The notes under the pieces are model-generated. The model saw only the letters and a list, made by a program, of their open reading frames with translations. It searched no databases and was not told the origin of the DNA. The translations under genes and the position numbers were made by a program. Positions 1-64,000 of a stretch of 64,000 nucleotides of DNA are shown piece by piece (within the stretch, counting starts at the first letter, position 1; each line of letters starts with the position of its first letter). The stretch spans positions 22,098-86,097 of the forward strand of contig CAWVXH010000001.1 of the NCBI GenBank assembly GCA_963934165.1, in the 5' to 3' direction. The stretch comes from an uncultured Candidatus Poseidoniales archaeon (GTDB lineage Archaea > Thermoplasmatota > Poseidoniia > Poseidoniales > Thalassarchaeaceae).

Positions 1-212
1 ATCCTTTCTCCAGTGACGAGGCGCACATCGGGAATTGCGTGTTGGTCACGAAGAATTGTACCAATCATTGCTGTTGAGTGACCTTCATTGAAATACTTGA
101 GAACTAATTCTTCGACTTCCTTTTTACTGGTCTCCGACCATACAGGAGCCTTGCTTGCATCTGGCTTTGATGAGCCACTTGTGCCTTTTCCTTTACTGTG
201 CATTCGAGCCAT
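1..212 (-). CDS. rps15: 30S ribosomal protein S15 (archaeal/eukaryotic S13e type), N-terminal part only; the gene runs off the left edge
   Basis: Not in the ORF track. Reverse complement from the ATG at 210-212 reads MARMHSKGKGTSGSSKPDASKAPVWSETSKKEVEELVLKYFNEGHSTAMIGTILRDQHAIPDVRLVTGER. The MARMHS..GK.SGS start and the G.ILRDQHGIP-like core are typical of archaeal S15. Confidence 0.85.
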   Translation of the reverse strand, partial: MARMHSKGKGTSGSSKPDASKAPVWSETSKKEVEELVLKYFNEGHSTAMIGTILRDQHAIPDVRLVTGER

Positions 213-286
213 TTTGATACCTCAGGCGTGCGGGCGACCTGCTGCCCCTCTTTAATCGCTACGCATACATACCCATTGAGTGAGTC

Positions 287-2071
287 TCACAATCGATGTT
301 GTGCCTTCGCCAACCTACCAGGTCCTTCAGGCCATTCCCAACCTGCTGCTTCGGCTCTTGCCGAGCCGATTAGTGTACCATTTTGATAGACTAAAACCTC
401 ATCACCAACGCGAATTTCACCATTTTTTGATTTAATATTGGTCGAAAACAGATCTCCTTTCCAATCGAAATTACCGACTAAATTTACAATCGGAAATTTA
501 CCGCTCTCGTGTAAAAGTGGTAAGCATGCTTTAGAAAATGAGAATCGACCAAGTCTTGGGTTCCACCTAGCTAATTGAGTTCTATCTTTTTTAATTGTAT
601 ATATTGGTGGTCGGCCCTCGACTTTACAACCGGACAGCCATTCGTCTGTACCATGTTGAAACAGTGATAATGCACATAATTTATTGAGACGATGTATGCT
701 TTCTTTTGGGCTTGAAAGCTTGTATTCTTGAGCGGCTCGGCCAACCTCATTTTCTAATCGGGTGAGAGATTCTGAATTGCCTGCACTCTCGCCTTGGCGT
801 GTATCAATTATGTCAATTCCTTCAACTTCAAGATGAATTCCAGAATGATTGATGATTCTTGAATATCCATTGCGAATTGCAAATTTATTAATCATCTCCC
901 TAATAGTAGTTAATTCATCTAAATCCCATTCCCCTGTAACTGGAATATCATAATTCCCAGCAGGCCATATATCTTCGAGTTCACGAGGAACAAGTCCCAA
1001 TGGAGCTGTCACCATCACCTCATGAACTCGATTAGATGTAATCGAGTTCCTAAATCTGCGATGTGAGGCTGATAATCGATAGGGCTTTTTTGCCGAACAA
1101 GGGAGAAGTAGTAATATTTCTGTTTGATGTTCTGGTGGAGAATGTGATTCGGCAATGCGCCTCTGCCAATCGACAATCAAAGCATCATTACGACTAGTAT
1201 ACGAATGGCAACGGAGTGGGAAATCTTGACCTTTTATTCTACTAAGTCCTGATTCTCCACCACTCAAACTACTCATTTTAGCATCGTGACGACGTAAACG
1301 CTCGACTGAACGAGGGCTGGACAAACTCTGACGCTCTGCTAATTCACGAAGTGAACCTTCGCGAATTGCTGAGCGTGTTTCGGCCAACGCGGCTTTCCAA
1401 GCCGCAAGTTGAGAAATCATCGTACAATCTTCATCGAGAGAATCCTCTACCGGCCTAGGGCCATCTTCAGTCAGAAGAACTTCAAGAGATGAAGCATGTC
1501 TCGATCTCGAGAGGTCGAACAAATCTACCCCCATCCAAGCCAAAAGAGCACAATTATCCGGTCCACCAATACCCACAGTCCAAAGTAATGACGTTGGGAA
1601 GCGCGTACGTAGTGTATAGATCGCATCAACGAGCATTCCGGGGCGCTGAGCAAGTTGCGGTGCATCGGTCAAAATAATTACCGATGGTTCAACTGTTTCA
1701 TCTAATAATGAAATATCATGAAGAAGTGATTGCCAAGAAACAGGTAATATTTGATCACCTGTTCCAAATTCTCCGGAATTAGATTCAGAAAGACTTGGGG
1801 GGAGAACCAAACCCTCACTTGCATGCCATTCATCGGTTGAATCGAATGGTAAACAAAGGTTACCTCTAGTGCTCATTTGTATCTTCGCAGGTAATGACTT
1901 TCCATCTCTTGAATAAGATAGAGGTGCGAGAGAAATTGGTAATTCATTATCTTCTGATCCGATTACTAATGCCGGGGACCAAGAAATTGGAGATTTGCGG
2001 TCACCGAGTGCGAAAAGGCGCGAAAAACGCTGCCTTGCGACGACACTCCGCGCCATCGCCCTCTCACTCAT
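287..2071 (-). CDS. arcS: Archaeosine synthase ArcS (tRNA-guanine transglycosylase-like protein with C-terminal PUA domain)
   Basis: 'LLLLPCSAKKPY' matches the PC-x3-KPY motif of the ArcS/DUF5591 domain. The C-terminus 'GEIRVGDEVLVYQNGTLIGSARAE' is PUA-like. The track ORF extends to a TTG at 2182. I prefer the ATG at 2069-2071 (MSERAMARS), which removes the overlap with the divergent gene at 2134. Confidence 0.8.
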   Translation of the reverse strand: MSERAMARSVVARQRFSRLFALGDRKSPISWSPALVIGSEDNELPISLAPLSYSRDGKSLPAKIQMSTRGNLCLPFDSTDEWHASEGLVLPPSLSESNSGEFGTGDQILPVSWQSLLHDISLLDETVEPSVIILTDAPQLAQRPGMLVDAIYTLRTRFPTSLLWTVGIGGPDNCALLAWMGVDLFDLSRSRHASSLEVLLTEDGPRPVEDSLDEDCTMISQLAAWKAALAETRSAIREGSLRELAERQSLSSPRSVERLRRHDAKMSSLSGGESGLSRIKGQDFPLRCHSYTSRNDALIVDWQRRIAESHSPPEHQTEILLLLPCSAKKPYRLSASHRRFRNSITSNRVHEVMVTAPLGLVPRELEDIWPAGNYDIPVTGEWDLDELTTIREMINKFAIRNGYSRIINHSGIHLEVEGIDIIDTRQGESAGNSESLTRLENEVGRAAQEYKLSSPKESIHRLNKLCALSLFQHGTDEWLSGCKVEGRPPIYTIKKDRTQLARWNPRLGRFSFSKACLPLLHESGKFPIVNLVGNFDWKGDLFSTNIKSKNGEIRVGDEVLVYQNGTLIGSARAEAAGWEWPEGPGRLAKAQHRL

Positions 2072-2133
2072 AGTGCGAGCGTGCCGCACGATTCGCTTGA
2101 AGGATTCTAAGGGGGAGTCGCGCCCGACAACGC

Positions 2134-4275
2134 GTGAACAAGAGGCTTGCCAGCGTTCTCGCTCTGCTGATGCTATCACCAATGGTGATGAATGTAGAAG
2201 CAGAAAGCGAAGAAATACATATTGTAGATGAAATTTTCATTTACAATTCAGGGTCATTTTATTATAGTCTTGAATGTGAAATAACAAGTTGCACTGGAAT
2301 GGAATTAGAGATAATCGATGGGAATACATCCATCTTTATCGAGGATCTTCACGAAGTCACCTGGTCTGGTTATTTGAATTCAGGTTCAACCGTTACTGCA
2401 AAAATTGACCTAGAACATTCCAACCACTATTCTTCATCGAGACTTGGGGGTTGGCTATTGTCATCAACCGAATCTTTAGACCAACCTAATTCTGTTCCTT
2501 CACCTGGGAGCGATGTAGAATTACCAATTCTAATGCCTTTATTGCACAATTGCTTCCTTTGGAATTGCAATGATGATCAAATCAATTCATCAATTGTGAT
2601 ATTTGTTGGCGGGTTAGATTCGACATCTGATAAAGATGCGATAATGATAGAGGGTGGTGCGGGAGATGTGGTATTGCTCAACCGTTTCGTAGCACCAGAA
2701 GGTGCCAATCTTGAAATTTGGTCACGAAATAGTTTAGAAAATAAACTGATTACACAATATAACCCGGCAGATTCAATAAATAAATTAATTGATTATCCAC
2801 AAGATGGACAACTTTGGTTCAGAATAACTCCAGAAGTAGGAGTGAATTATTCGACATATATGTTCGGAATATCTAGAGATTCAAATATCGATGAAGCACC
2901 GGGAGGGGGAGAATTATCCAATCCATGGAATCACGGAGAGCCGCTTTCGTTGAACGATTATACCAAATTCCGATCCTCAATCAGTTCTTTCGATAAAGAA
3001 GGAGATGCAGTTCTCTTAGATATTGGAGAAGAATATTCCTTCTCAATTACTCCCGAATTTATTTCAGGAATTAGCTATTACCAGATAATATTTCACCTTG
3101 AAGATGGTTCAGAAACAATCGAGTACATATCCGCTGAACCGATAACGACTGAATTTACAACACCAGTTGAAACTGTCGCTATCGAAGTTCGTATTACATC
3201 TGATGAGGTAGCAGTATGGTCTTTCATAATCGATCCAATCCAACCTCCTGATGCTGGAGATTTTGCTGATGCACAAGAAGAACTTCCAATTCCCTCCGAT
3301 ACTGTTAACGGAAATACACAATTATTACCAAATGAGGTGTATTCTGGCCATCTTCATTCAAATGATAATGTAGACATCTACCAAATAATCATCACCGATG
3401 AAAATGGTTCGCGTATCTTTATCGATGGCGGCACACTATCGAGGGTAAATTATCAAATTCAAGCCCTCGACCAAATCACCGGAGCAATAGTAAACACCAC
3501 TGATGGTTCAACAATTATTATTCCAAACGGATTACATGCTATTCGTATCGAGAGGCAGGGAGATCAAGGAACTATCATTGATTATTCCTTCGAAATAGGT
3601 TATCTTGGCCCTCATGAACCACCCGAACCAGGAATTTATACTGATTTTTCTTATCTATTCACCGATTTTTATATTTTGATTGGGTTTGTGTTGCTATCTC
3701 CTATCTTATTGGTATTATTTTGGAATCGTCGCTATATATTCTTTGGAGAAAATTTACCAGTTCAAATAGAAAAACATGAGAGGAAACGTCTTCAACGTCT
3801 TCGAGAAAGATTGTCGTTGGCTCTGGCTAGCGATTCGATTGATGAAGGTGCGATAGAATCGGCATTACACCAATTAGGAGATAGTCCATGGAAATCTATC
3901 ATCAGCGAATGGGGAGAACCGATCTTACGGCATATGACCGAGCAAGTAGAGATTTGTATCTGGCGTATAAGAGAAGGTACTGCGTCCTTATTGCTAGGCA
4001 TCAGAATAGGAGATAAGGATTGGAATTTAGCAGCAATGCGAGTCCACGCGCCAGAAGGAACATTGGTTAGCATCAGTGATGTTTCCCCATCACGATTATT
4101 CCAAAACGATGAGATTTTTCTCGATAAAATGAAAGCCCATTCGCAATTATTTTTGAGAATTACTCTAGACGGAAACCCTTCAAGTCTAGGATTTCAGTTA
4201 TCAGGACTGGTTGATGAACAACCTCTCGCTGCAGTGCCAAATCGAGCAATCGATTGGGATGCGTCTATCGAATGA
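2134..4275 (+). CDS. Single-pass membrane protein: signal peptide, about 480-aa ectodomain with PPC-like (pre-peptidase C-terminal-like) modules, one TM helix, about 190-aa cytoplasmic domain
   Basis: GTG start followed by 'MNKRLASVLALLMLSPMVMNVEA'. Modules such as 'YSGHLHSNDNVDIYQIIITDENGSRIFIDGG' are present. The TM helix is 'FYILIGFVLLSPILLVLFW', followed by a basic/helical stretch 'HERKRLQRLRERL'. No function recognised. Confidence 0.6.
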   Translation: MNKRLASVLALLMLSPMVMNVEAESEEIHIVDEIFIYNSGSFYYSLECEITSCTGMELEIIDGNTSIFIEDLHEVTWSGYLNSGSTVTAKIDLEHSNHYSSSRLGGWLLSSTESLDQPNSVPSPGSDVELPILMPLLHNCFLWNCNDDQINSSIVIFVGGLDSTSDKDAIMIEGGAGDVVLLNRFVAPEGANLEIWSRNSLENKLITQYNPADSINKLIDYPQDGQLWFRITPEVGVNYSTYMFGISRDSNIDEAPGGGELSNPWNHGEPLSLNDYTKFRSSISSFDKEGDAVLLDIGEEYSFSITPEFISGISYYQIIFHLEDGSETIEYISAEPITTEFTTPVETVAIEVRITSDEVAVWSFIIDPIQPPDAGDFADAQEELPIPSDTVNGNTQLLPNEVYSGHLHSNDNVDIYQIIITDENGSRIFIDGGTLSRVNYQIQALDQITGAIVNTTDGSTIIIPNGLHAIRIERQGDQGTIIDYSFEIGYLGPHEPPEPGIYTDFSYLFTDFYILIGFVLLSPILLVLFWNRRYIFFGENLPVQIEKHERKRLQRLRERLSLALASDSIDEGAIESALHQLGDSPWKSIISEWGEPILRHMTEQVEICIWRIREGTASLLLGIRIGDKDWNLAAMRVHAPEGTLVSISDVSPSRLFQNDEIFLDKMKAHSQLFLRITLDGNPSSLGFQLSGLVDEQPLAAVPNRAIDWDASIE

Positions 4276-4280
4276 ACCAA

Positions 4281-5438
4281 TCAAGAATGGCGACGTTGTC
4301 GTGCTTCAGAGCAAATTTTTTCTTCTAACATAACTGAGTCGATACTTAGTTCCCCCCGTATCCCTTCCAATTGTTTCTTCAAAGAACGAGGGATTTTTTC
4401 TGGAATATCGAGTTTTAACAACACCATCACCGAGCCGCGGCCAATTCTACTTCTCTGGCCCGGTAATCCTCTGCCGCGCAAAGAAATTGTATCTCCAGGT
4501 CTAGATCCGGCTGGAATTCTTATTTTCAAATTGTCACCATCAATATGAGGTATTTCTACAATTGTTCCAAGTACTAAATCGGGATAACTAACTGGTAAGG
4601 CCATCAATAAATCTGAACCATCTCGCTCAAACCATTCGTGTTCCTCAACCTGAATTTCGATATAGAGGTGACCTGGTTCACCACGATTACCTTTTGCAGC
4701 TTCACCATGTCCCGACATCCTTAATCGATTACCACTATCGATTCCAGGGGGCACATGAAATTGCATTTTCTTTGTTCGAGATGCTCTTCCCTCTCCCTGA
4801 CAGCTTGAACAAGGATTTGGGATTATACGCCCATCACCACGGCAACTCGCACAATTGCTGACAACCTGTTGGGAAAATGGTCCGACTCTCTCAATTCGCT
4901 GTACTCTTCCTCTTCCATCACATGCAGGACATTCTCTAATCTCATCCGGGCTCTTTGAACCCAAACCTGAACAATCATCACAAGACTTCAGCACATCGAT
5001 TTCAATAGAATCATCAATACCATCCATGGCTACTTGGAAAGGAACTTGGTGGTGAACTAGTAAATCAGAGCCGCGCTGATGGCGTTGTCTACCTCCTGCA
5101 GCACCCCCGAAAAGAGAACTGAAAATTGATTCAAATCCACCACCACCAAAAAGATCATCGAAATTGATATTGACACTCTGAAATCCGCTCGGACCAAACG
5201 GTGAGCCGCCGGGTCTTTGGTGACCAAATGTGTCAAATTTTCTTCGCTCATCAGGGTTTGATAAGACAGCAAAGGCTTCCTGAACTTCTTTGAAAAGTCG
5301 CTCGGAGTCAGAGTTATCAGGGTTCTTATCGGGATGGTGTTTTCGAGCTAGGCTACGAAAAGCATTTTTGATTTCTTTCTCTGAAGCAGATCTAGAAATT
5401 CCGAGAATTTCGTAATAGTCACGCTTCCCTGCCATCAT
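4281..5438 (-). CDS. dnaJ: Molecular chaperone DnaJ (type I Hsp40)
   Basis: J domain 'DYYEILGISRSASEKEIKNAFRSLARKHHPDKNP' with HPD. A G/F-rich linker follows. There are four CxxCxGxG zinc-finger motifs (CDDCSGLG, CPACDGRG, CASCRGDG, CSSCQGEG). Start set at the ATG at 5436-5438 (MMAGKRDYY) rather than the track start at 5549. Confidence 0.92.
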   Translation of the reverse strand: MMAGKRDYYEILGISRSASEKEIKNAFRSLARKHHPDKNPDNSDSERLFKEVQEAFAVLSNPDERRKFDTFGHQRPGGSPFGPSGFQSVNINFDDLFGGGGFESIFSSLFGGAAGGRQRHQRGSDLLVHHQVPFQVAMDGIDDSIEIDVLKSCDDCSGLGSKSPDEIRECPACDGRGRVQRIERVGPFSQQVVSNCASCRGDGRIIPNPCSSCQGEGRASRTKKMQFHVPPGIDSGNRLRMSGHGEAAKGNRGEPGHLYIEIQVEEHEWFERDGSDLLMALPVSYPDLVLGTIVEIPHIDGDNLKIRIPAGSRPGDTISLRGRGLPGQRSRIGRGSVMVLLKLDIPEKIPRSLKKQLEGIRGELSIDSVMLEEKICSEARQRRHS

Positions 5439-5485
5439 CTCACCTAAGCGTGGCTCCAAGGGACCCTCTTTGAATCTCTCCATCC

Positions 5486-6286
5486 TCAATCGAGGAATGA
5501 ACCACAAGAAGAACAATACGGAATTCCAGATTGGTTTAGTGTCCCACAATCATTACAAGAGACTACAGATTTAGCCATGGTAGAAGCCGCCGGTTCATTC
5601 CAACGAGATTTCATCAAGTCACCTTTTTCTGATTTCATTGCTTTTGCGGATGCTTTTGTGGCTTTCAACTCAGCTTTTGCCTGTGTTCTTTCTACTTTCA
5701 ATCGCTTCTTTTCAGCTTTCTTTTCGGCTTTGAATTTTAGTTTAGCCATGCGATTAGCCGCAGAGGAATCAAGACGGTCGGAAATTTTTGCTTTCTTCGG
5801 ATCATTTCCATCGACTACTTGTTGGTCAACTAATGTGTTGAATCCACTCAAATGAGTAACTACTTCTGTTTCAATATCTTCTTCGACTTCTACTTCGGGA
5901 GATTCTGCATTCATAGATCCGATACGACTAGACAGCATTGTTTGGGTTCGTAATGCACTCTTGCCTGTTTGTTGATTAGAAGCCGCTGATTCTAGTTTCT
6001 CGATTGCGATATCTCCCTTATCCCAAAGCCCTTTATCCTCTTGTGTATATGATTTTGTCAATCGCTTTATCGCAGCAGAGCGGTGATATTCATGATCTTC
6101 AACGACACGATATTTAAGGAACATCAAAATACCTATAATGATAGCTGTGGTATGTATTCCAATCTCGACTAAATAATCATTTGATATTGCCTCGTCGAGT
6201 ATCGGTAATCCAAATCTCAAGGCAACAACACACAAAGAAGGTGCGAGAAATAAAGCTACTCCAATGCCAGGTGAACGTTCCGTCAT
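5486..6286 (-). CDS. Membrane protein with two N-terminal TM helices, a Lys/Ala-rich helical region and a C-terminal zinc ribbon
   Basis: ATG at 6284-6286. Hydrophobic N-terminus. 'KLKFKAEKKAEKKRLKVERTQAKAELKATKASAKAMK'. C-terminal 'CNDCGTLNQSGIPYCSSCGSFLD' (CxxC...CxxC). Sits immediately upstream of dnaJ on the same strand. Confidence 0.55.
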   Translation of the reverse strand: MTERSPGIGVALFLAPSLCVVALRFGLPILDEAISNDYLVEIGIHTTAIIIGILMFLKYRVVEDHEYHRSAAIKRLTKSYTQEDKGLWDKGDIAIEKLESAASNQQTGKSALRTQTMLSSRIGSMNAESPEVEVEEDIETEVVTHLSGFNTLVDQQVVDGNDPKKAKISDRLDSSAANRMAKLKFKAEKKAEKKRLKVERTQAKAELKATKASAKAMKSEKGDLMKSRWNEPAASTMAKSVVSCNDCGTLNQSGIPYCSSCGSFLD

Positions 6287-6354
6287 GAATCGAGGTGGAT
6301 AGTTTCAGATTTGAACCATTCGTGTTGTTGCGAGATAGATGAAACAGAGAACAT

Positions 6355-6912
6355 ATGACCCATCGGCACCCGGAGGGACTCATGGAGCCGATGATTAGTG
6401 TCTCAACAACTGTTCGAGCATGGGAGGATGCGCAGAAAGTTGTCGAAGCAATCCAGAAATTATTCCCAGATTGGGTACCCGATAGGATTCCTGAGCGAGC
6501 TTCATTTCCTAGCGATCGACGAGCTCAACTAATGCACGGAAAGGCTGAATCATTAGAACTCATTTTGAACTTGATGAGAACTCAACGAATTTTAGACACT
6601 GCGCTAGATGCAATGTCGATGAACCTAGAATTTGACACGACTGTTTTCGACCTTTCCAGACAGGCTGCCATGGCGGGAAAGGTTGCTTTTGCACTTGAAG
6701 ATATTAATCTGGGCGGGAAATTAACCGTCAGCCTTTCTGGAGAGGACTTAGGTATATGGATCGAGCAACAAACTTGGCACGAAGGAAGAAATGAAATTCC
6801 TCGAAGTACTGGTGACGATTTATCGATGAGGAAGAGTGGTTCCCCAGTAGAATGGTTCGACAAAAGGGGTTATCCAACCATTAATCAAGAAGAAGAAGAG
6901 GGGAGTCCCTGA
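6355..6912 (+). CDS. UPF0201 / COG1931-family protein (predicted archaeal RNA-binding protein) with a C-terminal extension
   Basis: 'MISVSTTVRAWEDAQKVVEAIQKLF', 'LMRTQRILDTALDAM' and 'FDLSRQAAMAGKVAF' parallel, from memory, the conserved blocks of archaeal UPF0201 proteins (V.A.V.PTED..KV, R.ERILD.AR, KQAA..G..SF). The start could also be an ATG 27 or 36 nt downstream. Confidence 0.5.
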   Translation: MTHRHPEGLMEPMISVSTTVRAWEDAQKVVEAIQKLFPDWVPDRIPERASFPSDRRAQLMHGKAESLELILNLMRTQRILDTALDAMSMNLEFDTTVFDLSRQAAMAGKVAFALEDINLGGKLTVSLSGEDLGIWIEQQTWHEGRNEIPRSTGDDLSMRKSGSPVEWFDKRGYPTINQEEEEGSP

Positions 6913-7895
6913 CTCTGCCATTCTTGAATAATGGGTAAATCCGCAGGTAACCATTTTACCGACAATAACTCATTTTTTGAAAGCCAACGAATTTTATCAT
7001 GTTCAGTGGGGTTAACTTCGTTTGGATTGATAATTCCACAATTCAAAATTCGTAAATCTACTGTTCTATCATCATATTCATGAATTATGTTTTCAACCGG
7101 TTCAGCTTTCGAAATTAGCACTCCTAATTCCTCATCTAATTCTCTTCGAAGAGCTTCAAAATCACTTTCAACTCCATCGACTTTTCCCCCTGGGAATTCC
7201 CACCAACCTTCCCAAACATCACCAATTGGACGACGACATGCCAAGATCTCTTGATCTGAATTGAAGAGCAATGCCCCGACAACGTGCATATATGGTCGAT
7301 GAACAAGACAATTTATAATTCGTTTGACTACATTAATTTGAACATTCAATTCCAGAGAATCTTCTGGTGGCAAATGAATGAATATCGCTGGTAGTGTTCG
7401 TCCATTTGAATTCGATAATCCCAATTTTATGATTTGATTGAGGGTGCGATAGATTGTTTCATTGCATACATAACCACCAGCATCCTCACTCCAGCAAATG
7501 TTTTCATCGTCGTCAAATTCCTCATCAAAGACATGGATTGAAACTGTTGTTTCTAATCGATCAGTTCCACCTTCAATAATCTCACCTGATTTTATTATTC
7601 TACCTGAATTATCTTCCTCATTCATCCGAAATTGGTTTTTACCAAATCGTTCTAAAGAAATTTTTTGCCTTTTTGCAGCTAAACCTAAATGTAAAATCGC
7701 ATCGAATATATCTCCCTCTCGTAATTGTGATGCAACTTTGCTCGCCCCCACTTCATCGACGGATAAAATATCGGTTTCCAACTCAACACCGTCGATACCA
7801 TCGATAGATAATTGTTTTACTATCAACTCAGAAATATTTTTTGAATTATTCGAAAAAACAGGGAATCCAGTTACCAGAACCTTTGGTGTTGCCAT
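6885..7895 (-). CDS. Fusion protein: N-terminal pyroglutamyl-peptidase I (peptidase C15)-like domain plus C-terminal MutT/Nudix hydrolase domain
   Basis: The PCP-like Glu/Cys/His contexts are 'ISLERFGKN', 'DAGGYVCNETIY' and 'IFIHLPP', after 'KVLVTGFPVF'. A complete Nudix box is present: 'GGKVDGVESDFEALRRELDEELGV', preceded by 'WEFPGG'. Start placed at the ATG at 7893-7895 (MATPKVLVTGF). Confidence 0.75.
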   Translation of the reverse strand: MATPKVLVTGFPVFSNNSKNISELIVKQLSIDGIDGVELETDILSVDEVGASKVASQLREGDIFDAILHLGLAAKRQKISLERFGKNQFRMNEEDNSGRIIKSGEIIEGGTDRLETTVSIHVFDEEFDDDENICWSEDAGGYVCNETIYRTLNQIIKLGLSNSNGRTLPAIFIHLPPEDSLELNVQINVVKRIINCLVHRPYMHVVGALLFNSDQEILACRRPIGDVWEGWWEFPGGKVDGVESDFEALRRELDEELGVLISKAEPVENIIHEYDDRTVDLRILNCGIINPNEVNPTEHDKIRWLSKNELLSVKWLPADLPIIQEWQSQGLPSSSS

Positions 7896-7959
7896 TAGAG
7901 TTTCCAGCGAGCATCTACTGTTGGCGTTTTCTATGGCCAAGACAGCGTCAGATTGATGA

Positions 7960-8316
7960 TTGATATATGTTCAGACCTATCTAATGGTAGAGGAGTATGT
8001 GGTGCAAGTTGCTCCGGAAGAAGAGCCGAATCGTGTGAATCCCCTAAGTGTATTTGGCGTAATTTGGTCAGAACTCAGTGGTGGAATTGGGCCTTGGGGC
8101 ACATTTAGACCGTTAGTGGCTCTCGCATTATCTCTGATTCCGTTTTTATTCCTTGGCCAACACTTCAACCGCCAACATTCGAAAGCGGCTAGTTGGTTTT
8201 TGATTCAATTGCCACTGATTGTTTCAGTAGTACTTTGGCCACTCTTCTATTTCTGGTCAATAGGTGATGCATGGTGGGTTTCGAGTAGAATTGTCGCATC
8301 CGCTCAAAATGAATGA
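7960..8316 (+). CDS. Small hypothetical membrane protein
   Basis: The ORF has two to three hydrophobic segments (LVALALSLIPFLFLG, FLIQLPLIVSVVLWPLFYFW). No recognisable motif, and the start is uncertain. Confidence 0.35.
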   Translation: MIYVQTYLMVEEYVVQVAPEEEPNRVNPLSVFGVIWSELSGGIGPWGTFRPLVALALSLIPFLFLGQHFNRQHSKAASWFLIQLPLIVSVVLWPLFYFWSIGDAWWVSSRIVASAQNE

Positions 8317-8317
8317 T

Positions 8318-8785
8318 CTAAAAATTTTCAGGCAATTCAAAGGGACTGAATAGATGACCTGGGCTGTTCGCGCTGACCAATTGTTCCCTAGCCACTGATT
8401 CCCAATCTCGTAACAAAGTCAGACCGTTAATCAATGGTATTTCGGAATTATTCAGAATCGTTCGAATTATTGTATCAAATATATCCATCCTGTCTTGATC
8501 AATAGTTGAGATTACCCTCTCAATTGGGAATGAATCGATGGAGGGGTTTTGACCATCTGTATCGATATTCCAGGGTTGAGTTAATTCAATCGGCAAAATT
8601 TCACCGACAGCATCAGCCTTTGTGGTTAATTCATCACGTAATATTCGGATATATTTTGAAATAACTAATGCGACTTCAACAACCGGCAAACTGTATTGTT
8701 TGACGAAATTAGACATATTTTCTTGAAGGAATAATAATTTTTCTTCGATCGGCGCGTCAACGCTCGGAAATTGACTATCCTCCAT
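8318..8785 (-). CDS. Hypothetical acidic cytoplasmic protein
   Basis: 155-aa ORF that fills the gap between flanking genes without overlap. No recognisable motif. Confidence 0.4.
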   Translation of the reverse strand: MEDSQFPSVDAPIEEKLLFLQENMSNFVKQYSLPVVEVALVISKYIRILRDELTTKADAVGEILPIELTQPWNIDTDGQNPSIDSFPIERVISTIDQDRMDIFDTIIRTILNNSEIPLINGLTLLRDWESVAREQLVSANSPGHLFSPFELPENF

Positions 8786-8870
8786 CAGGTCGACCCAATC
8801 GTGATGAGCAAATTAATGCAATCCGTCCATATTCAGGAAATTAAATCAACACAATAAAAGAATCAGGAGA

Positions 8871-11800
8871 TTAAGTCGTCCTATCATCGTATCGAATTGG
8901 AGAACCACTATTTCCACGGACACCATCGAGCATATCGTCTTCGATTTCAAAGAAATCGTTCAACCAATCGCCATCGGTATCCCAATTTGTTGGATCAGTC
9001 CCATCAACGATTTGATCACCATCTATATCCAAAACCCACCAACCGAATACGTATTCTCCAAGTCCAGTATTCGGTAAATGGTACTGATCTCCAGCGAAGC
9101 GTTGCCATGAATCTGTCCATTCACCACTACACAATGTTTGATCATCAGAGGTGTCAAGATATTGGTAATCAACATCGTTGTCATCAATTATCAGCGCGAA
9201 TAAATCGTCCGCATTATTAATTCGGTACATGCGGAAATAATTCGAATTAATTGCTGCAGAACCAGCACATGTACCGAGAAGAGATTCTCGTAATTGCCAC
9301 CATTCTTGCACATAATTACCCGAACAATCGTAGAGCATAGCTTGTCGAACTAGCGTAGGTGAGGATAGAGTAGCGTTAACCACACCATAGTATTCTTGGA
9401 AATTATTGTACTGTTGATAAATGCATGAGCCACTAGAACATTCCCATCCCCCGTCTTTATCTGCATCTTGTCCAGCATCATCTGGATCGGTTGCATCATG
9501 GGTAAACCAAACCCAATTCAAAATAGGGCGAGCAATTATTCCTCCAGTAATATCAACAGGTTTCCAATTATTTACCGTTACTTGCTGCCATTGAACTTCG
9601 ATTTTTAGATAAGAAGACCAGTTGTCATTCGTTTCATTCCAGCCCCGATAATATTCATAGAAATCAGGCATCATATCGCCATCTGTATCATTATCGAGTG
9701 GATTTGTTCCATACTTGAACACCTCGCGCCCATCGCTCAAATTCATATTTTGAATATAATCGGTTACTTCACCGTTCAGGAAGACAGGTTCCATCACCAT
9801 CGAGTCATCATCTGAATCGGGATTGAGAGGAAGCGTACCATTCTCATATTCCATTAGATTACCAAAGAAAAGCCCAAGAGAACCATGACCAATCTGCATA
9901 TCGGTACCGAGGGCGGTAAATTCACGACTTTCCCAGGCACCTTGTGTTGCAGGGGTGTCGAGCCAGTTGCGGTCATACCAACCATCGGCATCTGGATCGT
10001 AATCAACATCCAACGGATTTATTGGATTCATCGACCAGCGATAATCATTAATTGGGAGAAATTCGCCATATATTGAGAAACAGAATTCCCAACCGTCCGG
10101 CATACCATCACGATCTGAGTCATCGTCAGTAGGGTCGCTAACACCAGCTAGGCTGATATTGAAATTATTTGAATCATGTTGATTGATTAGACCAGCACGT
10201 TCAGCGGAAATCAAACTTTTTGACACGAATTGAACATAAAGTTGGCCGAATGCTGCACTAGGAAGCATTCCTTCTTCATCGATGTAAGCATTAACTGCAT
10301 CAGCTCCGTAGGAGACTAAGCCGGTTCCGTTTGGTATAGTATCAATTGCAGTTTTCTTTCCATAGATTCTACTCTCAAATTCTGCGAGATTGTCAAATGA
10401 TTCGGAATCTGATATAATCCCATCATCATTGCAATCGAAGGAATCGCCATCAGAATCAACGTGAATATCAGTATCGGTTAATGGATTCATTTCCCATTGG
10501 TTGCTCTCTAAATTCCATTCGGTAAACCAATATTCGTAACCATCGCTCATCCCATCTCGATCAGTGTCATCTGAAGTTGGATCTGATACACCAAGCAATG
10601 CTTGCAACAGTGGCTTAGCGGGCTTACCTTCCTGCCAGTCTTGGAATTGCTCAAGCGCGATTAACGCCCGACCCTCTTTATTGAATAGAATGCGATAAAC
10701 TCGATTCACCGCTTCATCTGGGTCGAGCAATTCTGCCTCTTCCCACATTCGTGGTGCATCAGGCGGAGATAACCCACCGTTCGCAGGGTTGTTAATTGTC
10801 AGATTAAGTTCGATTTGGTCAGTAATGCCATCTCTATCTGAATCATATTGACCGTCTCCGGCAACCAAGGGGTTCAATGTCCAAACATTATTTGTTGAAT
10901 TCCATTTTGTGAAAATTAATTCGATACCGTCCAACAATCCATCCCCATCGGTATCAGGATTGTTTGGATCCGCAGTTAATCCAGTCAAATTTTTCTGTTC
11001 TTCGGACAAGAAAGTTCCGAAGGATTCCGAAGATTCAGCGGATAGCCATGGATTTGCGAGCAGCTCTCCGCCAATTGGTAATAGGTAAAATTGCGGAACT
11101 GTGATTAAATCATCAGTTTCACTCAAATTTCCATCAATGACATTGTATTCTTCCCAATTGTTCATCCCGTCACCGTCAGAATCACCATTTTTGTCACGTT
11201 CATCCACAGGATTCAATGTCCACTTCTCATCGAAAAGACTCCAACGTGCGTAATAAAATTCCCAACCATCAGGCATTCCATCACGATCAGAATCAGCAAG
11301 CAAAGGGTTTCCTGAGCCTACATCAAATGAAGTCGTTCCATTAACCAAACTCCGGTATGCGGGACTGGTGTATTCGCCAAATGATCCTCCTGCAAAATCT
11401 TCCCAAGTTAGATTATAGAGAACGGTAGTGAAATTTTCTGGGAACGGTATTGCATTATTCGTACTATCTCCGAAAATAACTTCAGTCTTCCAATGATATT
11501 CCAGCCAATTAACTAAACTCTCTTCGAGATCGAGTATCCCATCGTGGTTAACATCATAACCATCCCCGTCAGGATTATTCAATGCATCAGAACCATTTAA
11601 TGGATTAATTCCCGCTTCATCTTTACTCCAAGAACAAGTATATCGCGCTTCCCAGCCATCAGGTAAACTATCTCCATCAGAATCGATATTGTTAGGATCG
11701 GTCTTTGTCCAATTCTCAGCAGCCTCAGATGTTTCACCGTGACTCGGCAATCCATCTCGCAATACCTGATCGAGTAAGGCACCCCATTTGTATTCACACA

Positions 11801-14624
11801 AATTCGACAAACCGTCCCCATCTGCATCGAGTTCAGCATCGGCTGAATCTCTTGGATTCAATGTCCAGAGGTTTCCACCGTTATACACATCGCCAATCCA
11901 TCGGCGATGTTCAATCTCCCATCCATCTGGCATTCCATCGCCATCTGAATCTAAGTTGGTTGGATCAGTTGGACCATCGGTTCCGCCACCAGCTCCAGAT
12001 CCTAACCATCCTTCATAATGTACAGTTTGTGCAAAGTCGCCGGCAGTTTCATCACAAATATATACTGCATTCAAATAATGGCAATCAAAATTTGTTGATT
12101 CAGCAAACCATCCCCAGTATTCCTCGCCATCAGTAAGTCCATCGCCATCCGAATCCATCTCCCTTGGATCGGTACCGTTGAAACCCCCCTCGCTGGTAGA
12201 AATAAATCGATATTCGTCAAGATTTGTCCAACTACGATCAATGCCTTCTCCAGACGTAGGAGTGAAGTGAACTCCATCAGCATCGGCATCGCGATTACGA
12301 TCATAGGGGTCGGTAGGATCTAAACCATAGATGAATTCCCAACCATCTGGCATTCCATCCAAATCAGAATCCATCGACATTGGGTCGATAGGCATGATAT
12401 TCATGAATCGTCCGGGTGAGATACCAGCGAATAGGGAAACTCCATCCGTGCTTTCAAGAGTCACCAATGAAGTCACTAATCCAGGAAGATGCGTTTGATT
12501 ATCAGCGAGACCAGTAACACCGTAATGGCCACCATCGAGAACCCATGTTCCATCTCTAGAACCAACAAATATCTCATCATTAGTCGTGTATATCGAATGA
12601 ATATCATTCGCCCCATTTGTCCAACGCTCAAGATTCCACATCCTATCTGTATCGAACGCGCTCTTTGGTGTTGTCACCAATTTTGACAAGTCGGTTAGGT
12701 GCACTCCTCCTGCGGTTCCCATCCAAAATCCTGTGATTTCTTCGAATTCACCAGATGAATCTTTTGAACCTGCATTTACAAGGACGTTTACTATTGCAGA
12801 TTTTGAAACATTCAGTAAATCAGCACGTTGGACATAATTTTCTGCGTTTTCTGAATTGAAAACCCACCAAGGCCAACCTATTGAATCTGAACCATCGGTA
12901 GTATTCCATGCAATTAACCCAGCATCAGTCCCAATAACCAATAATGGGCCACGGCCATCCATCTCAATGTGTAATGCTGCGTTAACAGTAACATCTGCCG
13001 AGCTAAGTAAATCAGAGACATCCTCGCGAAAAATTGGTTCGGAAATCCTCGGCTCTTCGCTTGAATCATCACTGTTGACGACAATTGTCCAAGCCTCCCC
13101 TTTACCAAAAATCATCATTTCAAGTAATCCACTCCCTGTTAATAATGGCACCATAGAGTAAATTGGGCCGATCTCGTGATAGGCCCCCTCAGTATTCAAA
13201 TAAGAGTCAATTTGTGGTAATCCACTCACCAAATCGATGCTCAAAATACCCTCATTGGTTCCTATAATGAGATATTCAGATATGCCATGATTCCAATGAT
13301 GCATAGTGTACATCTCCAAACCATCAGGCAATTCGTAAAGTGTTGAACTCATACTGAATGGGTCGAGAATTGTAATTCCATATCGTGAACCAACAATAAG
13401 TCGATCTCGTTGTTGGTCAGGAATTACGGAATGAACTGCACCGTCAACGAGTTGAGGTGAAGTTGATTGATCAAATGAATAAATTTCATCTCCACTATTC
13501 GTCAAACTGACACCTCGAATACCAGGAGTCACCCAAGCACCACTATCATAGTGTATCATGTATTCTTCGTAATTACTGAATGCCTCGCCCCAAGCTGCGG
13601 TGGCAATCGATGTATCTGGGATAACATAACCATCCCCATCTAAATCCCAACCATCACCATCACTATCGAGGATAGAGTCACTCGCATTTCTTGGATCCAA
13701 TCCATAGTGAACTTCCCAACCATCAGGAATTCCATCGCCCGGAACGGCTAAGCCAATAGCGATAATTTCTGACCAAGTGTAATAATCAGAATCAGACTGA
13801 GTTGGATTGCTTCCTAGCCAACCATCATCACCGGTTTGCCGGCTAATTTCAGTTTGGCAGGCATTCTTGTCCAAACCACTGATTTCTCCCGAACACCATA
13901 ATCCATCACGCTCTGTAATCCAATCATCTGACATACCAAAAGCATACTCCTCTGAATTCGTATACATTTCTCCGCCATCGATTGTACCATCACGGTTGAC
14001 ATCGAAGCCATCGCCGCAGCCAAATGTAAAATCTTGACATCTGTCGATATCATCGTATTGATCGATTGGATTCAACGGGTCGAACCAAAGGCAATTCCAT
14101 GCATTTGTAGCATTAAGATATCCTAAACCACCCTCAGTACACATGAAAATTTCGTAACCATCTGGTAAACCGTCACCATCGGTATCAGCAACACGAGGGT
14201 CGAGAAATTCACGTAATCCAGATTCCGACAACTCAGGTGGTTTACCAGTAAGGGCGATACGATCTGTAAAACACTTGTCGAGAGTGAACGGCCAACAATA
14301 CTCGAGTAAGGCGCTTGCACCATCTCGATCAAAATCAGTCATATTATCAGTTCCGTTAGTAGGATCTAAACCTTTGATGCGAACCACGCCAGTAGATGTT
14401 TCAAGGAGAATTTCATTTCCAAAGAGTGCTTCATGTAAATCGGGGATCTGATCATCGTCAGCATCAGTCACAGGAGGAGCCCCCCCATGTGCGTCACCAG
14501 GGTTGATATGATCGACTGGGGCTTGAGGCCTAGTTTGTGAAACAAAAGCCAAACTACTCAATATCAAGAGAGTCATTAGTACTGCGGACTGCTTGCGACG
14601 CACAACATCATCTCCCCTAGACAA
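8871..14624 (-). CDS. Giant secreted protein (about 1,900 aa) with many thrombospondin-type-3-like Ca-binding repeats flanking a central beta-propeller-like region
   Basis: Uninterrupted 5.7-kb ORF. N-terminal signal-like 'RRKQSAVLMTLLILSSLAFVSQ'. Recurrent 'D.DGDG[ML]PDGWE' units include DTDGDGLPDGYE, DSDLDGMPDGWEF, DSDGDGMPDGWE, DSDRDGMPDGWEF and DTDRDGMSDGYE. The central part is G/S/T-rich strand-like sequence without these repeats. No C-terminal TM helix. The track start is TTG, and an ATG 48 nt downstream is also possible. Confidence 0.8.
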   Translation of the reverse strand: MSRGDDVVRRKQSAVLMTLLILSSLAFVSQTRPQAPVDHINPGDAHGGAPPVTDADDDQIPDLHEALFGNEILLETSTGVVRIKGLDPTNGTDNMTDFDRDGASALLEYCWPFTLDKCFTDRIALTGKPPELSESGLREFLDPRVADTDGDGLPDGYEIFMCTEGGLGYLNATNAWNCLWFDPLNPIDQYDDIDRCQDFTFGCGDGFDVNRDGTIDGGEMYTNSEEYAFGMSDDWITERDGLWCSGEISGLDKNACQTEISRQTGDDGWLGSNPTQSDSDYYTWSEIIAIGLAVPGDGIPDGWEVHYGLDPRNASDSILDSDGDGWDLDGDGYVIPDTSIATAAWGEAFSNYEEYMIHYDSGAWVTPGIRGVSLTNSGDEIYSFDQSTSPQLVDGAVHSVIPDQQRDRLIVGSRYGITILDPFSMSSTLYELPDGLEMYTMHHWNHGISEYLIIGTNEGILSIDLVSGLPQIDSYLNTEGAYHEIGPIYSMVPLLTGSGLLEMMIFGKGEAWTIVVNSDDSSEEPRISEPIFREDVSDLLSSADVTVNAALHIEMDGRGPLLVIGTDAGLIAWNTTDGSDSIGWPWWVFNSENAENYVQRADLLNVSKSAIVNVLVNAGSKDSSGEFEEITGFWMGTAGGVHLTDLSKLVTTPKSAFDTDRMWNLERWTNGANDIHSIYTTNDEIFVGSRDGTWVLDGGHYGVTGLADNQTHLPGLVTSLVTLESTDGVSLFAGISPGRFMNIMPIDPMSMDSDLDGMPDGWEFIYGLDPTDPYDRNRDADADGVHFTPTSGEGIDRSWTNLDEYRFISTSEGGFNGTDPREMDSDGDGLTDGEEYWGWFAESTNFDCHYLNAVYICDETAGDFAQTVHYEGWLGSGAGGGTDGPTDPTNLDSDGDGMPDGWEIEHRRWIGDVYNGGNLWTLNPRDSADAELDADGDGLSNLCEYKWGALLDQVLRDGLPSHGETSEAAENWTKTDPNNIDSDGDSLPDGWEARYTCSWSKDEAGINPLNGSDALNNPDGDGYDVNHDGILDLEESLVNWLEYHWKTEVIFGDSTNNAIPFPENFTTVLYNLTWEDFAGGSFGEYTSPAYRSLVNGTTSFDVGSGNPLLADSDRDGMPDGWEFYYARWSLFDEKWTLNPVDERDKNGDSDGDGMNNWEEYNVIDGNLSETDDLITVPQFYLLPIGGELLANPWLSAESSESFGTFLSEEQKNLTGLTADPNNPDTDGDGLLDGIELIFTKWNSTNNVWTLNPLVAGDGQYDSDRDGITDQIELNLTINNPANGGLSPPDAPRMWEEAELLDPDEAVNRVYRILFNKEGRALIALEQFQDWQEGKPAKPLLQALLGVSDPTSDDTDRDGMSDGYEYWFTEWNLESNQWEMNPLTDTDIHVDSDGDSFDCNDDGIISDSESFDNLAEFESRIYGKKTAIDTIPNGTGLVSYGADAVNAYIDEEGMLPSAAFGQLYVQFVSKSLISAERAGLINQHDSNNFNISLAGVSDPTDDDSDRDGMPDGWEFCFSIYGEFLPINDYRWSMNPINPLDVDYDPDADGWYDRNWLDTPATQGAWESREFTALGTDMQIGHGSLGLFFGNLMEYENGTLPLNPDSDDDSMVMEPVFLNGEVTDYIQNMNLSDGREVFKYGTNPLDNDTDGDMMPDFYEYYRGWNETNDNWSSYLKIEVQWQQVTVNNWKPVDITGGIIARPILNWVWFTHDATDPDDAGQDADKDGGWECSSGSCIYQQYNNFQEYYGVVNATLSSPTLVRQAMLYDCSGNYVQEWWQLRESLLGTCAGSAAINSNYFRMYRINNADDLFALIIDDNDVDYQYLDTSDDQTLCSGEWTDSWQRFAGDQYHLPNTGLGEYVFGWWVLDIDGDQIVDGTDPTNWDTDGDWLNDFFEIEDDMLDGVRGNSGSPIRYDDRTT

Positions 14625-14790
14625 TACTAAGCCACCTTGTTTGATTTATGACGGTGATGGAGCGTCGTTCGGACACGCACGGCTAAAGATGAAAATATGG
14701 TGATGTTACAAAGGTAAGAAAGAAGAAGTAATTCAGTAGATTTAACGGATTGATTCAAGGGGTGTCTGTCGCCGCAATGTATCGATTAAC

Positions 14791-15600
14791 ATGTCGTTAG
14801 AGATAACACCTCTCGGTTCAGGTAGTAGAGGTAATTCGACCTTGTTGAAATCTGGTTCGACAATGGTGCTAATCGATTGTGGATTTTCCTTAAAACAGCT
14901 CGAATTACGGCTGAGTAGAATGAATGTAAATCCTCTTGAGATCGATGGGATTTTTATCACACATCATCATTTAGATCATGCAAGATCTGCAAGACGTGCA
15001 TCAGAAAAATGGGATGCGGTTTTGCATTGCAGCCCTGAAACTGCGATTCGAATGGGATGGACTCCAATCTCTGAGTGCAGAACATTTGGTAATGTTGAAA
15101 GGATTCAAATTAGTGATGAAATGAGCTTATTACCAATTCCAATTCCACATGACGATTCAGATAATGTTGCGGTTATTGCAACAAATGGAGACGGGCATCG
15201 GGCAGCAATAGTAACGGATTTGGGTGAAGCAACCCATGAACTAAAGAGACATCTAAGTGGTTGTTCGCATATTTCTATCGAAGCAAATTATGATGATGAG
15301 CGTTTAATGACGGGCCCATATCCTCATTCATTAAAACGCAGAATAAGTGGACGAGGAGGGCATTTATCCAATCTTCAAACTGCAGAAATTTTACAAGACA
15401 TCATGAATCCAAAACTTCAGAGTATCGTCCTTTGTCATCTTTCTGAAAAAAATAATGCGCCACATCTAGCAGAAAGTGAAGTATTGATGCATATTGGAGA
15501 AGATTATTCCGGCACAATTTCAATTTCAGCCCAAGACGGCCCTGAATTCACAATCCGTGTTGGAGAATTAAAGAATAAAGGTGTAAGAATTCGATTATAA
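14791..15600 (+). CDS. Metallo-beta-lactamase-fold hydrolase (PhnP/YycJ-like)
   Basis: 'LEITPLGSGSRGNSTLL', 'LIDCG' and the HxHxDH motif 'ITHHHLDHA'. Its stop codon directly abuts the stop of the convergent gene at 15601. Confidence 0.75.
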   Translation: MSLEITPLGSGSRGNSTLLKSGSTMVLIDCGFSLKQLELRLSRMNVNPLEIDGIFITHHHLDHARSARRASEKWDAVLHCSPETAIRMGWTPISECRTFGNVERIQISDEMSLLPIPIPHDDSDNVAVIATNGDGHRAAIVTDLGEATHELKRHLSGCSHISIEANYDDERLMTGPYPHSLKRRISGRGGHLSNLQTAEILQDIMNPKLQSIVLCHLSEKNNAPHLAESEVLMHIGEDYSGTISISAQDGPEFTIRVGELKNKGVRIRL

Positions 15601-18156
15601 TCAATGACCCATAATCACTCGGTGCACTGAGTTTTGAACTTCTTTCATTCGATCAACTGCTCCTAATTCTCGGAAAACGGTCAAAGACCTTTGAAGATAA
15701 TCCATTCGTTGAGACCTATCGCTTTCTACCTCTCCTAATCGTGCTAATAATTCTCCTTGAAGGTGGCGGAAATCGTTCGCTTCAGCGAGTGCCAATCCTT
15801 CTAGATAATGTTCTGCAGCCTCATCCTTTTGATTAGCATCGCTGAGAACGTGGCCTAGAAGCATCTGAACTTCGACTGCGCTATGTGGGTCGGCTAATCG
15901 GGATAATACTTCCAATGCTCCTGAATAATGCATCATCGCCAATTCGTTGTCTTTAATCCGTGCATAATATCGACCAAGAACTGCTCGAGAACGTGCATGT
16001 AGAGTTTCATCACCGTTCTCTTTTGTTTCATCGTGAGCAATCATTGCATGATTTCGAGCTCGATCAAGTTCTCCCATCTCAAGGAAGGCGGATGCGAGTC
16101 TGATCCTCGATCCACAAAGTCTAGGGTCGCCTTCCGATTCAAGTAATTCCTCGACATTTCCGTAAACTTCCAGTGCATGACGATTATCTCGACGTCGGCG
16201 GAAAATATAGCCCATATTATTGTAGGATCTAGCTGCAGCAACTGCGTCCCTAATAGAGATTTGAATTTCTAGAGCTTTTCTGTGTAATTCTAATGCATCG
16301 TCGGTAGCGCCCCGCTTTACTGCTATATCTGCCCGAGCAGAATATAGGCGAGCCAATTGATTTCCTAACCGATTCTTTTTCGCGGAAGTAATTGCAGAAT
16401 CATACTCTAATTCAGCCTCATCCCATCGGCCTTGTAACGAAAGAATATTCCCTCTTAATTCACGAACCACACCCCAACCTTGAGCATCAAATCCATCCTG
16501 ATCCAACGCACGTAATATCCCCAATAATTCAGTGTGGCCGGCTTTAACCAGACCATGGCCTTCGTTGGTTAGTACTTCTGCTAATTCTTCAATTCGATCA
16601 GAACTATGAAGATGATAAATAAACTCAATTCGATCGGTTGGGCTATCTTTACGAGTTCGATACCAATCTACTGCTTTACCATGTAACTCTAGTTTGAGTT
16701 CAGATTCCATAGATCTCACTAAAAATTCACGGACTAAATCGTGCACATCATAATTCTCACTATCAGCTTGACGAGCAAGTCCTTTCTCAACTAATTCATC
16801 AAGTAAATCAATAACCACTTTTTGCTCACTAAGTGCATCTAATGACATCGGCTCACGGAATACAGCAATAGATCCTAGTAGCCTCTTTTGTGGCCCAGAA
16901 AGGCGGCTGAAAATTTCTTGCTCGACGAATGCTTCTAATGTTGCGTGGAACGTTCCACCAACACTCCCTCGATTAATCAATTCAAGTATGAGAGGATGGC
17001 CACGAGAAAGTGAATAAATATGTGAGAATTGTGTTGTTTCAATATCAGGCATTGCATTTAGAATTTGCCGGCTTGAATTTTGATCGAGCCCTTCTAGTGG
17101 CATGACCAAAGTCAAAATTTTTCCACTCGAATCTTGGTCAGGAATAACCATACGGAAGGACCGAGAAAACATCATTAGGCCAACTTCATCCAATTTTGGG
17201 AACTTTTTAGAAAGTCCACGTAATGTTGAGATCAACGTTTCATCTCCAACTTTGTGTAAATCATCGATGACGATAAGTGCTGGTGAATAGCCGATTCCTT
17301 CGACAATCAAATCGACTGCGACTGATGCCTGCGGGACTGGAGTCGCAGATAAATAATCAGATAAATCGTTAGAGCCCATCGCAGAGAGCCACTCTCCGAG
17401 CGCTTCAAGAAATGCTCTCGAACCTTCCCAATCTTGGCATCGATGATATATCAGATTACGGCGGTGGGTGAATCTCTCCAATACCTTCCCAGCCAAGGCA
17501 GTTTTCCCAATCCCTGCTATTCCAGGAACCAATATTGAAGATGATTGGGCTTCGAGAAGTTTGACTATATCTTCAACTTCCTTTTCACGGCCGTAAAATT
17601 TTCTTGTTCGAGGCAGATCATTAAGAGAGTAAATCAATTGTTTCTCAATTTGCTTAGATAAATCTCTCTCGATTAATTCTGCTGTAAGAACAGATAAATC
17701 AACCGAACCATTATCATCGATATAGCGAAGAAAATCTACATGACGTAATGGTAAATCGGTTATGTCCAGTGCTGAAGAGAGTACGACCGTCTCAGATCTC
17801 CCATCAGGATGAATTAATCTAACTGGTTGTTGGCTAACAGTATCCCAAATACTATTGGCGACTTCTGCTCCTGCATCGGTCAGAAAATATGCCTTTCTTT
17901 TTCTTGAAACACCAGTAACATGCGCTTGGCGTTCAATAAGTAAACCTTGTTCACGCATTCCAGATATCGCTCGAGGAACATTTGAACGAGCGATAGCAAC
18001 AGCATTTGCAATACCCATCTGGGAGAGGGCGAAAGGAACCTCGACCCTCTCCGAATAATCGACATAATCACGTAGATGCAATAGGATGCGTTCCTGAACA
18101 CCTGGACGTGGCAAGGCCATACTCGTCATACTTCGTCTGCGTGCTAATTCATTCAA
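15601..18156 (-). CDS. STAND-class NTPase: N-terminal winged-helix DNA-binding domain, NB-ARC-like P-loop module, C-terminal TPR array
   Basis: wHTH-like 'ILLHLRDY..FALSQMGIANAVAIARSNVPRAISGMREQGLLIE'. Walker A 'PGIAGIGKTALA' at about 17501-17524. Walker B 'ALIVIDDLH'. At least six TPR-like units lie in the last 300 aa or so (for example 'YNNMGYIFRRRRDNRHALEVY', 'ASAFLEMGELDRARNHA'). Confidence 0.8.
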   Translation of the reverse strand: MNELARRRSMTSMALPRPGVQERILLHLRDYVDYSERVEVPFALSQMGIANAVAIARSNVPRAISGMREQGLLIERQAHVTGVSRKRKAYFLTDAGAEVANSIWDTVSQQPVRLIHPDGRSETVVLSSALDITDLPLRHVDFLRYIDDNGSVDLSVLTAELIERDLSKQIEKQLIYSLNDLPRTRKFYGREKEVEDIVKLLEAQSSSILVPGIAGIGKTALAGKVLERFTHRRNLIYHRCQDWEGSRAFLEALGEWLSAMGSNDLSDYLSATPVPQASVAVDLIVEGIGYSPALIVIDDLHKVGDETLISTLRGLSKKFPKLDEVGLMMFSRSFRMVIPDQDSSGKILTLVMPLEGLDQNSSRQILNAMPDIETTQFSHIYSLSRGHPLILELINRGSVGGTFHATLEAFVEQEIFSRLSGPQKRLLGSIAVFREPMSLDALSEQKVVIDLLDELVEKGLARQADSENYDVHDLVREFLVRSMESELKLELHGKAVDWYRTRKDSPTDRIEFIYHLHSSDRIEELAEVLTNEGHGLVKAGHTELLGILRALDQDGFDAQGWGVVRELRGNILSLQGRWDEAELEYDSAITSAKKNRLGNQLARLYSARADIAVKRGATDDALELHRKALEIQISIRDAVAAARSYNNMGYIFRRRRDNRHALEVYGNVEELLESEGDPRLCGSRIRLASAFLEMGELDRARNHAMIAHDETKENGDETLHARSRAVLGRYYARIKDNELAMMHYSGALEVLSRLADPHSAVEVQMLLGHVLSDANQKDEAAEHYLEGLALAEANDFRHLQGELLARLGEVESDRSQRMDYLQRSLTVFRELGAVDRMKEVQNSVHRVIMGH

Positions 18157-18189
18157 GAATGTTCGTGATGGGTGATAATCAAAGTCTCA

Positions 18190-21100
18190 TCAATTATTGT
18201 AGTTTGGATCTTCTACCCATTCTTCAGATTCTTCGTCCCAAATCCATCCCTCATTGCTAGATTCTTCAGTAATTCCATCATCTTCAGAATCAGTAGATTC
18301 TTCGTCCTCTTCGAACTCCACAAAGAAATATGCAAATGCTCCTCCAATCAGACCTAAAACCACAATCGAGATTATTATTATCATCACTAATGGCATTCCT
18401 TCGTTAACTACTCCAACATATATTTTCTCTCCTTGGTAAATCTCTCCAGCATAACGGAATTCTGGAATCGATGAACCCCCCAATATCCTTGATGCAGGTA
18501 TTCCGAGAATCCAGGTGGAATTGTCACTGACAATTGTATTGTTGACAGGGTTTCCATCAATGGTTACTACTACGGTCTTTCCTGGTAGTGCGACGCCGGT
18601 GAATATTGCTAATTCGCCAGTCTGAATCCTATTCGATTCGGGAGAAAATATTTCGAAATTTATTCCGACAATTGTGAATGTTACCGGCATTGAGTTCATT
18701 TTCGAGCCATGAGGATCAGTTGCGAGAAAAACGACATTGTCTAAGGTCCATGTATCCATATCTGTATCATAGAAAAACATAGAAATTGGGTCATAAACAG
18801 CAATACCATCGACGCCGACACTGATTACAAGACCATAGTCGTCATCCGAAGTGAGTTCGGGATTATTGTAAACTGATAATATCAATTCTTGATTAACATC
18901 AGCATCGGAAAAGAATTGCATCAAATCAATTGAAGCCTTTGTACAGCGATCTTGAGATTGGGAATCAATTTCACAATAAAGTGTGATCTCTTGTACCCAA
19001 TTTGCTGAATCGAATGATGGTTGATTATTTCCAGCATCTGGTGGATTATCTGCTGTGATAGCGATTGTAGTCATCTCACTGTAATCGTATCCGTCATATG
19101 CAGTAACTTCAATCGAATATTGATAATCATGAATCAAGTGCGTTGAATCCCAGTCGGCTACCCAACCACCATTCGGTAATATCTCAGTCACTGATTGTTC
19201 GTGGACAATTGTACCGCCATTGAAAATATCTCTGACAGTTATGTCTATTCTAGATACTTCACCATCATTATCTCTCGCAACCCCTTGAATCTGAGAATTT
19301 ACTCCAACAGACATTCTATCGCCATCTTGTGGTGAAATCAAACTAACAAACGGCATTGAATTGGAATTGTCCACAGTTAATGTAAGAACGACTGGCTCAC
19401 ATTCATCAATCACTCCAATGCAGAAATTTCCATCGGATGCCCAGATTGTAAATGTATAGTCAGCAACAGTCCTAGGTTGCCCACTAAAGTCCCAATTCCA
19501 GCTCCAATCGGAACCACCAGACGTGGGTGTGACACCCTCAAAATTAGGGCCACTGATATGGAAATATACAGAGCCAATGTCCTTACTACAATCGAGAGGG
19601 CACCCGTATTGATCGTAGGAGGTTCCTTCGAAAGTTATCGAACCTTCAGACCATGTTGAATGATCGCTTGGTGTCGTGACTGAAATTATTGGTGCTGCTG
19701 TATTCAATTTGATGGTTCGGGAAATTATCGGACTGTAATCAATACCATCATATGCGCGGAATTCAAAGGTGTAATCGCCCTCTTGCCGATTAGACATATC
19801 AAAAGAATAGTACCAATCAGAGAATGGATGATTATGCCTAGTTACGGTTCCTGTTGCCATTCCACTATCATCGACAGCGAGACCTGCCTCAATCCACTCA
19901 CCGGTGAATGGATTTCTGATTTCAATGGAGTGAACATATCCTTGTTGATCCCATTGAGCTAATTCATCGGTAGCGTAGAAACCGGCTAATTGTCCATCGT
20001 GAGCGGACCCGGTGAAATTAACAATCCTACGGAATGAATACCCCTCATATTGACTGACCGACACAGTAGGGCCATCATTGACCAGAGTGACCGTTTGTTG
20101 ATATGTAGTATCATCTAATGTGAACTCCCCTCTATCATATCCAAAACCAAATTTGTAAGCAGTATAGAAATATCGCGATAATTCCCGAGTTCCTGCTGCA
20201 TGATCGCAATCGTCATCGTCAGCATCAATATTCAAATCCCCATCGTTATCGATTCCATCCGAGCATGAATCTTCATATTCATCATCGGCAAATCCATCTG
20301 GATTATTTCCTCCCTCTAAACCTCTGAAGTCAAGATGAAAATCCGAGGGTAAAGCAAACCACGGAGTATATCCATCTTGATCTGTGTGCAATGAATAAAT
20401 ATCGTTTCCTAGCGCATCTTCGATCAAAACATTCGCGCTTTCAACGCGCTCACCATTGACTAAAGTTTGGAATCTTACCATCTCCGCTCGACGCACCTGA
20501 ACTGCAAATGGAGTTGGTTGAGTTGCAATATTTATTTTCGAGCGGTCTAGATTAGACAAATTTGCAAACGTGAAGGTTGTCGAATTATTATCCATCGATA
20601 CCGCCAGAGGGAAATCGATAGGAGTCAAATTGTCGCATGAAGAGCACTCTGAAACGGGGGTCGGAATGATTGCGTTTTGAAACCCATTTGCAGGCCATGC
20701 TTCTTGATCGGACCAAGAAAGCAATACGGGATTAATTCCCGCAGGAGGGCTGGGGATATATTCAGACTGAACTGTTACTGAAGATTTAGTGACATTGTAA
20801 GTAGTATCCACACCATTCCATAAATTTTGAGAAAAGAACGCTAACGAACCATATTGTTGAGAGTTTGCATAACCATCATCATAATGTTTGATAATTGCAC
20901 CGGTGCTTGGAACGTCGAAAATATTTCGTTGAACATCTAAAATAGCACCGATGGCACGGATTCCATCTGCATCTCCTCCAACACTAATTTGATTATCTTT
21001 CAAAGTAACTCCAGTTCGGAATACACTTACAGCTGGGCAAGTATAATCTCCGCCCCAATATTTATCACTGGAGCAAACTCCAGGTGAATTTTGAGTAATT

Positions 21101-22455
21101 GTATTGTTAACGAAATAGAGACGCGAAGCTGCCGGTGAAGGAGCTTGGTTACCAAATTCTCCCGCACGGAGTGGCTCTTTAGCAGTATTAACGATATTGT
21201 TTCGCTCTGCTATTACATCGTATGAACCAGTTAACCAAATTCCATTCCACCCACCTATAGGTCCTATATCGTTATCATGCATATTCACTTTACTAGATGA
21301 TATCGAAATTCCAGATGCTTCGCTTACTCCTGAAATTTCATTGCTGAATAATTCAGCCATCGCTCCATCATAAACATAAATTCCAGATCCTTCGGCAGTA
21401 GTTATTTCATTGTTAGAAATTGAGAATTCATAATCAACGCCTTGAATTGCTTTGCGACCATTTATCTCAATTGCATTACAATTCACACCCAAAACAGAAT
21501 TTGTAACATGACCTGCTGAATTGATTAAACTAAATCCATAATCCCCGATTCCAATATTTGCATTATTAATTTCGATAAATGTGTTTTCAGCCCAAACGGT
21601 TGGCCGACCACCATCTCGTTGACCACAGCCATTATCTGTTCCAACAAATGAAGGACTATCCATAACCAGTGGAGAAATATGTGTTCCAGAACCGTAGATT
21701 TGAACTGCGGAACCACCAACATCGCTCTCTGCGTCATTTCCTGCGACATATTCGCCACCGATAAAAGTTGGTTGAGCTAAATTTGTGGTCAGAACACTGC
21801 TGGTATTGATATCTGTGAAGGTCATTTCCGTCAACGTAGGGGCAGCACCATCGATAACCATTACACCATACCTCCAACGATTTACTGAATCGATAAAGTA
21901 TGGAATTCCCCAAGCCCCATCGAATGTCATATGTCGAAGTCCGGTTTGTGAAAGATCAATCGAACTTCGGATCAAAATCCCCTCAAAACATGATGGATCG
22001 TTAATATCGATGCTCTGGGTACCCTCTGACATTCCCAAACAAGTTCCATTTGCTTGGTCGTCAATGGGATCTGTCCACCTGAATGTAATTCTATTCGCGA
22101 GACTAGAATCGCCAGAAGCGCCACAAGAGGATTTTCCAGCACAGAGGTTTCCACGGACGTCGAGATAAGTTCCATTAGGAAAAATAACTGTAGTTCCTGG
22201 TTCGACAATTAGCTTGGCACCCGCAGAGATTGTAATGTCACCAGTTAGTTGATGAGTTCCCGACCAAACTTCAGTTCCAGAAATTGTTCCAGCCGTCGTT
22301 TCGTTATTTGCCATTACTATGCTTGCAGGGCCAACTAATGCAACTAACACACTTGAGAACATCAGGAAAACAAGGAAGTAACTTCTCGCACGCGGGTCAG
22401 TCATGTAATTTGCGGGTTCGAATTGTGATTTAATCATAGGGTCATATCGAGCCAT
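18190..22455 (-). CDS. 1,421-aa surface protein: signal anchor, right-handed parallel beta-helix region, Ig-like beta-sandwich modules, C-terminal TM anchor with acidic tail
   Basis: PbH1-like repeats ('ISNNEITTAEGSGIYVYDGAMAELFSNEISG', 'MHDNDIGPIGGWNGIWL', 'ERNNIVN'). Acidic Cys motif 'CSDGIDNDGDLNIDADDDDCD'. C-terminal 'LVMIIIISIVVLGLIGGAFAYFFV' followed by 'EFEEDEESTDSEDDGITEESSNEGWIWDEESEEW'. Confidence 0.8.
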   Translation of the reverse strand: MARYDPMIKSQFEPANYMTDPRARSYFLVFLMFSSVLVALVGPASIVMANNETTAGTISGTEVWSGTHQLTGDITISAGAKLIVEPGTTVIFPNGTYLDVRGNLCAGKSSCGASGDSSLANRITFRWTDPIDDQANGTCLGMSEGTQSIDINDPSCFEGILIRSSIDLSQTGLRHMTFDGAWGIPYFIDSVNRWRYGVMVIDGAAPTLTEMTFTDINTSSVLTTNLAQPTFIGGEYVAGNDAESDVGGSAVQIYGSGTHISPLVMDSPSFVGTDNGCGQRDGGRPTVWAENTFIEINNANIGIGDYGFSLINSAGHVTNSVLGVNCNAIEINGRKAIQGVDYEFSISNNEITTAEGSGIYVYDGAMAELFSNEISGVSEASGISISSSKVNMHDNDIGPIGGWNGIWLTGSYDVIAERNNIVNTAKEPLRAGEFGNQAPSPAASRLYFVNNTITQNSPGVCSSDKYWGGDYTCPAVSVFRTGVTLKDNQISVGGDADGIRAIGAILDVQRNIFDVPSTGAIIKHYDDGYANSQQYGSLAFFSQNLWNGVDTTYNVTKSSVTVQSEYIPSPPAGINPVLLSWSDQEAWPANGFQNAIIPTPVSECSSCDNLTPIDFPLAVSMDNNSTTFTFANLSNLDRSKINIATQPTPFAVQVRRAEMVRFQTLVNGERVESANVLIEDALGNDIYSLHTDQDGYTPWFALPSDFHLDFRGLEGGNNPDGFADDEYEDSCSDGIDNDGDLNIDADDDDCDHAAGTRELSRYFYTAYKFGFGYDRGEFTLDDTTYQQTVTLVNDGPTVSVSQYEGYSFRRIVNFTGSAHDGQLAGFYATDELAQWDQQGYVHSIEIRNPFTGEWIEAGLAVDDSGMATGTVTRHNHPFSDWYYSFDMSNRQEGDYTFEFRAYDGIDYSPIISRTIKLNTAAPIISVTTPSDHSTWSEGSITFEGTSYDQYGCPLDCSKDIGSVYFHISGPNFEGVTPTSGGSDWSWNWDFSGQPRTVADYTFTIWASDGNFCIGVIDECEPVVLTLTVDNSNSMPFVSLISPQDGDRMSVGVNSQIQGVARDNDGEVSRIDITVRDIFNGGTIVHEQSVTEILPNGGWVADWDSTHLIHDYQYSIEVTAYDGYDYSEMTTIAITADNPPDAGNNQPSFDSANWVQEITLYCEIDSQSQDRCTKASIDLMQFFSDADVNQELILSVYNNPELTSDDDYGLVISVGVDGIAVYDPISMFFYDTDMDTWTLDNVVFLATDPHGSKMNSMPVTFTIVGINFEIFSPESNRIQTGELAIFTGVALPGKTVVVTIDGNPVNNTIVSDNSTWILGIPASRILGGSSIPEFRYAGEIYQGEKIYVGVVNEGMPLVMIIIISIVVLGLIGGAFAYFFVEFEEDEESTDSEDDGITEESSNEGWIWDEESEEWVEDPNYNN

Positions 22456-22493
22456 AGGCTCGTTTGATACAATGGAATAATACTTGATACAAA

Positions 22494-23732
22494 TTAGTCA
22501 TCAATATTCAATTCAAAAGCGATGGATTCAGCCCATTTCATTGCATCTAATTTCCCATAGCCAGAGTGAGAATCATGTGAATTTGTATCAAAATTATTTC
22601 GATTTGCAGATACCGCAAGGTTACGTTTTACTAGATCCATTTCTTCGGCATCCACCATGCCATCCTCACCGGCAATTTCGTCCCCATATAATTGTAAAAT
22701 TAGTGCAAGAGCACCTGTAACGAATACGGTCGAGTCACTGGTTCCTGAAGAGTACCCATAGTTTGTTACAGAATTCATTGATACGGTTGAAAATATATTT
22801 ACACCAGGGGCAATAATTTCTGGTTTTTGATTAGGAAAATCTCTATCTAATCCTGTGGATAGATCGCTCTGTGAACCATATGCACTTCTACTCCAAACCA
22901 TGCCATTCTTTGTTTGTGCTCCTACTGAAATAACGCCCTCGATGCTCGAGGGTGTTGAAACATCATTAGCATCAGTGTCGAGTCCAGTGTTTCCTGCAGC
23001 TGCGACAACAAATATACCTACGTCAAGCGCTTCTTGAACCGCTGCAGCAGTAGCTGAATGTTGAGCCATACCAACTCCTGACTCACCACCTAAACTGAGG
23101 CTGATGATATCAACGCGTTCAGTTATCCGACACCATCTGATGGCTTGTGCTACTTTGTCCCCTTGACCTGAACTTCCTTCAGGTCCAAGGGCAAGAGCAA
23201 CGGAGAGATCTATATTTGGTGCAGCGCCCCTAAATGTCCCATTTGCAATCAAAATACCAGACATTAGAGTTCCGTGATATTCATCACCTACATCACGAAC
23301 ATTATCGTGTTGCTCATTATAAAAATCTCGAAATCCAACCAAACTTTGATGTCGAAAATCAGGGTGACTCATGTCAATTCCGGTGTCGACAATACAAACA
23401 TGAATTCCACTTCCATCGAGACCTAAACTTTGTAATTCTCGGATTCCAGACTCCTCAAAAGCCCATTCTGAATTAGGTAATATAGGAGTCAAATATGCAT
23501 TCACCCATGGCCATGCGACGATTAAAAAAACCGTCCCAATCGAAAACATTACCGCTCCCCATGGCCACAAAAATTCCTTGATTGGCCCAGCCGGCCAACG
23601 AAGTTCCTTTGCATCTTGATCGCTAATGCCGTAATCCTTGCCAGGATAACCAGGTGCTGATGGGTCGATAGCAGTTAGAATTCGATGATCCTCAGGTTCG
23701 GGAAGTAACTCTAATCCATCCAATGACCGCAT
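22494..23732 (-). CDS. Membrane-anchored subtilisin-like serine protease (peptidase S8)
   Basis: Catalytic contexts are 'VCIVDTGID' (Asp), 'YHGTLMSGIL' (His) and 'YSSGTSDSTVFVTGALAL' (Ser). N-terminal TM helix 'GAVMFSIGTVFLIVAWPW'. Start set at the ATG at 23730-23732 (MRSLDG), because the longer track ORF overlaps the end of the upstream gene. Confidence 0.8.
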   Translation of the reverse strand: MRSLDGLELLPEPEDHRILTAIDPSAPGYPGKDYGISDQDAKELRWPAGPIKEFLWPWGAVMFSIGTVFLIVAWPWVNAYLTPILPNSEWAFEESGIRELQSLGLDGSGIHVCIVDTGIDMSHPDFRHQSLVGFRDFYNEQHDNVRDVGDEYHGTLMSGILIANGTFRGAAPNIDLSVALALGPEGSSGQGDKVAQAIRWCRITERVDIISLSLGGESGVGMAQHSATAAAVQEALDVGIFVVAAAGNTGLDTDANDVSTPSSIEGVISVGAQTKNGMVWSRSAYGSQSDLSTGLDRDFPNQKPEIIAPGVNIFSTVSMNSVTNYGYSSGTSDSTVFVTGALALILQLYGDEIAGEDGMVDAEEMDLVKRNLAVSANRNNFDTNSHDSHSGYGKLDAMKWAESIAFELNIDD

Positions 23733-23779
23733 CTTAATTCCTTCCAAATATCCCGATGGTGGCTCGTGTAATAGCCCTA

Positions 23780-26700
23780 TCAGAATGGTGCACTCGGTCG
23801 GCGTGAACGAGTTTTGGTTAATACGAATGCTGCTATTAACAGCATTGCGCCCAATAACCATCCAATCCAATCGGTGGTTCCATCAAGTGAAGGTGAACGG
23901 ACATCGACATTCTTCGATGGAAATTCCTCTACCGAGTTGAAACCACTTGAATTGATATCGAAATCAATATAATATGGTCCAATATCAATATCAGATAAGT
24001 CGATAACTAAACTATATGACACAGAAGATCCAGCAGGAATGTCCTTGATTGCAAATGCTGAAACATCAGTTGGTTCGGCACAATAGATATCATAGCAAAG
24101 AGTTGCATTCACTTGTACCAAAGATGCATCCACGAGACCACTATTCTCAACAGTCACAAGATAATTTACTTTTGTTCCTGTTTCCGCCTGTCCCAAATTA
24201 CCACTCGATGCTGAGAAATCTAATATTTTCAAAATTGGTTCTGAAGTTCTCACATTAATTTCAATTATTTCATAGGTGCCATTTGCCTTATCAGTAACCG
24301 AGACATAGATTGTGAAATCCTCTTCACCTGTAGCATTTGCAGGAGCAGAGACAATCATAGTATGCGTCGAGCTGACAAATCCGCCAATAGTGTGTGAAGT
24401 TGCTCCAGTTCGTTCCCAACTCAGAGGGAGTTCAGAATCATCAAATTCAAATTCGTATCTTTCATCACCATTTCCAGAGTTAGTGAATTTGATGCCGATT
24501 TGCTTTGACTCTCCAATAGAAATACCATACACATCATCCATCGGCTCGGAAAGTTCGAAGTCATGCAGCTGTGGAACTCTCACCAAGACATCATGAGATA
24601 GGAAGAAGCCATCTTGAGTTGAAAATTGAATAGATATTGTGTGTCCTTCTATGAAAGAATGAGATACATTTTGTTCTGCTGGAGTCACACGAATGTGCAA
24701 ATCAGTGAACGAAACTGAATTATCTAATCCGATATCAAAAGTAGTAGAAATATTCCAATCGCCTGAACCATTGTGGAACTCAACAACCCAATCTGCTGAA
24801 TCAGAACCGGTTACAAGTGCACCGACCGAGTAAGAGTCGAAGGATTCGTGACCCAGATAATCTACAGCAAATATAAATTCCACTGGCACAAAGCCGTTTT
24901 CATCATCAGCGACGACCAGGACATTTCCAGCGGAACCAATGTATGAATCATCGCCGCTGGTTAAATTCAATGTAGTCACATCAATTGAATGATCTGCAGT
25001 TCGTGCATGTGTTAATGTCATATCAGGAGTTTCTTGTCCCGCATGAATATCAATTCCTTGGCCTCCGATGTAGGACATATTTCTGTCCATTTGATAGACC
25101 TCAAATTCACTTCGAAGATCGACTCGACCATTTGGCAGAATGATGCTCATTCCACCATCCTCATCAATTTCACCAACCCATTCTAAGCCGAGGCCTAGGT
25201 CAAGAACTAATTCTGAATCTACAACATCGACAAGAGTGAATGAATTTCCATCATAACCCAACCAATGCGTCTTGAGGGTTAAAATCCCACCATTAGATAA
25301 CGAAATATCTAGGTTTCCACCATCTGCTACGCTTGCATCAACCAACCCCATAGCAACTAAAGTTTGGTCGGTAACACTAGCACGCAGTATCCAATTGCCT
25401 GGTTCTACCATAGCAGACCAGTTTCCATTCCACACACCATCTTCTAGTACCTTTTCTGGAGTTATGTGATCTCGAATCAATCCCTTGGTTGGAATCAACT
25501 CTAGAACGATTGAATCAGATATTGAAGAGAATTCGGTTTCATCGATATACGAGATCATTCCTGATATCAATACTTGACCAGCTGTTAATTCAATATCGAT
25601 ACTGTTTGAGGAGCTTCCAACCGAAACAGCACGGCTGACATCCTCGAACCCTTCGTATGAAGTATTTAGGTCCCAAAATGTATCAGCAGGAACGTAATAA
25701 CTCCAATCGCCATTAACATCCGTCGTTAGATTCGCTTCTAACATTCCATCACTATCGATAATCATCAAAGTAACATTGACGATTCCTTCAACCGCATTGG
25801 CCTCATTGTTATCGTTCAAATCCCAGAAGATAGTGCCGCTGAGTTCTACGAATAATTGAGCTGTGATGTTGTAATCATTTTCTCCGCCAACATCGACTGA
25901 AATTGGAATGGACTCGACTAACCACTGTTTACCAGAATCAATGTGATCCAATGACACCTCCCAATTCCCTGGAACCAGATCGATAGTGACCGTTCCGTCA
26001 GAATTGGTATTGTCGATACTGAAGGTGCCTAAACCATCTGTAGATTCAAGATTTAATCGCACATCACCAATAGGGCTTACTGAATTATCTTCATAGAGAG
26101 TGAAAGAGACTTGTGCCAATTCGCTAGTAGACATTTCTAGATCTAATTCAGCGTTATCAGCAGAAACCGAAATCAACTCACGTAAGCCTTCTGAAATTCC
26201 TATTGATTCAACATCGGTAGAGACAATCCAATCGCCCTCACCAATGAAATCATTAATCATTCCATTATCATCAGTAATTCTTGAAAGAATCCAACTACTG
26301 TCTGTATTGGTAAATCTAACTAATTGTTCAGCTAAAATACCGCCGCTCTCGTTAGTGAAAGCAATACTAACGCGCCATTCAGGATCGAAACCAATAGCCC
26401 GCTCAACAACGGTACCATCAAGGCCAATATCGAAAAGAACATCACCACTCATGATTCGAGTTCCAAATAAGTCACCATCATTCGCATCGGAAATATCAAC
26501 CGAGATTCGGTATGTTCCAGGTTCGAGTGGAACCACTGCGTGACCGACATTTGTCCATTCGGTTCCATTCCACTGAATTGGGTAATCAATTCCAGAATTC
26601 ATCATTGAGATAATTGTGAAATTGTAGCGCACTGCAGTCCCGTTCGAGGCATTGTTATCATCGGAATGATCGAGGAAGAAATCTATTTCTGCATTTGTAT

Positions 26701-29700
26701 TTGCAGGATAAACTAAGATTTCAACCGTATTATTGATTCCATCGACATTTGTTGAATTGGTAACAGGAGCCAACCATTCGCTATCTTCAAGAGTGAAATT
26801 CCACATACCCTTAGGGAGAACCATTTGGAATAGTCCGGTCTCATCGACTCCAGCCCGCCATGTCACATCATAATCAGAATTTGTAGCAATAACCACTACT
26901 GGCTCCCAACCTCCAATATTTGCGTTGTAAGTATTACCGATTCGATTGATGTCAATAGCACCCGCAATACCATGGCCTGGACGAGCATCGATTGAAACAG
27001 CATCCATGCCATCTTCGACAATGAAACGAATTCCATCGACTAATTTGATATTCTCACCGAGTTGAACTGTTGCATCTACTGTCGACCCTTGAGGAAGAAC
27101 AACTGAGAAGTATCCATCACCATCAGTTTGAACCGAGGTACTAAATCCACTCCAATAGAAGTCGACCTGAACATGATCGAGAGTTTTGGACACATTCAGT
27201 GGTGAATCCAGACTTGCATTTTCATTATAGTAAACCGTTCCAGTTACTAACTGGCTGGTGTGGAAGTAATAATCTGCACTAAAATCATCAGAACCAATCT
27301 CAATCTGCTCCCATAGTTGTTCTTCATTCGAAAGTGTATGGTTTAGAATCCATATTCCCTCCGTTAACTCTACGTAATACGAACCAGCCTCTGAATCATA
27401 AATTGCTTCGACCAGATTACCACTTCCATCTTTCATGTGGAAACTGACGTTTAGGTCAGCAATCTCTTCATCGACACCGTCGACTGTCTGAAATAGTCCA
27501 AAGCTGACATCAGAAGTCACAGGAACCGGCATTGGGAATTCAAATTCGGATGATTCATTCGCATCGAATAAGTAATTTGCAGATAATTCGTTGAATCCAT
27601 CTCCATCAATATCGATTTCTGCAATATATTCACCAGGAATAATAGGGCCGAATTCAAATTTGCCTTCTTCATCAGGTGTAATCAAACAAGGAGCTTGACC
27701 AGTTTCTTCACAATTATCAACAACATCTGCTGCATCCGTGTCAGCATCGCGGAGAATAACTGTTCCAGTGACCGCTTCACCATCAAAATTGATTAGGTTA
27801 CCAAAGAGAGATCCTCCTGTAATATCAATCTTAGTGATGTAATTCACAGCGTTTTGAGGTATTGTAAATCCATCATTGATTTCAATACGGCGATCATCAC
27901 CAAAGACAATGGTCACATCGTAATTACCAGGTATTGCATCGACGATGTGGAATGTACCTGGCTCGACCATATCTCCACCAAATACCCCTTCACCGGTAAA
28001 GATACCAGATCCATTTAGAGTCCCATATGATTCGAGATCCATCGTAGTGTCAGTCGTGAACACACCACTTCCAATCAGCGTTGAATGGCTATACTTTTGC
28101 GTGAAAGAGGACGACCCATTTGCTGTGAATCGCCCGGTCGCATTAACGGCTCCATTGAGCAAATATTCCCCAGATGAAGTCATACAAAGCCCAGAGTCTT
28201 CTGGCATAGTATCATTCTCATCACAATCGGAAATTTCAATATCATCGTTAACCATTCCATCGAGCAAACCTCGCCCGGAGAATTCTCCGTCACCAGTCAA
28301 ACTGTGATTATGATAAATGACTTGAGTGAAATTTCCAGTGAAATCAGTTGCAGTCACTATACTTTGAGAAACTACGGAACCATCACCAGTGAATGTTACT
28401 TCTCCGATACCATCGAATCTTAGGTTTTCACCCTCGACAGTCCCAACTGAAGTTGTTAGCACATATGGTTGGAGTTGAATCTCATCCCAAGATGGAGTCA
28501 GTTCGATCGTAACATCAGTAACTGAATCTCCATCGAATAATTCTGAACCACTCCAAACTAGGCGTCCTATAGCGTGAGCTGGGTTGACAATTATTGGAGC
28601 ATCGATGTGAGCCTCTCCATTACTGTGTCCATCTTCGCCTGAAATATTAACGATGGTTTCAGATAACCATGTTGAACCGGAAACATTTGCGAGAATTCCA
28701 GTAACTGGATTTATCGATCTTACCCCTGTTGATGAGGCTTCGAATATATCACCGAAAGTAGATTGAATGTCTGAAGTCATGATTTGAGCACGAGCAGATG
28801 CAAGATCAGATTCACCGAAATATGCAGTAACACGAATCTTACCTGCAGGTGCTTGGAAACTATATCTACCGTTTTCATCAGCATCAGTGGTTCCAATAGG
28901 AATCCAATAAGTTCTGTCATCTCGATCTATGACTTCTCCATCAACAGCGATTTCATCGCCACTGAAAGCATCACGCTCTATCAAAATACGAGCATTGGGG
29001 ACTACTCCATGGCCATCTAATTCGACAGTCCCTTCTAGAGTTGCACCACTATAGTACTTCATTACCTTCACTTGAGTATTTGCAGATCCTATGGTCGGGT
29101 TCGAGCAAGTCGAGTCAAGTTTTGTTCCGTTTTCATCTACTTCACAACGCTCTGCATCATACCAATTCGAAAGAACTAGGTTGTTCATCATAGCACCAGG
29201 AAGTGGGTAGGCATTTTCGAGGTATGAACCAGGAGCACCGCTCAAGTAAAAATGAGGCATTGGTGCTTCTGCATCCCCTCCCAATCCTAGAGTCGAAGTG
29301 CCGTATCCTACGTATATACGTGCAACCATGGTTTCGAAAAATTCCGGCTGGTGTTGATAATCAATATCGACCATGCGAATAATAGGAGTTCCATCACCTT
29401 GGCCACTGTATTGATTGAGAATTATATCATTCTGGTACTCTAGATCGAATTCTTCAACGGTTCGAGGAATTATCGGGTCATCCCCTCTCTGTGTAAGATA
29501 AACAGATGAGACGTATGTATCAGTATCTAATCCTGAAAGCGTAGTAGGGGCATGGAAAATCCCAGTAGTTTGTCCTCGGTGATAGGAATAATCTTCGTAA
29601 TATTTACCTCCAAGTGGGTATAGTCTGTTATCTACAGCAAAGTAACGAATATCGTTATTTCGAGTTATCATTTCTCCGAGACTGCCTTCGTAATCTTGTA

Positions 29701-32700
29701 CATCATACTCGATATTTGTGGTCATGTCATGATACATATCACCGAGTTGATCATTGTCGAAAGCTTCTAAGAGGAATGCTCGACTAAGAGATAACCTTGC
29801 ATTTGTACGATGAAGACCCGTTGAGACATCATCGTAATCTTTAATCAAATCAGGAGTGTAGAGGTAACCACTAATTTCATAGTATTCAACCTCTAAATCA
29901 AATTCCCCCACACTAGAACGAGCCTGGTTGTAGAGAGACATCGCCTCCGACCGGTCGGTTGAAAGGTTGCCATATTGTTCACCATCTAAGCGAACCATCC
30001 ACTGGTCTTCTAATTCTAATGTACCATCATCTGCAAGAATACCACCAAAGAGTAGTTCCACATTGTCATCTGTAGCCATTACCGCTAGTGCGCGAGATTC
30101 AACCATTTCAGAGTCACCAACTGCAAGACTAATGATTAAGTTGAATTCTTCAATCTGGGCATCGCTCATGTGTGACAACAGTATATCATTGAATTCATCA
30201 GTGAATCCTTGACCATCATTGTATCTACGGTCACCTTGAGCGAGGGTTGTGATGAATAGAGAAAGTGTATCATCTTGGCCCGCAGCGAGTAACATTGCTC
30301 CGCTATTTGGGATACCAGACTGAAAGTTATCAGCCACTGTTGGGTGCTGACCTTGTGCTAAAGCCTGGAAACCATAATCCCACCATGAAACGAATGCGGG
30401 TCGCTCAGAAAATGAAACGTCAGAATCTTGTTCAGATAGCCAGTCATAAGCCATATTCCAAGACCCAGAATTGAAACCTGGGCCGAATGTACCCATGTAC
30501 CAAAGATCCCCTCCTTCTGGGTCGTAATTATTACTGTTTAGAACTGATAAACCAAGGGCTTCAAGTCGGAAAATATCAGGTGCAATGTCATGAATAATTT
30601 GGTCGACATCAGTTGCTGAATTTTCACCACGTGGGATACCGGAGTCTATTCCATAAGTCATGTGTTGTGAGGAAATCATCAATATTACCATCAACATTGC
30701 TGGTATGCCAGGATTACTCTTACTAGCAGGCCAAATCGAACGGAATCGTGTTCGAGGAGTTCCAATACCAGAACGACGCCATTCCTTAGCGAAGCCAACG
30801 AAATTAGCACGTTGCCACATCGACGAGATTCCAATTCCGCCAACAACAGCCATTGCAGGTGTAGCGTTGAAAATGAAACGGCCTGCTGAGAAGGCCATGT
30901 ATGCTGCGATGAATACCCAGAGGCCGAGGAGCATATCTCCTTGCTTCTCCTTTCTTGCACCTTTCCATATCATGATAAAAGCAACACCCATTGAAATTAG
31001 GAATACAATAGGTCCATATGAAGCGAAAAGAACACCTCGGCTTGGTGCTTGTGCCTCACCAATTGTTCCGAAAATCTTGTTCTTAGAGAAGTAAAAACCG
31101 CCAGTAAAGAGGATGTCCCAGCCATTGTAAATTTCTGCGTATTGTAGAGCATATAGTAAACCTAAAATTCCACCCATTAGGAATATTCCACTACCTAGAA
31201 CAAGAAGCCAAGGCTTGTCACGGAATGAACATGTGACCCAACCAAGAGCAAGGGTAAATCCAATGATGTAAAACATCGGTTGGAATCCGCTAGGGTCGAA
31301 TAATAAATTCAATCCAGGCCAGGTGTAGAATGGTAATGGAATCAAGAAAGTAGTTAGCATCATTTGCAGAGCTGCCGAAGTCAATGGTAGACTGTCACGT
31401 CGGCGAATCATATTCAGGAAAATTTGTCCAGCAAAAGCAAGGAATAGAATTCCGGGCCCGTAAACAAAACCTTTCCAACCAAGTGCAACTGTTGCAAATG
31501 ATATTCCAGAAAGAGTAGCATTGGCCATCACAGCAGGGCTGCGTGACCACATTTCTCTAATTCCGGCGAATAGATAGAGGGGGTTTGAACTAGGATTTGA
31601 GAAAATCCTCTCGTTCTGAATTTGATCGACTGCTTTCACCCAGAAGTAAAATGCCAAAGCGAGGAATAACAGAGCGAAAGCGTCGTGATCGGCCAAACCG
31701 AATGTGGAATGGCTGATATGACCCGGCATCAAAGCGATTAGCCAAGCAGCAAATATTCCTGCTTGCTTACTATGAACACGGCGTGCTAATCCAGCTATTG
31801 GTAATACGATTAACGCACCAAATATCGCTGGCATAGCGGCAACGCTCCACCATGCAACCTCTTCTACGGCAATTCCGGTAAGCCAAGAAAGGCCGATTCC
31901 ACCGAGTGCTAACGACCACGAGAAAAGTGGTGGTCGAGGATTAATGGCACCCATTGGATAAGCTCGATCAGCATCAAAGATGTAGTGGCTGCGTTCTGCG
32001 ATGATATAATCGACAACACGCTTCATGTACCAAGGGTCAGAGCCGCCAGTCATATCCCAAAGTCCGGTTCCTGATGCATTCATAGCAGGAAGGACGTTCC
32101 ATCCAGTTCGAATAGCTAGACCGACAAATATGGCTGAACCAACTAAAATTCCATACGAGTGGGCTTGCCACCAGCGGCGAATATCTGATTTCTGTCGCAT
32201 AGGAGCAATGCCACCAAAGTAACCGCGGGATGCTATCATTACCCCGCCAACATTCAACCAGAAAGCCAAGAAGAACCAAGCTATTGTGCTGGTGAAACTA
32301 TTACCTGAAAGCAATTCAGGGAAACTATTACCTATTTCTTGTAGATGACCAAAGGTGTACATCATCCAGTTCACTCCTACAAGCGTCCCCAATACATGCC
32401 AGCGTTCTGCATGACAGAATGCAAGGAACATGATAACTAACGATGTAAATAATGCCCACACAGAACCGAGATACTGATGGTCAGAGAAAACTTGTAAATC
32501 ATTGATTTGACCAAGCCAAATTATTGGAATCAAGTTTACAACAAAAATTGCACCCACAAATGATAAACCTTCAACTCCGAAAACCAGTGGGATATCAGAG
32601 AACCAAGAACCTGAGCCGGCTTCTTCGATTCTGCCCCGCATTGCCAATGTAAGGAATAAACCCAGAACTATTGCCGCTGCCCAGAATCCAAAGAACATCG

Positions 32701-33217
32701 ATCCACTTGCTGCTCGAGCTACATCAATCATCTCTGCTGCATTACCAGCCCAATTACTGTCATCGAATACATGTCGAGCCGAATATGCAACTGCGAGATG
32801 AAAACCGATTACAATTGATAGAAGAATTGATGACTCTTCATTCCTATTGCTCAAAATAAGCGCAAAGGTGGAAATACCAATGAATGCGAATGTGAATCCG
32901 ATTATCGAAGATGTTAGTCCTGCATAAATCGAAATTATTGAAGCGGCTAAAAATCCTAGTGGGACAATTGCTGCTCGGTGTTTCGAGGTGAATGAATTGC
33001 TAAGTGAAATAACTGTAGCGATTCGGCCCAGTGCCGCAGCAAATGCTGCAGCAATTGGCAGAATCAGGATGTTCATATATCCGTCATTTTCAATATTACC
33101 ATTTGCAAGGAAATCAGCTCCAAAGAAAAGTACCAGTAAAGTCACTAGTACAGCAGGGGCTGCAAGGATTTTTCCGAGTGGAAAATCGCTATCCTTTGCA
33201 TCTTTCATTTCGTTCAT
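23780..33217 (-). CDS. aglB: Giant (about 3,145 aa) archaeal oligosaccharyltransferase AglB/STT3 fused to an extra N-terminal polytopic block and a very long C-terminal beta-sandwich extension ending in a TM anchor
   Basis: Uninterrupted 9.4-kb ORF. The STT3 signature 'WWDYG' is encoded at 30371-30385 ('FVSWWDYGFQALAQGQHPTVADNFQ'). The first-loop acidic motif 'GGSDPWYMKR' is at 32027-32038, and a second acidic motif is 'GLADHDAFALLF'. The polytopic region holds more than 20 hydrophobic segments. The C-terminal part repeats units such as 'GRYSFQAPAGKIRVTAYF' and 'DGTVTIDLVPGNWEVSL', then ends in 'WIGWLLGAMLLIAAFVLTKTRSRR'. The track start is TTG at 33223, and the first ATG is at 33217. Confidence 0.85.
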   Translation of the reverse strand: MNEMKDAKDSDFPLGKILAAPAVLVTLLVLFFGADFLANGNIENDGYMNILILPIAAAFAAALGRIATVISLSNSFTSKHRAAIVPLGFLAASIISIYAGLTSSIIGFTFAFIGISTFALILSNRNEESSILLSIVIGFHLAVAYSARHVFDDSNWAGNAAEMIDVARAASGSMFFGFWAAAIVLGLFLTLAMRGRIEEAGSGSWFSDIPLVFGVEGLSFVGAIFVVNLIPIIWLGQINDLQVFSDHQYLGSVWALFTSLVIMFLAFCHAERWHVLGTLVGVNWMMYTFGHLQEIGNSFPELLSGNSFTSTIAWFFLAFWLNVGGVMIASRGYFGGIAPMRQKSDIRRWWQAHSYGILVGSAIFVGLAIRTGWNVLPAMNASGTGLWDMTGGSDPWYMKRVVDYIIAERSHYIFDADRAYPMGAINPRPPLFSWSLALGGIGLSWLTGIAVEEVAWWSVAAMPAIFGALIVLPIAGLARRVHSKQAGIFAAWLIALMPGHISHSTFGLADHDAFALLFLALAFYFWVKAVDQIQNERIFSNPSSNPLYLFAGIREMWSRSPAVMANATLSGISFATVALGWKGFVYGPGILFLAFAGQIFLNMIRRRDSLPLTSAALQMMLTTFLIPLPFYTWPGLNLLFDPSGFQPMFYIIGFTLALGWVTCSFRDKPWLLVLGSGIFLMGGILGLLYALQYAEIYNGWDILFTGGFYFSKNKIFGTIGEAQAPSRGVLFASYGPIVFLISMGVAFIMIWKGARKEKQGDMLLGLWVFIAAYMAFSAGRFIFNATPAMAVVGGIGISSMWQRANFVGFAKEWRRSGIGTPRTRFRSIWPASKSNPGIPAMLMVILMISSQHMTYGIDSGIPRGENSATDVDQIIHDIAPDIFRLEALGLSVLNSNNYDPEGGDLWYMGTFGPGFNSGSWNMAYDWLSEQDSDVSFSERPAFVSWWDYGFQALAQGQHPTVADNFQSGIPNSGAMLLAAGQDDTLSLFITTLAQGDRRYNDGQGFTDEFNDILLSHMSDAQIEEFNLIISLAVGDSEMVESRALAVMATDDNVELLFGGILADDGTLELEDQWMVRLDGEQYGNLSTDRSEAMSLYNQARSSVGEFDLEVEYYEISGYLYTPDLIKDYDDVSTGLHRTNARLSLSRAFLLEAFDNDQLGDMYHDMTTNIEYDVQDYEGSLGEMITRNNDIRYFAVDNRLYPLGGKYYEDYSYHRGQTTGIFHAPTTLSGLDTDTYVSSVYLTQRGDDPIIPRTVEEFDLEYQNDIILNQYSGQGDGTPIIRMVDIDYQHQPEFFETMVARIYVGYGTSTLGLGGDAEAPMPHFYLSGAPGSYLENAYPLPGAMMNNLVLSNWYDAERCEVDENGTKLDSTCSNPTIGSANTQVKVMKYYSGATLEGTVELDGHGVVPNARILIERDAFSGDEIAVDGEVIDRDDRTYWIPIGTTDADENGRYSFQAPAGKIRVTAYFGESDLASARAQIMTSDIQSTFGDIFEASSTGVRSINPVTGILANVSGSTWLSETIVNISGEDGHSNGEAHIDAPIIVNPAHAIGRLVWSGSELFDGDSVTDVTIELTPSWDEIQLQPYVLTTSVGTVEGENLRFDGIGEVTFTGDGSVVSQSIVTATDFTGNFTQVIYHNHSLTGDGEFSGRGLLDGMVNDDIEISDCDENDTMPEDSGLCMTSSGEYLLNGAVNATGRFTANGSSSFTQKYSHSTLIGSGVFTTDTTMDLESYGTLNGSGIFTGEGVFGGDMVEPGTFHIVDAIPGNYDVTIVFGDDRRIEINDGFTIPQNAVNYITKIDITGGSLFGNLINFDGEAVTGTVILRDADTDAADVVDNCEETGQAPCLITPDEEGKFEFGPIIPGEYIAEIDIDGDGFNELSANYLFDANESSEFEFPMPVPVTSDVSFGLFQTVDGVDEEIADLNVSFHMKDGSGNLVEAIYDSEAGSYYVELTEGIWILNHTLSNEEQLWEQIEIGSDDFSADYYFHTSQLVTGTVYYNENASLDSPLNVSKTLDHVQVDFYWSGFSTSVQTDGDGYFSVVLPQGSTVDATVQLGENIKLVDGIRFIVEDGMDAVSIDARPGHGIAGAIDINRIGNTYNANIGGWEPVVVIATNSDYDVTWRAGVDETGLFQMVLPKGMWNFTLEDSEWLAPVTNSTNVDGINNTVEILVYPANTNAEIDFFLDHSDDNNASNGTAVRYNFTIISMMNSGIDYPIQWNGTEWTNVGHAVVPLEPGTYRISVDISDANDGDLFGTRIMSGDVLFDIGLDGTVVERAIGFDPEWRVSIAFTNESGGILAEQLVRFTNTDSSWILSRITDDNGMINDFIGEGDWIVSTDVESIGISEGLRELISVSADNAELDLEMSTSELAQVSFTLYEDNSVSPIGDVRLNLESTDGLGTFSIDNTNSDGTVTIDLVPGNWEVSLDHIDSGKQWLVESIPISVDVGGENDYNITAQLFVELSGTIFWDLNDNNEANAVEGIVNVTLMIIDSDGMLEANLTTDVNGDWSYYVPADTFWDLNTSYEGFEDVSRAVSVGSSSNSIDIELTAGQVLISGMISYIDETEFSSISDSIVLELIPTKGLIRDHITPEKVLEDGVWNGNWSAMVEPGNWILRASVTDQTLVAMGLVDASVADGGNLDISLSNGGILTLKTHWLGYDGNSFTLVDVVDSELVLDLGLGLEWVGEIDEDGGMSIILPNGRVDLRSEFEVYQMDRNMSYIGGQGIDIHAGQETPDMTLTHARTADHSIDVTTLNLTSGDDSYIGSAGNVLVVADDENGFVPVEFIFAVDYLGHESFDSYSVGALVTGSDSADWVVEFHNGSGDWNISTTFDIGLDNSVSFTDLHIRVTPAEQNVSHSFIEGHTISIQFSTQDGFFLSHDVLVRVPQLHDFELSEPMDDVYGISIGESKQIGIKFTNSGNGDERYEFEFDDSELPLSWERTGATSHTIGGFVSSTHTMIVSAPANATGEEDFTIYVSVTDKANGTYEIIEINVRTSEPILKILDFSASSGNLGQAETGTKVNYLVTVENSGLVDASLVQVNATLCYDIYCAEPTDVSAFAIKDIPAGSSVSYSLVIDLSDIDIGPYYIDFDINSSGFNSVEEFPSKNVDVRSPSLDGTTDWIGWLLGAMLLIAAFVLTKTRSRRPSAPF

Positions 33218-33335
33218 TATCAATCACCATTAGGTCGAGCCTATAGGCTCGGCAACGCGGCCAAAATTATTCGTGTTATAGCCTTGCTGGCGAGAGAGAT
33301 AAAACCATTCGCCATAGTAATGCTTCTTCCTTGGC

Positions 33336-34604
33336 TCAAAGTGCCCGATAAGCAATGTCGAAACGGTAATGCGAACCATCTAATTTGATGCTTTCTATTA
33401 CTTCATAAGCCGCGTTGACTGCTGAATCTAAATCTGGCGCAATTCCAGTTGCTGCAAGCACGCGACCACCCGTTGACTCAACATAACCTGCCTCAGAAAT
33501 CCCAGTTCCCGCATGATGGACAAAGGCTTGAATTTGTCCCTCGTCTAATTTTGTGTCATAGCCAAAAATTTTCCTGCCTATTTTTGATGTGGCAGGATAA
33601 CCTTCAGATGCAAGTACAATCGTCGCAGCTGAATAATTATGAAACTCTACATCAAATTCAGACAAACGACCTTCGGCTGCCGATAACAAAAGTTCACCAA
33701 GATCACTTGCAATCAAAGGCACTGTAACCTGAGTCTCTGGATCACCGAATCGGACGTTATATTCAACAACTTTAGGAGCGCTATTTTCATCAATCATCAA
33801 CCCAACATAGAGGCAACCTCGGTAAGGAATTTTCTGGTTGCGCAAATAATGATGCATCGGTTCAATAATCTCATCGATAGCCCTCTGCATCACCGCTGAA
33901 GTTGCGATTGGCGCTGGAGCATATGCTCCCATTCCACCTGTATTAGGTCCAGTATCTCCATCACCAACCCGTTTGTGATCTTGGCTTGGTGGTAAACAGA
34001 CATAACCAGATTCATCCATTATTACCAAAACAGAGGCTTCTTCTCCTGATAAAAATTCTTCAAGAAGAACAAAACCATCGCATTCTATACCGTAGGATAA
34101 TGCCTCATTAGCTTCTTTTCTAGATTCTGTCACAACAACTCCTTTACCGCCGGCTAATACATCTCTTTTCACTACCCAAGGTGGTGAAAATGTATTCAGC
34201 GCTTCTTCGATGCGCTCGGAATTTTCAATCAAAATTAATCCAGCAGTTGGAATCTTTAATTCTTGCATAATTTTCTTTGCATGTAATTTCGAACCTTCCA
34301 ATTCAGCTCCAGCTGAATGTGGACCAAAACAGGATATCCCCACTTCCCTTAGTCGATCGGCCAACCCAGCTACGAGTGGCCCCTCAGGGCCAACAATAAC
34401 GAGATCAACTTCAAGATGTTGTGAAAGAGAAACTAGACCATCCACATCTCCCGCCTCAACTTGATGATTCAAGCCCAGTGATGCGGTTCCAGCATTCCCA
34501 GGAGCGATATGTATGGCATTGACAGATGGGCTCTCATTCAATCCTATTACCAAAGCATGCTCACGCCCACCGCCACCGACAACCAAGACATTCATGCCCG
34601 ACAT
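33336..34604 (-). CDS. purD: Phosphoribosylamine--glycine ligase (GAR synthetase)
   Basis: 'MNVLVVGGGGREHAL' N-terminus. ATP-grasp body with 'GPNTGGMGAY' and 'VEYNVRFGDPETQ'. Confidence 0.92.
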   Translation of the reverse strand: MSGMNVLVVGGGGREHALVIGLNESPSVNAIHIAPGNAGTASLGLNHQVEAGDVDGLVSLSQHLEVDLVIVGPEGPLVAGLADRLREVGISCFGPHSAGAELEGSKLHAKKIMQELKIPTAGLILIENSERIEEALNTFSPPWVVKRDVLAGGKGVVVTESRKEANEALSYGIECDGFVLLEEFLSGEEASVLVIMDESGYVCLPPSQDHKRVGDGDTGPNTGGMGAYAPAPIATSAVMQRAIDEIIEPMHHYLRNQKIPYRGCLYVGLMIDENSAPKVVEYNVRFGDPETQVTVPLIASDLGELLLSAAEGRLSEFDVEFHNYSAATIVLASEGYPATSKIGRKIFGYDTKLDEGQIQAFVHHAGTGISEAGYVESTGGRVLAATGIAPDLDSAVNAAYEVIESIKLDGSHYRFDIAYRAL

Positions 34605-34662
34605 GGCTTAAGGCAGGACATAAAGGAAATAATTAGTTCCACTGCGAATTCAGAAATCAAGT

Positions 34663-35313
34663 TCAATATGGTACATCTTTTAGTCCGACTTTATGGCCGA
34701 AAATATTGAATGTGCGATGAATAATTGGTGTAAAAATAATCAATCCAAAAATAGAGTTTTTAAAGCTCTCATCGACTATTATTTGATTCGGGAAAAATGC
34801 ATATGCAAACACAAAAATCAGAATTGCAAATGGTAATGTATCTAAAATTGGTGCTTTCGAACTGATGTCACCTTCACGCTTCAAACCCCTCCTACGCTTC
34901 ACAAACGAACCCAGAGAATCGCCGACCAAGCACCCGAAACCAAGGATGAATCCCATCGTAAAAGCAGCTCCCCACTCGCTACCGAACCAAAACCAGTGAG
35001 ATTCATTTGCAAAAAAGAGTGGGTCGACGAACGGTTTAGCCTCAAGACCTTGCTCAAAAAACAAAAAATGAGTCGACATCATCAATAGACCTGAAAAAAA
35101 TGCTCCACCAAACAATCCATTCCAAGATTTGCCATCACCTAGAATACGATTGCCATCTCGCCAGTCCTTACCGCCATCAATAACAAATTTAGGAAGATTA
35201 AATTTTTCTGGCAACCACTTCCCGAATAGCATTGCACCAGTATTTGCCAAATATGCTGGTGCTGCGATTAATAGCACAGTAGCGATATCCATTGGGAGTC
35301 CGGCTATAGACAT
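34663..35313 (-). CDS. carS: CDP-archaeol synthase (CDP-2,3-bis-O-geranylgeranyl-sn-glycerol synthase, DUF46 family)
   Basis: 'PAYLANTGAMLFGK', 'IDGGKDWRDGNRILGDGKSWNGLFGG' and 'LGSFVKRRRGLKREG' match the conserved CarS blocks. About five TM helices. Confidence 0.8.
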   Translation of the reverse strand: MSIAGLPMDIATVLLIAAPAYLANTGAMLFGKWLPEKFNLPKFVIDGGKDWRDGNRILGDGKSWNGLFGGAFFSGLLMMSTHFLFFEQGLEAKPFVDPLFFANESHWFWFGSEWGAAFTMGFILGFGCLVGDSLGSFVKRRRGLKREGDISSKAPILDTLPFAILIFVFAYAFFPNQIIVDESFKNSIFGLIIFTPIIHRTFNIFGHKVGLKDVPY

Positions 35314-35385
35314 ACAAACGGTGCGAGTTGATTGGGGACATCAACCCTCGCCAACTCCATCTCAAGAATCGAACTCTTAATTGAT

Positions 35386-37137
35386 ATGATTCGTCGCCGC
35401 AGAATTATGTCTCGCACGGCGGCGATTTTCCAAACAACTTTGATTATAATATCGTCCATAGCAATTTTATCCTCATCAATGGTATTTGCTGACACCAATG
35501 ATACGATTACCATAGATTCTGATACTATTTGGGAAAATGACGAATCAATTACGGGTTTGATCTCAATTCTCAATGGAGGTAGCCTGACGATTAATAACGC
35601 GGAGATTACCATGATGGCTGGCTCGAGTATCGAAATTGCAGAAGAAGGCAGTCTACGACTCGATTCATCATTACTAAGCGCAAATTCTCCTCCAACATCC
35701 CTGATCTCATCAACATATTGGGATGAGGAAAATCGTTCCCGTATTCTAATTCCACGAGGAGACTATAATGAATCATTCGACGCAACTTTATTTCCAGTCG
35801 ATGGGCTCTCATTTGATGGAACACATGCATATATCGAAGGTAGTGAACCAATCGAGATGAACGGGGGGGAATATACCCTCTCATTCCCTGCAGGAACAGA
35901 GGATATTTGGGTAGGATTAACGGCCTTTGGATTCGCTCCAGTGACCCTATCTAAGATTCAGACAATGATGTCTACAGGCACCTTAATCGATGAATTGCTA
36001 GGTAGTGAATTAGAATATCACAATATGATGATTGAGGGCGATGCAGGTTTTACGATTGATTCATCTGGAAATATCGAAATAATTGCATCTACTATGCAAA
36101 GTGGGCAAATAAATTCTGATGGCTCGATTATAATCGATGATTCTGCTATTGAAAATAGTGCTCCAATAAATTTAGTATCTAATTCAGCAGAAATTGACAT
36201 CAGAGGGTTTTCGACACTTTCAGGAAGTCACGATGACCACTATGTCAGAGCATTTCCTGAATCCGTCATTCAGTGGGGAGATAATGTAGAAACGAGTGTA
36301 GATATTATCGATCGATGGGAAAGGCGAATCAGTGGTCAATCGATTCATTTCGATGCGATTGGCGTTTTCTATAGCATAGTAGGAGAGAGCCCAATAGGAG
36401 GTTTTGAATTTAACAATATAAGTGGAAACGATGGAGTTTCATACATAGTTGGAGGGGAAGAAAGAGTTATCGAAATTGGCTGGGCAGATGGAACTGTAAC
36501 CAAAGAAAATACGAATATAATAATCACATCGTACAGAACTGCTTGGAACCCAGAAACACTTGAAAATGATATCGGAAATTATGGTCCACAAACGATGCCT
36601 CTAACTTGGGATAAACAAATAATAATTGATTCAAACATCCCTGATATCCAATGGGAATCACTCGCCATTGTAGGGGAAGTTACTGAAAGCTCGACTGTAC
36701 ACTCAGTTCCAATTCTTGCTCGATTGGCAAACCGTGGAACGGCTCCAGCTAATTTTTTCTTCACCTGTGACATCACAGAAAACGGTGAAGCAGCAGATAT
36801 TGGAGGATATCAAAATGCAGTCATTGATGCAGGAGAATCTATCGAAATTTCATTCGGTTGGAGAAATGCAAACCAAGGTAATGCAAGCCTGACCTGTCGC
36901 ATTTTAACTCCGACTCAACTAGTCGATGATGATGCATACGGTGGAGGCTTGAGAACTACTAGTGTAATTACATGGATGAAACCGGTTGAAGAAGAAAGTA
37001 GAACGATAATTCCTATCCTTATCGCCACTGCTTTGACAATGTTTGGAATTGGTTATTATTACTTTAAGAAAGTCGCCATGCAAGAAAATGAGGAAGATTT
37101 CATCGATGACCATTACGAATACGATAAGGGTGAATAA
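35386..37137 (+). CDS. Secreted surface protein with beta-helix-like N-terminal part, CARDB-like module and C-terminal TM anchor plus acidic tail
   Basis: 'MIRRRRIMSRTAAIFQTTLIIISSIAILSSSMVFA' signal. 'ILNGGSLTINNAEITMMAGSSIEIAEEGSLRLDSS'. CARDB-like 'PILARLANRGTAPANFFFTCDI..IDAGESIEISFGW'. TM helix 'IIPILIATALTMFGIGYYYF', then 'QENEEDFIDDHYEYDKGE'. Confidence 0.65.
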   Translation: MIRRRRIMSRTAAIFQTTLIIISSIAILSSSMVFADTNDTITIDSDTIWENDESITGLISILNGGSLTINNAEITMMAGSSIEIAEEGSLRLDSSLLSANSPPTSLISSTYWDEENRSRILIPRGDYNESFDATLFPVDGLSFDGTHAYIEGSEPIEMNGGEYTLSFPAGTEDIWVGLTAFGFAPVTLSKIQTMMSTGTLIDELLGSELEYHNMMIEGDAGFTIDSSGNIEIIASTMQSGQINSDGSIIIDDSAIENSAPINLVSNSAEIDIRGFSTLSGSHDDHYVRAFPESVIQWGDNVETSVDIIDRWERRISGQSIHFDAIGVFYSIVGESPIGGFEFNNISGNDGVSYIVGGEERVIEIGWADGTVTKENTNIIITSYRTAWNPETLENDIGNYGPQTMPLTWDKQIIIDSNIPDIQWESLAIVGEVTESSTVHSVPILARLANRGTAPANFFFTCDITENGEAADIGGYQNAVIDAGESIEISFGWRNANQGNASLTCRILTPTQLVDDDAYGGGLRTTSVITWMKPVEEESRTIIPILIATALTMFGIGYYYFKKVAMQENEEDFIDDHYEYDKGE

Positions 37138-37140
37138 TAT

Positions 37141-38364
37141 TCAGCATGATCCAACTTCGGTCCATGATTCGTCAGTTGGGTTACCTGCGCCGTCATCACC
37201 ATTCTCGCTGAATTCATAGTAAGTAGTAGAAATAATAGAGCTAGAATCACTAGCCCAAGGTTGGACCTGATTTACCTCTATCAAGAATGTGTAGCAACCA
37301 TAATCGTTCTCCGTCATATCTTTAATTGGAACGTATTTCATCCCCAAATTCACATCATCAACAGATCCGTCTAGAGTTAATTCTGAACCAAAATCACCAA
37401 CGGTGGCTGAACCGGAACCGTATTCTCCAGATATTGAATCCCAACTTGCTACTGTGTTTACCACTGAAACTTCAGGATAATCAATTGCGGAGTTCCCGAC
37501 AATACTGAGGGTTGCCTTCAACGTATAATCAGCAAATGGCATTGCTCCAGGTCGGTTGATATTGCCCATCGTATCAAGGCCAACCCAAGCGCGTAAACTT
37601 ACACCTACTACACATGAATTTTTATCGTCACAATCATTTCCAGTTCCCATGGCGGCAGCAGAATTCCCTTGCGCATCAGTTACTGTCCGAATTAGATCTG
37701 ATGAATCCAAAGTGTATGACGCAGATGAAGTTCCTGAAGAAAAGTCGACAGTGTATAATTTCAAATTATCAGCATTCCCTTGATAAAATTCAGATACAAT
37801 CAAACTGACAATACCATAATCTCCAATTCCGTCAGCACGATCCATCGAGAAATCCATCTCAGTCATGTATACTTCGGAATCTCCATAATTAATTGAAATC
37901 GTTGCAGAATTCGATGTTGAGCTGAAAAATGCTCCGGACTCTCTAATTGTCAATGTGATTTCATTTGAATCAGAAGATAATTGACTACTTGTAATTGCGA
38001 TGGATCCAGAAGTTAAGCTGGTCAACGCATATGGAGTGGCTAATAAGAGGAGATATACAACTGCCAAAACAACTGTTTTTTTCCTATCAAACGATGTCCA
38101 AACGAAATAAAATGAACCTCCTAGAACTAATAACGGAATTAAAATCGCTAAAGAATATTCGCTTTGCATTTTTGGACTAGAGATGATGAAAGTTAGGATA
38201 AATCCGAGAACGGCTAAACCAGCACCAAGCTTCAGATTAAAAGAAATACCTTTTGATTCTGCTGGTGCAGAACTTGAATTACTTGTTGAAACAACACCTG
38301 TCATGACCGTATCAGATTCAGATTGTTGTTCGATTGCTTTCTGTAGAAGTCCGCCATCACTCAT
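37141..38364 (-). CDS. Hypothetical membrane protein (three N-terminal TM helices plus a roughly 280-aa extracellular domain)
   Basis: Hydrophobic segments 'LGAGLAVLGFILTFIISS', 'LAILIPLLVLGGSFYFVW' and 'VVLAVVYLLLLATPYAL', followed by a Ser/Thr-rich beta-type domain. No motif recognised. Confidence 0.5.
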   Translation of the reverse strand: MSDGGLLQKAIEQQSESDTVMTGVVSTSNSSSAPAESKGISFNLKLGAGLAVLGFILTFIISSPKMQSEYSLAILIPLLVLGGSFYFVWTSFDRKKTVVLAVVYLLLLATPYALTSLTSGSIAITSSQLSSDSNEITLTIRESGAFFSSTSNSATISINYGDSEVYMTEMDFSMDRADGIGDYGIVSLIVSEFYQGNADNLKLYTVDFSSGTSSASYTLDSSDLIRTVTDAQGNSAAAMGTGNDCDDKNSCVVGVSLRAWVGLDTMGNINRPGAMPFADYTLKATLSIVGNSAIDYPEVSVVNTVASWDSISGEYGSGSATVGDFGSELTLDGSVDDVNLGMKYVPIKDMTENDYGCYTFLIEVNQVQPWASDSSSIISTTYYEFSENGDDGAGNPTDESWTEVGSC

Positions 38365-38456
38365 TGAGAAACACCACGTTGGATAAACTCGGGTCTCACT
38401 CGCGGGTTATCAACCCGTTGCCGTTTAGTTACGTCCGAATTAGAAAATATCTGCTA

Positions 38457-39392
38457 TTAGAAAATCCGGGCATCCAATTCTCTGGGCTGTTCAGAGTCGT
38501 CGTCTTCATCACTGCGATATCGACCAGCAAAGGCAGCAGCAGCAAGAGCAGTAATCATCGTAGTGCCCAGTAATTCGAATCCAGGGAGATAAACTCCACG
38601 GATGTAAATTGTAACAGTTTGAATCTGATAATTTGGAATTCCTTCTGTTCTAACTGAATACTCAGAAGTTGCTTTGAATTGTAAATTAAAATATTTATCG
38701 GTCCAACCTTGATTTTTTGGAGTTCTCATTTGTATTCGAACCTTTTCAGCAGGAGACATCGATTCAATTTCGACCGAAACCAATGGAATACTTAACTGGA
38801 ATCCTTCATCATTTAATTCGTCGTAATTTGAAATTTCAACATTGAAGCGATCCATAGCATTTCCATCATTGTATAAGTCGAAGACTAGATTGTAATCTAC
38901 TTTAGGTCTGAGTTGAAGGAAAGCTATCTCGGAGGCAACTCGGAGCCGGCTGAATTGTTTAATCACTGCAAGTACCTTGTAAGTTGTAGGAGTACCAACT
39001 ACAGTCACACCATTTGCCTGCACCACTTCTGCAGTTATTGAAATTTGATGCTGCCCCTCAGCCATTCGCAACTCTCCCCGGAGGATGACCTGGAAATTCA
39101 CCACGCCTCCTGCACCAACAGTCAGAGAAGCAGGTCCAGCTGAGATGAGAGCACCGGATTGAATCTGGATGTTTACTTTCTCTGAATAAATCGTTGGATT
39201 ATCTAATTTGCAATTGATAATTGCTGTTCTGGTTGAGCCAGGATAAACCTCGATGGGTTGAGGATTGTCACAGGTTAGAGTGATGTCGGGAGTGGGGTTC
39301 TGTGCTTGCACTGCAGCAACACCAGCGAACATGCTCAGCATGTACACAACGAGTATCATCAAGACAGGTCTAACCGAGCGTGCCGACTTCAT
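38457..39392 (-). CDS. Hypothetical secreted protein with two beta-sandwich-like modules and a C-terminal TM anchor plus acidic tail
   Basis: Signal 'RPVLMILVVYMLSMFAGVAAVQA'. C-terminal 'LLGTTMITALAAAAFAG', then 'RYRSDEDDDSEQPRELD'. Confidence 0.55.
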   Translation of the reverse strand: MKSARSVRPVLMILVVYMLSMFAGVAAVQAQNPTPDITLTCDNPQPIEVYPGSTRTAIINCKLDNPTIYSEKVNIQIQSGALISAGPASLTVGAGGVVNFQVILRGELRMAEGQHQISITAEVVQANGVTVVGTPTTYKVLAVIKQFSRLRVASEIAFLQLRPKVDYNLVFDLYNDGNAMDRFNVEISNYDELNDEGFQLSIPLVSVEIESMSPAEKVRIQMRTPKNQGWTDKYFNLQFKATSEYSVRTEGIPNYQIQTVTIYIRGVYLPGFELLGTTMITALAAAAFAGRYRSDEDDDSEQPRELDARIF

Positions 39393-39627
39393 TAACCGAA
39401 TGCCGCCAAAGGCCGTATTTGAGCCTTCTCACGCTGAGTGTGGCGAAAAGCATCAAAACCGAACCTAAATAATAGATGGGACACAAATAATCGAATAGTC
39501 AAATCATGATGGGAAAGTTCAATATTGGGCTAAATTAAGTAAAACTTTAGTAATTTTTTCATTGAGATGTTACAGTTCCCAGACCGTATCAAAATTAACT
39601 AATTAGAGTTGTAAACGATTTGAAAGA

Positions 39628-39704
39628 TGGTGGACCCGACCGGATTTGAACCGGTGGCCACTCGGTTATGAGCCGAGCGCTCTAACCAACTGAGCTACGG
39701 GTCC
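39628..39704 (-). tRNA. tRNA with CAU anticodon (elongator tRNA-Met, or tRNA-Ile2 if C34 is modified), genomically encoded CCA
   Basis: Reverse complement: GGACCCG TA GCTC AGTTGGTTA GAGC G CTCGG CTCATAA CCGAG TGGCC ACCGG TTCAAAT CCGGT CGGGTCC A CCA. All four stems are perfectly paired. The G1-C72 pair argues against an archaeal initiator. Confidence 0.9.
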
Positions 39705-39750
39705 TGAGGTGTCTCATCTAACAATCGGAGATGAACTTATCTTATGCCAA

Positions 39751-39757
39751 TTTTAAA
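39751..39757. promoter_or_regulatory. Candidate TATA-like element (TTTTAAA) in the divergent intergenic region between tRNA-CAU and the gene at 39815
   Basis: This is the only strong A/T box in the 110-nt divergent spacer. The spacing is about 47-53 nt from the tRNA 5' end and about 58-64 nt from the ATG at 39815, so a leader would be required. Weak evidence. Confidence 0.2.
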
Positions 39758-39814
39758 TTCTTCCAGTTGATTACCACTCAACCTTGAAGCGTTACCGACG
39801 ACCGCCAGTAGTTC

Positions 39815-41434
39815 ATGACTAACAAATCGAGACTGGCGAAAATTCTCAGAGCACCATTTGAGCCAACAGGCGGCGAGGGAAAATTATGGGTGATGTTCTT
39901 CACGTCACTGCTTTTAGTTTCAGGAATGAATTTCTATGCGATTATCCGTGAACCTGACATGATTGAAATAGAGGAAATTCAAAATTTCCCACGAGAAACT
40001 GTGAAAGTTGAAGGGGTTTTAACCAGTTATGTAAGAGACCCATATGGTGAACAGGCAAATCGAATAGATTTACAGATTGCCTCACATGATGGTAATTCTG
40101 TAATTAAAGTCAGATGGAATGTTGACCTGACAGTTACTGTTCCTCCGATTGGTAGCATCGTAACAATAGAAGGAGAAGTGTCTGAATGGAATGGAAGAAT
40201 TTGGTTACAATCCAATGGTTATGGTGCGATTACGGCGAAAGAGCAAGTGATTCAATTTAGAGGAGAGACTCTTGTGCATGTCGCTCAAAATCCTCCAAAA
40301 TATGCAAACCAATCCCTTGAAATTGAAGGATATCTAAGTGAAGCTTTATCGCCGAACATAACCTATCAATCTCTCAGCCTAATGGATAATCCAGCTTATG
40401 GAAATTCAGACCACCTCCTCTACATGCAAGTAGAAGGCCGTCTCGAACCAGAATTGGGCACTATCGAAGCTGGCAGTCATGTCATCGTTTCAGGATGGCT
40501 ACAATATGATGAGAGATCATTGAGATGGCGTCTGATTGCTCAGGCGACATCCGTTGAGGTTCTAAATTATGCAGACCCTGTGAAAATCAAGTGGGATGTA
40601 GAACCATATACACTAACTTATGATGTTGGAAAAATGGTCATTATCGATGGTACCGTATCATTTGATGGAACGAATTGGTGGTTACTCGGCCCGGCCCCTA
40701 CCGATAGATTGTGCCTTCTTGCCTCCCCTGAGGATGTTTCGAATAATATCGATGGAATTTCAGACGAATGGACAGGGCGACTTGTTTGGGCAACCGATGA
40801 AGCGGTAATTTGCCTTGATCGAGGCCAACAACCCGAATTCGGCAATCCTCATGGTCAAATTGGTGAAGATGCAATAAACATGCTTGATGTCGCTCAAAAT
40901 CCATTTGGTTTTGTAAATCAAAATCATACCTTTGAAGGATGGATTACAGATCCTATTTCACCAGATTATGATAAGGGCTATGTTGGCGATGGTCCTGATT
41001 ATTACTCACGAGATACTAAATTACGGATACAATTAATCGGCGAACACGTCGAATGGATCGAAGCGGGTCAATTAATTCGATTCAACGCGACAGTTATCTG
41101 GTCCGAATCAGAGGGCCGGGTTATCTTAGATGCTCGTTCATGGACCTTAGGTGACACTCCTGAACCCACCGCCTTGAATTGGGGGGACGGGTATGATTCA
41201 TGGCGTTGGGAAGTTGGAAAATTAGTCAGCATCACCGGCGAAGCAGTGATAGATGAGGATGGAAACCAATGGGTCAATCGTTCTGGTTCTATTGAACAAA
41301 TATGCTTACTTGGAGACGGAACAGAACCCAACCAACAGGCAAATGCAGGTGAGCCTTTGACTTGGATTGGCAGATTGATAATGTCAGAGGTACCACTTGC
41401 AAATACTATTTATTTCTGCTTAGATGTACGCTGA
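39815..41434 (+). CDS. Membrane-anchored extracellular protein built from internally duplicated OB-fold-like modules
   Basis: N-terminal anchor 'LWVMFFTSLLLVSGMNFYAII'. The repeated module pair can be seen by eye: 'YDVGKMVIIDGTVSFDGTNWWLLG..RLCLL..WTGRLVW..VICLD' versus 'WEVGKLVSITGEAVIDEDGNQWVN..QICLL..WIGRLIM..YFCLD'. Each is preceded by a 'VEG/IEG/FEG...V.GW' barrel-like unit. Confidence 0.55.
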   Translation: MTNKSRLAKILRAPFEPTGGEGKLWVMFFTSLLLVSGMNFYAIIREPDMIEIEEIQNFPRETVKVEGVLTSYVRDPYGEQANRIDLQIASHDGNSVIKVRWNVDLTVTVPPIGSIVTIEGEVSEWNGRIWLQSNGYGAITAKEQVIQFRGETLVHVAQNPPKYANQSLEIEGYLSEALSPNITYQSLSLMDNPAYGNSDHLLYMQVEGRLEPELGTIEAGSHVIVSGWLQYDERSLRWRLIAQATSVEVLNYADPVKIKWDVEPYTLTYDVGKMVIIDGTVSFDGTNWWLLGPAPTDRLCLLASPEDVSNNIDGISDEWTGRLVWATDEAVICLDRGQQPEFGNPHGQIGEDAINMLDVAQNPFGFVNQNHTFEGWITDPISPDYDKGYVGDGPDYYSRDTKLRIQLIGEHVEWIEAGQLIRFNATVIWSESEGRVILDARSWTLGDTPEPTALNWGDGYDSWRWEVGKLVSITGEAVIDEDGNQWVNRSGSIEQICLLGDGTEPNQQANAGEPLTWIGRLIMSEVPLANTIYFCLDVR

Positions 41435-41443
41435 GGTGATTTC

Positions 41444-43096
41444 ATGGACCCTTTTTTCGTAGACTTCGGATGGTTAATCGCCTCTTTCGTCATCGGAGTA
41501 TTCCTTGGCTGTTTAACTGGTTTAATTCCCGGTTTCCACGTGAATAACGTCGCATTGATTGCACTTTCATTATCCCCCATCGCAGTAGGTCTAGGAATTC
41601 CTCTCGATGCAGTCGCAGGAATAATTGTCGCAACTGGAACCGTTCATACTTTCCTGAATTATATCCCTAGTGCGCTGATCGGCGCGCCAGATGATAATAT
41701 GGCGTTAGCACTTTTACCAGGCCACAGAATGCTGGTTTCAGGCCAGGCAGCCCAGGGAGTTGCTTACTCAGCCCGAGGCTCTCAAATGGGCATGATGATG
41801 TCTATTCCATTGCTAATTGTTGCTCGTCTATTATTCGGTAAAGAGCCAGGATTGGGTTTGTATGAAGCAAGCCGTGAAGTCTTACCTTGGTTGCTTTTAT
41901 TCATTTCAATATTCTTAATCGCAACAGAGACGACTCGATTACCTTGGCCAGTTTGGGTACAAAAAATGACCAAAAATTTGAGATGGAAACTACCGAAAAA
42001 ATTCGAACTATCGGTCCCTTTGGGTAAAAGCAGGATCTATCGAAGTTGGGAATACCTCGATTTCACATTTGGCTCAAGTTCTAGAATGGCTGGAATTCTC
42101 GCCGCTACTGCCTTCTTTTGCTTGTCTGGATTTTACGGCTGGGCTGTATTCGAGTTACCGGGTAGATCACCTATTGGAATGCCTTCTGCAACCCTCTTGT
42201 TCCCGGGACTTGCAGGCCTTTTCGGAATCGCAAACCTCATCGATATCTATGTTACGACATCAGAGATTCCACCACAAGAACCGAATTGGGAGATGCCGAA
42301 GATGCGTCCGCTTGCAGTTCCAACATTTCTATCGGCTATCGTATCTTCAGTAATGGCAATATTACCTGGAATGACTGCTGCTCAAGCCACCGTCGTGGTA
42401 ATGAGTATGCGAAATTTCTGGGGTCGATTGACCGATCCCAATTATGTTCCAGCAGATTTTGAACATGGGACTCAGGACTTCCCGAAAATAAATTCTGGCT
42501 CAATTTACGAGGGATTAGACGATTTATCTGATGAAGAAGCTGCATTATTTTCTGCAGCACTTGAAGAAGCAGGGGGTACTTCAGAGGAAGATTTTGCAAG
42601 TAGGAGCCAGCAACAGGATTTGGAAATTATTGCAATTCTGTCCTCCGTTAATACAGCGGTAACAGTAATGGTTCTCGGATTTCTATACATGGTAGGAAGA
42701 CCACGTTCCGGAGCTGCCCTCGCTCTGAACATGATGTACCCAATCGACCTTTGGAACGGCATCAGTCCTCCATCTGATTTTATTCGTCTTCTCGGAATAA
42801 CGATAGGTGCTGGTTTATTTGCAGTTCCAGTAATGATTCGAGTTGGGAAAGGAATGTTACGAGTTCATGAAATGGTTCCATTGCGAACATTAGTTGGTGC
42901 AGTCACACTCCTCGTTACAGTACTGGTTTGGTTATCGACAGGTTGGATAGGAGTTGGAGTTCTAATGATCGGTACTCAACTCGGATTGATGCCACCCCGA
43001 ATTGGTATACGAAGAAGTCATGCGATGGGAATCATTCTCGTGCCGATAATGCTCTACACTTTTGCTCAAGAATTCGATGGCTTCGGATTTATTTGA
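41444..43096 (+). CDS. Polytopic membrane protein, possibly TctA/DUF112 (COG1784)-like transporter subunit
   Basis: More than 10 hydrophobic segments. The N-terminal 'GCLTGLIPGFHVNNVALIAL' resembles the G.PG motif of TctA-family proteins. There is an acidic cytoplasmic insert 'DLSDEEAALFSAALEEAGGTSEEDF'. The start lies 9 nt after the upstream stop. Confidence 0.4.
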   Translation: MDPFFVDFGWLIASFVIGVFLGCLTGLIPGFHVNNVALIALSLSPIAVGLGIPLDAVAGIIVATGTVHTFLNYIPSALIGAPDDNMALALLPGHRMLVSGQAAQGVAYSARGSQMGMMMSIPLLIVARLLFGKEPGLGLYEASREVLPWLLLFISIFLIATETTRLPWPVWVQKMTKNLRWKLPKKFELSVPLGKSRIYRSWEYLDFTFGSSSRMAGILAATAFFCLSGFYGWAVFELPGRSPIGMPSATLLFPGLAGLFGIANLIDIYVTTSEIPPQEPNWEMPKMRPLAVPTFLSAIVSSVMAILPGMTAAQATVVVMSMRNFWGRLTDPNYVPADFEHGTQDFPKINSGSIYEGLDDLSDEEAALFSAALEEAGGTSEEDFASRSQQQDLEIIAILSSVNTAVTVMVLGFLYMVGRPRSGAALALNMMYPIDLWNGISPPSDFIRLLGITIGAGLFAVPVMIRVGKGMLRVHEMVPLRTLVGAVTLLVTVLVWLSTGWIGVGVLMIGTQLGLMPPRIGIRRSHAMGIILVPIMLYTFAQEFDGFGFI

Positions 43097-43172
43097 ATAT
43101 TTCAAGTGAAATCGCCTGCTAACAGTAACTGGAACGCTTATGTCAGGAAACCGTTCGTAGCCATATAGAGCA

Positions 43173-45899
43173 GTGGATACCGTGAATGGAAATATGAATG
43201 GAAAAAATAAAATGATACCAGCAATTTTTGTCGTTGTTGGAATGTTACTGATGATTGTCAATGCGGTGATTTTGACATCGATTGTTGATGGAATAGTCGC
43301 GGATACTGTCGCGGGAGCAATCGCAGATGCTCGCGATAACCTTGAAGATTGGGAAGGTGACGATAGTTGGATGAATTCAACAGATGAGAGAGCATATTAT
43401 GCATATAATCTTGCCAATATTGATGCAATCAATTCCGGCGAAACAGATGCGCCTGAATTTGAATTGATTGGCCCTGCAATCTACACAGTTACAACCCATC
43501 GGGAAGTTCTTGCTTTTGATGAAGATGCTGGAGAAATGACATATTCAGAATACGATGTATTCGAATGGTGTGAAATTTGTACTCACGATGGAAAGATATC
43601 GGTATCAGGAGAAACTGAACTCACCAATGTCAATATCCTATATAACACTCAGAAAGTCGCTGGCCTATCAACTGGGATTACGTATGGTGAAATTTTCGCA
43701 AAAGCTGGGTTTTCCAACGCGATGATAGCTAACGATTTACAAAACCGTGCACCAAGCATTTGGTCGGCTGCTGAAATCAATATGATGGTGGATGGAGTAG
43801 CAGCACAACTGGTGCAAGCAGGATATGACGAAGCCACGGCTTCAGCAATGGCTCCGGTCGCATACCTTAACGCAGCTTATGCAAATTGGAATGCTTCAGC
43901 AGGAGGAGCGAGTCCTATGGATCCAGATTTCACTGAAGTTGCAAATTATATTCTCTATGATGCAGTAGACCCTTCAACTGGTGATTGTATCGCATTAACA
44001 TGTGAAATCGGACCAATGTTAGCTGCTGGAATCGGTGAGCCGGCTGACGAAACTACTGCAGTCCGTGCAGCACTTTACGGATATTCAGACCGTCTCGACA
44101 CCACCCTCATCGACTGGACTGTTTACGCATTGGCTGGAATAACTTTCCAATCTAATGGAGGAGGTGCAGATTTAGAAAGTGCAGAAAATCTTCGTGAAAG
44201 ATTACGAACTGCAACCGACCCTAATTTAAATCAGGACTCAAATAATAATGGAATTCCATACGATGATGGAATGGATATTACAAATCCAGACACCTTGAAT
44301 TATTTATTATTCGGAATCAATGAAGATACTGGATTAGGAGCTGGCTTATTGACTGAGACTGATTTCAATGGCATTCCACTACACGGTGTCGCACTTCTAT
44401 TATTGGGAGCACAAAGTGATGCATTCGGAACGATGTTAGAATACAACATCAATCTTGCTCAAGTACTCGCACTTGCCGATTATGCTGGAGGATGGATTGG
44501 CATGGTTGGAACAATGACTGAATTTGAAGCGATTTTAATCGGTGGGCAAGGCACGATCAATGCTGACCTTTGGTGGCAACTTTCATTCGGTTCAGTCGAA
44601 CCTCTTGAGGGAGGATACCTATCTATTGGATTGAATAGAGCAGATCATGCAGGAGATGCTGACTTAACAATTGAAAAGGTTAGAGAAATTCTCTATGATG
44701 GCCCATTTGCACTGACCGGTAATTTTGCTATTACTTTCATGTATAGTGAATTATCTGGAAAGACACTACCAACCGGGGCAGATGGAATTCCGGTGAGTGG
44801 TGGAGAGCAGATCGATTGGACTGATGAATTAGTTGCAGGTATGTATGGAATCGATACCGAAGCAGCAGCAGCACTTCGATCATGGGTGAAGGATTTAATG
44901 TTCGATCAAGTAATCGGGGCATTGTTAGGTTTCCAATATGGAACATCACCTTATACAACTCAATCACTCAATAACTGGCTCTATGGTTGGAGAGATATCG
45001 CAGTTGCAGATACGCTTGGCGATATCAACGACATGAATCTCGGTTGGGTTAGTTTGGAAACAAACATGACCTACTATGGATCAGATGGTGTTAGCACAGG
45101 AGATTATTCAGTTTACAAGATGAGCACGGGAAGCGGTCCAGACGGTCTCGCTAGTGTCGAGCATAGAATTGCTGAAGGATACATCAGTGGAGAAACTGGC
45201 GAAATTTATGACATGAGTGAATATTTGCCTTGGAGGTCTCCGGCTGCTGAAGAAGAAAAATATGGGTTATTGACTGATCATGTAGGTAATGCAAATACAA
45301 TCCTCAATGGAACCATAGGTGGCATTGGAGATGCTGATGAATCATTCAAAGTAAATTTAGTTGGTTATGCTATAGCGGACAGTATCGTTGGAGACAATGT
45401 GGTCTACAAGGGAATCCCCATGGTAGAGCATACGGTAAATCTCGACCCTTCGACGCACCAAATTCAAGCAAAATTACTCGCAACAGGAACAATCCTTGAT
45501 GTAGTGCCGGGTGGATTACCAATTTACTTCGGCTCGACAGTTGACCTGAAAGTAGAACCGGTTACCAATGTAGTCATGTATGGAAAATCTGTTTCACGAT
45601 TCTACCTTGACCTGAGAGGAGCCGGGTCAATGAATCCAGACTTTGGCTCTGACTCATCAGATGTTCAACCGGTTTTTGAAATCCATACCTTTAGCGAAAT
45701 TAGTGATGAAGATGCGGCTTCCTTCAAAGAAGCCGTTAACGACAATATGGGTCTAACTTACTGGACCAATTTCGACTCTGGCGCAGATGCAAAGTATATC
45801 GATTATGTAGCGGCTTCAATCTATATTATCAGTATAGTAATGATGGCGTTCGGTTCCAGGAAATTTATGGAATCTCATTCTAACAATAAAGAGGAATAA
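43173..45899 (+). CDS. 908-aa ectodomain protein with N- and C-terminal TM anchors; both ends resemble the CD36/LIMP-2/SR-B family
   Basis: TM helices 'IPAIFVVVGMLLMIVNAVILTSIV' and 'YVAASIYIISIVMMAF'. 'YYAYNLANIDAINSGETDAPEFELIGPAIYTV..VLAFDEDAGEMTYSEYDVFEW' parallels the CD36-family N-terminal consensus (F.F.V.NP.EV..GE.P...E.GPY.Y...V.F...N.TVSY). C-terminal 'YKGIPMVEH', 'GLPIYFGS' and 'VDLKVEPVTNVVMYGKSVSRFYLDL' parallel 'LKGIPVYRF', 'PV[FY][IL]S.PHF' and 'LDIEP.TG..L...KRLQ.NL'. GTG start; ATGs 21 and 39 nt downstream are possible. Confidence 0.5.
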   Translation: MDTVNGNMNGKNKMIPAIFVVVGMLLMIVNAVILTSIVDGIVADTVAGAIADARDNLEDWEGDDSWMNSTDERAYYAYNLANIDAINSGETDAPEFELIGPAIYTVTTHREVLAFDEDAGEMTYSEYDVFEWCEICTHDGKISVSGETELTNVNILYNTQKVAGLSTGITYGEIFAKAGFSNAMIANDLQNRAPSIWSAAEINMMVDGVAAQLVQAGYDEATASAMAPVAYLNAAYANWNASAGGASPMDPDFTEVANYILYDAVDPSTGDCIALTCEIGPMLAAGIGEPADETTAVRAALYGYSDRLDTTLIDWTVYALAGITFQSNGGGADLESAENLRERLRTATDPNLNQDSNNNGIPYDDGMDITNPDTLNYLLFGINEDTGLGAGLLTETDFNGIPLHGVALLLLGAQSDAFGTMLEYNINLAQVLALADYAGGWIGMVGTMTEFEAILIGGQGTINADLWWQLSFGSVEPLEGGYLSIGLNRADHAGDADLTIEKVREILYDGPFALTGNFAITFMYSELSGKTLPTGADGIPVSGGEQIDWTDELVAGMYGIDTEAAAALRSWVKDLMFDQVIGALLGFQYGTSPYTTQSLNNWLYGWRDIAVADTLGDINDMNLGWVSLETNMTYYGSDGVSTGDYSVYKMSTGSGPDGLASVEHRIAEGYISGETGEIYDMSEYLPWRSPAAEEEKYGLLTDHVGNANTILNGTIGGIGDADESFKVNLVGYAIADSIVGDNVVYKGIPMVEHTVNLDPSTHQIQAKLLATGTILDVVPGGLPIYFGSTVDLKVEPVTNVVMYGKSVSRFYLDLRGAGSMNPDFGSDSSDVQPVFEIHTFSEISDEDAASFKEAVNDNMGLTYWTNFDSGADAKYIDYVAASIYIISIVMMAFGSRKFMESHSNNKEE

Positions 45900-45972
45900 T
45901 AATTTTCGTCCAGCTATGCTGAGCGGAATACATCGACCCAAAGGGTTCAATCCTTATTGGACGACTGGATGA

Positions 45973-48522
45973 GTGATGCAGATGTGTCGAAAACGGGTTT
46001 TGGCTGGTCTGATTTGTGGTATTCTTATTTTTATGTCGATGAGCCCCTTGAGCGAGATTCAACTTGAAAAACAGACTCAGACAATCAATACATCCGATAG
46101 TGATGAACAAGTTGTGAAATTCACCCGAATTATGCCTTCAGCAGTACCCGAACGAGAAAATGATTGGTTTGAAATTACTAATTTTGGAAGTGAAGATGTC
46201 GAACTAGGGGATTGGACAATTGAGAGGATTCAATCCTCGAGTCCATGGATTTCAAATTTCAACGAATTTACTCTCATATCTGGCCAATCATTAGTTCTTA
46301 CAGAAAATCCAACGAATCTTCTAGAAGATGGTGGAATTGTTGCCCAAGATGGAAATATCGTTCTCAATAACATGCCTTGGTTGATAGATTCCGGTAGCGC
46401 ACTTCAGCTGAAAAATCCAGATGGAATCGTTGCTGATTCGATTGTTTTCGGGGGAGGCATTACAGAAACCGAAGGCTGGTCTGGGCCAGCAATATCCGTT
46501 CCAGGAGATGGCTCACCCGGCTTAATTCTGATTAGAGGAGATGGGTGCACTAGTGGTACCGATTCAGATAGTTCAGCGGACTGGGAAGAGCGGTGGATCA
46601 GAATCGGCGCATCGATTTTTTGTGATGGTGGCGATATTGCTGCACATCCAAATATGGCTGCATCAGCTTCAATTAGTCCAGGTACAGCACTTTCAGAACT
46701 ACTCGGTTGGCTAGAAAGTGCTGAACAATCAATTCACCTTAGTATCTACGAATCGATGAGTCCGGACCTGACAAATGCACTTTTAGAAGCGATTGAAAGA
46801 GGAGTTGAAGTGACCATTTTGTTGGAAGAAGGAATTTTGGATGATTCTGAAACAAAAGAAAATCAACGTGGACACGCACAAATATTGAGCCAATCTGGCG
46901 CTATTGTATATTGGATGATAACACCATCAGAAATCAGCGCACCATATGCGTTTATTCACAGCAAAGTAGCAGTAAAAGATAGTGAAAGCATTTGGATTTC
47001 TTCGGGGAATTGGAAAGATTCTAGTTTGCCTCCTGTTGGAGCATCAGGCAATAGAGAATGGTCATTATTCCTCGATTCCGAGCCAATGGCTCAATTAATA
47101 TTGTCTAGAATGGCATGGGATGAAAACTCGAATCACCTTCATATCGTAGAACATTCGTCTCAATATTCACCTGACGCTGGATGGTCACTCCCCTCTCCAA
47201 CAATCACTCCTGCGATCACTCCAACCCCAGATACTACCACTAGTTTTCGAACGAAATTATTGACCTGTCCCGACGACTGTGTAGACGGCCTCATCTCTGA
47301 GATAAATTCCGCTGATGAGTCAATTCGTATATCGGTTCAATATCTCGACATGGATTGGTATTGGGGATTTGGAGCCGAGAATCCAATACTTACTGCTCTA
47401 CATGATGCCGCTGTTCGCGGAGTCGAAGTTCGCATTCTTCTGAACGCGTATTATGCTGATGAGAGCGAAGATATTCACGATGCTGTAAATTTGTTCAATA
47501 CCGATTGGAATCAATCTCAAGGATTAGATATCACTGCCAGATTAATGTCGACAGCGGCTGATATTTGGAAATTACACAATAAAGGCATGCTTGTCGACGA
47601 TGATACAGTATTGGTTGGAAGCATGAATTGGGGTTCAAGTTCAATGTTGCGAAACCGCGAGATGAGTATCGTCGCGGAATCTTCAGAATTGGCTGCAATA
47701 TTTAGTAACTCATTCGAAATTGATTGGAATCGATTAGATGATTCAACAGATTCTGATGGTGATTTACTACCAGACTCATGGGAACTAATGTACGGCTTAG
47801 ACCGGCATAGTGCTGCGGTAATTGGCACGGCATTGAGCGAGCAATCATTGGACCCTGACAATGATGGATTGAATAATTTACAAGAATTTCAATTGGGGGG
47901 TGATCCGAGTGATGCTGATACAGATGGAGATTGTATTCTAGATGGAGAAGAGATTGAATTTGCTCAGAGCTTGTTACGAGCACCTTCAGTTGCAATGAAT
48001 TCGGCGGATGTCGATGAAAATGGAATACCTGATGGCGAGCAATATGGCTGTTCTGAAAATCCTGCCATCAATAATTCAGATAATGGAGATGATGGTAATG
48101 GAACCGAACCAAAAGAGCAGGATGAAGAGGAAGCCTTCGTCAATATTAGGGAAGATCCACTCTCTCAACCAGGAGCGAAGGTCTTACTCTACCTAATGAT
48201 GATTTCTGGGGCTTCTGTCGCAGTTGCTGCTGCGTCTATGTTTTATTCACCGAAAAGGCGAACAGAAGATGTCCTTTTCGATGATTCCGGTTACAAATTT
48301 GAAGACCCCTCATCATCGAAAGCGATTCTTAGTGGTACTAGTTTCGATGATGAACGAGAAGATGTACGCTCGCGTAAACAAGGAAAGGATGACGGGACGC
48401 ACGGAAAAATAAATCTCGATGGCTTTGGTTTTGAAAATGCAACTCGGGACGAGGTTCAATTCCTTTTAGACCAAGGTCATTCAATTGATGAGGTTCACAA
48501 AATTCTCGGAGATAATGAGTGA
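45973..48522 (+). CDS. Secreted, membrane-anchored phospholipase-D-superfamily protein (two HKD motifs) with N-terminal lamin-tail-like domain and thrombospondin-type-3-like repeats
   Basis: Signal 'VLAGLICGILIFMSMSPL'. LTD-like 'VKFTRIMPSAVPERENDWFEITNFGSEDVELGDWTIE'. HKD-1 is 'FIHSKVAVKDSESIWISSGNW' and HKD-2 is 'LHNKGMLVDDDTVLVGSMNWG'. Repeat motifs 'DSDGDLLPDSWELMYGLD', 'DPDNDGLNNLQEF' and 'DADTDGDCILDGEE'. TM helix 'VLLYLMMISGASVAVAAASMFY' plus a roughly 90-aa tail. Confidence 0.75.
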   Translation: MMQMCRKRVLAGLICGILIFMSMSPLSEIQLEKQTQTINTSDSDEQVVKFTRIMPSAVPERENDWFEITNFGSEDVELGDWTIERIQSSSPWISNFNEFTLISGQSLVLTENPTNLLEDGGIVAQDGNIVLNNMPWLIDSGSALQLKNPDGIVADSIVFGGGITETEGWSGPAISVPGDGSPGLILIRGDGCTSGTDSDSSADWEERWIRIGASIFCDGGDIAAHPNMAASASISPGTALSELLGWLESAEQSIHLSIYESMSPDLTNALLEAIERGVEVTILLEEGILDDSETKENQRGHAQILSQSGAIVYWMITPSEISAPYAFIHSKVAVKDSESIWISSGNWKDSSLPPVGASGNREWSLFLDSEPMAQLILSRMAWDENSNHLHIVEHSSQYSPDAGWSLPSPTITPAITPTPDTTTSFRTKLLTCPDDCVDGLISEINSADESIRISVQYLDMDWYWGFGAENPILTALHDAAVRGVEVRILLNAYYADESEDIHDAVNLFNTDWNQSQGLDITARLMSTAADIWKLHNKGMLVDDDTVLVGSMNWGSSSMLRNREMSIVAESSELAAIFSNSFEIDWNRLDDSTDSDGDLLPDSWELMYGLDRHSAAVIGTALSEQSLDPDNDGLNNLQEFQLGGDPSDADTDGDCILDGEEIEFAQSLLRAPSVAMNSADVDENGIPDGEQYGCSENPAINNSDNGDDGNGTEPKEQDEEEAFVNIREDPLSQPGAKVLLYLMMISGASVAVAAASMFYSPKRRTEDVLFDDSGYKFEDPSSSKAILSGTSFDDEREDVRSRKQGKDDGTHGKINLDGFGFENATRDEVQFLLDQGHSIDEVHKILGDNE

Positions 48523-49796
48523 TGGGTTCAATTTCTGAGTTCATTGACGAAGTTGTTTCGGACAAACTCGAAGATGAAGTCGTAATCGAATGGTTAAAGA
48601 AAATTTTTGCAGATGGACTCAACGAAGCTCAGACTATCGAATTAACAAAATCGATGCGTGATTCTGGAGAAAAGTTGGAATGGCCAGCTGAATGGGCAAA
48701 TCTTGTCGTCGACAAACATTCAACAGGTGGAGTTGGAGATAATGTTTCGATTCCACTCGCTCCTGCCCTCGCGGCTTGTGGACTCAAAGTCCCCATGATT
48801 TCTGGGCGAGGATTGGGTCATACTGGGGGAACTCTGGATAAATTGGAGAGCATCCCTGAATTCAGAGTCGATTTGTCGGTCGCGGAACTCAGTGAACAAA
48901 TCGAAAAAATCGGTGTAGCAATGGTCGGCCAGACCAATGATTTAGTGCCCGCCGATCGACGATTATACGCCCTGCGAGATGTAACAGGAACAATAGCTTC
49001 GGTTCCACTAATCACATCTTCAATCATATCAAAAAAGGCAGCTGAAGGCTTAACTGCTCTAGTTCTCGATGTAAAATTTGGGCGTGCTGCCTTCATGGTC
49101 GAGCGTGCTGAAGCTGCAAAACTCGCTCGCTCAATGAGCGCAGTCGCTAATGCACTGGGGATTCAAACAACTTCGATATTGTCTGATATGAATTCACCTT
49201 TAGGCTGCGCTGTAGGAAATGCTCTGGAAATTGTCGAATCAGTAGAAACACTATGTGGGAGAGGTCCGCTTGATTTGGAAGAATTAGTTTGTGTCCAAGG
49301 TGGGATTTTATTGTATTTGGCTGGAATTGCAACAGATGAAAATCATGGAGCTGTGATGATTCATGACAGCCTCAACGACGGCAGTGCTTTCAATAAATTC
49401 CTAGAAATGGTTGAATATCAAGGTGGAAACGCCGATGATTTCCTCACAGATACTACATTATACACTGCCTTAGGGTTATTAGATTCAAACCTGAATACAA
49501 CAGAAATAATTGCTGAGATTTCAGGGAACATTTGTGATATCGATGCGATGATAATTGCAGATATTTGTTTAAATCTAGGTAGCGGAAGGAATTCATTAGG
49601 GGGCGAAATCGATCATCGTGTTGGGATAATTCTCGAGAAGCAAATCGGCGAATTAATAGAAATTGGAGACCATTGGGCAACGATATACCATTCCGACGAA
49701 CTTGATGAGGAAAAAATTAAATCAATTCAATCATCTCTCCGAACAACTAATGATAACGTCGAGGTCGAATCACGAATCGTGGAGATGATAAGATGA
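48522..49796 (+). CDS. deoA: Thymidine / pyrimidine-nucleoside phosphorylase
   Basis: 'VDKHSTGGVGDNVS' and 'SGRGLGHTGGTLDKLESIPEF' are hallmark motifs. About 424 aa, so the bacterial-size enzyme rather than the longer archaeal AMP phosphorylase. The ATG overlaps the upstream TGA (TGATG); a GTG at 48519 is also possible. Confidence 0.88.
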   Translation: MGSISEFIDEVVSDKLEDEVVIEWLKKIFADGLNEAQTIELTKSMRDSGEKLEWPAEWANLVVDKHSTGGVGDNVSIPLAPALAACGLKVPMISGRGLGHTGGTLDKLESIPEFRVDLSVAELSEQIEKIGVAMVGQTNDLVPADRRLYALRDVTGTIASVPLITSSIISKKAAEGLTALVLDVKFGRAAFMVERAEAAKLARSMSAVANALGIQTTSILSDMNSPLGCAVGNALEIVESVETLCGRGPLDLEELVCVQGGILLYLAGIATDENHGAVMIHDSLNDGSAFNKFLEMVEYQGGNADDFLTDTTLYTALGLLDSNLNTTEIIAEISGNICDIDAMIIADICLNLGSGRNSLGGEIDHRVGIILEKQIGELIEIGDHWATIYHSDELDEEKIKSIQSSLRTTNDNVEVESRIVEMIR

Positions 49797-50866
49797 GATT
49801 GCTCTATATTGACAGGATTCGAGCTATAGCAATTCTTGCGATGGTTCAGGTCCATACCGCGGCCATTGTACCTCCTGAAGGAATTACCGTAGGAGACCCC
49901 ATTGCATTGGTTTCAGCTGCAATCGGAGGAATGGCGGCTCCATTATTTGTAACAATTTCAGGTTGGGGAATTTATAGAAGTGCGATATCTAGGGATACCA
50001 AATCGAATGATGATTTTAGAGCTTGGTCAAAATGGATTTTACCACGAATTACAATGTTGATTTTCTGCCAATTTTTAGTCAATTTTTTACTATCAACCGA
50101 TCGAGGAGGGCGTTTTGAATCATTTACTCCAGGAGTTCTAACATTACTGGCAATCGCTACGATAATCGCGCCAATAATAATCCATTTTTCTCATCAAACT
50201 CGCATTGTGCTATTGATTGTCCTTGCTGGCTCTCAATACTTCCTCGGAGATTTGGCTGGCACTGATTGGACCTGGTTTGAGCGTGTTTCCCAAGATAGCT
50301 TTACAGAATGGATTGAGCGTCTTCTATGGAATGGAACATATCCAGCACTACCATGGTTGGCTTACATTATGCTCGGCTCAATAATTTTCGAATTGGAGGG
50401 TGAGCCAAATACTAGAGACAAAATGATGTATGGCGGACTTGTAATCACTACAGCAACTCTGATTTATTCATTTACTTCAAATCAAATGTGGGCACTTCCA
50501 GAAGGAGAAGCAGTCCTAACGTTCTTCCCTGCCTCGACTACTTTCATCTTTGTTTCAGGTACTTTTGTTCTGATGACATTCAGGATATTAGAAGGTAGAG
50601 AAATCCAAGGAGGCCCCCCAACTGGTGGTCAAAAATTGGCAATTTTTGAACCGGCTGGGCGACTCTCGTTGACAATTTATGTCGCCCATTTCGCTGTACT
50701 CGGAATAGTTGCTAACATGATGTATGGTCAAGCTAGGCTCGATGTAATTCCTGCCTTCGCAGTAACCCTAATCCATACGGCGATTTGGATTCCACTATCG
50801 ATTTTACACGAACGTTTAATTTCAGATTATTCACTCGAAAAATTATTGCAGAAACTCAACTCGTAG
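49793..50866 (+). CDS. Polytopic membrane protein, acyltransferase-3 / DUF1624 (heparan-alpha-glucosaminide N-acetyltransferase-like) candidate
   Basis: The 'RLLYIDRIRAIAILAMVQVH' N-terminus is typical of this family (R..sLD.fRG.a...M...H). About 9-10 TM helices. ATGA overlap with the deoA stop. Confidence 0.4.
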   Translation: MRLLYIDRIRAIAILAMVQVHTAAIVPPEGITVGDPIALVSAAIGGMAAPLFVTISGWGIYRSAISRDTKSNDDFRAWSKWILPRITMLIFCQFLVNFLLSTDRGGRFESFTPGVLTLLAIATIIAPIIIHFSHQTRIVLLIVLAGSQYFLGDLAGTDWTWFERVSQDSFTEWIERLLWNGTYPALPWLAYIMLGSIIFELEGEPNTRDKMMYGGLVITTATLIYSFTSNQMWALPEGEAVLTFFPASTTFIFVSGTFVLMTFRILEGREIQGGPPTGGQKLAIFEPAGRLSLTIYVAHFAVLGIVANMMYGQARLDVIPAFAVTLIHTAIWIPLSILHERLISDYSLEKLLQKLNS

Positions 50867-53800
50867 TTGTCCAACTTACCGGTCCGAACCATTTGTCGCC
50901 TTCCTCATGTGAGGCTTTGATTCGCGCATAATAAGTCGTACTAGAACTAAGGCTCGTCAGTTCTTCATCATCCCATCCGACGACAGCATTACCCAAGCTT
51001 ACCGAATTACCCCAAGTGAGGGACTGATTACCCATATCCATGGTTCCATAATACAAAGTCAGTGTCGTGTTGGTACCATTATCATAAGTTTCCCAAATGA
51101 AATTTGTCGCTGAATTTGTTATATTCAACACGGATTCATTTCTAAGAATCGCATCGTAAACAAAATAATCACCCCTGAGAGGATCATTAACCCAAACCGG
51201 AAGATGGTCTAACGAATCGAACGTCGCCTGAGTAAGTGGGAATCCCCAGGCTGCAAAATATGGTGCTAAATTATAACCACTCGAATTAGAATTGTGTAGA
51301 ACCCAAGCATTGAATTCTTCATCGTCACCATTCGGAACTTCAGCTGTAGGGAGTGTGTAATAGACTACCAGTGCATTGGTTATTACACCCCACCCCCATT
51401 CTTCTTTAATTAACAAAAATGTGTCGAGTGCAATCCAAACTGACCAACTTGCGATATTGGAACCACCATCGAAATAATTTCTCATTCGAGTATCTCGAGC
51501 AACTGGGTCGACGGCGCTATGACCTGTAACACCAACTAATTCTTCCATCAAATATACGCTTGCGAAATTACATCCTGTCTCGGTCATACCTGGCAAAGTT
51601 GATGGCATCCACTGATGATTGTGACCCAATTCATGGAACATACCCCAATCGCCAGAACCGTTCATTTGTTCGAGGTCGATGACATCGACAACCGATAAAT
51701 CATGTGCCATGAATGGATAGCCAGAATGCATCCAACCAGCAGAAATCTGAGCGTCGAAAACCGCTCGCTCGACCCTTGGCCATGGTGAAAAACCGTAAAG
51801 TGAATGCTCCATTGATAGGGCTTGGTCCCACCATTGCATCAGAGCGCTGGCATTTTCTAAATCTCTGATTTGACCGCTGGGCACCGTCATAATGAAATTA
51901 TCACTTACCAATTCGGTCCATGGTGCCGGGTTATATCTTTCAGTGGTCTCCCATTGAAAATCACTAGTTACACCAAGAATGAACATAGGTGCGCGAACCG
52001 CACCAGAAATTTCAATATCGATTTCACCGAGTGTTGAGCCTGCAGGAATACCAACATAGATTGGGCCGCCGAAAGCATTTCCAATCTCAGATATAGGATC
52101 GGATATCGCCCACCAACGAGTAATCGAAGAATGTCGTTTGATGATGTCTTTGTTCCATAAACTGTCTGAATGTGCCCCAACCAATATGTAGATTCCAGAA
52201 TCGGCGAGTTCTTGTGATACCGTGACTGTAATCACCTCACCAGGCGCTGCATAAAGCCCCGTCGTCATTCTTATCGAAGACCTCGCACCAGAATATCCGA
52301 AATTACTTGGAAGGCCAGATTGAGTGCCATTGACAGTCACAGTGCGAGTAATCCTAGTCGCATTAGCTGGAACTTCACCTGGGAATTGAGTATGACTTGG
52401 GTGGACTGGTAATTCATCAGCAGGTAAATTTCTGACCAATCCTTCTTCTAACCGTAAAATAATATCTGCTACAGGGTCTACTCCCAAATCATGACCAGTA
52501 TTACTCCAAAGTGTACTATAAGGTATCACAGTCCACCCGGTTTGATTGACTAAATTTCGGAGTGGTGTCCAGAAATCTTCGAAATCCAGCGTTACCGCCC
52601 CGGTACAATCCGAAATTGATGAATAGGCGATTTCTGCTTCAGAAGAACTCAAAATCACACCATCAATACGATCAGCCCAAACAGCTTCAATCGCATTGTG
52701 AGGCGTGTATAATTCATCTGGAACCGTCTGGAAATTAACATCATTATAGCCCCAAGAGGTGGATACGAAAAGCCCACTGACCTTTGCAATTTTATTGCCA
52801 GGATAATTGTGGGCAGCATCCGAATTTGAATAGCTCCAATACCATGAATGACCCCCCATGACAATTCCACCACCATCCAGCATAAATTCTTCTAAATTAC
52901 GATTATCAGTGTCATCGTGGCCATTCCAAAATTCGTCAAGAAGACAATCGATTGCAGAAAGGTCGGCTGGCGTTACCGAGAGATGGACTGTGTAGCCAGC
53001 CGCTTGTAATTCGTCTTCATAATGGTCGAATCCTGCCCCATAAGCCAAGCCAACATCCGTTCCACCATCGCAAACCCAATCGATCGCACGCATAGTGAAA
53101 TCATGGGTTGTAGCAACCCATCCTTCATGACCATAACCGAGTATTTTCCCTTTGCCTACGTGGCTCGCCGAAACTATAGGATTTGAATTTTCATCCAATC
53201 CTATTGGGAATGACCATTCTCCAATCGGGAGTATCAGCGAAGGCCATCCACCGAAATCAGCCATGCCTATATCACGCAATAAATCATTTTGATCCGCACG
53301 AATATCATGTACAGTAATTTCGAGAAGTAAACCGACCGCCCCGCCAGTATTATTCGCCCAAATCGTATATTCATCCCAGGCAGTTCTCGTATCAGGCGTA
53401 CCGACAATCGAACCATTATCCAATAGGCTAAGCCCGGATGGCAATTGCGGTGAAACTTCCCAACTATCGATAGTTGGACCATCATTTGTTGCATAAATTC
53501 CAACCGATTCATTGGATTTCAAAACATAAATAGAATCGGCCCAAGAAATCAAATCAGGCGCCATGCTTGAAATTTTTATTCGAATAATTGTTGAAGTATA
53601 TCCTCCAGTATTATTTGCCCAAATCTGATGAGTACTCCAATCTTGGATAGAAGTTGCAACTCCACTTAATTGTCCATTAGTTGAATCAAAGAAAAATCCG
53701 TCGGGAAGATTAGGAGAAATATCCCAACTAGATGGAGTTCCGTCCATCCAAGAAGGTGATATATTGCCAATATCATCATCGATAGTAAGATCGAAATCAT

Positions 53801-54839
53801 AAGGCGTATACAACAGATTTACGGGTGCGATATCCTTGACTTCAATCAAAATTGATACTGTCAATTCCCCACCTGAATTCGATGCTGAAATGTAATGGGT
53901 TCGAATGGCATGTAATTCAGTAGTCGTCCCTCTGATTGAGCCATCTAATTGAACTAATTCTAACCCATTTGGAAGTGGAGGCTCAATTGACCAATGCAAG
54001 ATTTCACCACCCCCTACCATTGGAATTATCTGAACCGATTCACCGAGATTCAAATGGTAAGGATGGCCTGGATAATTCAATCCATTCGGTGCTTCATGCA
54101 ATGTAATTATACGAATGTCTACACTAATTGAACCGCCTAGATTTCCAGCGGTAATCGTATGATTTGAATCTCCTAAAACATATGCAATTCCAGAAATCCC
54201 ACCGGACTCATCCAAAGACAATCCTTCTGGAAGAGCGGGGTTGACAGCCCAAGTTTCAGCGAGACCGCCGTAAACATATGGCTCATCAAGGCCGCATTCG
54301 CGACCGAGTTTACACTGAATTTGATTCGTGGAATAAATGAGTGAATCAGGAGCAGCGGGAAGAATAAGAATATCTATAGTGGCAACTGAAGATCCGGCTG
54401 CATTGACTGCAATAATCGTGTAACGCAACTCCTCCGTAGCAATTGTAGGAATTCCCGAAATTTCACCACTAGACTGATCGAGAACTAATCCCGACGGTAA
54501 TCTAGGGTTTACCAACCAATTCTTTGGCCCATCTCCTTCAAAACTCGGCGTTAACGATTGCATCTGTAAACCGACGACCAATCGAAGAGAATCTACGCCA
54601 AAATTCAAATTTTTGGGCGTCAACATAAATCGGCATGCACTGCCTGTGAAAATCTGATTAAACGCGCAATCATCTTCTGTCACCCCTCCCGGTTCACAAT
54701 CCACATGAGTGGGATTTTGTTCACAATCAATTGGAGTGAGAGTCGGTTCTTCGCCCTCAAGAAAGCCTAAACATCCAGCGCTCAGCATCATAGCGACGAG
54801 GAAAATCGGGGCTAGCCGAACTGACTTCATAGAAGTCAA
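50856..54839 (-). CDS. 1,327-aa secreted lipoprotein-like protein: putative-Ig (He_PIG-like) repeats plus peptidase M60 (enhancin-like) zinc metalloprotease domain plus C-terminal Fn3-like module
   Basis: Lipobox-like 'VAMMLSAGCLGF'. There are five or more 'LP.GL.LD..SG.ISG.P' repeats. The zincin motif 'FHELGHNHQW', followed by 'LMEE', is encoded at 51621-51635. The accessory region 'IRMTTGLYAAPGEVITVTV' is typical of M60-like N-domains. Confidence 0.75.
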   Translation of the reverse strand: MTSMKSVRLAPIFLVAMMLSAGCLGFLEGEEPTLTPIDCEQNPTHVDCEPGGVTEDDCAFNQIFTGSACRFMLTPKNLNFGVDSLRLVVGLQMQSLTPSFEGDGPKNWLVNPRLPSGLVLDQSSGEISGIPTIATEELRYTIIAVNAAGSSVATIDILILPAAPDSLIYSTNQIQCKLGRECGLDEPYVYGGLAETWAVNPALPEGLSLDESGGISGIAYVLGDSNHTITAGNLGGSISVDIRIITLHEAPNGLNYPGHPYHLNLGESVQIIPMVGGGEILHWSIEPPLPNGLELVQLDGSIRGTTTELHAIRTHYISASNSGGELTVSILIEVKDIAPVNLLYTPYDFDLTIDDDIGNISPSWMDGTPSSWDISPNLPDGFFFDSTNGQLSGVATSIQDWSTHQIWANNTGGYTSTIIRIKISSMAPDLISWADSIYVLKSNESVGIYATNDGPTIDSWEVSPQLPSGLSLLDNGSIVGTPDTRTAWDEYTIWANNTGGAVGLLLEITVHDIRADQNDLLRDIGMADFGGWPSLILPIGEWSFPIGLDENSNPIVSASHVGKGKILGYGHEGWVATTHDFTMRAIDWVCDGGTDVGLAYGAGFDHYEDELQAAGYTVHLSVTPADLSAIDCLLDEFWNGHDDTDNRNLEEFMLDGGGIVMGGHSWYWSYSNSDAAHNYPGNKIAKVSGLFVSTSWGYNDVNFQTVPDELYTPHNAIEAVWADRIDGVILSSSEAEIAYSSISDCTGAVTLDFEDFWTPLRNLVNQTGWTVIPYSTLWSNTGHDLGVDPVADIILRLEEGLVRNLPADELPVHPSHTQFPGEVPANATRITRTVTVNGTQSGLPSNFGYSGARSSIRMTTGLYAAPGEVITVTVSQELADSGIYILVGAHSDSLWNKDIIKRHSSITRWWAISDPISEIGNAFGGPIYVGIPAGSTLGEIDIEISGAVRAPMFILGVTSDFQWETTERYNPAPWTELVSDNFIMTVPSGQIRDLENASALMQWWDQALSMEHSLYGFSPWPRVERAVFDAQISAGWMHSGYPFMAHDLSVVDVIDLEQMNGSGDWGMFHELGHNHQWMPSTLPGMTETGCNFASVYLMEELVGVTGHSAVDPVARDTRMRNYFDGGSNIASWSVWIALDTFLLIKEEWGWGVITNALVVYYTLPTAEVPNGDDEEFNAWVLHNSNSSGYNLAPYFAAWGFPLTQATFDSLDHLPVWVNDPLRGDYFVYDAILRNESVLNITNSATNFIWETYDNGTNTTLTLYYGTMDMGNQSLTWGNSVSLGNAVVGWDDEELTSLSSSTTYYARIKASHEEGDKWFGPVSWTTTS

Positions 54840-54897
54840 AGGCGGCTATTGACCAATAACCCTAACCCAGACAGGCCCGAGAAAAATCACTTGACTA

Positions 54898-56181
54898 TCA
54901 ATCTAGATTTGGGTACGCTGGTCCTTCTTCGAAACAATATTTTACAGTCTGAAAATTTGATTTGAAATCGGCGACATCAATCTTCACCGATGCCGAATCT
55001 TCAGCAGCTATTAACGCCCGAGCAAAGAACCCAGCAACATCTTGCATCTCATCAGTACCCATTCCAACTCTTGTCAACTCTGGCACACCGAGCCGTAAGC
55101 CACTCGGTCCAGTCATAGCCTTGGTATCACCTGGAAGCATATTCATGTTTGTGATGATTCCTGCATCTTCGAGTATTACAGCAGCCCGGAATCCAGCACC
55201 AGAATCGATTCCACCATGCCTCGTCAAGATTTGATGACTAGCAGTGTAGCCACGATCCTCTGCAATTACATCGAATCCTTCAGCCGCTAAAGCTGCGCCT
55301 AAAGCCTTGGCATTGGCAATAATATCTCTAGCATAATCTGCTCCAAAAGCTTCAAACTCTGCCAAGGCGACAGCTTTTCCTGCAACATGATGAAGATGGT
55401 ACGATGAACAAGTTCCTGGAAAAATAGAATTGTTTAATTTTCTTTGAAATTTCTCATCATCAGAATTTGACAACATGAAACCGCCCTGAGAACCAGGGAA
55501 GGTTTTGTGACTTGAACCAGTCATGACATCAGCGCCTTCACGAAGTGGGTCTTGGAACTGCCCCCCGGCAATTAATCCAAGGACGTGCGCACCATCATAC
55601 ATCACTTTGGCACCGACTTCGTGAGCCACATCGGCGATCTCTTGCAAAGGAGTTGGAAAAAGGAAAACCGATTGTCCAAACAAAGCGATTTCTGGCTTTG
55701 TTTGACGAATGATCTCACACGCTGCGTCAATATCCGGCTCCATTCTTGCCTCATCCCACGGATATGTAACCACATTCAATCCACGAACCCCTACCGCACC
55801 CATTCGAGCGTGTGAAATGTGCCCACCATCGGCTGTAGATACTGCTGTAATCGTGTCGCCAGGTTTTGCTAACGCCTTCAGAGCAGCCATATTGGAGACT
55901 GTACCTGAAATTGATTGAATATTTGCAAATCGGCAATTAAACACACGTTTCGCCGATTCAATTCCAATATTCTCAATCGTATCAAAATCATCACATCCTT
56001 GATAATATCGTTTACCTGGTAATCCTTCCGCATAACGACCGTGTAAATCGGAATTTACAGCCTTTGCAACCAAAGGTGAGATGATATTTTCACTTGCAAT
56101 CATCGGAATAGAATCTCGGTAAAGTCTACCGGATTTATCAACAGCATCGAGGATTGAATCGGCTTGGGTTCTCGCGTCCAT
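54898..56181 (-). CDS. glyA: Serine hydroxymethyltransferase
   Basis: 'IASENIISP', 'RYYQGC' and the PLP-lysine context 'TGSSHKTFPGSQGG'. Start set at the ATG at 56179-56181 (MDARTQ). Confidence 0.92.
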   Translation of the reverse strand: MDARTQADSILDAVDKSGRLYRDSIPMIASENIISPLVAKAVNSDLHGRYAEGLPGKRYYQGCDDFDTIENIGIESAKRVFNCRFANIQSISGTVSNMAALKALAKPGDTITAVSTADGGHISHARMGAVGVRGLNVVTYPWDEARMEPDIDAACEIIRQTKPEIALFGQSVFLFPTPLQEIADVAHEVGAKVMYDGAHVLGLIAGGQFQDPLREGADVMTGSSHKTFPGSQGGFMLSNSDDEKFQRKLNNSIFPGTCSSYHLHHVAGKAVALAEFEAFGADYARDIIANAKALGAALAAEGFDVIAEDRGYTASHQILTRHGGIDSGAGFRAAVILEDAGIITNMNMLPGDTKAMTGPSGLRLGVPELTRVGMGTDEMQDVAGFFARALIAAEDSASVKIDVADFKSNFQTVKYCFEEGPAYPNLD

Positions 56182-56289
56182 GGCATTTGATAGAAAACAG
56201 GTCAAAGAGGTTAGCGGAACTCCTACTTCAGTCAATTTGTTGATTAATCGGTAGAAGACTTATTCTTCCCCACGCTCACTTGCTGCTCC

Positions 56290-58389
56290 ATGAGCACCCA
56301 CCGACGCTTGACTACCTCGCTGATTATTCTGATGTTATTACTGTCTTTACCCACAGTAAGTGCAGATGATGCCGATGGAGATGGAGTTGATGATGCGCAG
56401 GATGATTTCCCGAATAACCCCTGCGCCTCGAAGGATACTGATGGAGATGGAATGCCAGATTCAGTCATACCAAATTGTGGTAACGCAGGTGTAGTCGCAT
56501 TTACTTCATTTGAAGATCCTTTTACTATTGATGGGATAAAATACACCGATACAGGTAATCAATCGACAAATCATTATTTGTCGAATAATGTCAATGAACC
56601 TCATGTTGAACATACCCAAACAACTGGCAGTGAAATGGGTTTTACGTTATATTATGAGTCTAACGGTGGCGTTGGATTGACTGATGGAGATTACTTCGGG
56701 ACAATCAATTACACGGGCACTGTTGGAAATTTCACAGATGGAAACAATGGCTATCAGATGTCGGATGTCGATGGAATTACGACTCTTGCCCTAGATGATG
56801 TCACTGCCGATACGATGGTGATGGATATATTCCTACAAGAAACCGACTGGGAATCAGCAGATTATATCATCATACGATTTGTAACTTCGACTAATTCAAT
56901 AGACCTGTTCAACACTAGTGGTTCAGATATCGATACCACATTTTCAGCCTACGAAGATGTTTGGACTACTCTGGTCCTCTCAATCGGTGGCGATACGGGT
57001 CATCTAGAAGTTGAGGTGCAAACAAATTCAGGCTATGAAGCAATTTATATCGATAACATCATTTTCACTGGAAGTGCAAGTTTAACTGAAGATCTCGATG
57101 ATGATGATGATGGATGGCCTGATTTAGATGAAGATAATTGTGGCACGGATTCATTGGACGACACTGATGTCCCGGTTGATACGAATCAGGATGGAGTATG
57201 TGATGCGATTCAGCAAACTGATAATGATGGAGATGGAATCTCAGACAATGATGACCCTGATGATGATGATGACAACTGGACTGATACAGATGAGTTAGAT
57301 TGTTCCACCGATCCAATGAATTCCAGTTCGTTTCCGAATGATTTTGATGGAGATTTAATCTGTGATATTATCGACAATGATGACGATGATGATGGAGTCG
57401 AAGATCAAGACGATGCCTTTCCTCTAGATGCTTCCGAATCTAATGATAATGATGGAGATGGGCAAGGCGATAATGCAGATTTAGATGATGATAATGATGG
57501 ATGGAGCGATTCAGATGAAATTGATTGCTATACCGATTGGATGAATGGAGAAGTTTTCCCTAGTGACGATGATGGAGATGGTATTTGCGATTACCTAGAT
57601 GCTGACTTGGATAACGATGGAGTTCCAGATGTAGACGATGCATTTCCAGAAGATCCCAATGAAACAGTTGACTCAGATGGTGATGGACAAGGAGATAATT
57701 CAGATTCAGATGATGATGGTGATGGCTTTGATGACATTACAGAAGAAACCTGTATGTCAGACCCATTGAATTCAGATTCAATTCCAAGCGATTTCGATGA
57801 AGATACATCATGTGATAATGTCGATTCAGATGATGATAATGATGGTGCAATCGACTCTGAAGATGCATTCCCAAGAGATGGTTCAGAAACTAGAGACACA
57901 GACGGTGATGGACAAGGTGATAATTCGGATTTGGACGATGATGGTGATGGTTGGCCGGATTTGACTGAAAATAATTGTGGATCAGATTCGATGGATGCAC
58001 ATTCCACTCCTGCTGATGCAGATGAGGATGGGCAATGCGATTCCGACGATCTTGATGATGATGGAGATGGAGTTGCTGATGCTCTAGATGCATTCCCTGC
58101 AGATGGTTCAGAATGGCTGGACTTAGATTCGGATGGAATCGGAGATAATTCCGATACCGACGATGATGGAGATAGCGTATCTGATGAAGATGAAGCATCA
58201 TGTAACTCGGATCCTTTCAATGCCGATAGCTTACCATCGGATTGGGATAATGACGGTCTTTGTGATGCTCTAGATGCTGATATTCAACCTCCACCAATAT
58301 CTGATGAAACTCCAGGATTTGGCTTCTTACTAGCAATTTCGATGCTAGTTGTTGCAACTCGGGTCCGTTCAAGAAAGTCAAAGTATTGA
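56290..58389 (+). CDS. Secreted Ca-binding repeat protein (thrombospondin-type-3-like repeats) with N-terminal jelly-roll-like domain and PGF-CTERM archaeal sorting signal
   Basis: Signal 'LTTSLIILMLLLSLPTVSA'. Repeated units 'DAFP.D..E..D.DGDGQGDN.D.DDD.DGW.D..E..C..D' are present. The C-terminal 'ETPGFGFLLAISMLVVATRVRSRKSKY' is a PGF motif plus TM helix plus basic tail (PGF encoded at 58312-58320). AT-rich codon usage (Asp mostly GAT). Confidence 0.85.
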   Translation: MSTHRRLTTSLIILMLLLSLPTVSADDADGDGVDDAQDDFPNNPCASKDTDGDGMPDSVIPNCGNAGVVAFTSFEDPFTIDGIKYTDTGNQSTNHYLSNNVNEPHVEHTQTTGSEMGFTLYYESNGGVGLTDGDYFGTINYTGTVGNFTDGNNGYQMSDVDGITTLALDDVTADTMVMDIFLQETDWESADYIIIRFVTSTNSIDLFNTSGSDIDTTFSAYEDVWTTLVLSIGGDTGHLEVEVQTNSGYEAIYIDNIIFTGSASLTEDLDDDDDGWPDLDEDNCGTDSLDDTDVPVDTNQDGVCDAIQQTDNDGDGISDNDDPDDDDDNWTDTDELDCSTDPMNSSSFPNDFDGDLICDIIDNDDDDDGVEDQDDAFPLDASESNDNDGDGQGDNADLDDDNDGWSDSDEIDCYTDWMNGEVFPSDDDGDGICDYLDADLDNDGVPDVDDAFPEDPNETVDSDGDGQGDNSDSDDDGDGFDDITEETCMSDPLNSDSIPSDFDEDTSCDNVDSDDDNDGAIDSEDAFPRDGSETRDTDGDGQGDNSDLDDDGDGWPDLTENNCGSDSMDAHSTPADADEDGQCDSDDLDDDGDGVADALDAFPADGSEWLDLDSDGIGDNSDTDDDGDSVSDEDEASCNSDPFNADSLPSDWDNDGLCDALDADIQPPPISDETPGFGFLLAISMLVVATRVRSRKSKY

Positions 58390-58419
58390 GAAATTAGTTT
58401 CGACTAATGTGTGAAAGTG

Positions 58420-58490
58420 TCGCGCTGACAGCAGGACTCGAACCTGCGACCTGTGGATTAACAGTCCACTGCTCCGCCAACTATTCGGCC
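58420..58490 (-). pseudogene. Degenerate copy of tRNA-Asn(GUU) (pseudo-tRNA)
   Basis: Aligns along its whole length to the intact tRNA-Asn at 61204-61279. A 43-nt block is identical (58427-58469 = 61211-61253), covering the T arm, variable loop and anticodon arm. Outside it there are 6 substitutions. A 6-nt deletion removes positions 7-12 (5' strand of the D stem). Two acceptor-stem pairs are broken, and the 3' end is CGA instead of CCA. Confidence 0.8.
58427..58469. repeat. 43-nt perfect direct repeat, copy 1 (within the pseudo-tRNA-Asn)
   Basis: gacagcaggactcgaacctgcgacctgtggattaacagtccac, identical to 61211-61253. Confidence 0.95.
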
Positions 58491-58578
58491 CAGTTTGCGG
58501 TCTGAGCTCCGAGGCATCCCCCAGGAGAAAGGAGCAGGAGACAGTAGGAATCAAAGGTGCGTCTGTTGGCCTCGGCCT

Positions 58579-61203
58579 ATGCCACGGGGCAGAGGTTCAC
58601 GCGTCGCGCTACTCGTAGTGCTGATCGTGCTGATAGCGATTCCCGTCGACACCTTCGCCAACAGCAGCGGGAAGACAGGATCATCGAGCACAGGGTGCAC
58701 CTGCCACTACAACACCGCCTCGGTGAGCCCAACACTCTCGGGCCTGCCCAGCGTCGGCTACATCGGCGACACCACCTACAACCTCTCCATAGGTGGTAGC
58801 GGGGGACCCAGTGGAACCAAGGGCGGGTTCAACCTCGCTACGACTCAAGGATCGTTCTCCGACCCCGGGAGCAACGTGCAACTCTCATCGGGCGAGGTGA
58901 CACACTCTAACTCCAACTCTAGGTCGTGGATGGTCAACTGGACCTCTCCGAGTAATGGCTCGGGCAATGTGACATTCAACCTCGCAGTCAACTTCGTCAA
59001 TGGAAACGGATTCAATACGGGCGACGGCTGGGGTACTGCTTCTTGGACAGTCTCTGAGGCGGACTCGGACGGCGATGGCTGGACCGACGCCGATGAGGGG
59101 GCGTGCGGCACCAACCCGAACGACTCGGGTGATGTACCGAGCGACACCGATGGCGACGGTACCTGCAACGGTATCGATACCGACGACGACGGAGATGGCT
59201 GGTCCGACTCGGAAGAAGCGGACTGCGCAACCGACTCGAACAACTCCACATCCATGCCCGTCGACACAGACAACGACGGAATCTGCAACTACCTCGACGG
59301 AGACGACGACGGAGACGGAACGCCCGACGACGAGGACGACTTTCCCCTCGATGCAGGAGAGGACACCGACACGGATGATGATGGGGTCGGCGACAATGCT
59401 GACACGGATGACGACAACGACGGTTGGAATGACACCGCCGAGGCCGACTGCGGTACCAACTCCACCGATCCGAACTCGGTCCCACTCGATACCGACGGAG
59501 ATGGACTTTGCGACATTGTAGATGAGGACGACGACAATGATGGTACCCCCGACGACGAGGATGACTTTCCCCTAGACTCCGGTGAGAACACGGACACGGA
59601 CGGGGACGGCATCGGGAACAACGCAGATACGGATGATGACGGTGATGGCTGGGGAGACGAAACCGAGGCAGCCTGTGGCACTAATTCGACCGACTCGGGC
59701 TCCGTTCCGACAGACACCGATGGCGATGGCACCTGCGACACCCTTGACGACGACGACGACGACGACGGCTGGAACGACACCGCCGAAATCGACTGCGGCA
59801 CAGAGCCTCTCAATGGCACCTCTACGCCGATCGATACCGACGACGACGGAATATGCAATGCGCTCGATGATGACGACGACGACGACGGTACACCGGATGC
59901 GAGCGACGCCTTTCCTCTCGATTCGAGCGAGGACACAGACACCGACATGGACGGCATCGGGAACAACGCTGATGCGGACGACGACGGCGACGGCGCCAAC
60001 GACACTGCCGACGCCTTTCCTCTCGATTCGAGCGAGGACACCGATACCGACATGGACGGTATCGGGAACAATGCCGATGTGGATGACGATGAGGACTCCT
60101 GGAACGATGTCAACGAGACTGCATGCGGCACCGACCCGTTAGACGCACAGTCAATTCCCAGTGACTTAGACAACGACACCTGGTGCGACTTCCTCGACCC
60201 CGATGATGATGGGGATGGAGTAGCAGACATTGCTGACGCATACCCCGCAGATCCGACGGAGTGGAGCGACACCGACGGCGACGGCACCGGTGACAACGCC
60301 GATCTAGATGACGACGGTGACGGCTGGAGTGACAATTACGAGAATCTCTGCAGCACGGATCCCCTCGATGATGCGTCAGCACCCGTGGACACCGACAGTG
60401 ACGGCTCGTGCGACTTTATCGATGATGATGATGATGATGATGGTACACCCGACGCAAGTGACACTTTTCCACTCGACCAATGGGAGCATGTTGATTTCGA
60501 CGGTGACGGGATTGGCGACAACGCTGACCCAGACGACGATGACGACGGCTGGTCAGACGCGGACGAGTTCGCCTGTGGAACCATCAGTATGAACCCGTCC
60601 ATATTCCCGAAAGACACCGACTGGAACGGTTTGTGTGATGCGCTAGACGAAGACGACGACGGAGACGGATTCGCTGACTCTGACGATGTGTTTCCACTCG
60701 ACGCGGCTGAGCATGTTGATTTCGACGGCGACGGAGTGGGTGACAACGCCGACTCAGACGATGATGATGACGGCGTCGATGACGAAGACGATGCCTTCCC
60801 GAAGGACGCCTCTGAGCAATCTGACTATGACGGTGATGGCACCGGTGACAACTCGGACAATGATGATGACGGTGACGGCGTAATCGACAGCGCCGATGCA
60901 TACCCCTTTGATGACTCGGAGAGTTCAGACGCTGACGGCGACGGAGTGGGTGACAACGCCGACCCAGACGATGATAATGACAGCTGGTCCGACCAACAAG
61001 AGAGCCAGTGCGGAACTGCCTCAAATGACTCCTTGGACATTCCTCAGGACATCGATGGCGATGGCTTGTGCGACGAGATTGACAACGATGACACGGATGG
61101 CCCCCTCTGGCAAGATCCAGATGAGGGCGGAAGCACCCCCGGGTTCGGACTGATCTCAGCTCTAGCCGTGCTCACTCTCGCTGCTCTCGCTCGCAGGGAC
61201 TGA
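58579..61203 (+). CDS. GC-rich secreted Ca-binding repeat protein (thrombospondin-type-3-like repeats) with PGF-CTERM sorting signal
   Basis: Start set at the ATG at 58579 (MPRGRGSRVALLVVLIVLIAIPVDTFA); the track start at 58495 is TTG. The N-terminal domain of about 140 aa has no repeats. It is followed by more than 10 units 'D.FPLD..E..DTDGDG.GDNAD.DDD.DGW.D..E..CGT....S.P.DTD.DG.CD'. C-terminal 'STPGFGLISALAVLTLAALARRD' (PGF at 61138-61146). The stop codon at 61201-61203 abuts the tRNA-Asn 3' end. Confidence 0.85.
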   Translation: MPRGRGSRVALLVVLIVLIAIPVDTFANSSGKTGSSSTGCTCHYNTASVSPTLSGLPSVGYIGDTTYNLSIGGSGGPSGTKGGFNLATTQGSFSDPGSNVQLSSGEVTHSNSNSRSWMVNWTSPSNGSGNVTFNLAVNFVNGNGFNTGDGWGTASWTVSEADSDGDGWTDADEGACGTNPNDSGDVPSDTDGDGTCNGIDTDDDGDGWSDSEEADCATDSNNSTSMPVDTDNDGICNYLDGDDDGDGTPDDEDDFPLDAGEDTDTDDDGVGDNADTDDDNDGWNDTAEADCGTNSTDPNSVPLDTDGDGLCDIVDEDDDNDGTPDDEDDFPLDSGENTDTDGDGIGNNADTDDDGDGWGDETEAACGTNSTDSGSVPTDTDGDGTCDTLDDDDDDDGWNDTAEIDCGTEPLNGTSTPIDTDDDGICNALDDDDDDDGTPDASDAFPLDSSEDTDTDMDGIGNNADADDDGDGANDTADAFPLDSSEDTDTDMDGIGNNADVDDDEDSWNDVNETACGTDPLDAQSIPSDLDNDTWCDFLDPDDDGDGVADIADAYPADPTEWSDTDGDGTGDNADLDDDGDGWSDNYENLCSTDPLDDASAPVDTDSDGSCDFIDDDDDDDGTPDASDTFPLDQWEHVDFDGDGIGDNADPDDDDDGWSDADEFACGTISMNPSIFPKDTDWNGLCDALDEDDDGDGFADSDDVFPLDAAEHVDFDGDGVGDNADSDDDDDGVDDEDDAFPKDASEQSDYDGDGTGDNSDNDDDGDGVIDSADAYPFDDSESSDADGDGVGDNADPDDDNDSWSDQQESQCGTASNDSLDIPQDIDGDGLCDEIDNDDTDGPLWQDPDEGGSTPGFGLISALAVLTLAALARRD
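59905..60114 (+). repeat. Tandem 105-nt (35-codon) duplication inside the GC-rich repeat gene
   Basis: Copies start at 59905 and 60010. The first 65 nt or so are nearly identical (gacgcctttcctctcgattcgagcgaggacac...gacatggacgg.atcgggaacaa). The protein units are DAFPLDSSEDTDTDMDGIGNNADADDDGDGANDTA and DAFPLDSSEDTDTDMDGIGNNADVDDDEDSWNDVN. Confidence 0.85.
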
Positions 61204-61279
61204 TGGCGCCGACAGCAGGACTCGAACCTGCGACCTGTGGATTAACAGTCCACCGCTCCACCAACTAAGCTATGTCGGC
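61204..61279 (-). tRNA. tRNA-Asn (GUU), genomically encoded CCA
   Basis: Reverse complement: GCCGACA TA GCTT AGTTGGTG GAGC G GTGGA CTGTTAA TCCAC AGGTC GCAGG TTCGAGT CCTGC TGTCGGC G CCA. 76 nt, all stems paired (one G-U in the D stem). Confidence 0.9.
61211..61253. repeat. 43-nt perfect direct repeat, copy 2 (within the intact tRNA-Asn)
   Basis: Identical to 58427-58469. Confidence 0.95.
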
Positions 61280-61416
61280 CTAAGCCTGCCGCTGAAACAA
61301 TCATTCATGAATCAATCGGGTTAGATGAGTGAAAAATTATATCAAAATATTCTGTATTTAAGCTATATATCCTTAGGTGGGAAATAATTTGAATAAGAGA
61401 CTGTGAAGTGGAGAAA

Positions 61417-62373
61417 TTACTCCCACTCAATTGTCCCCGGGGGCTTGTTAGTAATATCATAGACAACTCGATTTACCTCGCCCTTCAGTGTATTCGTGAT
61501 TTCAGTGCTCACTTGGGTCAGGACATCATGAGGAATCGGTGAATAACGTGCACTCATACCATCTAAACTAGTCACCGCTCGAACGACGACAGTCTCGCCG
61601 TGAACCCGTGCATCACCGTGAACTCCAACTGAGCGAACTGGTAAAAGTGCAGCAAAATATTGCCAAGGTAAATCACAAATTCCAGCCGCTGCTGCTTCTT
61701 GGAAATGTCTCTCAACAATATCACATGCAATTCGACATGATTCGACCCTTGAGGGTGTTAGGTCACCTAAGACACGTACGGCAAGACCTGGCCCGGGGAA
61801 TGGTTGTCGCTCGCTTGATTTTATTTTTAATTCACGAGCGATTTGACGAACCTCATCTTTGTAAAATTCACGTAAAGGTTCGACGATAGTCAGGTCAATA
61901 TCCTCTGGCAAACCGCCGACATTATGGTGGCTCTTGATGACATCACGCTCTCCGCCACCAGATTCAATCCAATCTGGGGCTATCGTGCCTTGAACAAGGT
62001 ATTTAGCCCCACATATTGCTTGTTCTTCTTCAAAAACTCGGATGAATTGTTCACCAATTACCTTTCTTTTTGCTTCCGGATCAGTTACTCCTTCCAAATT
62101 TGAAAAGAACCTCTCCGATGCGTCGACGACCTTCAGGTCAATGCCCATTTCAGCGAACATTTCAGCGACTTCTTCCGACTCACCCCTACGCATAAATCCA
62201 GTGTCGACATAAACACAATGCAGTAAACTTCCGACCGCACGGTGAGCGAGTACAGCAGCAACTGAACTATCAATTCCGCCTGAACAAGCGATAATCGCAG
62301 TATCATCAATTTGAGATTCTAAAGTTTCGATTGCTTCACCAATTAACATACTGGTTTGCATCATCGCAATCAC
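61417..62373 (-). CDS. guaAB: GMP synthase (glutamine-hydrolysing) subunit B, ATP pyrophosphatase subunit of the split archaeal enzyme
   Basis: PP-loop 'ACSGGIDSSVAA', 'HHNVGGLP' and the C-terminal 'KPPGTIEWE'. There is no glutamine amidotransferase domain in this ORF. The GTG start overlaps the purE stop (GTGA); ATGs 9-12 nt downstream are possible. Confidence 0.9.
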   Translation of the reverse strand: MIAMMQTSMLIGEAIETLESQIDDTAIIACSGGIDSSVAAVLAHRAVGSLLHCVYVDTGFMRRGESEEVAEMFAEMGIDLKVVDASERFFSNLEGVTDPEAKRKVIGEQFIRVFEEEQAICGAKYLVQGTIAPDWIESGGGERDVIKSHHNVGGLPEDIDLTIVEPLREFYKDEVRQIARELKIKSSERQPFPGPGLAVRVLGDLTPSRVESCRIACDIVERHFQEAAAAGICDLPWQYFAALLPVRSVGVHGDARVHGETVVVRAVTSLDGMSARYSPIPHDVLTQVSTEITNTLKGEVNRVVYDITNKPPGTIEWE

Positions 62374-62843
62374 CCCTGTAATGATTCATCATCTGCGATG
62401 ACTTTCGCAGTTTTTTCCACTCGCCACGAGTCATAACGGCGAGCCAAGTCTGAATCCCCGAGTGCCAACATCTGAATTGCAAGTGCAGCGGCATTGTCGC
62501 CGCGGTCTACTCCAACAGTTGCAACTGGCATTCCCGGCGGCATTTGGACGATTGAGAGCAATGAATCAAGTGGCACTTTTCCACCGATGGGAACACCGAT
62601 TACCGGCAAGGTAGTCATAGAGGCGATGACTCCCGGGAGGGCGGCTGCCATACCCGCCATTCCGATGAAAATTTTACATCCGGAATCAACGGCCGCATCG
62701 ACGACTGACTCAAGATATTTGGGCGCACGGTGAGCACTAGCAACCCTAACTTTGTGAGGGATATCAAATTCAGAAAGCAAGGTAGTGCACTTATTGGCGA
62801 TAGGCAAGTCAGACTTCGACCCCAAGACAACACATACGTCCAT
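62370..62843 (-). CDS. purE: Phosphoribosylaminoimidazole carboxylase catalytic subunit / N5-CAIR mutase
   Basis: 'VVLGSKSDLPIANK', 'RVASAHRAP' and 'FIGMAGMAAALPGVIAS..LPVIGVP' are the conserved PurE blocks. Confidence 0.9.
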   Translation of the reverse strand: MDVCVVLGSKSDLPIANKCTTLLSEFDIPHKVRVASAHRAPKYLESVVDAAVDSGCKIFIGMAGMAAALPGVIASMTTLPVIGVPIGGKVPLDSLLSIVQMPPGMPVATVGVDRGDNAAALAIQMLALGDSDLARRYDSWRVEKTAKVIADDESLQG

Positions 62844-62902
62844 GGCAATTGGGACAAGAGACAGTTCAAATGCCTGCCGTAGTCATAATTTGCTAAATTC
62901 AA

Positions 62903-63811
62903 TTATTCTTCTTCAAAGTTAATGATGAAATTTGACGGCCAAGCATCGCCTGAAATTGTCAGTGGTGGCTTGGAAATAATCTCAGCGAAGAGTTTATTTA
63001 CAACAAAATTCGAAGTGAAAATATCATGAATTAATCCACTTCGATGGCGGAGAACGAAGGTGATAAATCGGTGCTCACCGTGAGAAATTCCAACCAGATC
63101 TGCCGAGTAATCATCCAATGTCTCGGACCAACTTGCAATCGGCCCATTTCTGAAGACCTTTGATTCCCTCTCCCAACCATCTGCCAAAATTCCCAAGGGA
63201 ACATCTTCTACCTTGATTGGCAATAACCATCTCCCAGAAGGAGGTTTGACCGAGTGTGCAAGATTGGATATCGTGAGTCCCCATGAATATAAGAAACAAA
63301 GATAGGAAATCCATCCAAGCCGTGGATCAATAATAATATGCAAGGTGAAAATCATCACACCTAAAAGAAATGGCAAAAATGCAAATGGATATACATCGAA
63401 TTTTTTTCGCGCGCGATTTTCAAGCCCATCACTCATCGAAAGAATTGGTACCAAGGTCAATATCCACGCTATACAAAACAACACAATAGCAAGATTTTGA
63501 TCATCAATTGGTGTTTTGTCAGGAAATGCCAAAGGGAATACAGTTGATATTAGGAAGAATAATGACCAAGAAGTCGGTAACAAAATTTTACCTCCCGCAG
63601 GTTGTAACCGCTGTCTCATCCACCCTCTGCCACCGGAAACAACATCGGTAGTAATCCAAGGTTCTGACGGCTCTATTTCACCATCTCTCAATAGTGGTGG
63701 CCGTCCCTCATTAGATGGCCACCACCGGCTCTCGCCGAGTAACCAATCTTTGTCGAGGGATGCTTCCACGCTCCGCCGAGCGTGCTCCGGGTCTTGTGTT
63801 TTCGCTCTCAC
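62903..63811 (-). CDS. Hypothetical membrane protein (about four TM helices) with a C-terminal soluble domain
   Basis: The ORF sits between gcvPB and purE on the same strand. Its GTG start overlaps the gcvPB stop (GTGA); internal ATGs are possible. No motif recognised. Confidence 0.45.
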
Positions 63812-64000
63812 TCAGTGCCATTTGGGTGACGTAAAATCAGGTTTCGTGCCGCTAAAACTTCGTCAACTCGACGAACATCAGTAGTATGTGGTGCAGTCTT
63901 AACCAAATCTGGATCTTCACCAAGAATTGTTAAAAAATCTGCGGCAAATTTGTCGAGAACTTCTTTTGATTCAGTCTCAGTTGGTTCTATCATCAGACAT
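63808..64000 (-). CDS. gcvPB: Glycine dehydrogenase (decarboxylating) subunit 2, C-terminal end only; the gene continues beyond the right edge
   Basis: '[24 protein letters not shown]...[22 protein letters not shown]' matches the conserved C-terminus of GcvPB (MIEPTE.ESK.ELD.F ... aPh...v.R.DE..AaR). Confidence 0.8.

What the first reader, a model, noticed from the sequence alone, without database searches (positions are those of the whole stretch)
45973..50866. Secreted double-HKD PLD-family enzyme translationally coupled to thymidine phosphorylase and a polytopic acyltransferase-like protein
**Seen in the sequence**
- Three plus-strand genes have overlapping stop/start codons: TGATG at 48520-48524 and ATGA at 49793-49796.
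- The first gene encodes a signal peptide, a lamin-tail-like domain, two complete HKD motifs (HSKVAVKD...SSGNW and HNKGMLVDD...GSMNW), thrombospondin-type-3-like repeats and a C-terminal anchor.

**Established knowledge**
The PLD superfamily includes both phospholipases / cardiolipin synthases and Nuc-type endonucleases. LTD domains are frequently attached to extracellular nucleases and phosphatases.

**Inference**
There are two competing readings.
- Extracellular DNA salvage: a surface nuclease feeds nucleosides to the coupled DeoA.
- Phospholipid scavenging together with the upstream CD36-like protein.

Either way, the tight coupling of an envelope hydrolase to a cytoplasmic nucleoside phosphorylase is unusual.
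Basis: partly seen in the sequence, partly recalled or inferred. Interest (0 to 1): 0.6.

Follow-up and report, generated by a model that had tools for sequence, protein, structure and literature searches.

The report
Archaeal surface nuclease and DNA-salvage module
A marine planktonic archaeon (Marine Group II) keeps a surface-anchored nuclease-type enzyme, a thymidine-splitting enzyme, a DNA-binding-type surface protein and a membrane permease as one unit that relatives keep or lose together. This suggests, without any experimental test, that these abundant archaea harvest dissolved DNA.

Summary
The stop/start overlaps TGATG (48520-48524) and ATGA (49793-49796) are real. The 849-aa protein has a signal peptide, one lamin-tail domain (LTD), two intact HKD motifs, Ca-type DxDxDG repeats, a C-terminal anchor and a 92-aa cytoplasmic tail.

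- Among 46 Poseidoniales genomes, four genes are all present (26) or all absent (20): the OB-fold membrane protein (39815-41434), the TctA-like permease (41444-43096), the LTD/HKD enzyme and the thymidine/pyrimidine-nucleoside phosphorylase.
- There were at least two independent losses.
- In five examined module-less genomes the CD36-like gene and the acyltransferase stay in place, so neither belongs to the unit.

Evidence on function:
- The HKD profile is closest to the nucleases Nuc, Zucchini and NucT, not to cardiolipin synthases.
- Orthologues in three genera carry a PhoX phosphatase domain.
- The OB protein folds like tandem-OB DNA binders.
- An adjacent OB plus TctA-like pair is essential for DNA uptake in Methanococcus maripaludis (PMC10133366).

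The best reading is capture, cleavage, import and catabolism of extracellular nucleic acid (about 0.6). No activity has been tested.

This scan had already noted the same module on other genomes. I found no paper describing it.

The parts
39815..41434 (+). Membrane-anchored OB-fold array (539 aa): one N-terminal TM helix (residues 26-44) and an outward-facing ectodomain made of repeated beta-barrels. Part 1 of the module.
   Evidence: - TM helix.
- AlphaFold model has pLDDT 77.
- The listed top 50 fold matches are nearly all OB-fold nucleic-acid binders, mostly tandem OB arrays: HIN-200/p204, RPA, Teb1, POT1, SSB, CST.
- Remote profile relatives carry PF01336 OB folds, LTD and DUF5689.
- It is present in exactly the same genomes as the other three module genes.
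41444..43096 (+). TctA-like polytopic permease (550 aa, about 10-11 hydrophobic helices), starting 9 nt after the OB gene. Part 2 of the module.
   Evidence: - Pfam TctA scores 148.7 bits (cut-off 28.9). Hydrophobic segments.
- Same phyletic pattern as the other module genes.
- The OB gene lies directly upstream in 78 of 78 species loci that have room.
- The same holds in 11 of 16 informative loci of other Thermoplasmatota families.
43173..45899 (+). CD36-like surface protein (908 aa, TM helices at both ends). It sits inside the module but is not part of it.
   Evidence: - Pfam CD36 E = 1.8e-9 on residues 22-189.
- Only G009 and G021 gave BLAST matches among the 14 fetched relatives' loci; G015's contig ends at the HKD gene, so it is uninformative.
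- It is retained at the same site in the five examined genomes that lost all four module genes.
- It comes first downstream of TctA in 56 of 76 MGIIb-type loci.
45973..48522 (+). Surface-tethered LTD plus double-HKD enzyme (849 aa). Part 3 of the module and the gene the finding is about.
   Evidence: -.
- Orthologues occur in 24 of 40 relatives. Most are about 1,640 aa with six LTDs.
45973..46059 (+). Signal-peptide-type N-terminus (residues 1-29).
   Evidence: - Basic MCRKR followed by a hydrophobic stretch at 8-29.
- The model is disordered over residues 1-44.
46105..46449 (+). Lamin-tail domain (residues 45-159).
   Evidence: - Pfam LTD scores 43.5 bits (cut-off 34.3).
- The model shows a beta-sandwich with pLDDT 83-94.
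46657..47727 (+). Catalytic module of two PLDc_2 halves (residues 229-383 and 426-585). HKD motif 1 lies at 46957-47013 and HKD motif 2 at 47575-47631.
   Evidence: - Pfam PLDc_2 E = 3.8e-41.
- H, K, D and N of both motifs are invariant.
- The model has pLDDT above 90 for most of this region.
- The profile is closest to Nuc, Zucchini/MitoPLD and NucT.
- The fold is closest to compact double-HKD enzymes, including the PLD3/PLD4 exonucleases.
47743..48108 (+). Acidic stalk with DxDx[DN]G calcium-type (TSP3-like) motifs (residues 591-712).
   Evidence: - Motifs at residues 627, 647 and 679.
- Only weak NCBIfam hits to TSP3-type proteins. No Pfam hit.
48172..48519 (+). C-terminal TM anchor (residues 734-757) and 92-aa cytoplasmic tail. 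The tail ends in a conserved mini-domain, LDGxxF...VQxxLxxG.
   Evidence: - TM helix.
- The tail motif is conserved in the family consensus.
- The model shows a hairpin plus two helices.
- The tail is unique in the genome and has no Pfam family.
48519..49796 (+). Cytoplasmic thymidine/pyrimidine-nucleoside phosphorylase (425 aa). Part 4 of the module.
   Evidence: - TIGR02644 scores 439.6 bits (cut-off 409) and NF004490 scores 433.9 bits (cut-off 269).
- Best solved relative is human thymidine phosphorylase, E = 3.5e-89. DKHSTGGVGD, RDV and SKK are conserved in the alignment.
- Same phyletic pattern as the other module genes.
49793..50866 (+). Acyl_transf_3/HGSNAT-like polytopic membrane protein (357 aa). 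It overlaps the phosphorylase stop by 4 nt but is not part of the module.
   Evidence: - Pfam Acyl_transf_3 scores 59.2 bits.
- It is present in 35 of 41 relatives, including 12 of the 16 module-less ones.
- It is adjacent to the phosphorylase only in genera g1, g2 and g5.
- In module-less genomes it sits about 85 bp after the CD36-like gene.

Best explanation
The HKD gene belongs to a four-gene module of Poseidoniales (Marine Group II archaea). The module most likely harvests extracellular nucleic acid.

Proposed steps (all inferred; nothing has been assayed):
1. The membrane-anchored array of OB folds binds DNA or RNA at the cell surface.
2. The surface-tethered LTD/double-HKD enzyme, a Nuc-type phosphodiesterase, cuts the nucleic acid. 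In some genera the same polypeptide carries a PhoX phosphatase.
3. The TctA-like permease imports the product. Whether this is strands, oligonucleotides or nucleotides is open.
4. In the cytoplasm a nucleotidase frees nucleosides (SurE is present), and the thymidine/pyrimidine-nucleoside phosphorylase splits them into base plus (deoxy)ribose-1-phosphate.

What is shown:
- the domain content of each protein;
- the intact catalytic motifs;
- the outward topology of the HKD enzyme;
- conserved adjacency of the four genes;
- strict co-presence or co-absence of the four genes.

The CD36-like gene and the acyltransferase are neighbours with separate roles.
For: **(1) The four genes form a unit**
- The OB protein, TctA-like permease, HKD enzyme and phosphorylase are found in the same 25 of 41 genomes and missing from the same 16.
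- A prediction test held. Four further genomes were chosen only because they lack the HKD gene. They also lack the other three genes, while control genome G199 has all four in order.
- A tree of four flanking proteins requires at least two independent losses.
- In the five examined module-less genomes the site reads upstream gene, CD36-like, acyltransferase, M60, SHMT. Two separate segments on either side of a retained gene were therefore lost together.

**(2) Nuclease type**
- The family profile matches solved structures in this order: Nuc 2e-20, MitoPLD/Zucchini 1e-18, Serratia 7e0m 2e-18, NucT 2e-14, PLD3 1e-10, Streptomyces PLD about 1e-7, PLD1/2 about 1e-5. PMC8004604 itself describes 7e0m as nuclease-like.
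- NCBIfam and PADLOC best hits are DrmC and NucT.
- The fold is compact like the PLD3/PLD4 5' exonucleases, with TM-score 0.66 on the target.

**(3) Domain fusion**
- Orthologues in six species genomes of three genera carry a PhoX phosphomonoesterase domain.
- One such gene is followed by the same phosphorylase, acyltransferase, M60 and SHMT genes.

**(4) The OB protein**
- It models as tandem OB folds whose matches are DNA binders.
- Its remote relatives are secreted multi-OB, LTD-bearing proteins.

**(5) Literature**
- In M. maripaludis an adjacent single-TM OB-fold protein and a TctA-like protein are each essential for natural transformation. A secreted nuclease was also hit in that screen (PMC10133366).
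- LTD plus OB plus nuclease architectures are known extracellular nucleases: ExeM (PMC6085458) and the Izemoplasma DNA-degradation loci (PMC8289736).

**(6) The OB and TctA pair is old**
- The OB gene lies directly upstream of the TctA-like gene in 11 of 16 informative loci of other Thermoplasmatota families.

**(7) Neighbour in MGIIa**
- In MGIIa a 2OG oxygenase lies between the HKD gene and the phosphorylase. Its best characterised solved relative is thymine dioxygenase, E = 2.4e-32.
Against: - No enzyme activity, binding or transport has been measured for any member.
- HKD similarity to nucleases is below every curated family cut-off. The fold search does not separate nucleases from lipid PLDs.
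- LTD is not specific to nucleases. The only other LTD protein in this genome is an LTD-amidohydrolase.
- Distant HKD homologues outside the order lie near lipid genes: geranylgeranyl reductase and CDP-alcohol phosphatidyltransferase. They are never near the phosphorylase, TctA or OB genes.
- In this genome (83% complete) I found no surface phosphatase (PhoX or 5'-nucleotidase) and no thymidine kinase.
- Deoxyribose-phosphate aldolase does not track the module. It is present in module-less MGIIb genomes and was not found in MGIIa genomes that have the module.
- The M. maripaludis proteins could not be compared directly with the window proteins.
- OB folds can also bind sugars.
Confidence: 0.6

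Rival explanations
1. The module is a natural-transformation (genetic DNA uptake) machine, as in Methanococcus. The OB protein and the TctA-like protein import DNA strands for recombination, and the HKD enzyme prepares them. The phosphorylase only clears by-products or is a bystander.
For: - The OB plus TctA-like pair is essential for transformation in M. maripaludis, and the TctA-like protein is also essential in M. thermophilus (PMC10133366).
- The pair is widespread in Thermoplasmatota without the HKD gene or the phosphorylase.
Against: - The phosphorylase shares the strict presence/absence pattern of the other three genes and their repeated joint loss. That is hard to explain for a bystander.
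- PhoX fusions point to release of phosphate and nucleosides.
- I did not look for pilus or recombination partners.
- This rival overlaps the best explanation. The two differ mainly in the fate of the imported DNA.
Confidence: 0.15
2. The HKD enzyme is a true phospholipase D or general phosphodiesterase. It strips head groups or phosphate from lipids or other phosphodiesters of particles and prey membranes. Its link to the phosphorylase reflects phosphate economy rather than DNA.
For: - It belongs to the PLD superfamily, and its fold matches lipid PLDs almost as well as nucleases.
- A PhoX fusion also fits plain phosphate scavenging.
- Distant homologues lie near lipid-synthesis genes.
- The CD36-like neighbour belongs to a lipid-receptor family.
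Against: - The profile ranks lipid PLDs 13 to 15 orders of magnitude behind Nuc-type nucleases.
- Cardiolipin-synthase models score 31 bits or less against cut-offs of 281 bits or more.
- The compact fold fits lipid PLDs less completely: target TM-score 0.43-0.54 against about 0.66 for PLD3/PLD4.
- The CD36-like gene is independent of the module.
- This reading does not explain the OB array or the nucleoside phosphorylase.
Confidence: 0.15
3. There is no functional link. The genes are neighbours by descent in a compact genome, and the overlaps are ordinary operon packing.
For: - Four-base overlaps are common.
- The acyltransferase overlap turned out to be incidental.
- In MGIIa the phosphorylase sits next to purE and guaA-like genes. 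This identification rests on my reading of their N-terminal sequences and was not tested.
Against: - The phyletic match is perfect in 46 genomes.
- Two non-contiguous segments were lost together at least twice.
- Adjacency is kept across three families at 38-45% protein identity.
Confidence: 0.05

Closest known systems
Nuc (Salmonella/IncN plasmid, PDB 1BYR), NucT (Helicobacter, 6EHI) and Zucchini/MitoPLD (4GGJ): HKD nucleases of the PLDc_2 type
   Same: - The HxKx4D...(G/S)SxN catalytic motif is shared.
- They are the best profile matches among solved structures.
- A serine-type position follows the first HKD motif, as in the nucleases (criterion from PMC8004604; motif seen).
   Different: - Those enzymes have one HKD per chain and act as dimers of about 150-200 aa.
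- Here two HKD halves sit in one chain, fused to an LTD, a Ca-type stalk, a membrane anchor and a cytoplasmic tail.
- Scores are below the NucT and DrmC family cut-offs.
- The substrate is untested.
PLD3/PLD4 lysosomal 5'-3' ssDNA exonucleases (PDB 8V07, 8Q1X, 8V08)
   Same: - They are single-chain, compact double-HKD enzymes of about 400 residues.
- They are membrane-anchored with the catalytic domain facing away from the cytoplasm.
- They are among the top fold matches, with TM-score 0.64-0.68 on the target.
   Different: - They are eukaryotic type II membrane proteins.
- Sequence identity is only 16-19%.
- They have no LTD, OB partner or permease.
M. maripaludis MMJJ_13020 (single-TM OB-fold protein) plus MMJJ_13030 (TctA-like), required for natural transformation (PMC10133366)
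   Same: - The two-gene architecture and order are the same: a membrane-anchored OB-fold protein directly followed by a TctA-family protein.
- No TctB or TctC gene lies adjacent in the window. I did not search the genome for them.
- A secreted nuclease is also implicated in that system.
   Different: - The window's OB protein is a long multi-OB array of 539 aa.
- In Poseidoniales the pair is joined to a tethered HKD nuclease-type enzyme and a nucleoside phosphorylase.
- I could not test direct sequence relatedness to the Methanococcus proteins.
ExeM/NucH-type extracellular nucleases (Shewanella, PMC6085458) and the 'DNA-degradation loci' of Ca. Izemoplasmatales (PMC8289736)
   Same: - Envelope-associated proteins combine an LTD, OB-type nucleic-acid-binding regions and a nuclease.
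- Nucleases are co-localised with transporters and catabolic genes.
   Different: - Their catalytic domain is EEP or SNase type, not HKD.
- They are bacterial.
- In them the OB region is part of the same polypeptide.
- No TctA-like permease is involved.
Bacterial and human thymidine phosphorylase and pyrimidine-nucleoside phosphorylase (DeoA/Pdp; PDB 2WK5, 1BRW)
   Same: - The protein matches along nearly its full length, and the active-site stretches are conserved.
   Different: - It lacks about 17 N-terminal residues of the family profile. This is a shared trait of most MGIIb versions.
- It is encoded in a surface-enzyme module rather than a deo operon.

Membership tests
PLD superfamily (HKD enzymes), Pfam PLDc_2 | Two HxKx4D motifs, each with a downstream (G/S)SxN, and a score above the Pfam cut-off | tested here: met
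   - PLDc_2 scores 140.5 bits (cut-off 27) in two stretches.
- H329, K331, D336, N346 and H535, K537, D542, N552 are invariant in 39 sequences.
Nuc/NucT/DrmC-type HKD nucleases | Score above the curated family cut-off | tested here: not met
   - DrmC scores 74.2 bits (cut-off 133). NucT models score 27-48 bits (cut-offs 211-351).
- They are nevertheless the best-scoring families, and Nuc is the top solved relative of the profile.
Nuc/NucT/DrmC-type HKD nucleases | Hydrolysis of DNA or RNA phosphodiester bonds | not testable with these tools
   This needs an assay of the purified ectodomain.
Cardiolipin synthase / phosphatidyltransferase branch of the PLD superfamily | Score above the curated cut-off of the Cls or ClsB models | tested here: not met
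   - TIGR04265 scores 30.6 bits (cut-off 290).
- ClsB scores 22 bits (cut-off 281).
- PRK12452 scores 21 bits (cut-off 787).
Lamin-tail domain (PF00932) | Score above the Pfam cut-off and a beta-sandwich fold | tested here: met
   - LTD scores 43.5 bits (cut-off 34.3) on residues 45-159.
- The model shows confident beta strands there.
- Lamin tail structures appear among weak profile hits.
Thymidine/pyrimidine-nucleoside phosphorylase | Score above the curated cut-off, and conserved phosphate- and nucleoside-binding stretches | tested here: met
   - TIGR02644 scores 439.6 bits (cut-off 409.05) and NF004490 scores 433.9 bits (cut-off 269).
- The narrower equivalog TIGR02643 is not reached (374 bits, cut-off 570.7), so thymidine-only specificity is not implied.
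- DKHSTGGVGD, RDV and SKK align with human thymidine phosphorylase.
TctA family (TTT transporters, PF01970) | Score above the Pfam cut-off | tested here: met
   TctA scores 148.7 bits (cut-off 28.9).
TctA family (TTT transporters, PF01970) | Works with TctB and a TctC binding protein (the bacterial tripartite system) | not tested
   - No such genes are adjacent in the window. I did not search the genome for them.
- PMC10133366 states that archaea lack clear TctB and TctC homologues.
Archaeal OB/TctA DNA-uptake pair (M. maripaludis MMJJ_13020/13030) | A single-TM OB-fold protein gene directly upstream of a TctA-like gene | tested here: met
   - The gap is 9 nt, with one TM helix at residues 26-44.
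- The fold matches OB arrays.
- The pair is kept in 78 of 78 species loci with room and in 11 of 16 informative loci of other families.
Archaeal OB/TctA DNA-uptake pair (M. maripaludis MMJJ_13020/13030) | Sequence relatedness to the Methanococcus proteins, and a requirement for DNA uptake | not testable with these tools
The genome-contig scan kept only Poseidoniales loci.
- The OB Pfam hit of the window protein alone is below cut-off (E = 0.0078).
ExeM/NucH extracellular nucleases | An EEP (endonuclease/exonuclease/phosphatase) catalytic domain together with LTD and OB regions | tested here: not met
   No EEP domain was found in any module protein. The LTD and OB parts are present but on separate proteins.
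Acyl_transf_3 / HGSNAT-like membrane acyltransferases (third gene) | Score above the Pfam cut-off | tested here: met
   Acyl_transf_3 scores 59.2 bits (cut-off 31) and HGSNAT_cat scores 46.5 bits (cut-off 22).

The most novel reading that the evidence does not exclude
The OB-array/TctA-like pair is the long-sought archaeal importer for DNA strands or oligonucleotides. On this reading the tethered double-HKD enzyme is its dedicated processing nuclease, a three-protein analogue of the bacterial ComEA/ComEC/EndA system. The most abundant planktonic archaea would use it mainly to feed on dissolved DNA. That would make Poseidoniales a significant sink for oceanic extracellular DNA and its phosphorus.
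Probability: 0.3. Interest if true: 0.8.

Novelty: new variant of a known kind. Interest (0 to 1): 0.6.

Why it matters
**Ecology**
- Poseidoniales are among the most abundant archaea of the surface ocean and remain uncultured. Their known diet is proteins and lipids.
- A conserved, repeatedly lost module for taking up dissolved nucleic acid would add a trait that separates lineages within one genus (3 of 18 genomes of this genus, counting the window's own, keep it). It would also bear on marine phosphorus and DNA turnover.

**Archaeal DNA transport**
- Methanococcus genetics points to an OB protein plus a TctA-like protein as the archaeal DNA transporter.
- Here the same pair is hard-wired to a nuclease-type enzyme and a nucleoside-splitting enzyme. 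This gives independent comparative support and a testable parts list.

**This window**
- It corrects the apparent three-gene operon. Neither the acyltransferase nor the CD36-like gene belongs to the unit.

Tried and rejected
2. A direct comparison with M. maripaludis MMJJ_13020/13030 was not possible. The one genome-contig scan returned only Poseidoniales loci. The two short OB proteins I could place in context, from methanogen-related MAGs, have no TctA neighbour. One sits next to an adenine deaminase.
3. A downstream deoxyribose route gave no support. The deoC pattern does not follow the module. I found no thymidine kinase, PhoX, 5'-nucleotidase or thymine-dioxygenase-like gene in this 83%-complete genome. 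SurE, a PNP/UDP-type phosphorylase and a DeoC-like gene are present.
4. The fold search did not discriminate. Nucleases and lipid PLDs all match at E = 1e-16 to 1e-19.
5. I considered that the about 1,640-aa proteins of relatives are a fusion of the CD36-like and HKD proteins, and rejected it. Their extra N-terminal half is five more LTDs.
6. An anti-phage DrmC-like role was rejected because the enzyme is extracellular and anchored.
7. The cytoplasmic tail has no Pfam family and no second copy in the genome.
8. Literature searches combining Poseidoniales or Marine Group II with thymidine phosphorylase, lamin tail, phospholipase D, nuclease or extracellular DNA found nothing on this module.

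Full report
**Observation**

The three + strand ORFs are 45973-48522 (849 aa), 48519-49796 (425 aa) and 49793-50866 (357 aa). The junction sequences TGATG (48520-48524) and ATGA (49793-49796) are present.

The 849-aa protein is built as follows:
- Its N-terminus has signal-peptide character: MCRKR followed by a hydrophobic stretch at residues 8-29.
- It has one lamin-tail domain (LTD) at residues 45-159, scoring 43.5 bits against a cut-off of 34.3. It has two PLDc_2 halves (E = 3.8e-41).
- An acidic stalk carries three strict DxDx[DN]G motifs.
- A TM helix lies at 734-757, followed by KRR and a 92-residue tail.

The catalytic H, K, D and N of both motifs are invariant in 39 homologues. An AlphaFold model is confident (pLDDT 80.8, pTM 0.74) outside the signal peptide, linker and tail.

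The second gene reaches the curated cut-off for pyrimidine-nucleoside phosphorylase (TIGR02644, 439.6 bits against 409). It aligns with human thymidine phosphorylase at E = 3.5e-89, with the active-site stretches kept. The third gene is an Acyl_transf_3/HGSNAT-like membrane protein.

Names on near-identical database proteins place the organism in Ca. Thalassarchaeaceae (Poseidoniales, Marine Group IIb).

**The real unit**

I searched 40 related genomes with each protein.
- The HKD protein, the phosphorylase, the upstream TctA-like protein (41444-43096) and the upstream OB-like membrane protein (39815-41434) are found in exactly the same 25 genomes, counting the window's own. They are missing from the same 16.
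- The 16 genomes without them comprise 15 of the 17 searched genomes of the window's own genus and one of a sister genus.
- Where present, the genes lie in one row: OB, TctA-like, HKD enzyme, then the phosphorylase. In MGIIa a BaxI-like gene and a 2OG-oxygenase gene come before the phosphorylase. One MGIIb genus has only the oxygenase there.

As a prediction test I took four further Thalassarchaeaceae genomes (89-94% complete). I chose them only because a wider search found no HKD gene in them. They also lack the phosphorylase, the TctA-like gene and the OB gene. Control genome G199 has all four in order.

In five module-less genomes the locus is otherwise syntenic: upstream gene, CD36-like gene, acyltransferase, M60 peptidase, SHMT. 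The OB/TctA segment and the HKD/phosphorylase segment, which flank the retained CD36-like gene, are therefore both gone. The acyltransferase then follows the CD36-like gene after about 85 bp.

A tree of the four flanking proteins groups G021 (module present) with the module-less members of the genus at support 0.965. It places G023 (module-less) apart, so at least two independent losses occurred.

The acyltransferase is present in 35 of 41 genomes, whether or not they have the module. It is adjacent to the phosphorylase only in three genera. The CD36-like gene is missing from 10 of the 14 fetched module loci. In 76 MGIIb-type species loci it sits between the TctA-like and HKD genes in 56, while the HKD gene follows TctA directly in 20.

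I conclude that there is a four-gene module and that the CD36-like gene and the acyltransferase are independent neighbours. Four-base overlaps as such are ordinary: 3 of 16 same-strand pairs in the window have one.

**What the HKD enzyme is like**

- In most Poseidoniales the orthologue is about 1,640 aa with six LTDs before the two HKD halves. The window's lineage has a shortened form with one LTD.
- NCBIfam and PADLOC rank the nuclease-type families DrmC and NucT first. Cardiolipin synthases score far lower, and all are below cut-off.
- A profile of the family against all solved-structure sequences gives this order:

| Solved relative | E-value |
|---|---|
| Nuc | 2e-20 |
| MitoPLD/Zucchini | 1e-18 |
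| Serratia 7e0m | 2e-18 |
| NucT | 2e-14 |
| PLD3 | 1e-10 |
| Streptomyces PLD | about 1e-7 |
| PLD1/2 | about 1e-5 |

- The authors of the 7e0m structure point out its nuclease-like loops and leave its substrate open (PMC8004604).
- The fold search puts 7e0m and the PLD3/PLD4 ssDNA exonucleases on top (target TM-score about 0.66). Lipid PLDs follow closely, so the fold alone does not decide.
- In six species genomes of three MGIIb genera the orthologue carries a PhoX phosphomonoesterase domain between LTDs. In one such contig it is followed by the same phosphorylase, acyltransferase, M60 and SHMT genes. A diesterase and a monoesterase on one surface polypeptide fit the conversion of nucleic acid to nucleosides plus phosphate.

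**The partners**

The OB-like protein has one N-terminal TM helix and models as a chain of beta-barrels (pLDDT 77). Its listed top 50 fold matches are nearly all OB-fold nucleic-acid binders, mostly tandem arrays: HIN-200/p204 on dsDNA, RPA, Teb1, POT1, SSB and CST.

A profile search of 1.84 billion proteins found full-length relatives in only about nine clusters. It also found remote relatives of two kinds:
- secreted bacterial multi-OB proteins with PF01336, DUF5689, LTD or T9SS tails;
- short proteins of about 220 aa with a single TM helix and OB folds.

Such short OB genes lie directly upstream of TctA-like genes, on the same strand, in 11 of 16 informative loci from other Thermoplasmatota families. 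The OB/TctA pair is therefore older than the module. The HKD homologues of those other families are not near OB, TctA or phosphorylase genes.

**Link to published genetics**

- In M. maripaludis JJ the adjacent genes MMJJ_13020 (single-TM OB-fold protein) and MMJJ_13030 (TctA-like, 11 TM helices) are each essential for natural transformation.
- The TctA-like homologue is also essential in Methanoculleus thermophilus.
- A secreted thermonuclease was hit in the same screen.
- The authors propose the TctA-like protein as the missing archaeal DNA transporter.

The window's pair has the same architecture. I could not compare the sequences directly.

LTD plus OB plus nuclease architectures are established for extracellular nucleases: ExeM (PMC6085458) and the Izemoplasma DNA-degradation loci (PMC8289736).

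**Weak points**

- Nothing has been assayed.
- LTD also occurs on a surface amidohydrolase in this genome.
- Distant HKD homologues lie near lipid genes.
- This 83%-complete genome shows no surface phosphatase and no thymidine kinase, although SurE is present.
- Deoxyribose-phosphate aldolase does not follow the module, so the fate of the sugar phosphate is open.

**Novelty**

- Searches of the paper library found no description of this module in Poseidoniales.
- This scan had already noted it several times on other genomes.
- New here:
  - the strict co-loss test, with two independent losses on either side of a retained gene;
  - the exclusion of the acyltransferase and the CD36-like gene from the unit;
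  - the shortened one-LTD form;
  - evidence that the OB/TctA pair predates the module;
  - a rhomboid partner of the HKD homologues outside the order.

**Verdict**

I rate this a new variant of a known kind (extracellular nucleic-acid harvesting and uptake loci), of moderate to high interest, resting on comparative evidence only.

Noticed in passing
L049:9071-10051, L051:2205-3125, L052:10858-11700, L055:11118-12083: In other Thermoplasmatota families the LTD/double-HKD homologue is directly followed, on the same strand, by a rhomboid intramembrane protease gene. This holds in 4 of 5 loci checked. A possible reading is that the rhomboid cuts the C-terminal anchor and releases the enzyme.
   Followed up: partly
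L013:8374-9339 (-) and L013:9336-10112 (-); also L020:10937-11953: In MGIIa a 2OG-Fe(II) oxygenase and a BaxI_1 membrane protein lie between the HKD gene and the phosphorylase. The oxygenase's best characterised solved relative is fungal thymine dioxygenase (5C3P, E = 2.4e-32). This hints at further thymine processing. I found no copy in the window's genome.
   Followed up: partly
L046:4366-6999 (G000 contig C27): The only other LTD protein of this genome is an 877-aa fusion of LTD and amidohydrolase. In these archaea the LTD therefore acts as a general module of surface hydrolases and is not a nuclease marker.
   Followed up: partly
window 48244-48519: The cytoplasmic tail of the HKD enzyme ends in a conserved mini-domain, LDGxxF...VQxxLxxG, modelled as a hairpin plus two helices. 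It is kept across the order. It has no Pfam family and no second copy in the genome. Its partner or role is unknown.
   Followed up: partly
L014:5465-10404 (G026, a single-contig genome): The HKD gene appears split into two overlapping frames of 553 aa and 1,123 aa within the LTD region. This could be a frameshift, a sequencing error or a broken gene.
   Followed up: no
window 43173-45899: The CD36-like gene sits between the TctA-like and HKD genes in 56 of 76 MGIIb-type species loci, yet it survives loss of the whole module.
   Followed up: partly
window 50856-50866: The acyltransferase and the convergent M60-like peptidase gene overlap tail to tail by 11 nt.
   Followed up: no
L057:2721-5173: In a Ca. 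Methanospirareceae MAG, a short single-TM OB protein related to the window's OB protein lies next to an adenine deaminase gene and not next to a TctA-like gene.
   Followed up: no
window 41444-43096 and relatives (L016:3735-5903, L020:4093-5979): The TctA-like protein carries a cytoplasmic loop of very variable length, so the whole protein ranges from 500 to 722 aa across genera.
   Followed up: no

Follow-up and report, generated by a model that had tools for sequence, protein, structure and literature searches.

A GC-rich surface-protein gene (predicted) of a Marine Group IIb archaeon probably owes its position to about 2.78 kb of DNA from a Thalassarchaeum betae-type relative, added by a single homologous crossover within an identical tRNA-Asn gene and without an integrase. 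The window, the whole 64,000-nt stretch of DNA analysed here, derives from a member of the Thalassarchaeaceae with a GC content of about 43%. GC-rich DNA (0.59) is restricted to positions 58420-61279: in windows of 300 nt, GC averages 0.591 inside this segment (nine windows, minimum 0.557) vs 0.427 outside it (n = 202, sd 0.031, maximum 0.543). An earlier, sequence-only reading had confined the jump to the segment between two tRNA genes, with the shift starting at a pseudo-tRNA and AT-rich DNA returning past the intact tRNA. These boundaries stand, and its hand counts of G+C (40/60 at 59101-59160, 23/60 at 57301-57360) are both exact on recount. The switch of Asp codons from GAT to GAC that it described is also real, with GAT/GAC counts of 149/24 in the resident gene (gene1) vs 75/163 in the acquired gene (gene2). 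Base composition follows the same division: gene1 is host-like (GC 0.42, GC3 0.29) whereas gene2 is GC-rich (GC 0.59, GC3 0.68). Elsewhere, in more than 60 loci, gene2 matches its host in GC content over a range of 0.38 to 0.65, and the only deviants are the window and its sister species.

The organization of the locus is given in Table 1. The region between the tRNAs contains a single real gene, gene2, as had been claimed; the seven other ORFs, which lie antisense or out of frame, yield no Pfam match. The gene2 stop codon (61201-61203) was correctly seen to abut the tRNA 3' end (61204), but this is a family-wide trait, not a hallmark of the transfer event.

Table 1. Features of the tRNA-Asn surface-protein locus; positions are counted from the first nucleotide of the window.
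Feature	Position	Strand	Basis or remark
gene1, resident AT-rich surface protein (predicted), 699 aa	56290..58389	+	host-like GC; orthologues in place
Resident 30-nt spacer, gene1 stop codon to tRNA 3' end	58390..58419	.	aligns with L015 spacer
Decayed tRNA-Asn(GTT), promoter-like motif absent	58420..58489	-	Rfam 39 bits; at the site of the L015 functional tRNA
43-nt block still identical to intact tRNA	58427..58469	-	anticodon arm, variable region, T-arm, part of acceptor
Donor tRNA 5' flank remnant (CAGTTTGCGGTCTG...), then permuted-fragment junction	58490..58523	.	flank comparison with L062/L139 type
Donor gene1 end, last 7 codons and TAG stop (GGAGAAAGGAGCAGGAGACAGTAG), non-coding relic	58524..58547	+	aligns with L062/L139
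gene2 intergenic leader, donor-type	58548..58578	+	near-identical to L062/L139 gene1-gene2 spacer
gene2, acquired GC-rich surface protein (predicted), 874 aa	58579..61203	+	NF041895 87.6 bits; donor identity
Functional tRNA-Asn(GTT), encoded CCA	61204..61279	-	Rfam 74.3 bits; same sequence in L015, L062
Conserved promoter-like motif (CCGATTGATTCATGAATG), about -40 to -23 of intact tRNA	61302..61319	-	motif conservation

Both tRNA copies lie on the minus strand. ARAGORN calls tRNA-Asn(GTT) at 61204-61279 and a second tRNA of 68 nt at 58422-58489; the bounds of the latter are set here at 58420-58489 by alignment to the intact copy. The longest exact block common to both is 43 nt (58427-58469 = 61211-61253), within a wider direct repeat of 62 nt (95% identity, spaced 2784 bp). 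The decayed copy misses 6 nt in the 5' acceptor/D region, and 3 of its 7 acceptor pairs are broken when read off the sequence. The strand assignments, the perfect block, the D-arm deletion and the broken pairs had all been noted from the sequence and prove correct, with the left copy realigned. Its minimum-free-energy fold has no acceptor stem. With the Rfam tRNA model, the intact copy scores 74.3 bits and the decayed copy 39.0 bits, the entire D-arm (13 model positions) being missing; this is above the gathering score of 29, and generic detectors still call it a tRNA. A motif, CCGATTSWTTSATGAAKG, precedes tRNA-Asn in each of the 50-odd distinct loci regardless of their GC content and probably acts as the tRNA promoter, judging from its conservation; it was looked for upstream of the decayed copy and is absent. 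Thus the copy at 58420-58489, with the D-arm gone, no acceptor stem and the upstream motif missing, lacks the attributes of a functional tRNA. It is a full-length tRNA that has since decayed, not a partial fragment ending at a crossover core. It is polymorphic within the population and has a 1-nt deletion in common with the copy of the sister species. A search of about 160 related loci revealed no other decayed tRNA-Asn scar outside the window and the sister clade. The 76-nt tRNA-Asn is identical among the window, the empty-site relative L015 and the donor-type genome L062.

The arrangement recurs in independent assemblies. Exact copies of gene2 occur on 8 contigs, and those of gene1 on 20 (from TARA, JGI and other assemblies); at least 15 independent contigs, which differ in project and assembler, span the junction. 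All 17 fetched contigs of the window type are collinear with the window where they overlap (at least 99.7% identity); gene2 follows gene1 wherever the region is shown, and no empty-site variant of the same population is seen. The same junction is present in the sister species (L008/L092), which is 6% diverged and has its own secondary change, the order being gene1, proC, decayed tRNA and gene2. This proC is a second, later GC-rich insertion at the same scar, via microhomologies GTGAAAT and TCGAACC, and its native locus is L171 (94.7% nt identity). The sister arrangement was considered as the ancestral one and rejected, since L171 shows that proC was inserted later; likewise CGCGCTG, a candidate 3' end of the decayed tRNA, is part of the proC upstream region according to L171. 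Two loci with gene1-gene2 and no tRNA (L009 and L010) were discarded as comparisons because both are truncated inside repeats, L010 terminating in sequencing adapter and L009 in unrelated AT-rich DNA. An exact-protein look-up of GuaA gave no match.

The closest relative without the scar, L015, has no gene2. Its order is gene1, a 30-nt spacer, tRNA-Asn and guaA, and it is 88-91% identical to the window, collinear up to 58483 and again from 61204. The single tRNA of L015 aligns to both copies in the window, which relative to L015 carries a 2784-bp insert between two tRNA-Asn copies. A survey of about 160 loci gave no locus from the AT-rich clade in which gene1 and the tRNA enclose an AT-rich gene2. 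Flanks are mosaic, and L015 may have lost the insert via recombination between the tRNA repeats instead of never having had it. The donor type is represented by L062 and L139, GC-rich genomes of the T. betae type (GC 0.63). Region 58524-60984 is 88.1-88.7% identical to them at the nucleotide level with a single gap, vs 66-70% in the flanks, and the block of 88% identity begins at 58524. In trees, the N-terminal domain of gene2 clusters with L062/L139, whereas SHMT+GuaA does not. The best donor match reaches 88-89% (nt), with only 70% identity to L062 over the last 110 aa of gene2; because the exact donor is unsampled and this end is divergent, the circle junction is placed within 58505-58530 and not to the base.

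Each tRNA combines flanks of both origins in a crossed pattern: resident sequence adjoins the decayed copy on its 3' side and donor sequence on its 5' side, whereas the intact copy has donor-type sequence at 3' and resident-type sequence at 5'. When the decayed-copy 5' flank is compared with 39 distinct tRNA-Asn 5' flanks, the L062/L139 type is the best match once the window-type contig L091 is set aside, with a score of 9; the next scores 5, the resident type 3 and the median 2. A circular intermediate from a T. betae-type donor would join the tRNA-Asn 5' flank (...CAGTCTGCGGCCTGCTCC) to the gene1 3' end (...GGAGCAAGGAGCAGG). Only about 16-24 nt of the donor flank remain (12 identical among the first 14); a remnant of the donor upstream gene, its last 24 nt, stands in front of gene2, and the non-coding gene2 leader is likewise GC-rich and donor-like. 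The insert consists of contiguous donor syntenic DNA (the last 24 nt of gene1, spacer, gene2, tRNA-Asn and about 16-24 nt of 5' flank), and its order in the window is a circular permutation of the donor segment. The locus thus combines the marks of intra-family horizontal transfer (identity to a distant lineage exceeding that of the flanks, an empty site, donor-like composition and incongruent trees) with those of Campbell-type integration (duplicated homology, reciprocal resident and donor flanks, a permuted insert), the latter with a short donor-flank remnant. The earlier inference that the locus was captured from a GC-rich relative is supported, and the donor (L062/L139) and the empty site (L015) that it envisaged have both been found.

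The insert has changed since its arrival. Polarised GC-to-AT and AT-to-GC substitutions in the insert stand at 22:5 along the window branch and 26:3 along that of the sister species, vs 96:85 and 36:29 in flank controls (Fisher p=0.006 and 0.001); over the whole of gene2 the ratio is 175:37. The flanks are at equilibrium, unlike the insert, which is 11-12% diverged from any GC-rich genome. This bias is as expected from a long stay in an AT-rich genome. The base composition of gene2 is drifting toward that of the host, and the transfer is not recent, being older than the split from the sister species. The dN/dS of gene2 is 0.15 vs donors and 0.09 vs the sister species (overall range 0.09-0.16), and the gene is retained under purifying selection as an extra cell-surface protein (predicted). 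This makes the locus a natural amelioration experiment, in which a gene of 65% GC relaxes toward the 43% of its host genome on two dated sister branches.

Because the insert is a circularly permuted donor syntenic locus, the event resembles one crossover within the tRNA. The original order in the AT-rich Thalassarchaeaceae (MGIIb) lineage was SHMT, gene1, tRNA-Asn, guaA. The donor fragment was presumably circular, or had both ends within the tRNA (ends-in). One homologous crossover in the 76-nt tRNA-Asn, identical in donor and recipient, then probably integrated it without an integrase and duplicated the tRNA. The right copy would have kept the resident promoter-like motif and remained functional, while the left copy, next to a truncated donor flank devoid of the motif, would have become redundant and decayed.

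Site-specific integration is improbable in comparison. It supposes that a tRNA-Asn-targeting integrase, from a lost element or acting in trans, inserted a circle that bore gene2 together with a tRNA-like attachment site. Islands at tRNA genes usually arise in this way (Islander, PMC4383910), and the tRNA direct repeats surrounding DNA of foreign composition (62 nt at 95%, GC 0.59 vs 0.43), with a 43-nt block running from the anticodon arm to the acceptor, resemble a classic tDNA att core. However, gene2 is the sole real gene of the insert, and no tyrosine or serine recombinase gene lies within it or within about 10 kb, where the neighbours are housekeeping genes, in agreement with the earlier statement that no integrase remains. 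Moreover, the displaced copy is full length with a donor 5' flank, not a 3' fragment, and the insert shows no element backbone, corresponding throughout to normal syntenic chromosome of the donor. In viral contigs (IMG/VR), the 43-nt tRNA block has no match; a 27-nt tRNA core matches two phage tRNA arrays only, with unrelated anticodon arms. Still less probable is a double crossover by which a donor allele overwrote a resident gene2, the decayed tRNA having a separate origin. Flanks are mosaic, the gene1 N-terminal domain has undergone allelic replacement, and homologous recombination is a proposed route of same-site overwriting of proteorhodopsin genes in Poseidoniales (PMC6461757). Yet such a replacement leaves unexplained both a full-length tRNA copy exactly at the empty-site tRNA position and the donor tRNA 5' flank and donor gene1 tail between the left tRNA and gene2, and the closest scar-free relative has no gene2 at all.

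The two remaining explanations deserve almost no credence. The chimeric metagenome assembly raised by the sequence-only reading, in which AT-rich and GC-rich population contigs were joined at their common tRNA, would draw on a tRNA identical in both lineages and on the presence of both kinds of organism in marine metagenomes. It would require two joins and a decayed tRNA found in neither parent, and it is rejected by the recurrence of the near-identical structure across projects and assemblers, by the junction common to the sister species with its own secondary change, and by the distance of the insert from any GC-rich genome, with GC-to-AT-biased changes against flanks at equilibrium. It is about as hard to credit that gene2 is ancestral at this site and stays GC-rich through codon selection or biased gene conversion. 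The order gene1-gene2-tRNA is common in the family and the protein is Asp/Gly-rich, but gene2 is AT-rich in every other AT-rich lineage (for instance 0.44 where the host has 0.45, and 0.38 where it has 0.39), gene1 combines the same repeat chemistry with a GC of 0.42, the non-coding leader shares the donor-like composition, and identity to GC-rich lineages is 88% vs 67% in the flanks.

Direct repeats of tRNA sequence are the classic footprint of integration or recombination at tRNA genes. Islander-type tDNA islands are created by tyrosine integrases at tRNA genes (PMC4383910), and the insert resembles them in its deviant-composition DNA beside a tRNA, its tRNA direct repeats and the one functional tRNA regenerated at one end. 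Unlike these islands, it has no integrase, a single gene as cargo, a second repeat that is a full-length tRNA with donor flank rather than a displaced 3' fragment, and permuted donor syntenic chromosome in place of a mobile-element backbone. Non-replicating plasmids typically enter a chromosome by Campbell-type (insertion-duplication, ends-in) integration, in which circular DNA is taken up through a single homologous crossover. The likeness here lies in the homologous segment on both sides of the insert, the crossed resident and donor flanks and the dispensability of a dedicated recombinase; in contrast to the plasmid case, the event is natural, took place between genus-level lineages of uncultured archaea, and would have used just 76 nt of homology and a circle of chromosomal DNA. 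Proteorhodopsin genes in Ca. Poseidoniales are proposed to have undergone horizontal replacement at the same locus (Rinke et al., 2019, PMC6461757). Both cases involve within-order transfer in a conserved neighbourhood, presumably by homologous recombination, of an ecologically relevant cell-envelope protein; in the proteorhodopsin case an existing gene was overwritten and no scars are described, whereas the present locus gained a gene and retains the scars of recombination.

Archaea of Marine Group II rank among the most abundant in the plankton and, to our knowledge, have no cultured member; gene exchange among them is therefore known through phylogenetic incongruence only. At this locus the empty site, the donor locus, the crossed flanks, the relic of a neighbouring gene and the dead tRNA are all preserved, so that the mechanism can be inferred and not guessed. 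This suggests that, even where the housekeeping genes of two lineages are only about 67% identical, an identical 76-nt tRNA can provide a homologous landing pad that needs no integrase. The cargo, a cell-surface adhesin-like protein (predicted), bears on particle attachment and possibly on virus recognition. A broader and rather unlikely reading is that the tRNA-Asn surface locus may act as an integrase-free cassette-exchange site in Thalassarchaeaceae. Units of a surface gene and tRNA-Asn would leave the chromosome as small circles and, through one crossover in the invariant tRNA, enter other lineages that differ at genus level and by 20 points in GC. The three configurations of the locus (see below), a stop codon that always borders the tRNA, allelic replacement within the gene1 N-terminal domain and the second GC-rich insertion (proC) at the sister-species scar would be consistent with this. 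If true, abundant planktonic archaea could shuffle surface proteins in this way, for example under pressure from viruses or grazers.

The gene1 product comprises a lineage-specific N-terminal domain, thrombospondin type-3-like (TSP3-like) Asp-rich repeats and a PGF/Heimdall-CTERM-like tail, its C-terminal signal scoring 23.8 bits vs Heimdall-CTERM, just under the cutoff of 24. Orthologues follow SHMT at the same position in about 70 Thalassarchaeaceae loci; allelic replacement is seen in the N-terminal domain, and the flanks are recombination mosaics. Weak sR2-like and sR14-like Rfam matches in gene1 (E=0.06-0.7) were treated as chance. In the gene2 product, a signal peptide and a choice-of-anchor V domain are accompanied by more than 20 TSP3-like repeats and a PGF-CTERM-like tail. 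A search with the full-length protein is swamped by thrombospondin-repeat proteins, even the self match being unlisted, and the 176-aa N-terminal domain alone is informative. Residues 18-155 match NF041895 (choice-of-anchor V) at 87.6 bits, above the curated cutoff of 42, and the N-terminal domain, long Asp-rich repeats and sorting-signal-like tail are those of the choice-of-anchor V/TSP3 surface proteins. Against the MtsC-like equivalog, gene2 scores far below the cutoff (NF047638, 87 vs 350); in the tail, the motif TPGFGLISALAVLTLAALARRD is visible, with scores under the cutoffs of both PGF-CTERM (TIGR04126, 14.9 vs 24.5 bits) and Heimdall-CTERM (19.6 vs 24). The protein is rich in Asp and Gly. 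Across Thalassarchaeaceae, the locus occurs with gene1 only, with gene2 only or with both.

GC content in the window is uniform at ~0.43 (202 windows of 300 nt: sd 0.031, maximum 0.543), with the sole exception of positions 58420-61279, where nine 300-nt windows have a mean of 0.591 and a minimum of 0.557. The composition jump described in the sequence-only reading is therefore real, and its two spot G+C counts are exact on recount. As that reading also stated, Asp codons switch from GAT to GAC between the resident surface-protein gene (gene1, GAT/GAC 149/24) and the GC-rich one (gene2, 75/163), and exactly one real gene, gene2, lies between two copies of tRNA-Asn; none of the seven ORFs overlapping gene2 in this segment has a Pfam match, and no integrase remains. 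The N-terminus of the gene2 product is a choice-of-anchor V domain (NF041895, 87.6 bits, cutoff 42). Thrombospondin-type genes are common in MGII genomes, where they are read as adhesins, and the published GC range of these genomes is 34.5 to 62.7% (PMC6461757). Every related locus belongs to Candidatus Thalassarchaeaceae (Marine Group IIb, order Poseidoniales), and TFIIB is among the neighbouring genes.

Surface-protein genes, tRNA-Asn copies and upstream motif in the window
Feature	Position	Strand	Description
gene1	56290-58389		Secreted; Asp-rich thrombospondin type-3-like repeats; C-terminal PGF-type hydrophobic tail
tRNA-Asn(GTT), left, decayed	58422-58489	-	68-nt ARAGORN call; Rfam 39.0 bits
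gene2	58579-61203		874 aa, secreted; same repeat type and PGF-type tail as gene1
tRNA-Asn(GTT), right, intact	61204-61279	-	76 nt, ARAGORN; Rfam 74.3 bits
Resident CCGATTSWTTSATGAAKG-type motif of the intact tRNA	61302-61319	-	Kept

ARAGORN finds 3 tRNAs in the window, 2 of them tRNA-Asn(GTT), and Rfam model scores set an intact right copy apart from a decayed left one, as had been read from the sequence. The left copy lacks 13/13 D-arm positions in its match to the Rfam tRNA model and 6 nt of its 5′ acceptor/D region, the deletion noticed earlier, and the acceptor stem is absent from its predicted fold. The perfect 43-nt block previously reported for both copies is found at 58427-58469 and 61211-61253, and the direct repeat covers 62 nt at 95% identity with a spacing of 2784 bp. 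In two window-type contigs (L176 and L177, 8091-8152, equivalent to window 58422-58483), the decayed tRNA is 93.5% and not 95.2% identical to the canonical sequence over these 62 nt. The difference is one extra mismatch, so the population is polymorphic for the pseudogene.

The empty site occurs in a close relative, L015 (MAG SI054_bin56, GC 0.44), whose SHMT and GuaA proteins are 96% and 97% identical to those of the window. The two are collinear at 88-91% nucleotide identity over window positions 46290-58483 and 61204-64000, and the single tRNA of L015, located 30 nt past the gene1 stop after a spacer that the window shares, aligns with both window copies; relative to L015, the window thus carries a 2784-bp insertion bounded by the tRNA direct repeat. 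The donor-like genomes are L062 (Ca. Thalassarchaeum betae Cayman_51_deep, GC 0.63) and L139 (GC 0.63), in which gene1, gene2 and tRNA-Asn have native composition. Positions 58524-60984 are 88.1-88.7% identical to these two with a single gap, compared with 66-70% nt for the flanking genes. A neighbour-joining tree of the gene2 N-terminal domain places the window beside L062/L139, and an SHMT+GuaA tree does not. In other lineages gene2 has the GC of its host (0.44 in 0.45, 0.38 in 0.39, 0.55 in 0.56, 0.65 in 0.63); a GC-deviant gene2 is found only in the window and the sister species L008 (0.59-0.60 vs about 0.43 for the host, flanking genes 0.42-0.46). Transfer of gene2 from a GC-rich Thalassarchaeaceae relative, the capture proposed from sequence alone, is very well supported. 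Over the last ~110 aa of gene2 (60984-61203), identity to L062/L139 drops to about 70%, from about 89% in the rest of the gene, and repeat length differs by roughly 80-110 nt. This divergent end could come from an unsampled donor or from recombination within the repeats.

Window, L015 and L062 have an identical 76-nt tRNA-Asn, and each of the two copies in the window has one resident and one donor-type flank. The left, decayed tRNA is followed at its 3′ end by the resident spacer, as in L015, and has a donor-type 5′ flank (CAGTTTGCGGTCTG vs donor CAGTCTGCGGCCTG), whereas the right, intact copy has the donor-type gene2 end at its 3′ side and a resident 5′ flank identical to L015. Among 39 distinct flanks, with one window-type contig set aside, the left 5′ flank fits the L062/L139 type best (9; next best 5, resident type 3). 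Positions 58524-58547 are the last seven codons and TAG stop of the donor gene1, and the donor gene1-gene2 spacer comes next. Because this order (donor-flank remnant, donor gene1 tail, donor spacer, gene2) puts flank and gene1 tail ahead of gene2, the insert is a single uninterrupted stretch of donor DNA in circularly permuted order, comprising gene1 tail, gene2, tRNA and about 16-24 nt of flank. The permutation junction is somewhere in 58505-58530, not placeable to the base since the true donor is unsampled. The scar pattern gives good support to a single-crossover mechanism, in which one homologous crossover within the tRNA would have joined a circularised (or ends-in) fragment of donor DNA to the recipient's chromosome.

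Some 22-41 nt upstream of tRNA-Asn, >50 loci from genomes of 38% to 63% GC have a motif, CCGATTSWTTSATGAAKG, which is conserved in all lineages irrespective of GC and could serve as an archaeal tRNA promoter element. The left copy is without it, having only the proximal donor flank, and may have been promoterless and redundant from the outset. Its decay, a 1-nt deletion common to the decayed tRNA of the window and of the sister species, and the population polymorphism are consistent with such an origin.

Two other explanations have to be weighed. The chimeric assembly join offered as an alternative in the sequence-only reading is rejected: 17/17 fetched window-type contigs (L001-L007, L091, L173-L180, with L005/L007 shared) are collinear with the window across their overlaps at >=99.7% identity, several of them crossing both junctions, and the junction between decayed tRNA and gene2 is also present in the sister species (represented by the MAG L008 and the separate metagenome contig L092), whose flanks are 93.5% and gene2 about 91% identical. 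Eight contigs encode the exact 874-aa gene2 product and 20 the exact gene1 product, from separate projects (TARA, JEGO21 and several JGI metagenomes); no empty-site variant of the window's own population was seen among the 17 fetched contigs and the gene2/gene1 contigs. Site-specific integration is the other explanation. The locus resembles Islander-type tDNA islands (PMC4383910) in its foreign composition and tRNA direct repeats, but lacks two features that define integrase-made islands: it has no integrase, and its second repeat is a full-length tRNA with donor flank where theirs is a displaced fragment. The pattern instead matches Campbell-type insertion-duplication. The locus is best read as an islet that was acquired horizontally at a tRNA gene, probably through homologous and not site-specific recombination. 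A related same-site "overwrite" of proteorhodopsin genes has been proposed in Poseidoniales (PMC6461757); here a gene was added and the scars are still present. The principle itself is not new, but the locus is a clean case of gene flow between lineages of uncultured archaea with a readable mechanism. In two public contigs, the ends within the repeat region look like assembly artefacts: L010 ends in Nextera adapter sequence (10560-10619), and L009 in unrelated AT-rich DNA beyond a truncated gene2 (10830-11283).

Since the junction is common to the window and L008, the transfer is older than their split. With L062=L139 as outgroup, gene2 substitutions run strongly from GC to AT (GC-to-AT versus AT-to-GC 22:5 for the window branch, 26:3 for the L008 branch), compared with 96:85 and 36:29 in a flank control polarised with L015 (Fisher p=0.006 and 0.001). 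Counted across all of gene2 the ratio is 175:37, and GC has dropped from about 0.65 to 0.59. A dN/dS of 0.15 vs donors and 0.09 vs the sister species indicates that gene2 is kept by selection. In both L008 and L092, gene1 is separated from the decayed tRNA by a GC-rich proC (L008 5440-6321; L092 304-1204), which has 94.7% nt identity to L171 (MAG, GC 0.575) at its native proC locus (context eIF2-gamma, S6e, Cdc6, Dph2, proC). The ends of this insert fall on two microhomologies, the spacer's GTGAAAT and the T-arm's GGA(C)TCGAACC; proC took the place of the decayed tRNA's 3′ end, so the window shows the earlier arrangement. In the sister species the scar was hit twice, proC being the later insertion.

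Across the family, sampled through 80 loci of GTDB species representatives and another 80 of metagenomes that were annotated by tblastn and ARAGORN, the order SHMT(-), surface gene(s)(+), tRNA-Asn(-), guaA(-), purE(-) is conserved. Many loci have gene1 only (L015 among them), many have gene1 and gene2 (L062 and L139 among them), and lineages with GC 0.38-0.41 have gene2 only; these three configurations (related loci L012-L170, window equivalent 54898-62843) suggest repeated gain and loss at the SHMT-guaA surface-gene site. The gene2 stop does touch the tRNA (61201-61204), as first noted, but this is a family trait, since the last surface gene's stop codon is 0-2 nt from the tRNA-Asn 3′ end in nearly every locus. 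Almost every lineage pairs a surface gene with a convergent, CCA-encoding tRNA-Asn in this way, so that two transcription units end head-to-head with no spacer.

Within gene1, sub-gathering Rfam matches to the archaeal C/D-box sRNAs sR2 (57676-57736, +, 23.7 bits, E=0.06) and sR14 (58156-58213, +, 16.6 bits, E=0.7) are probably due to chance. In its N-terminal domain (56528-57095), the window is only 64-72% identical to L015 at the nucleotide level, with adjoining stretches at 86-96%, and 91-97% identical to L008, which suggests that recombination has swapped the allele of this domain. An M60-like peptidase gene (53834-54734) is also mosaic, L008 and L015 being 96-99% identical and the window 84-92% to both, a pattern indicating recombination among the window species and its close relatives L008 and L015.
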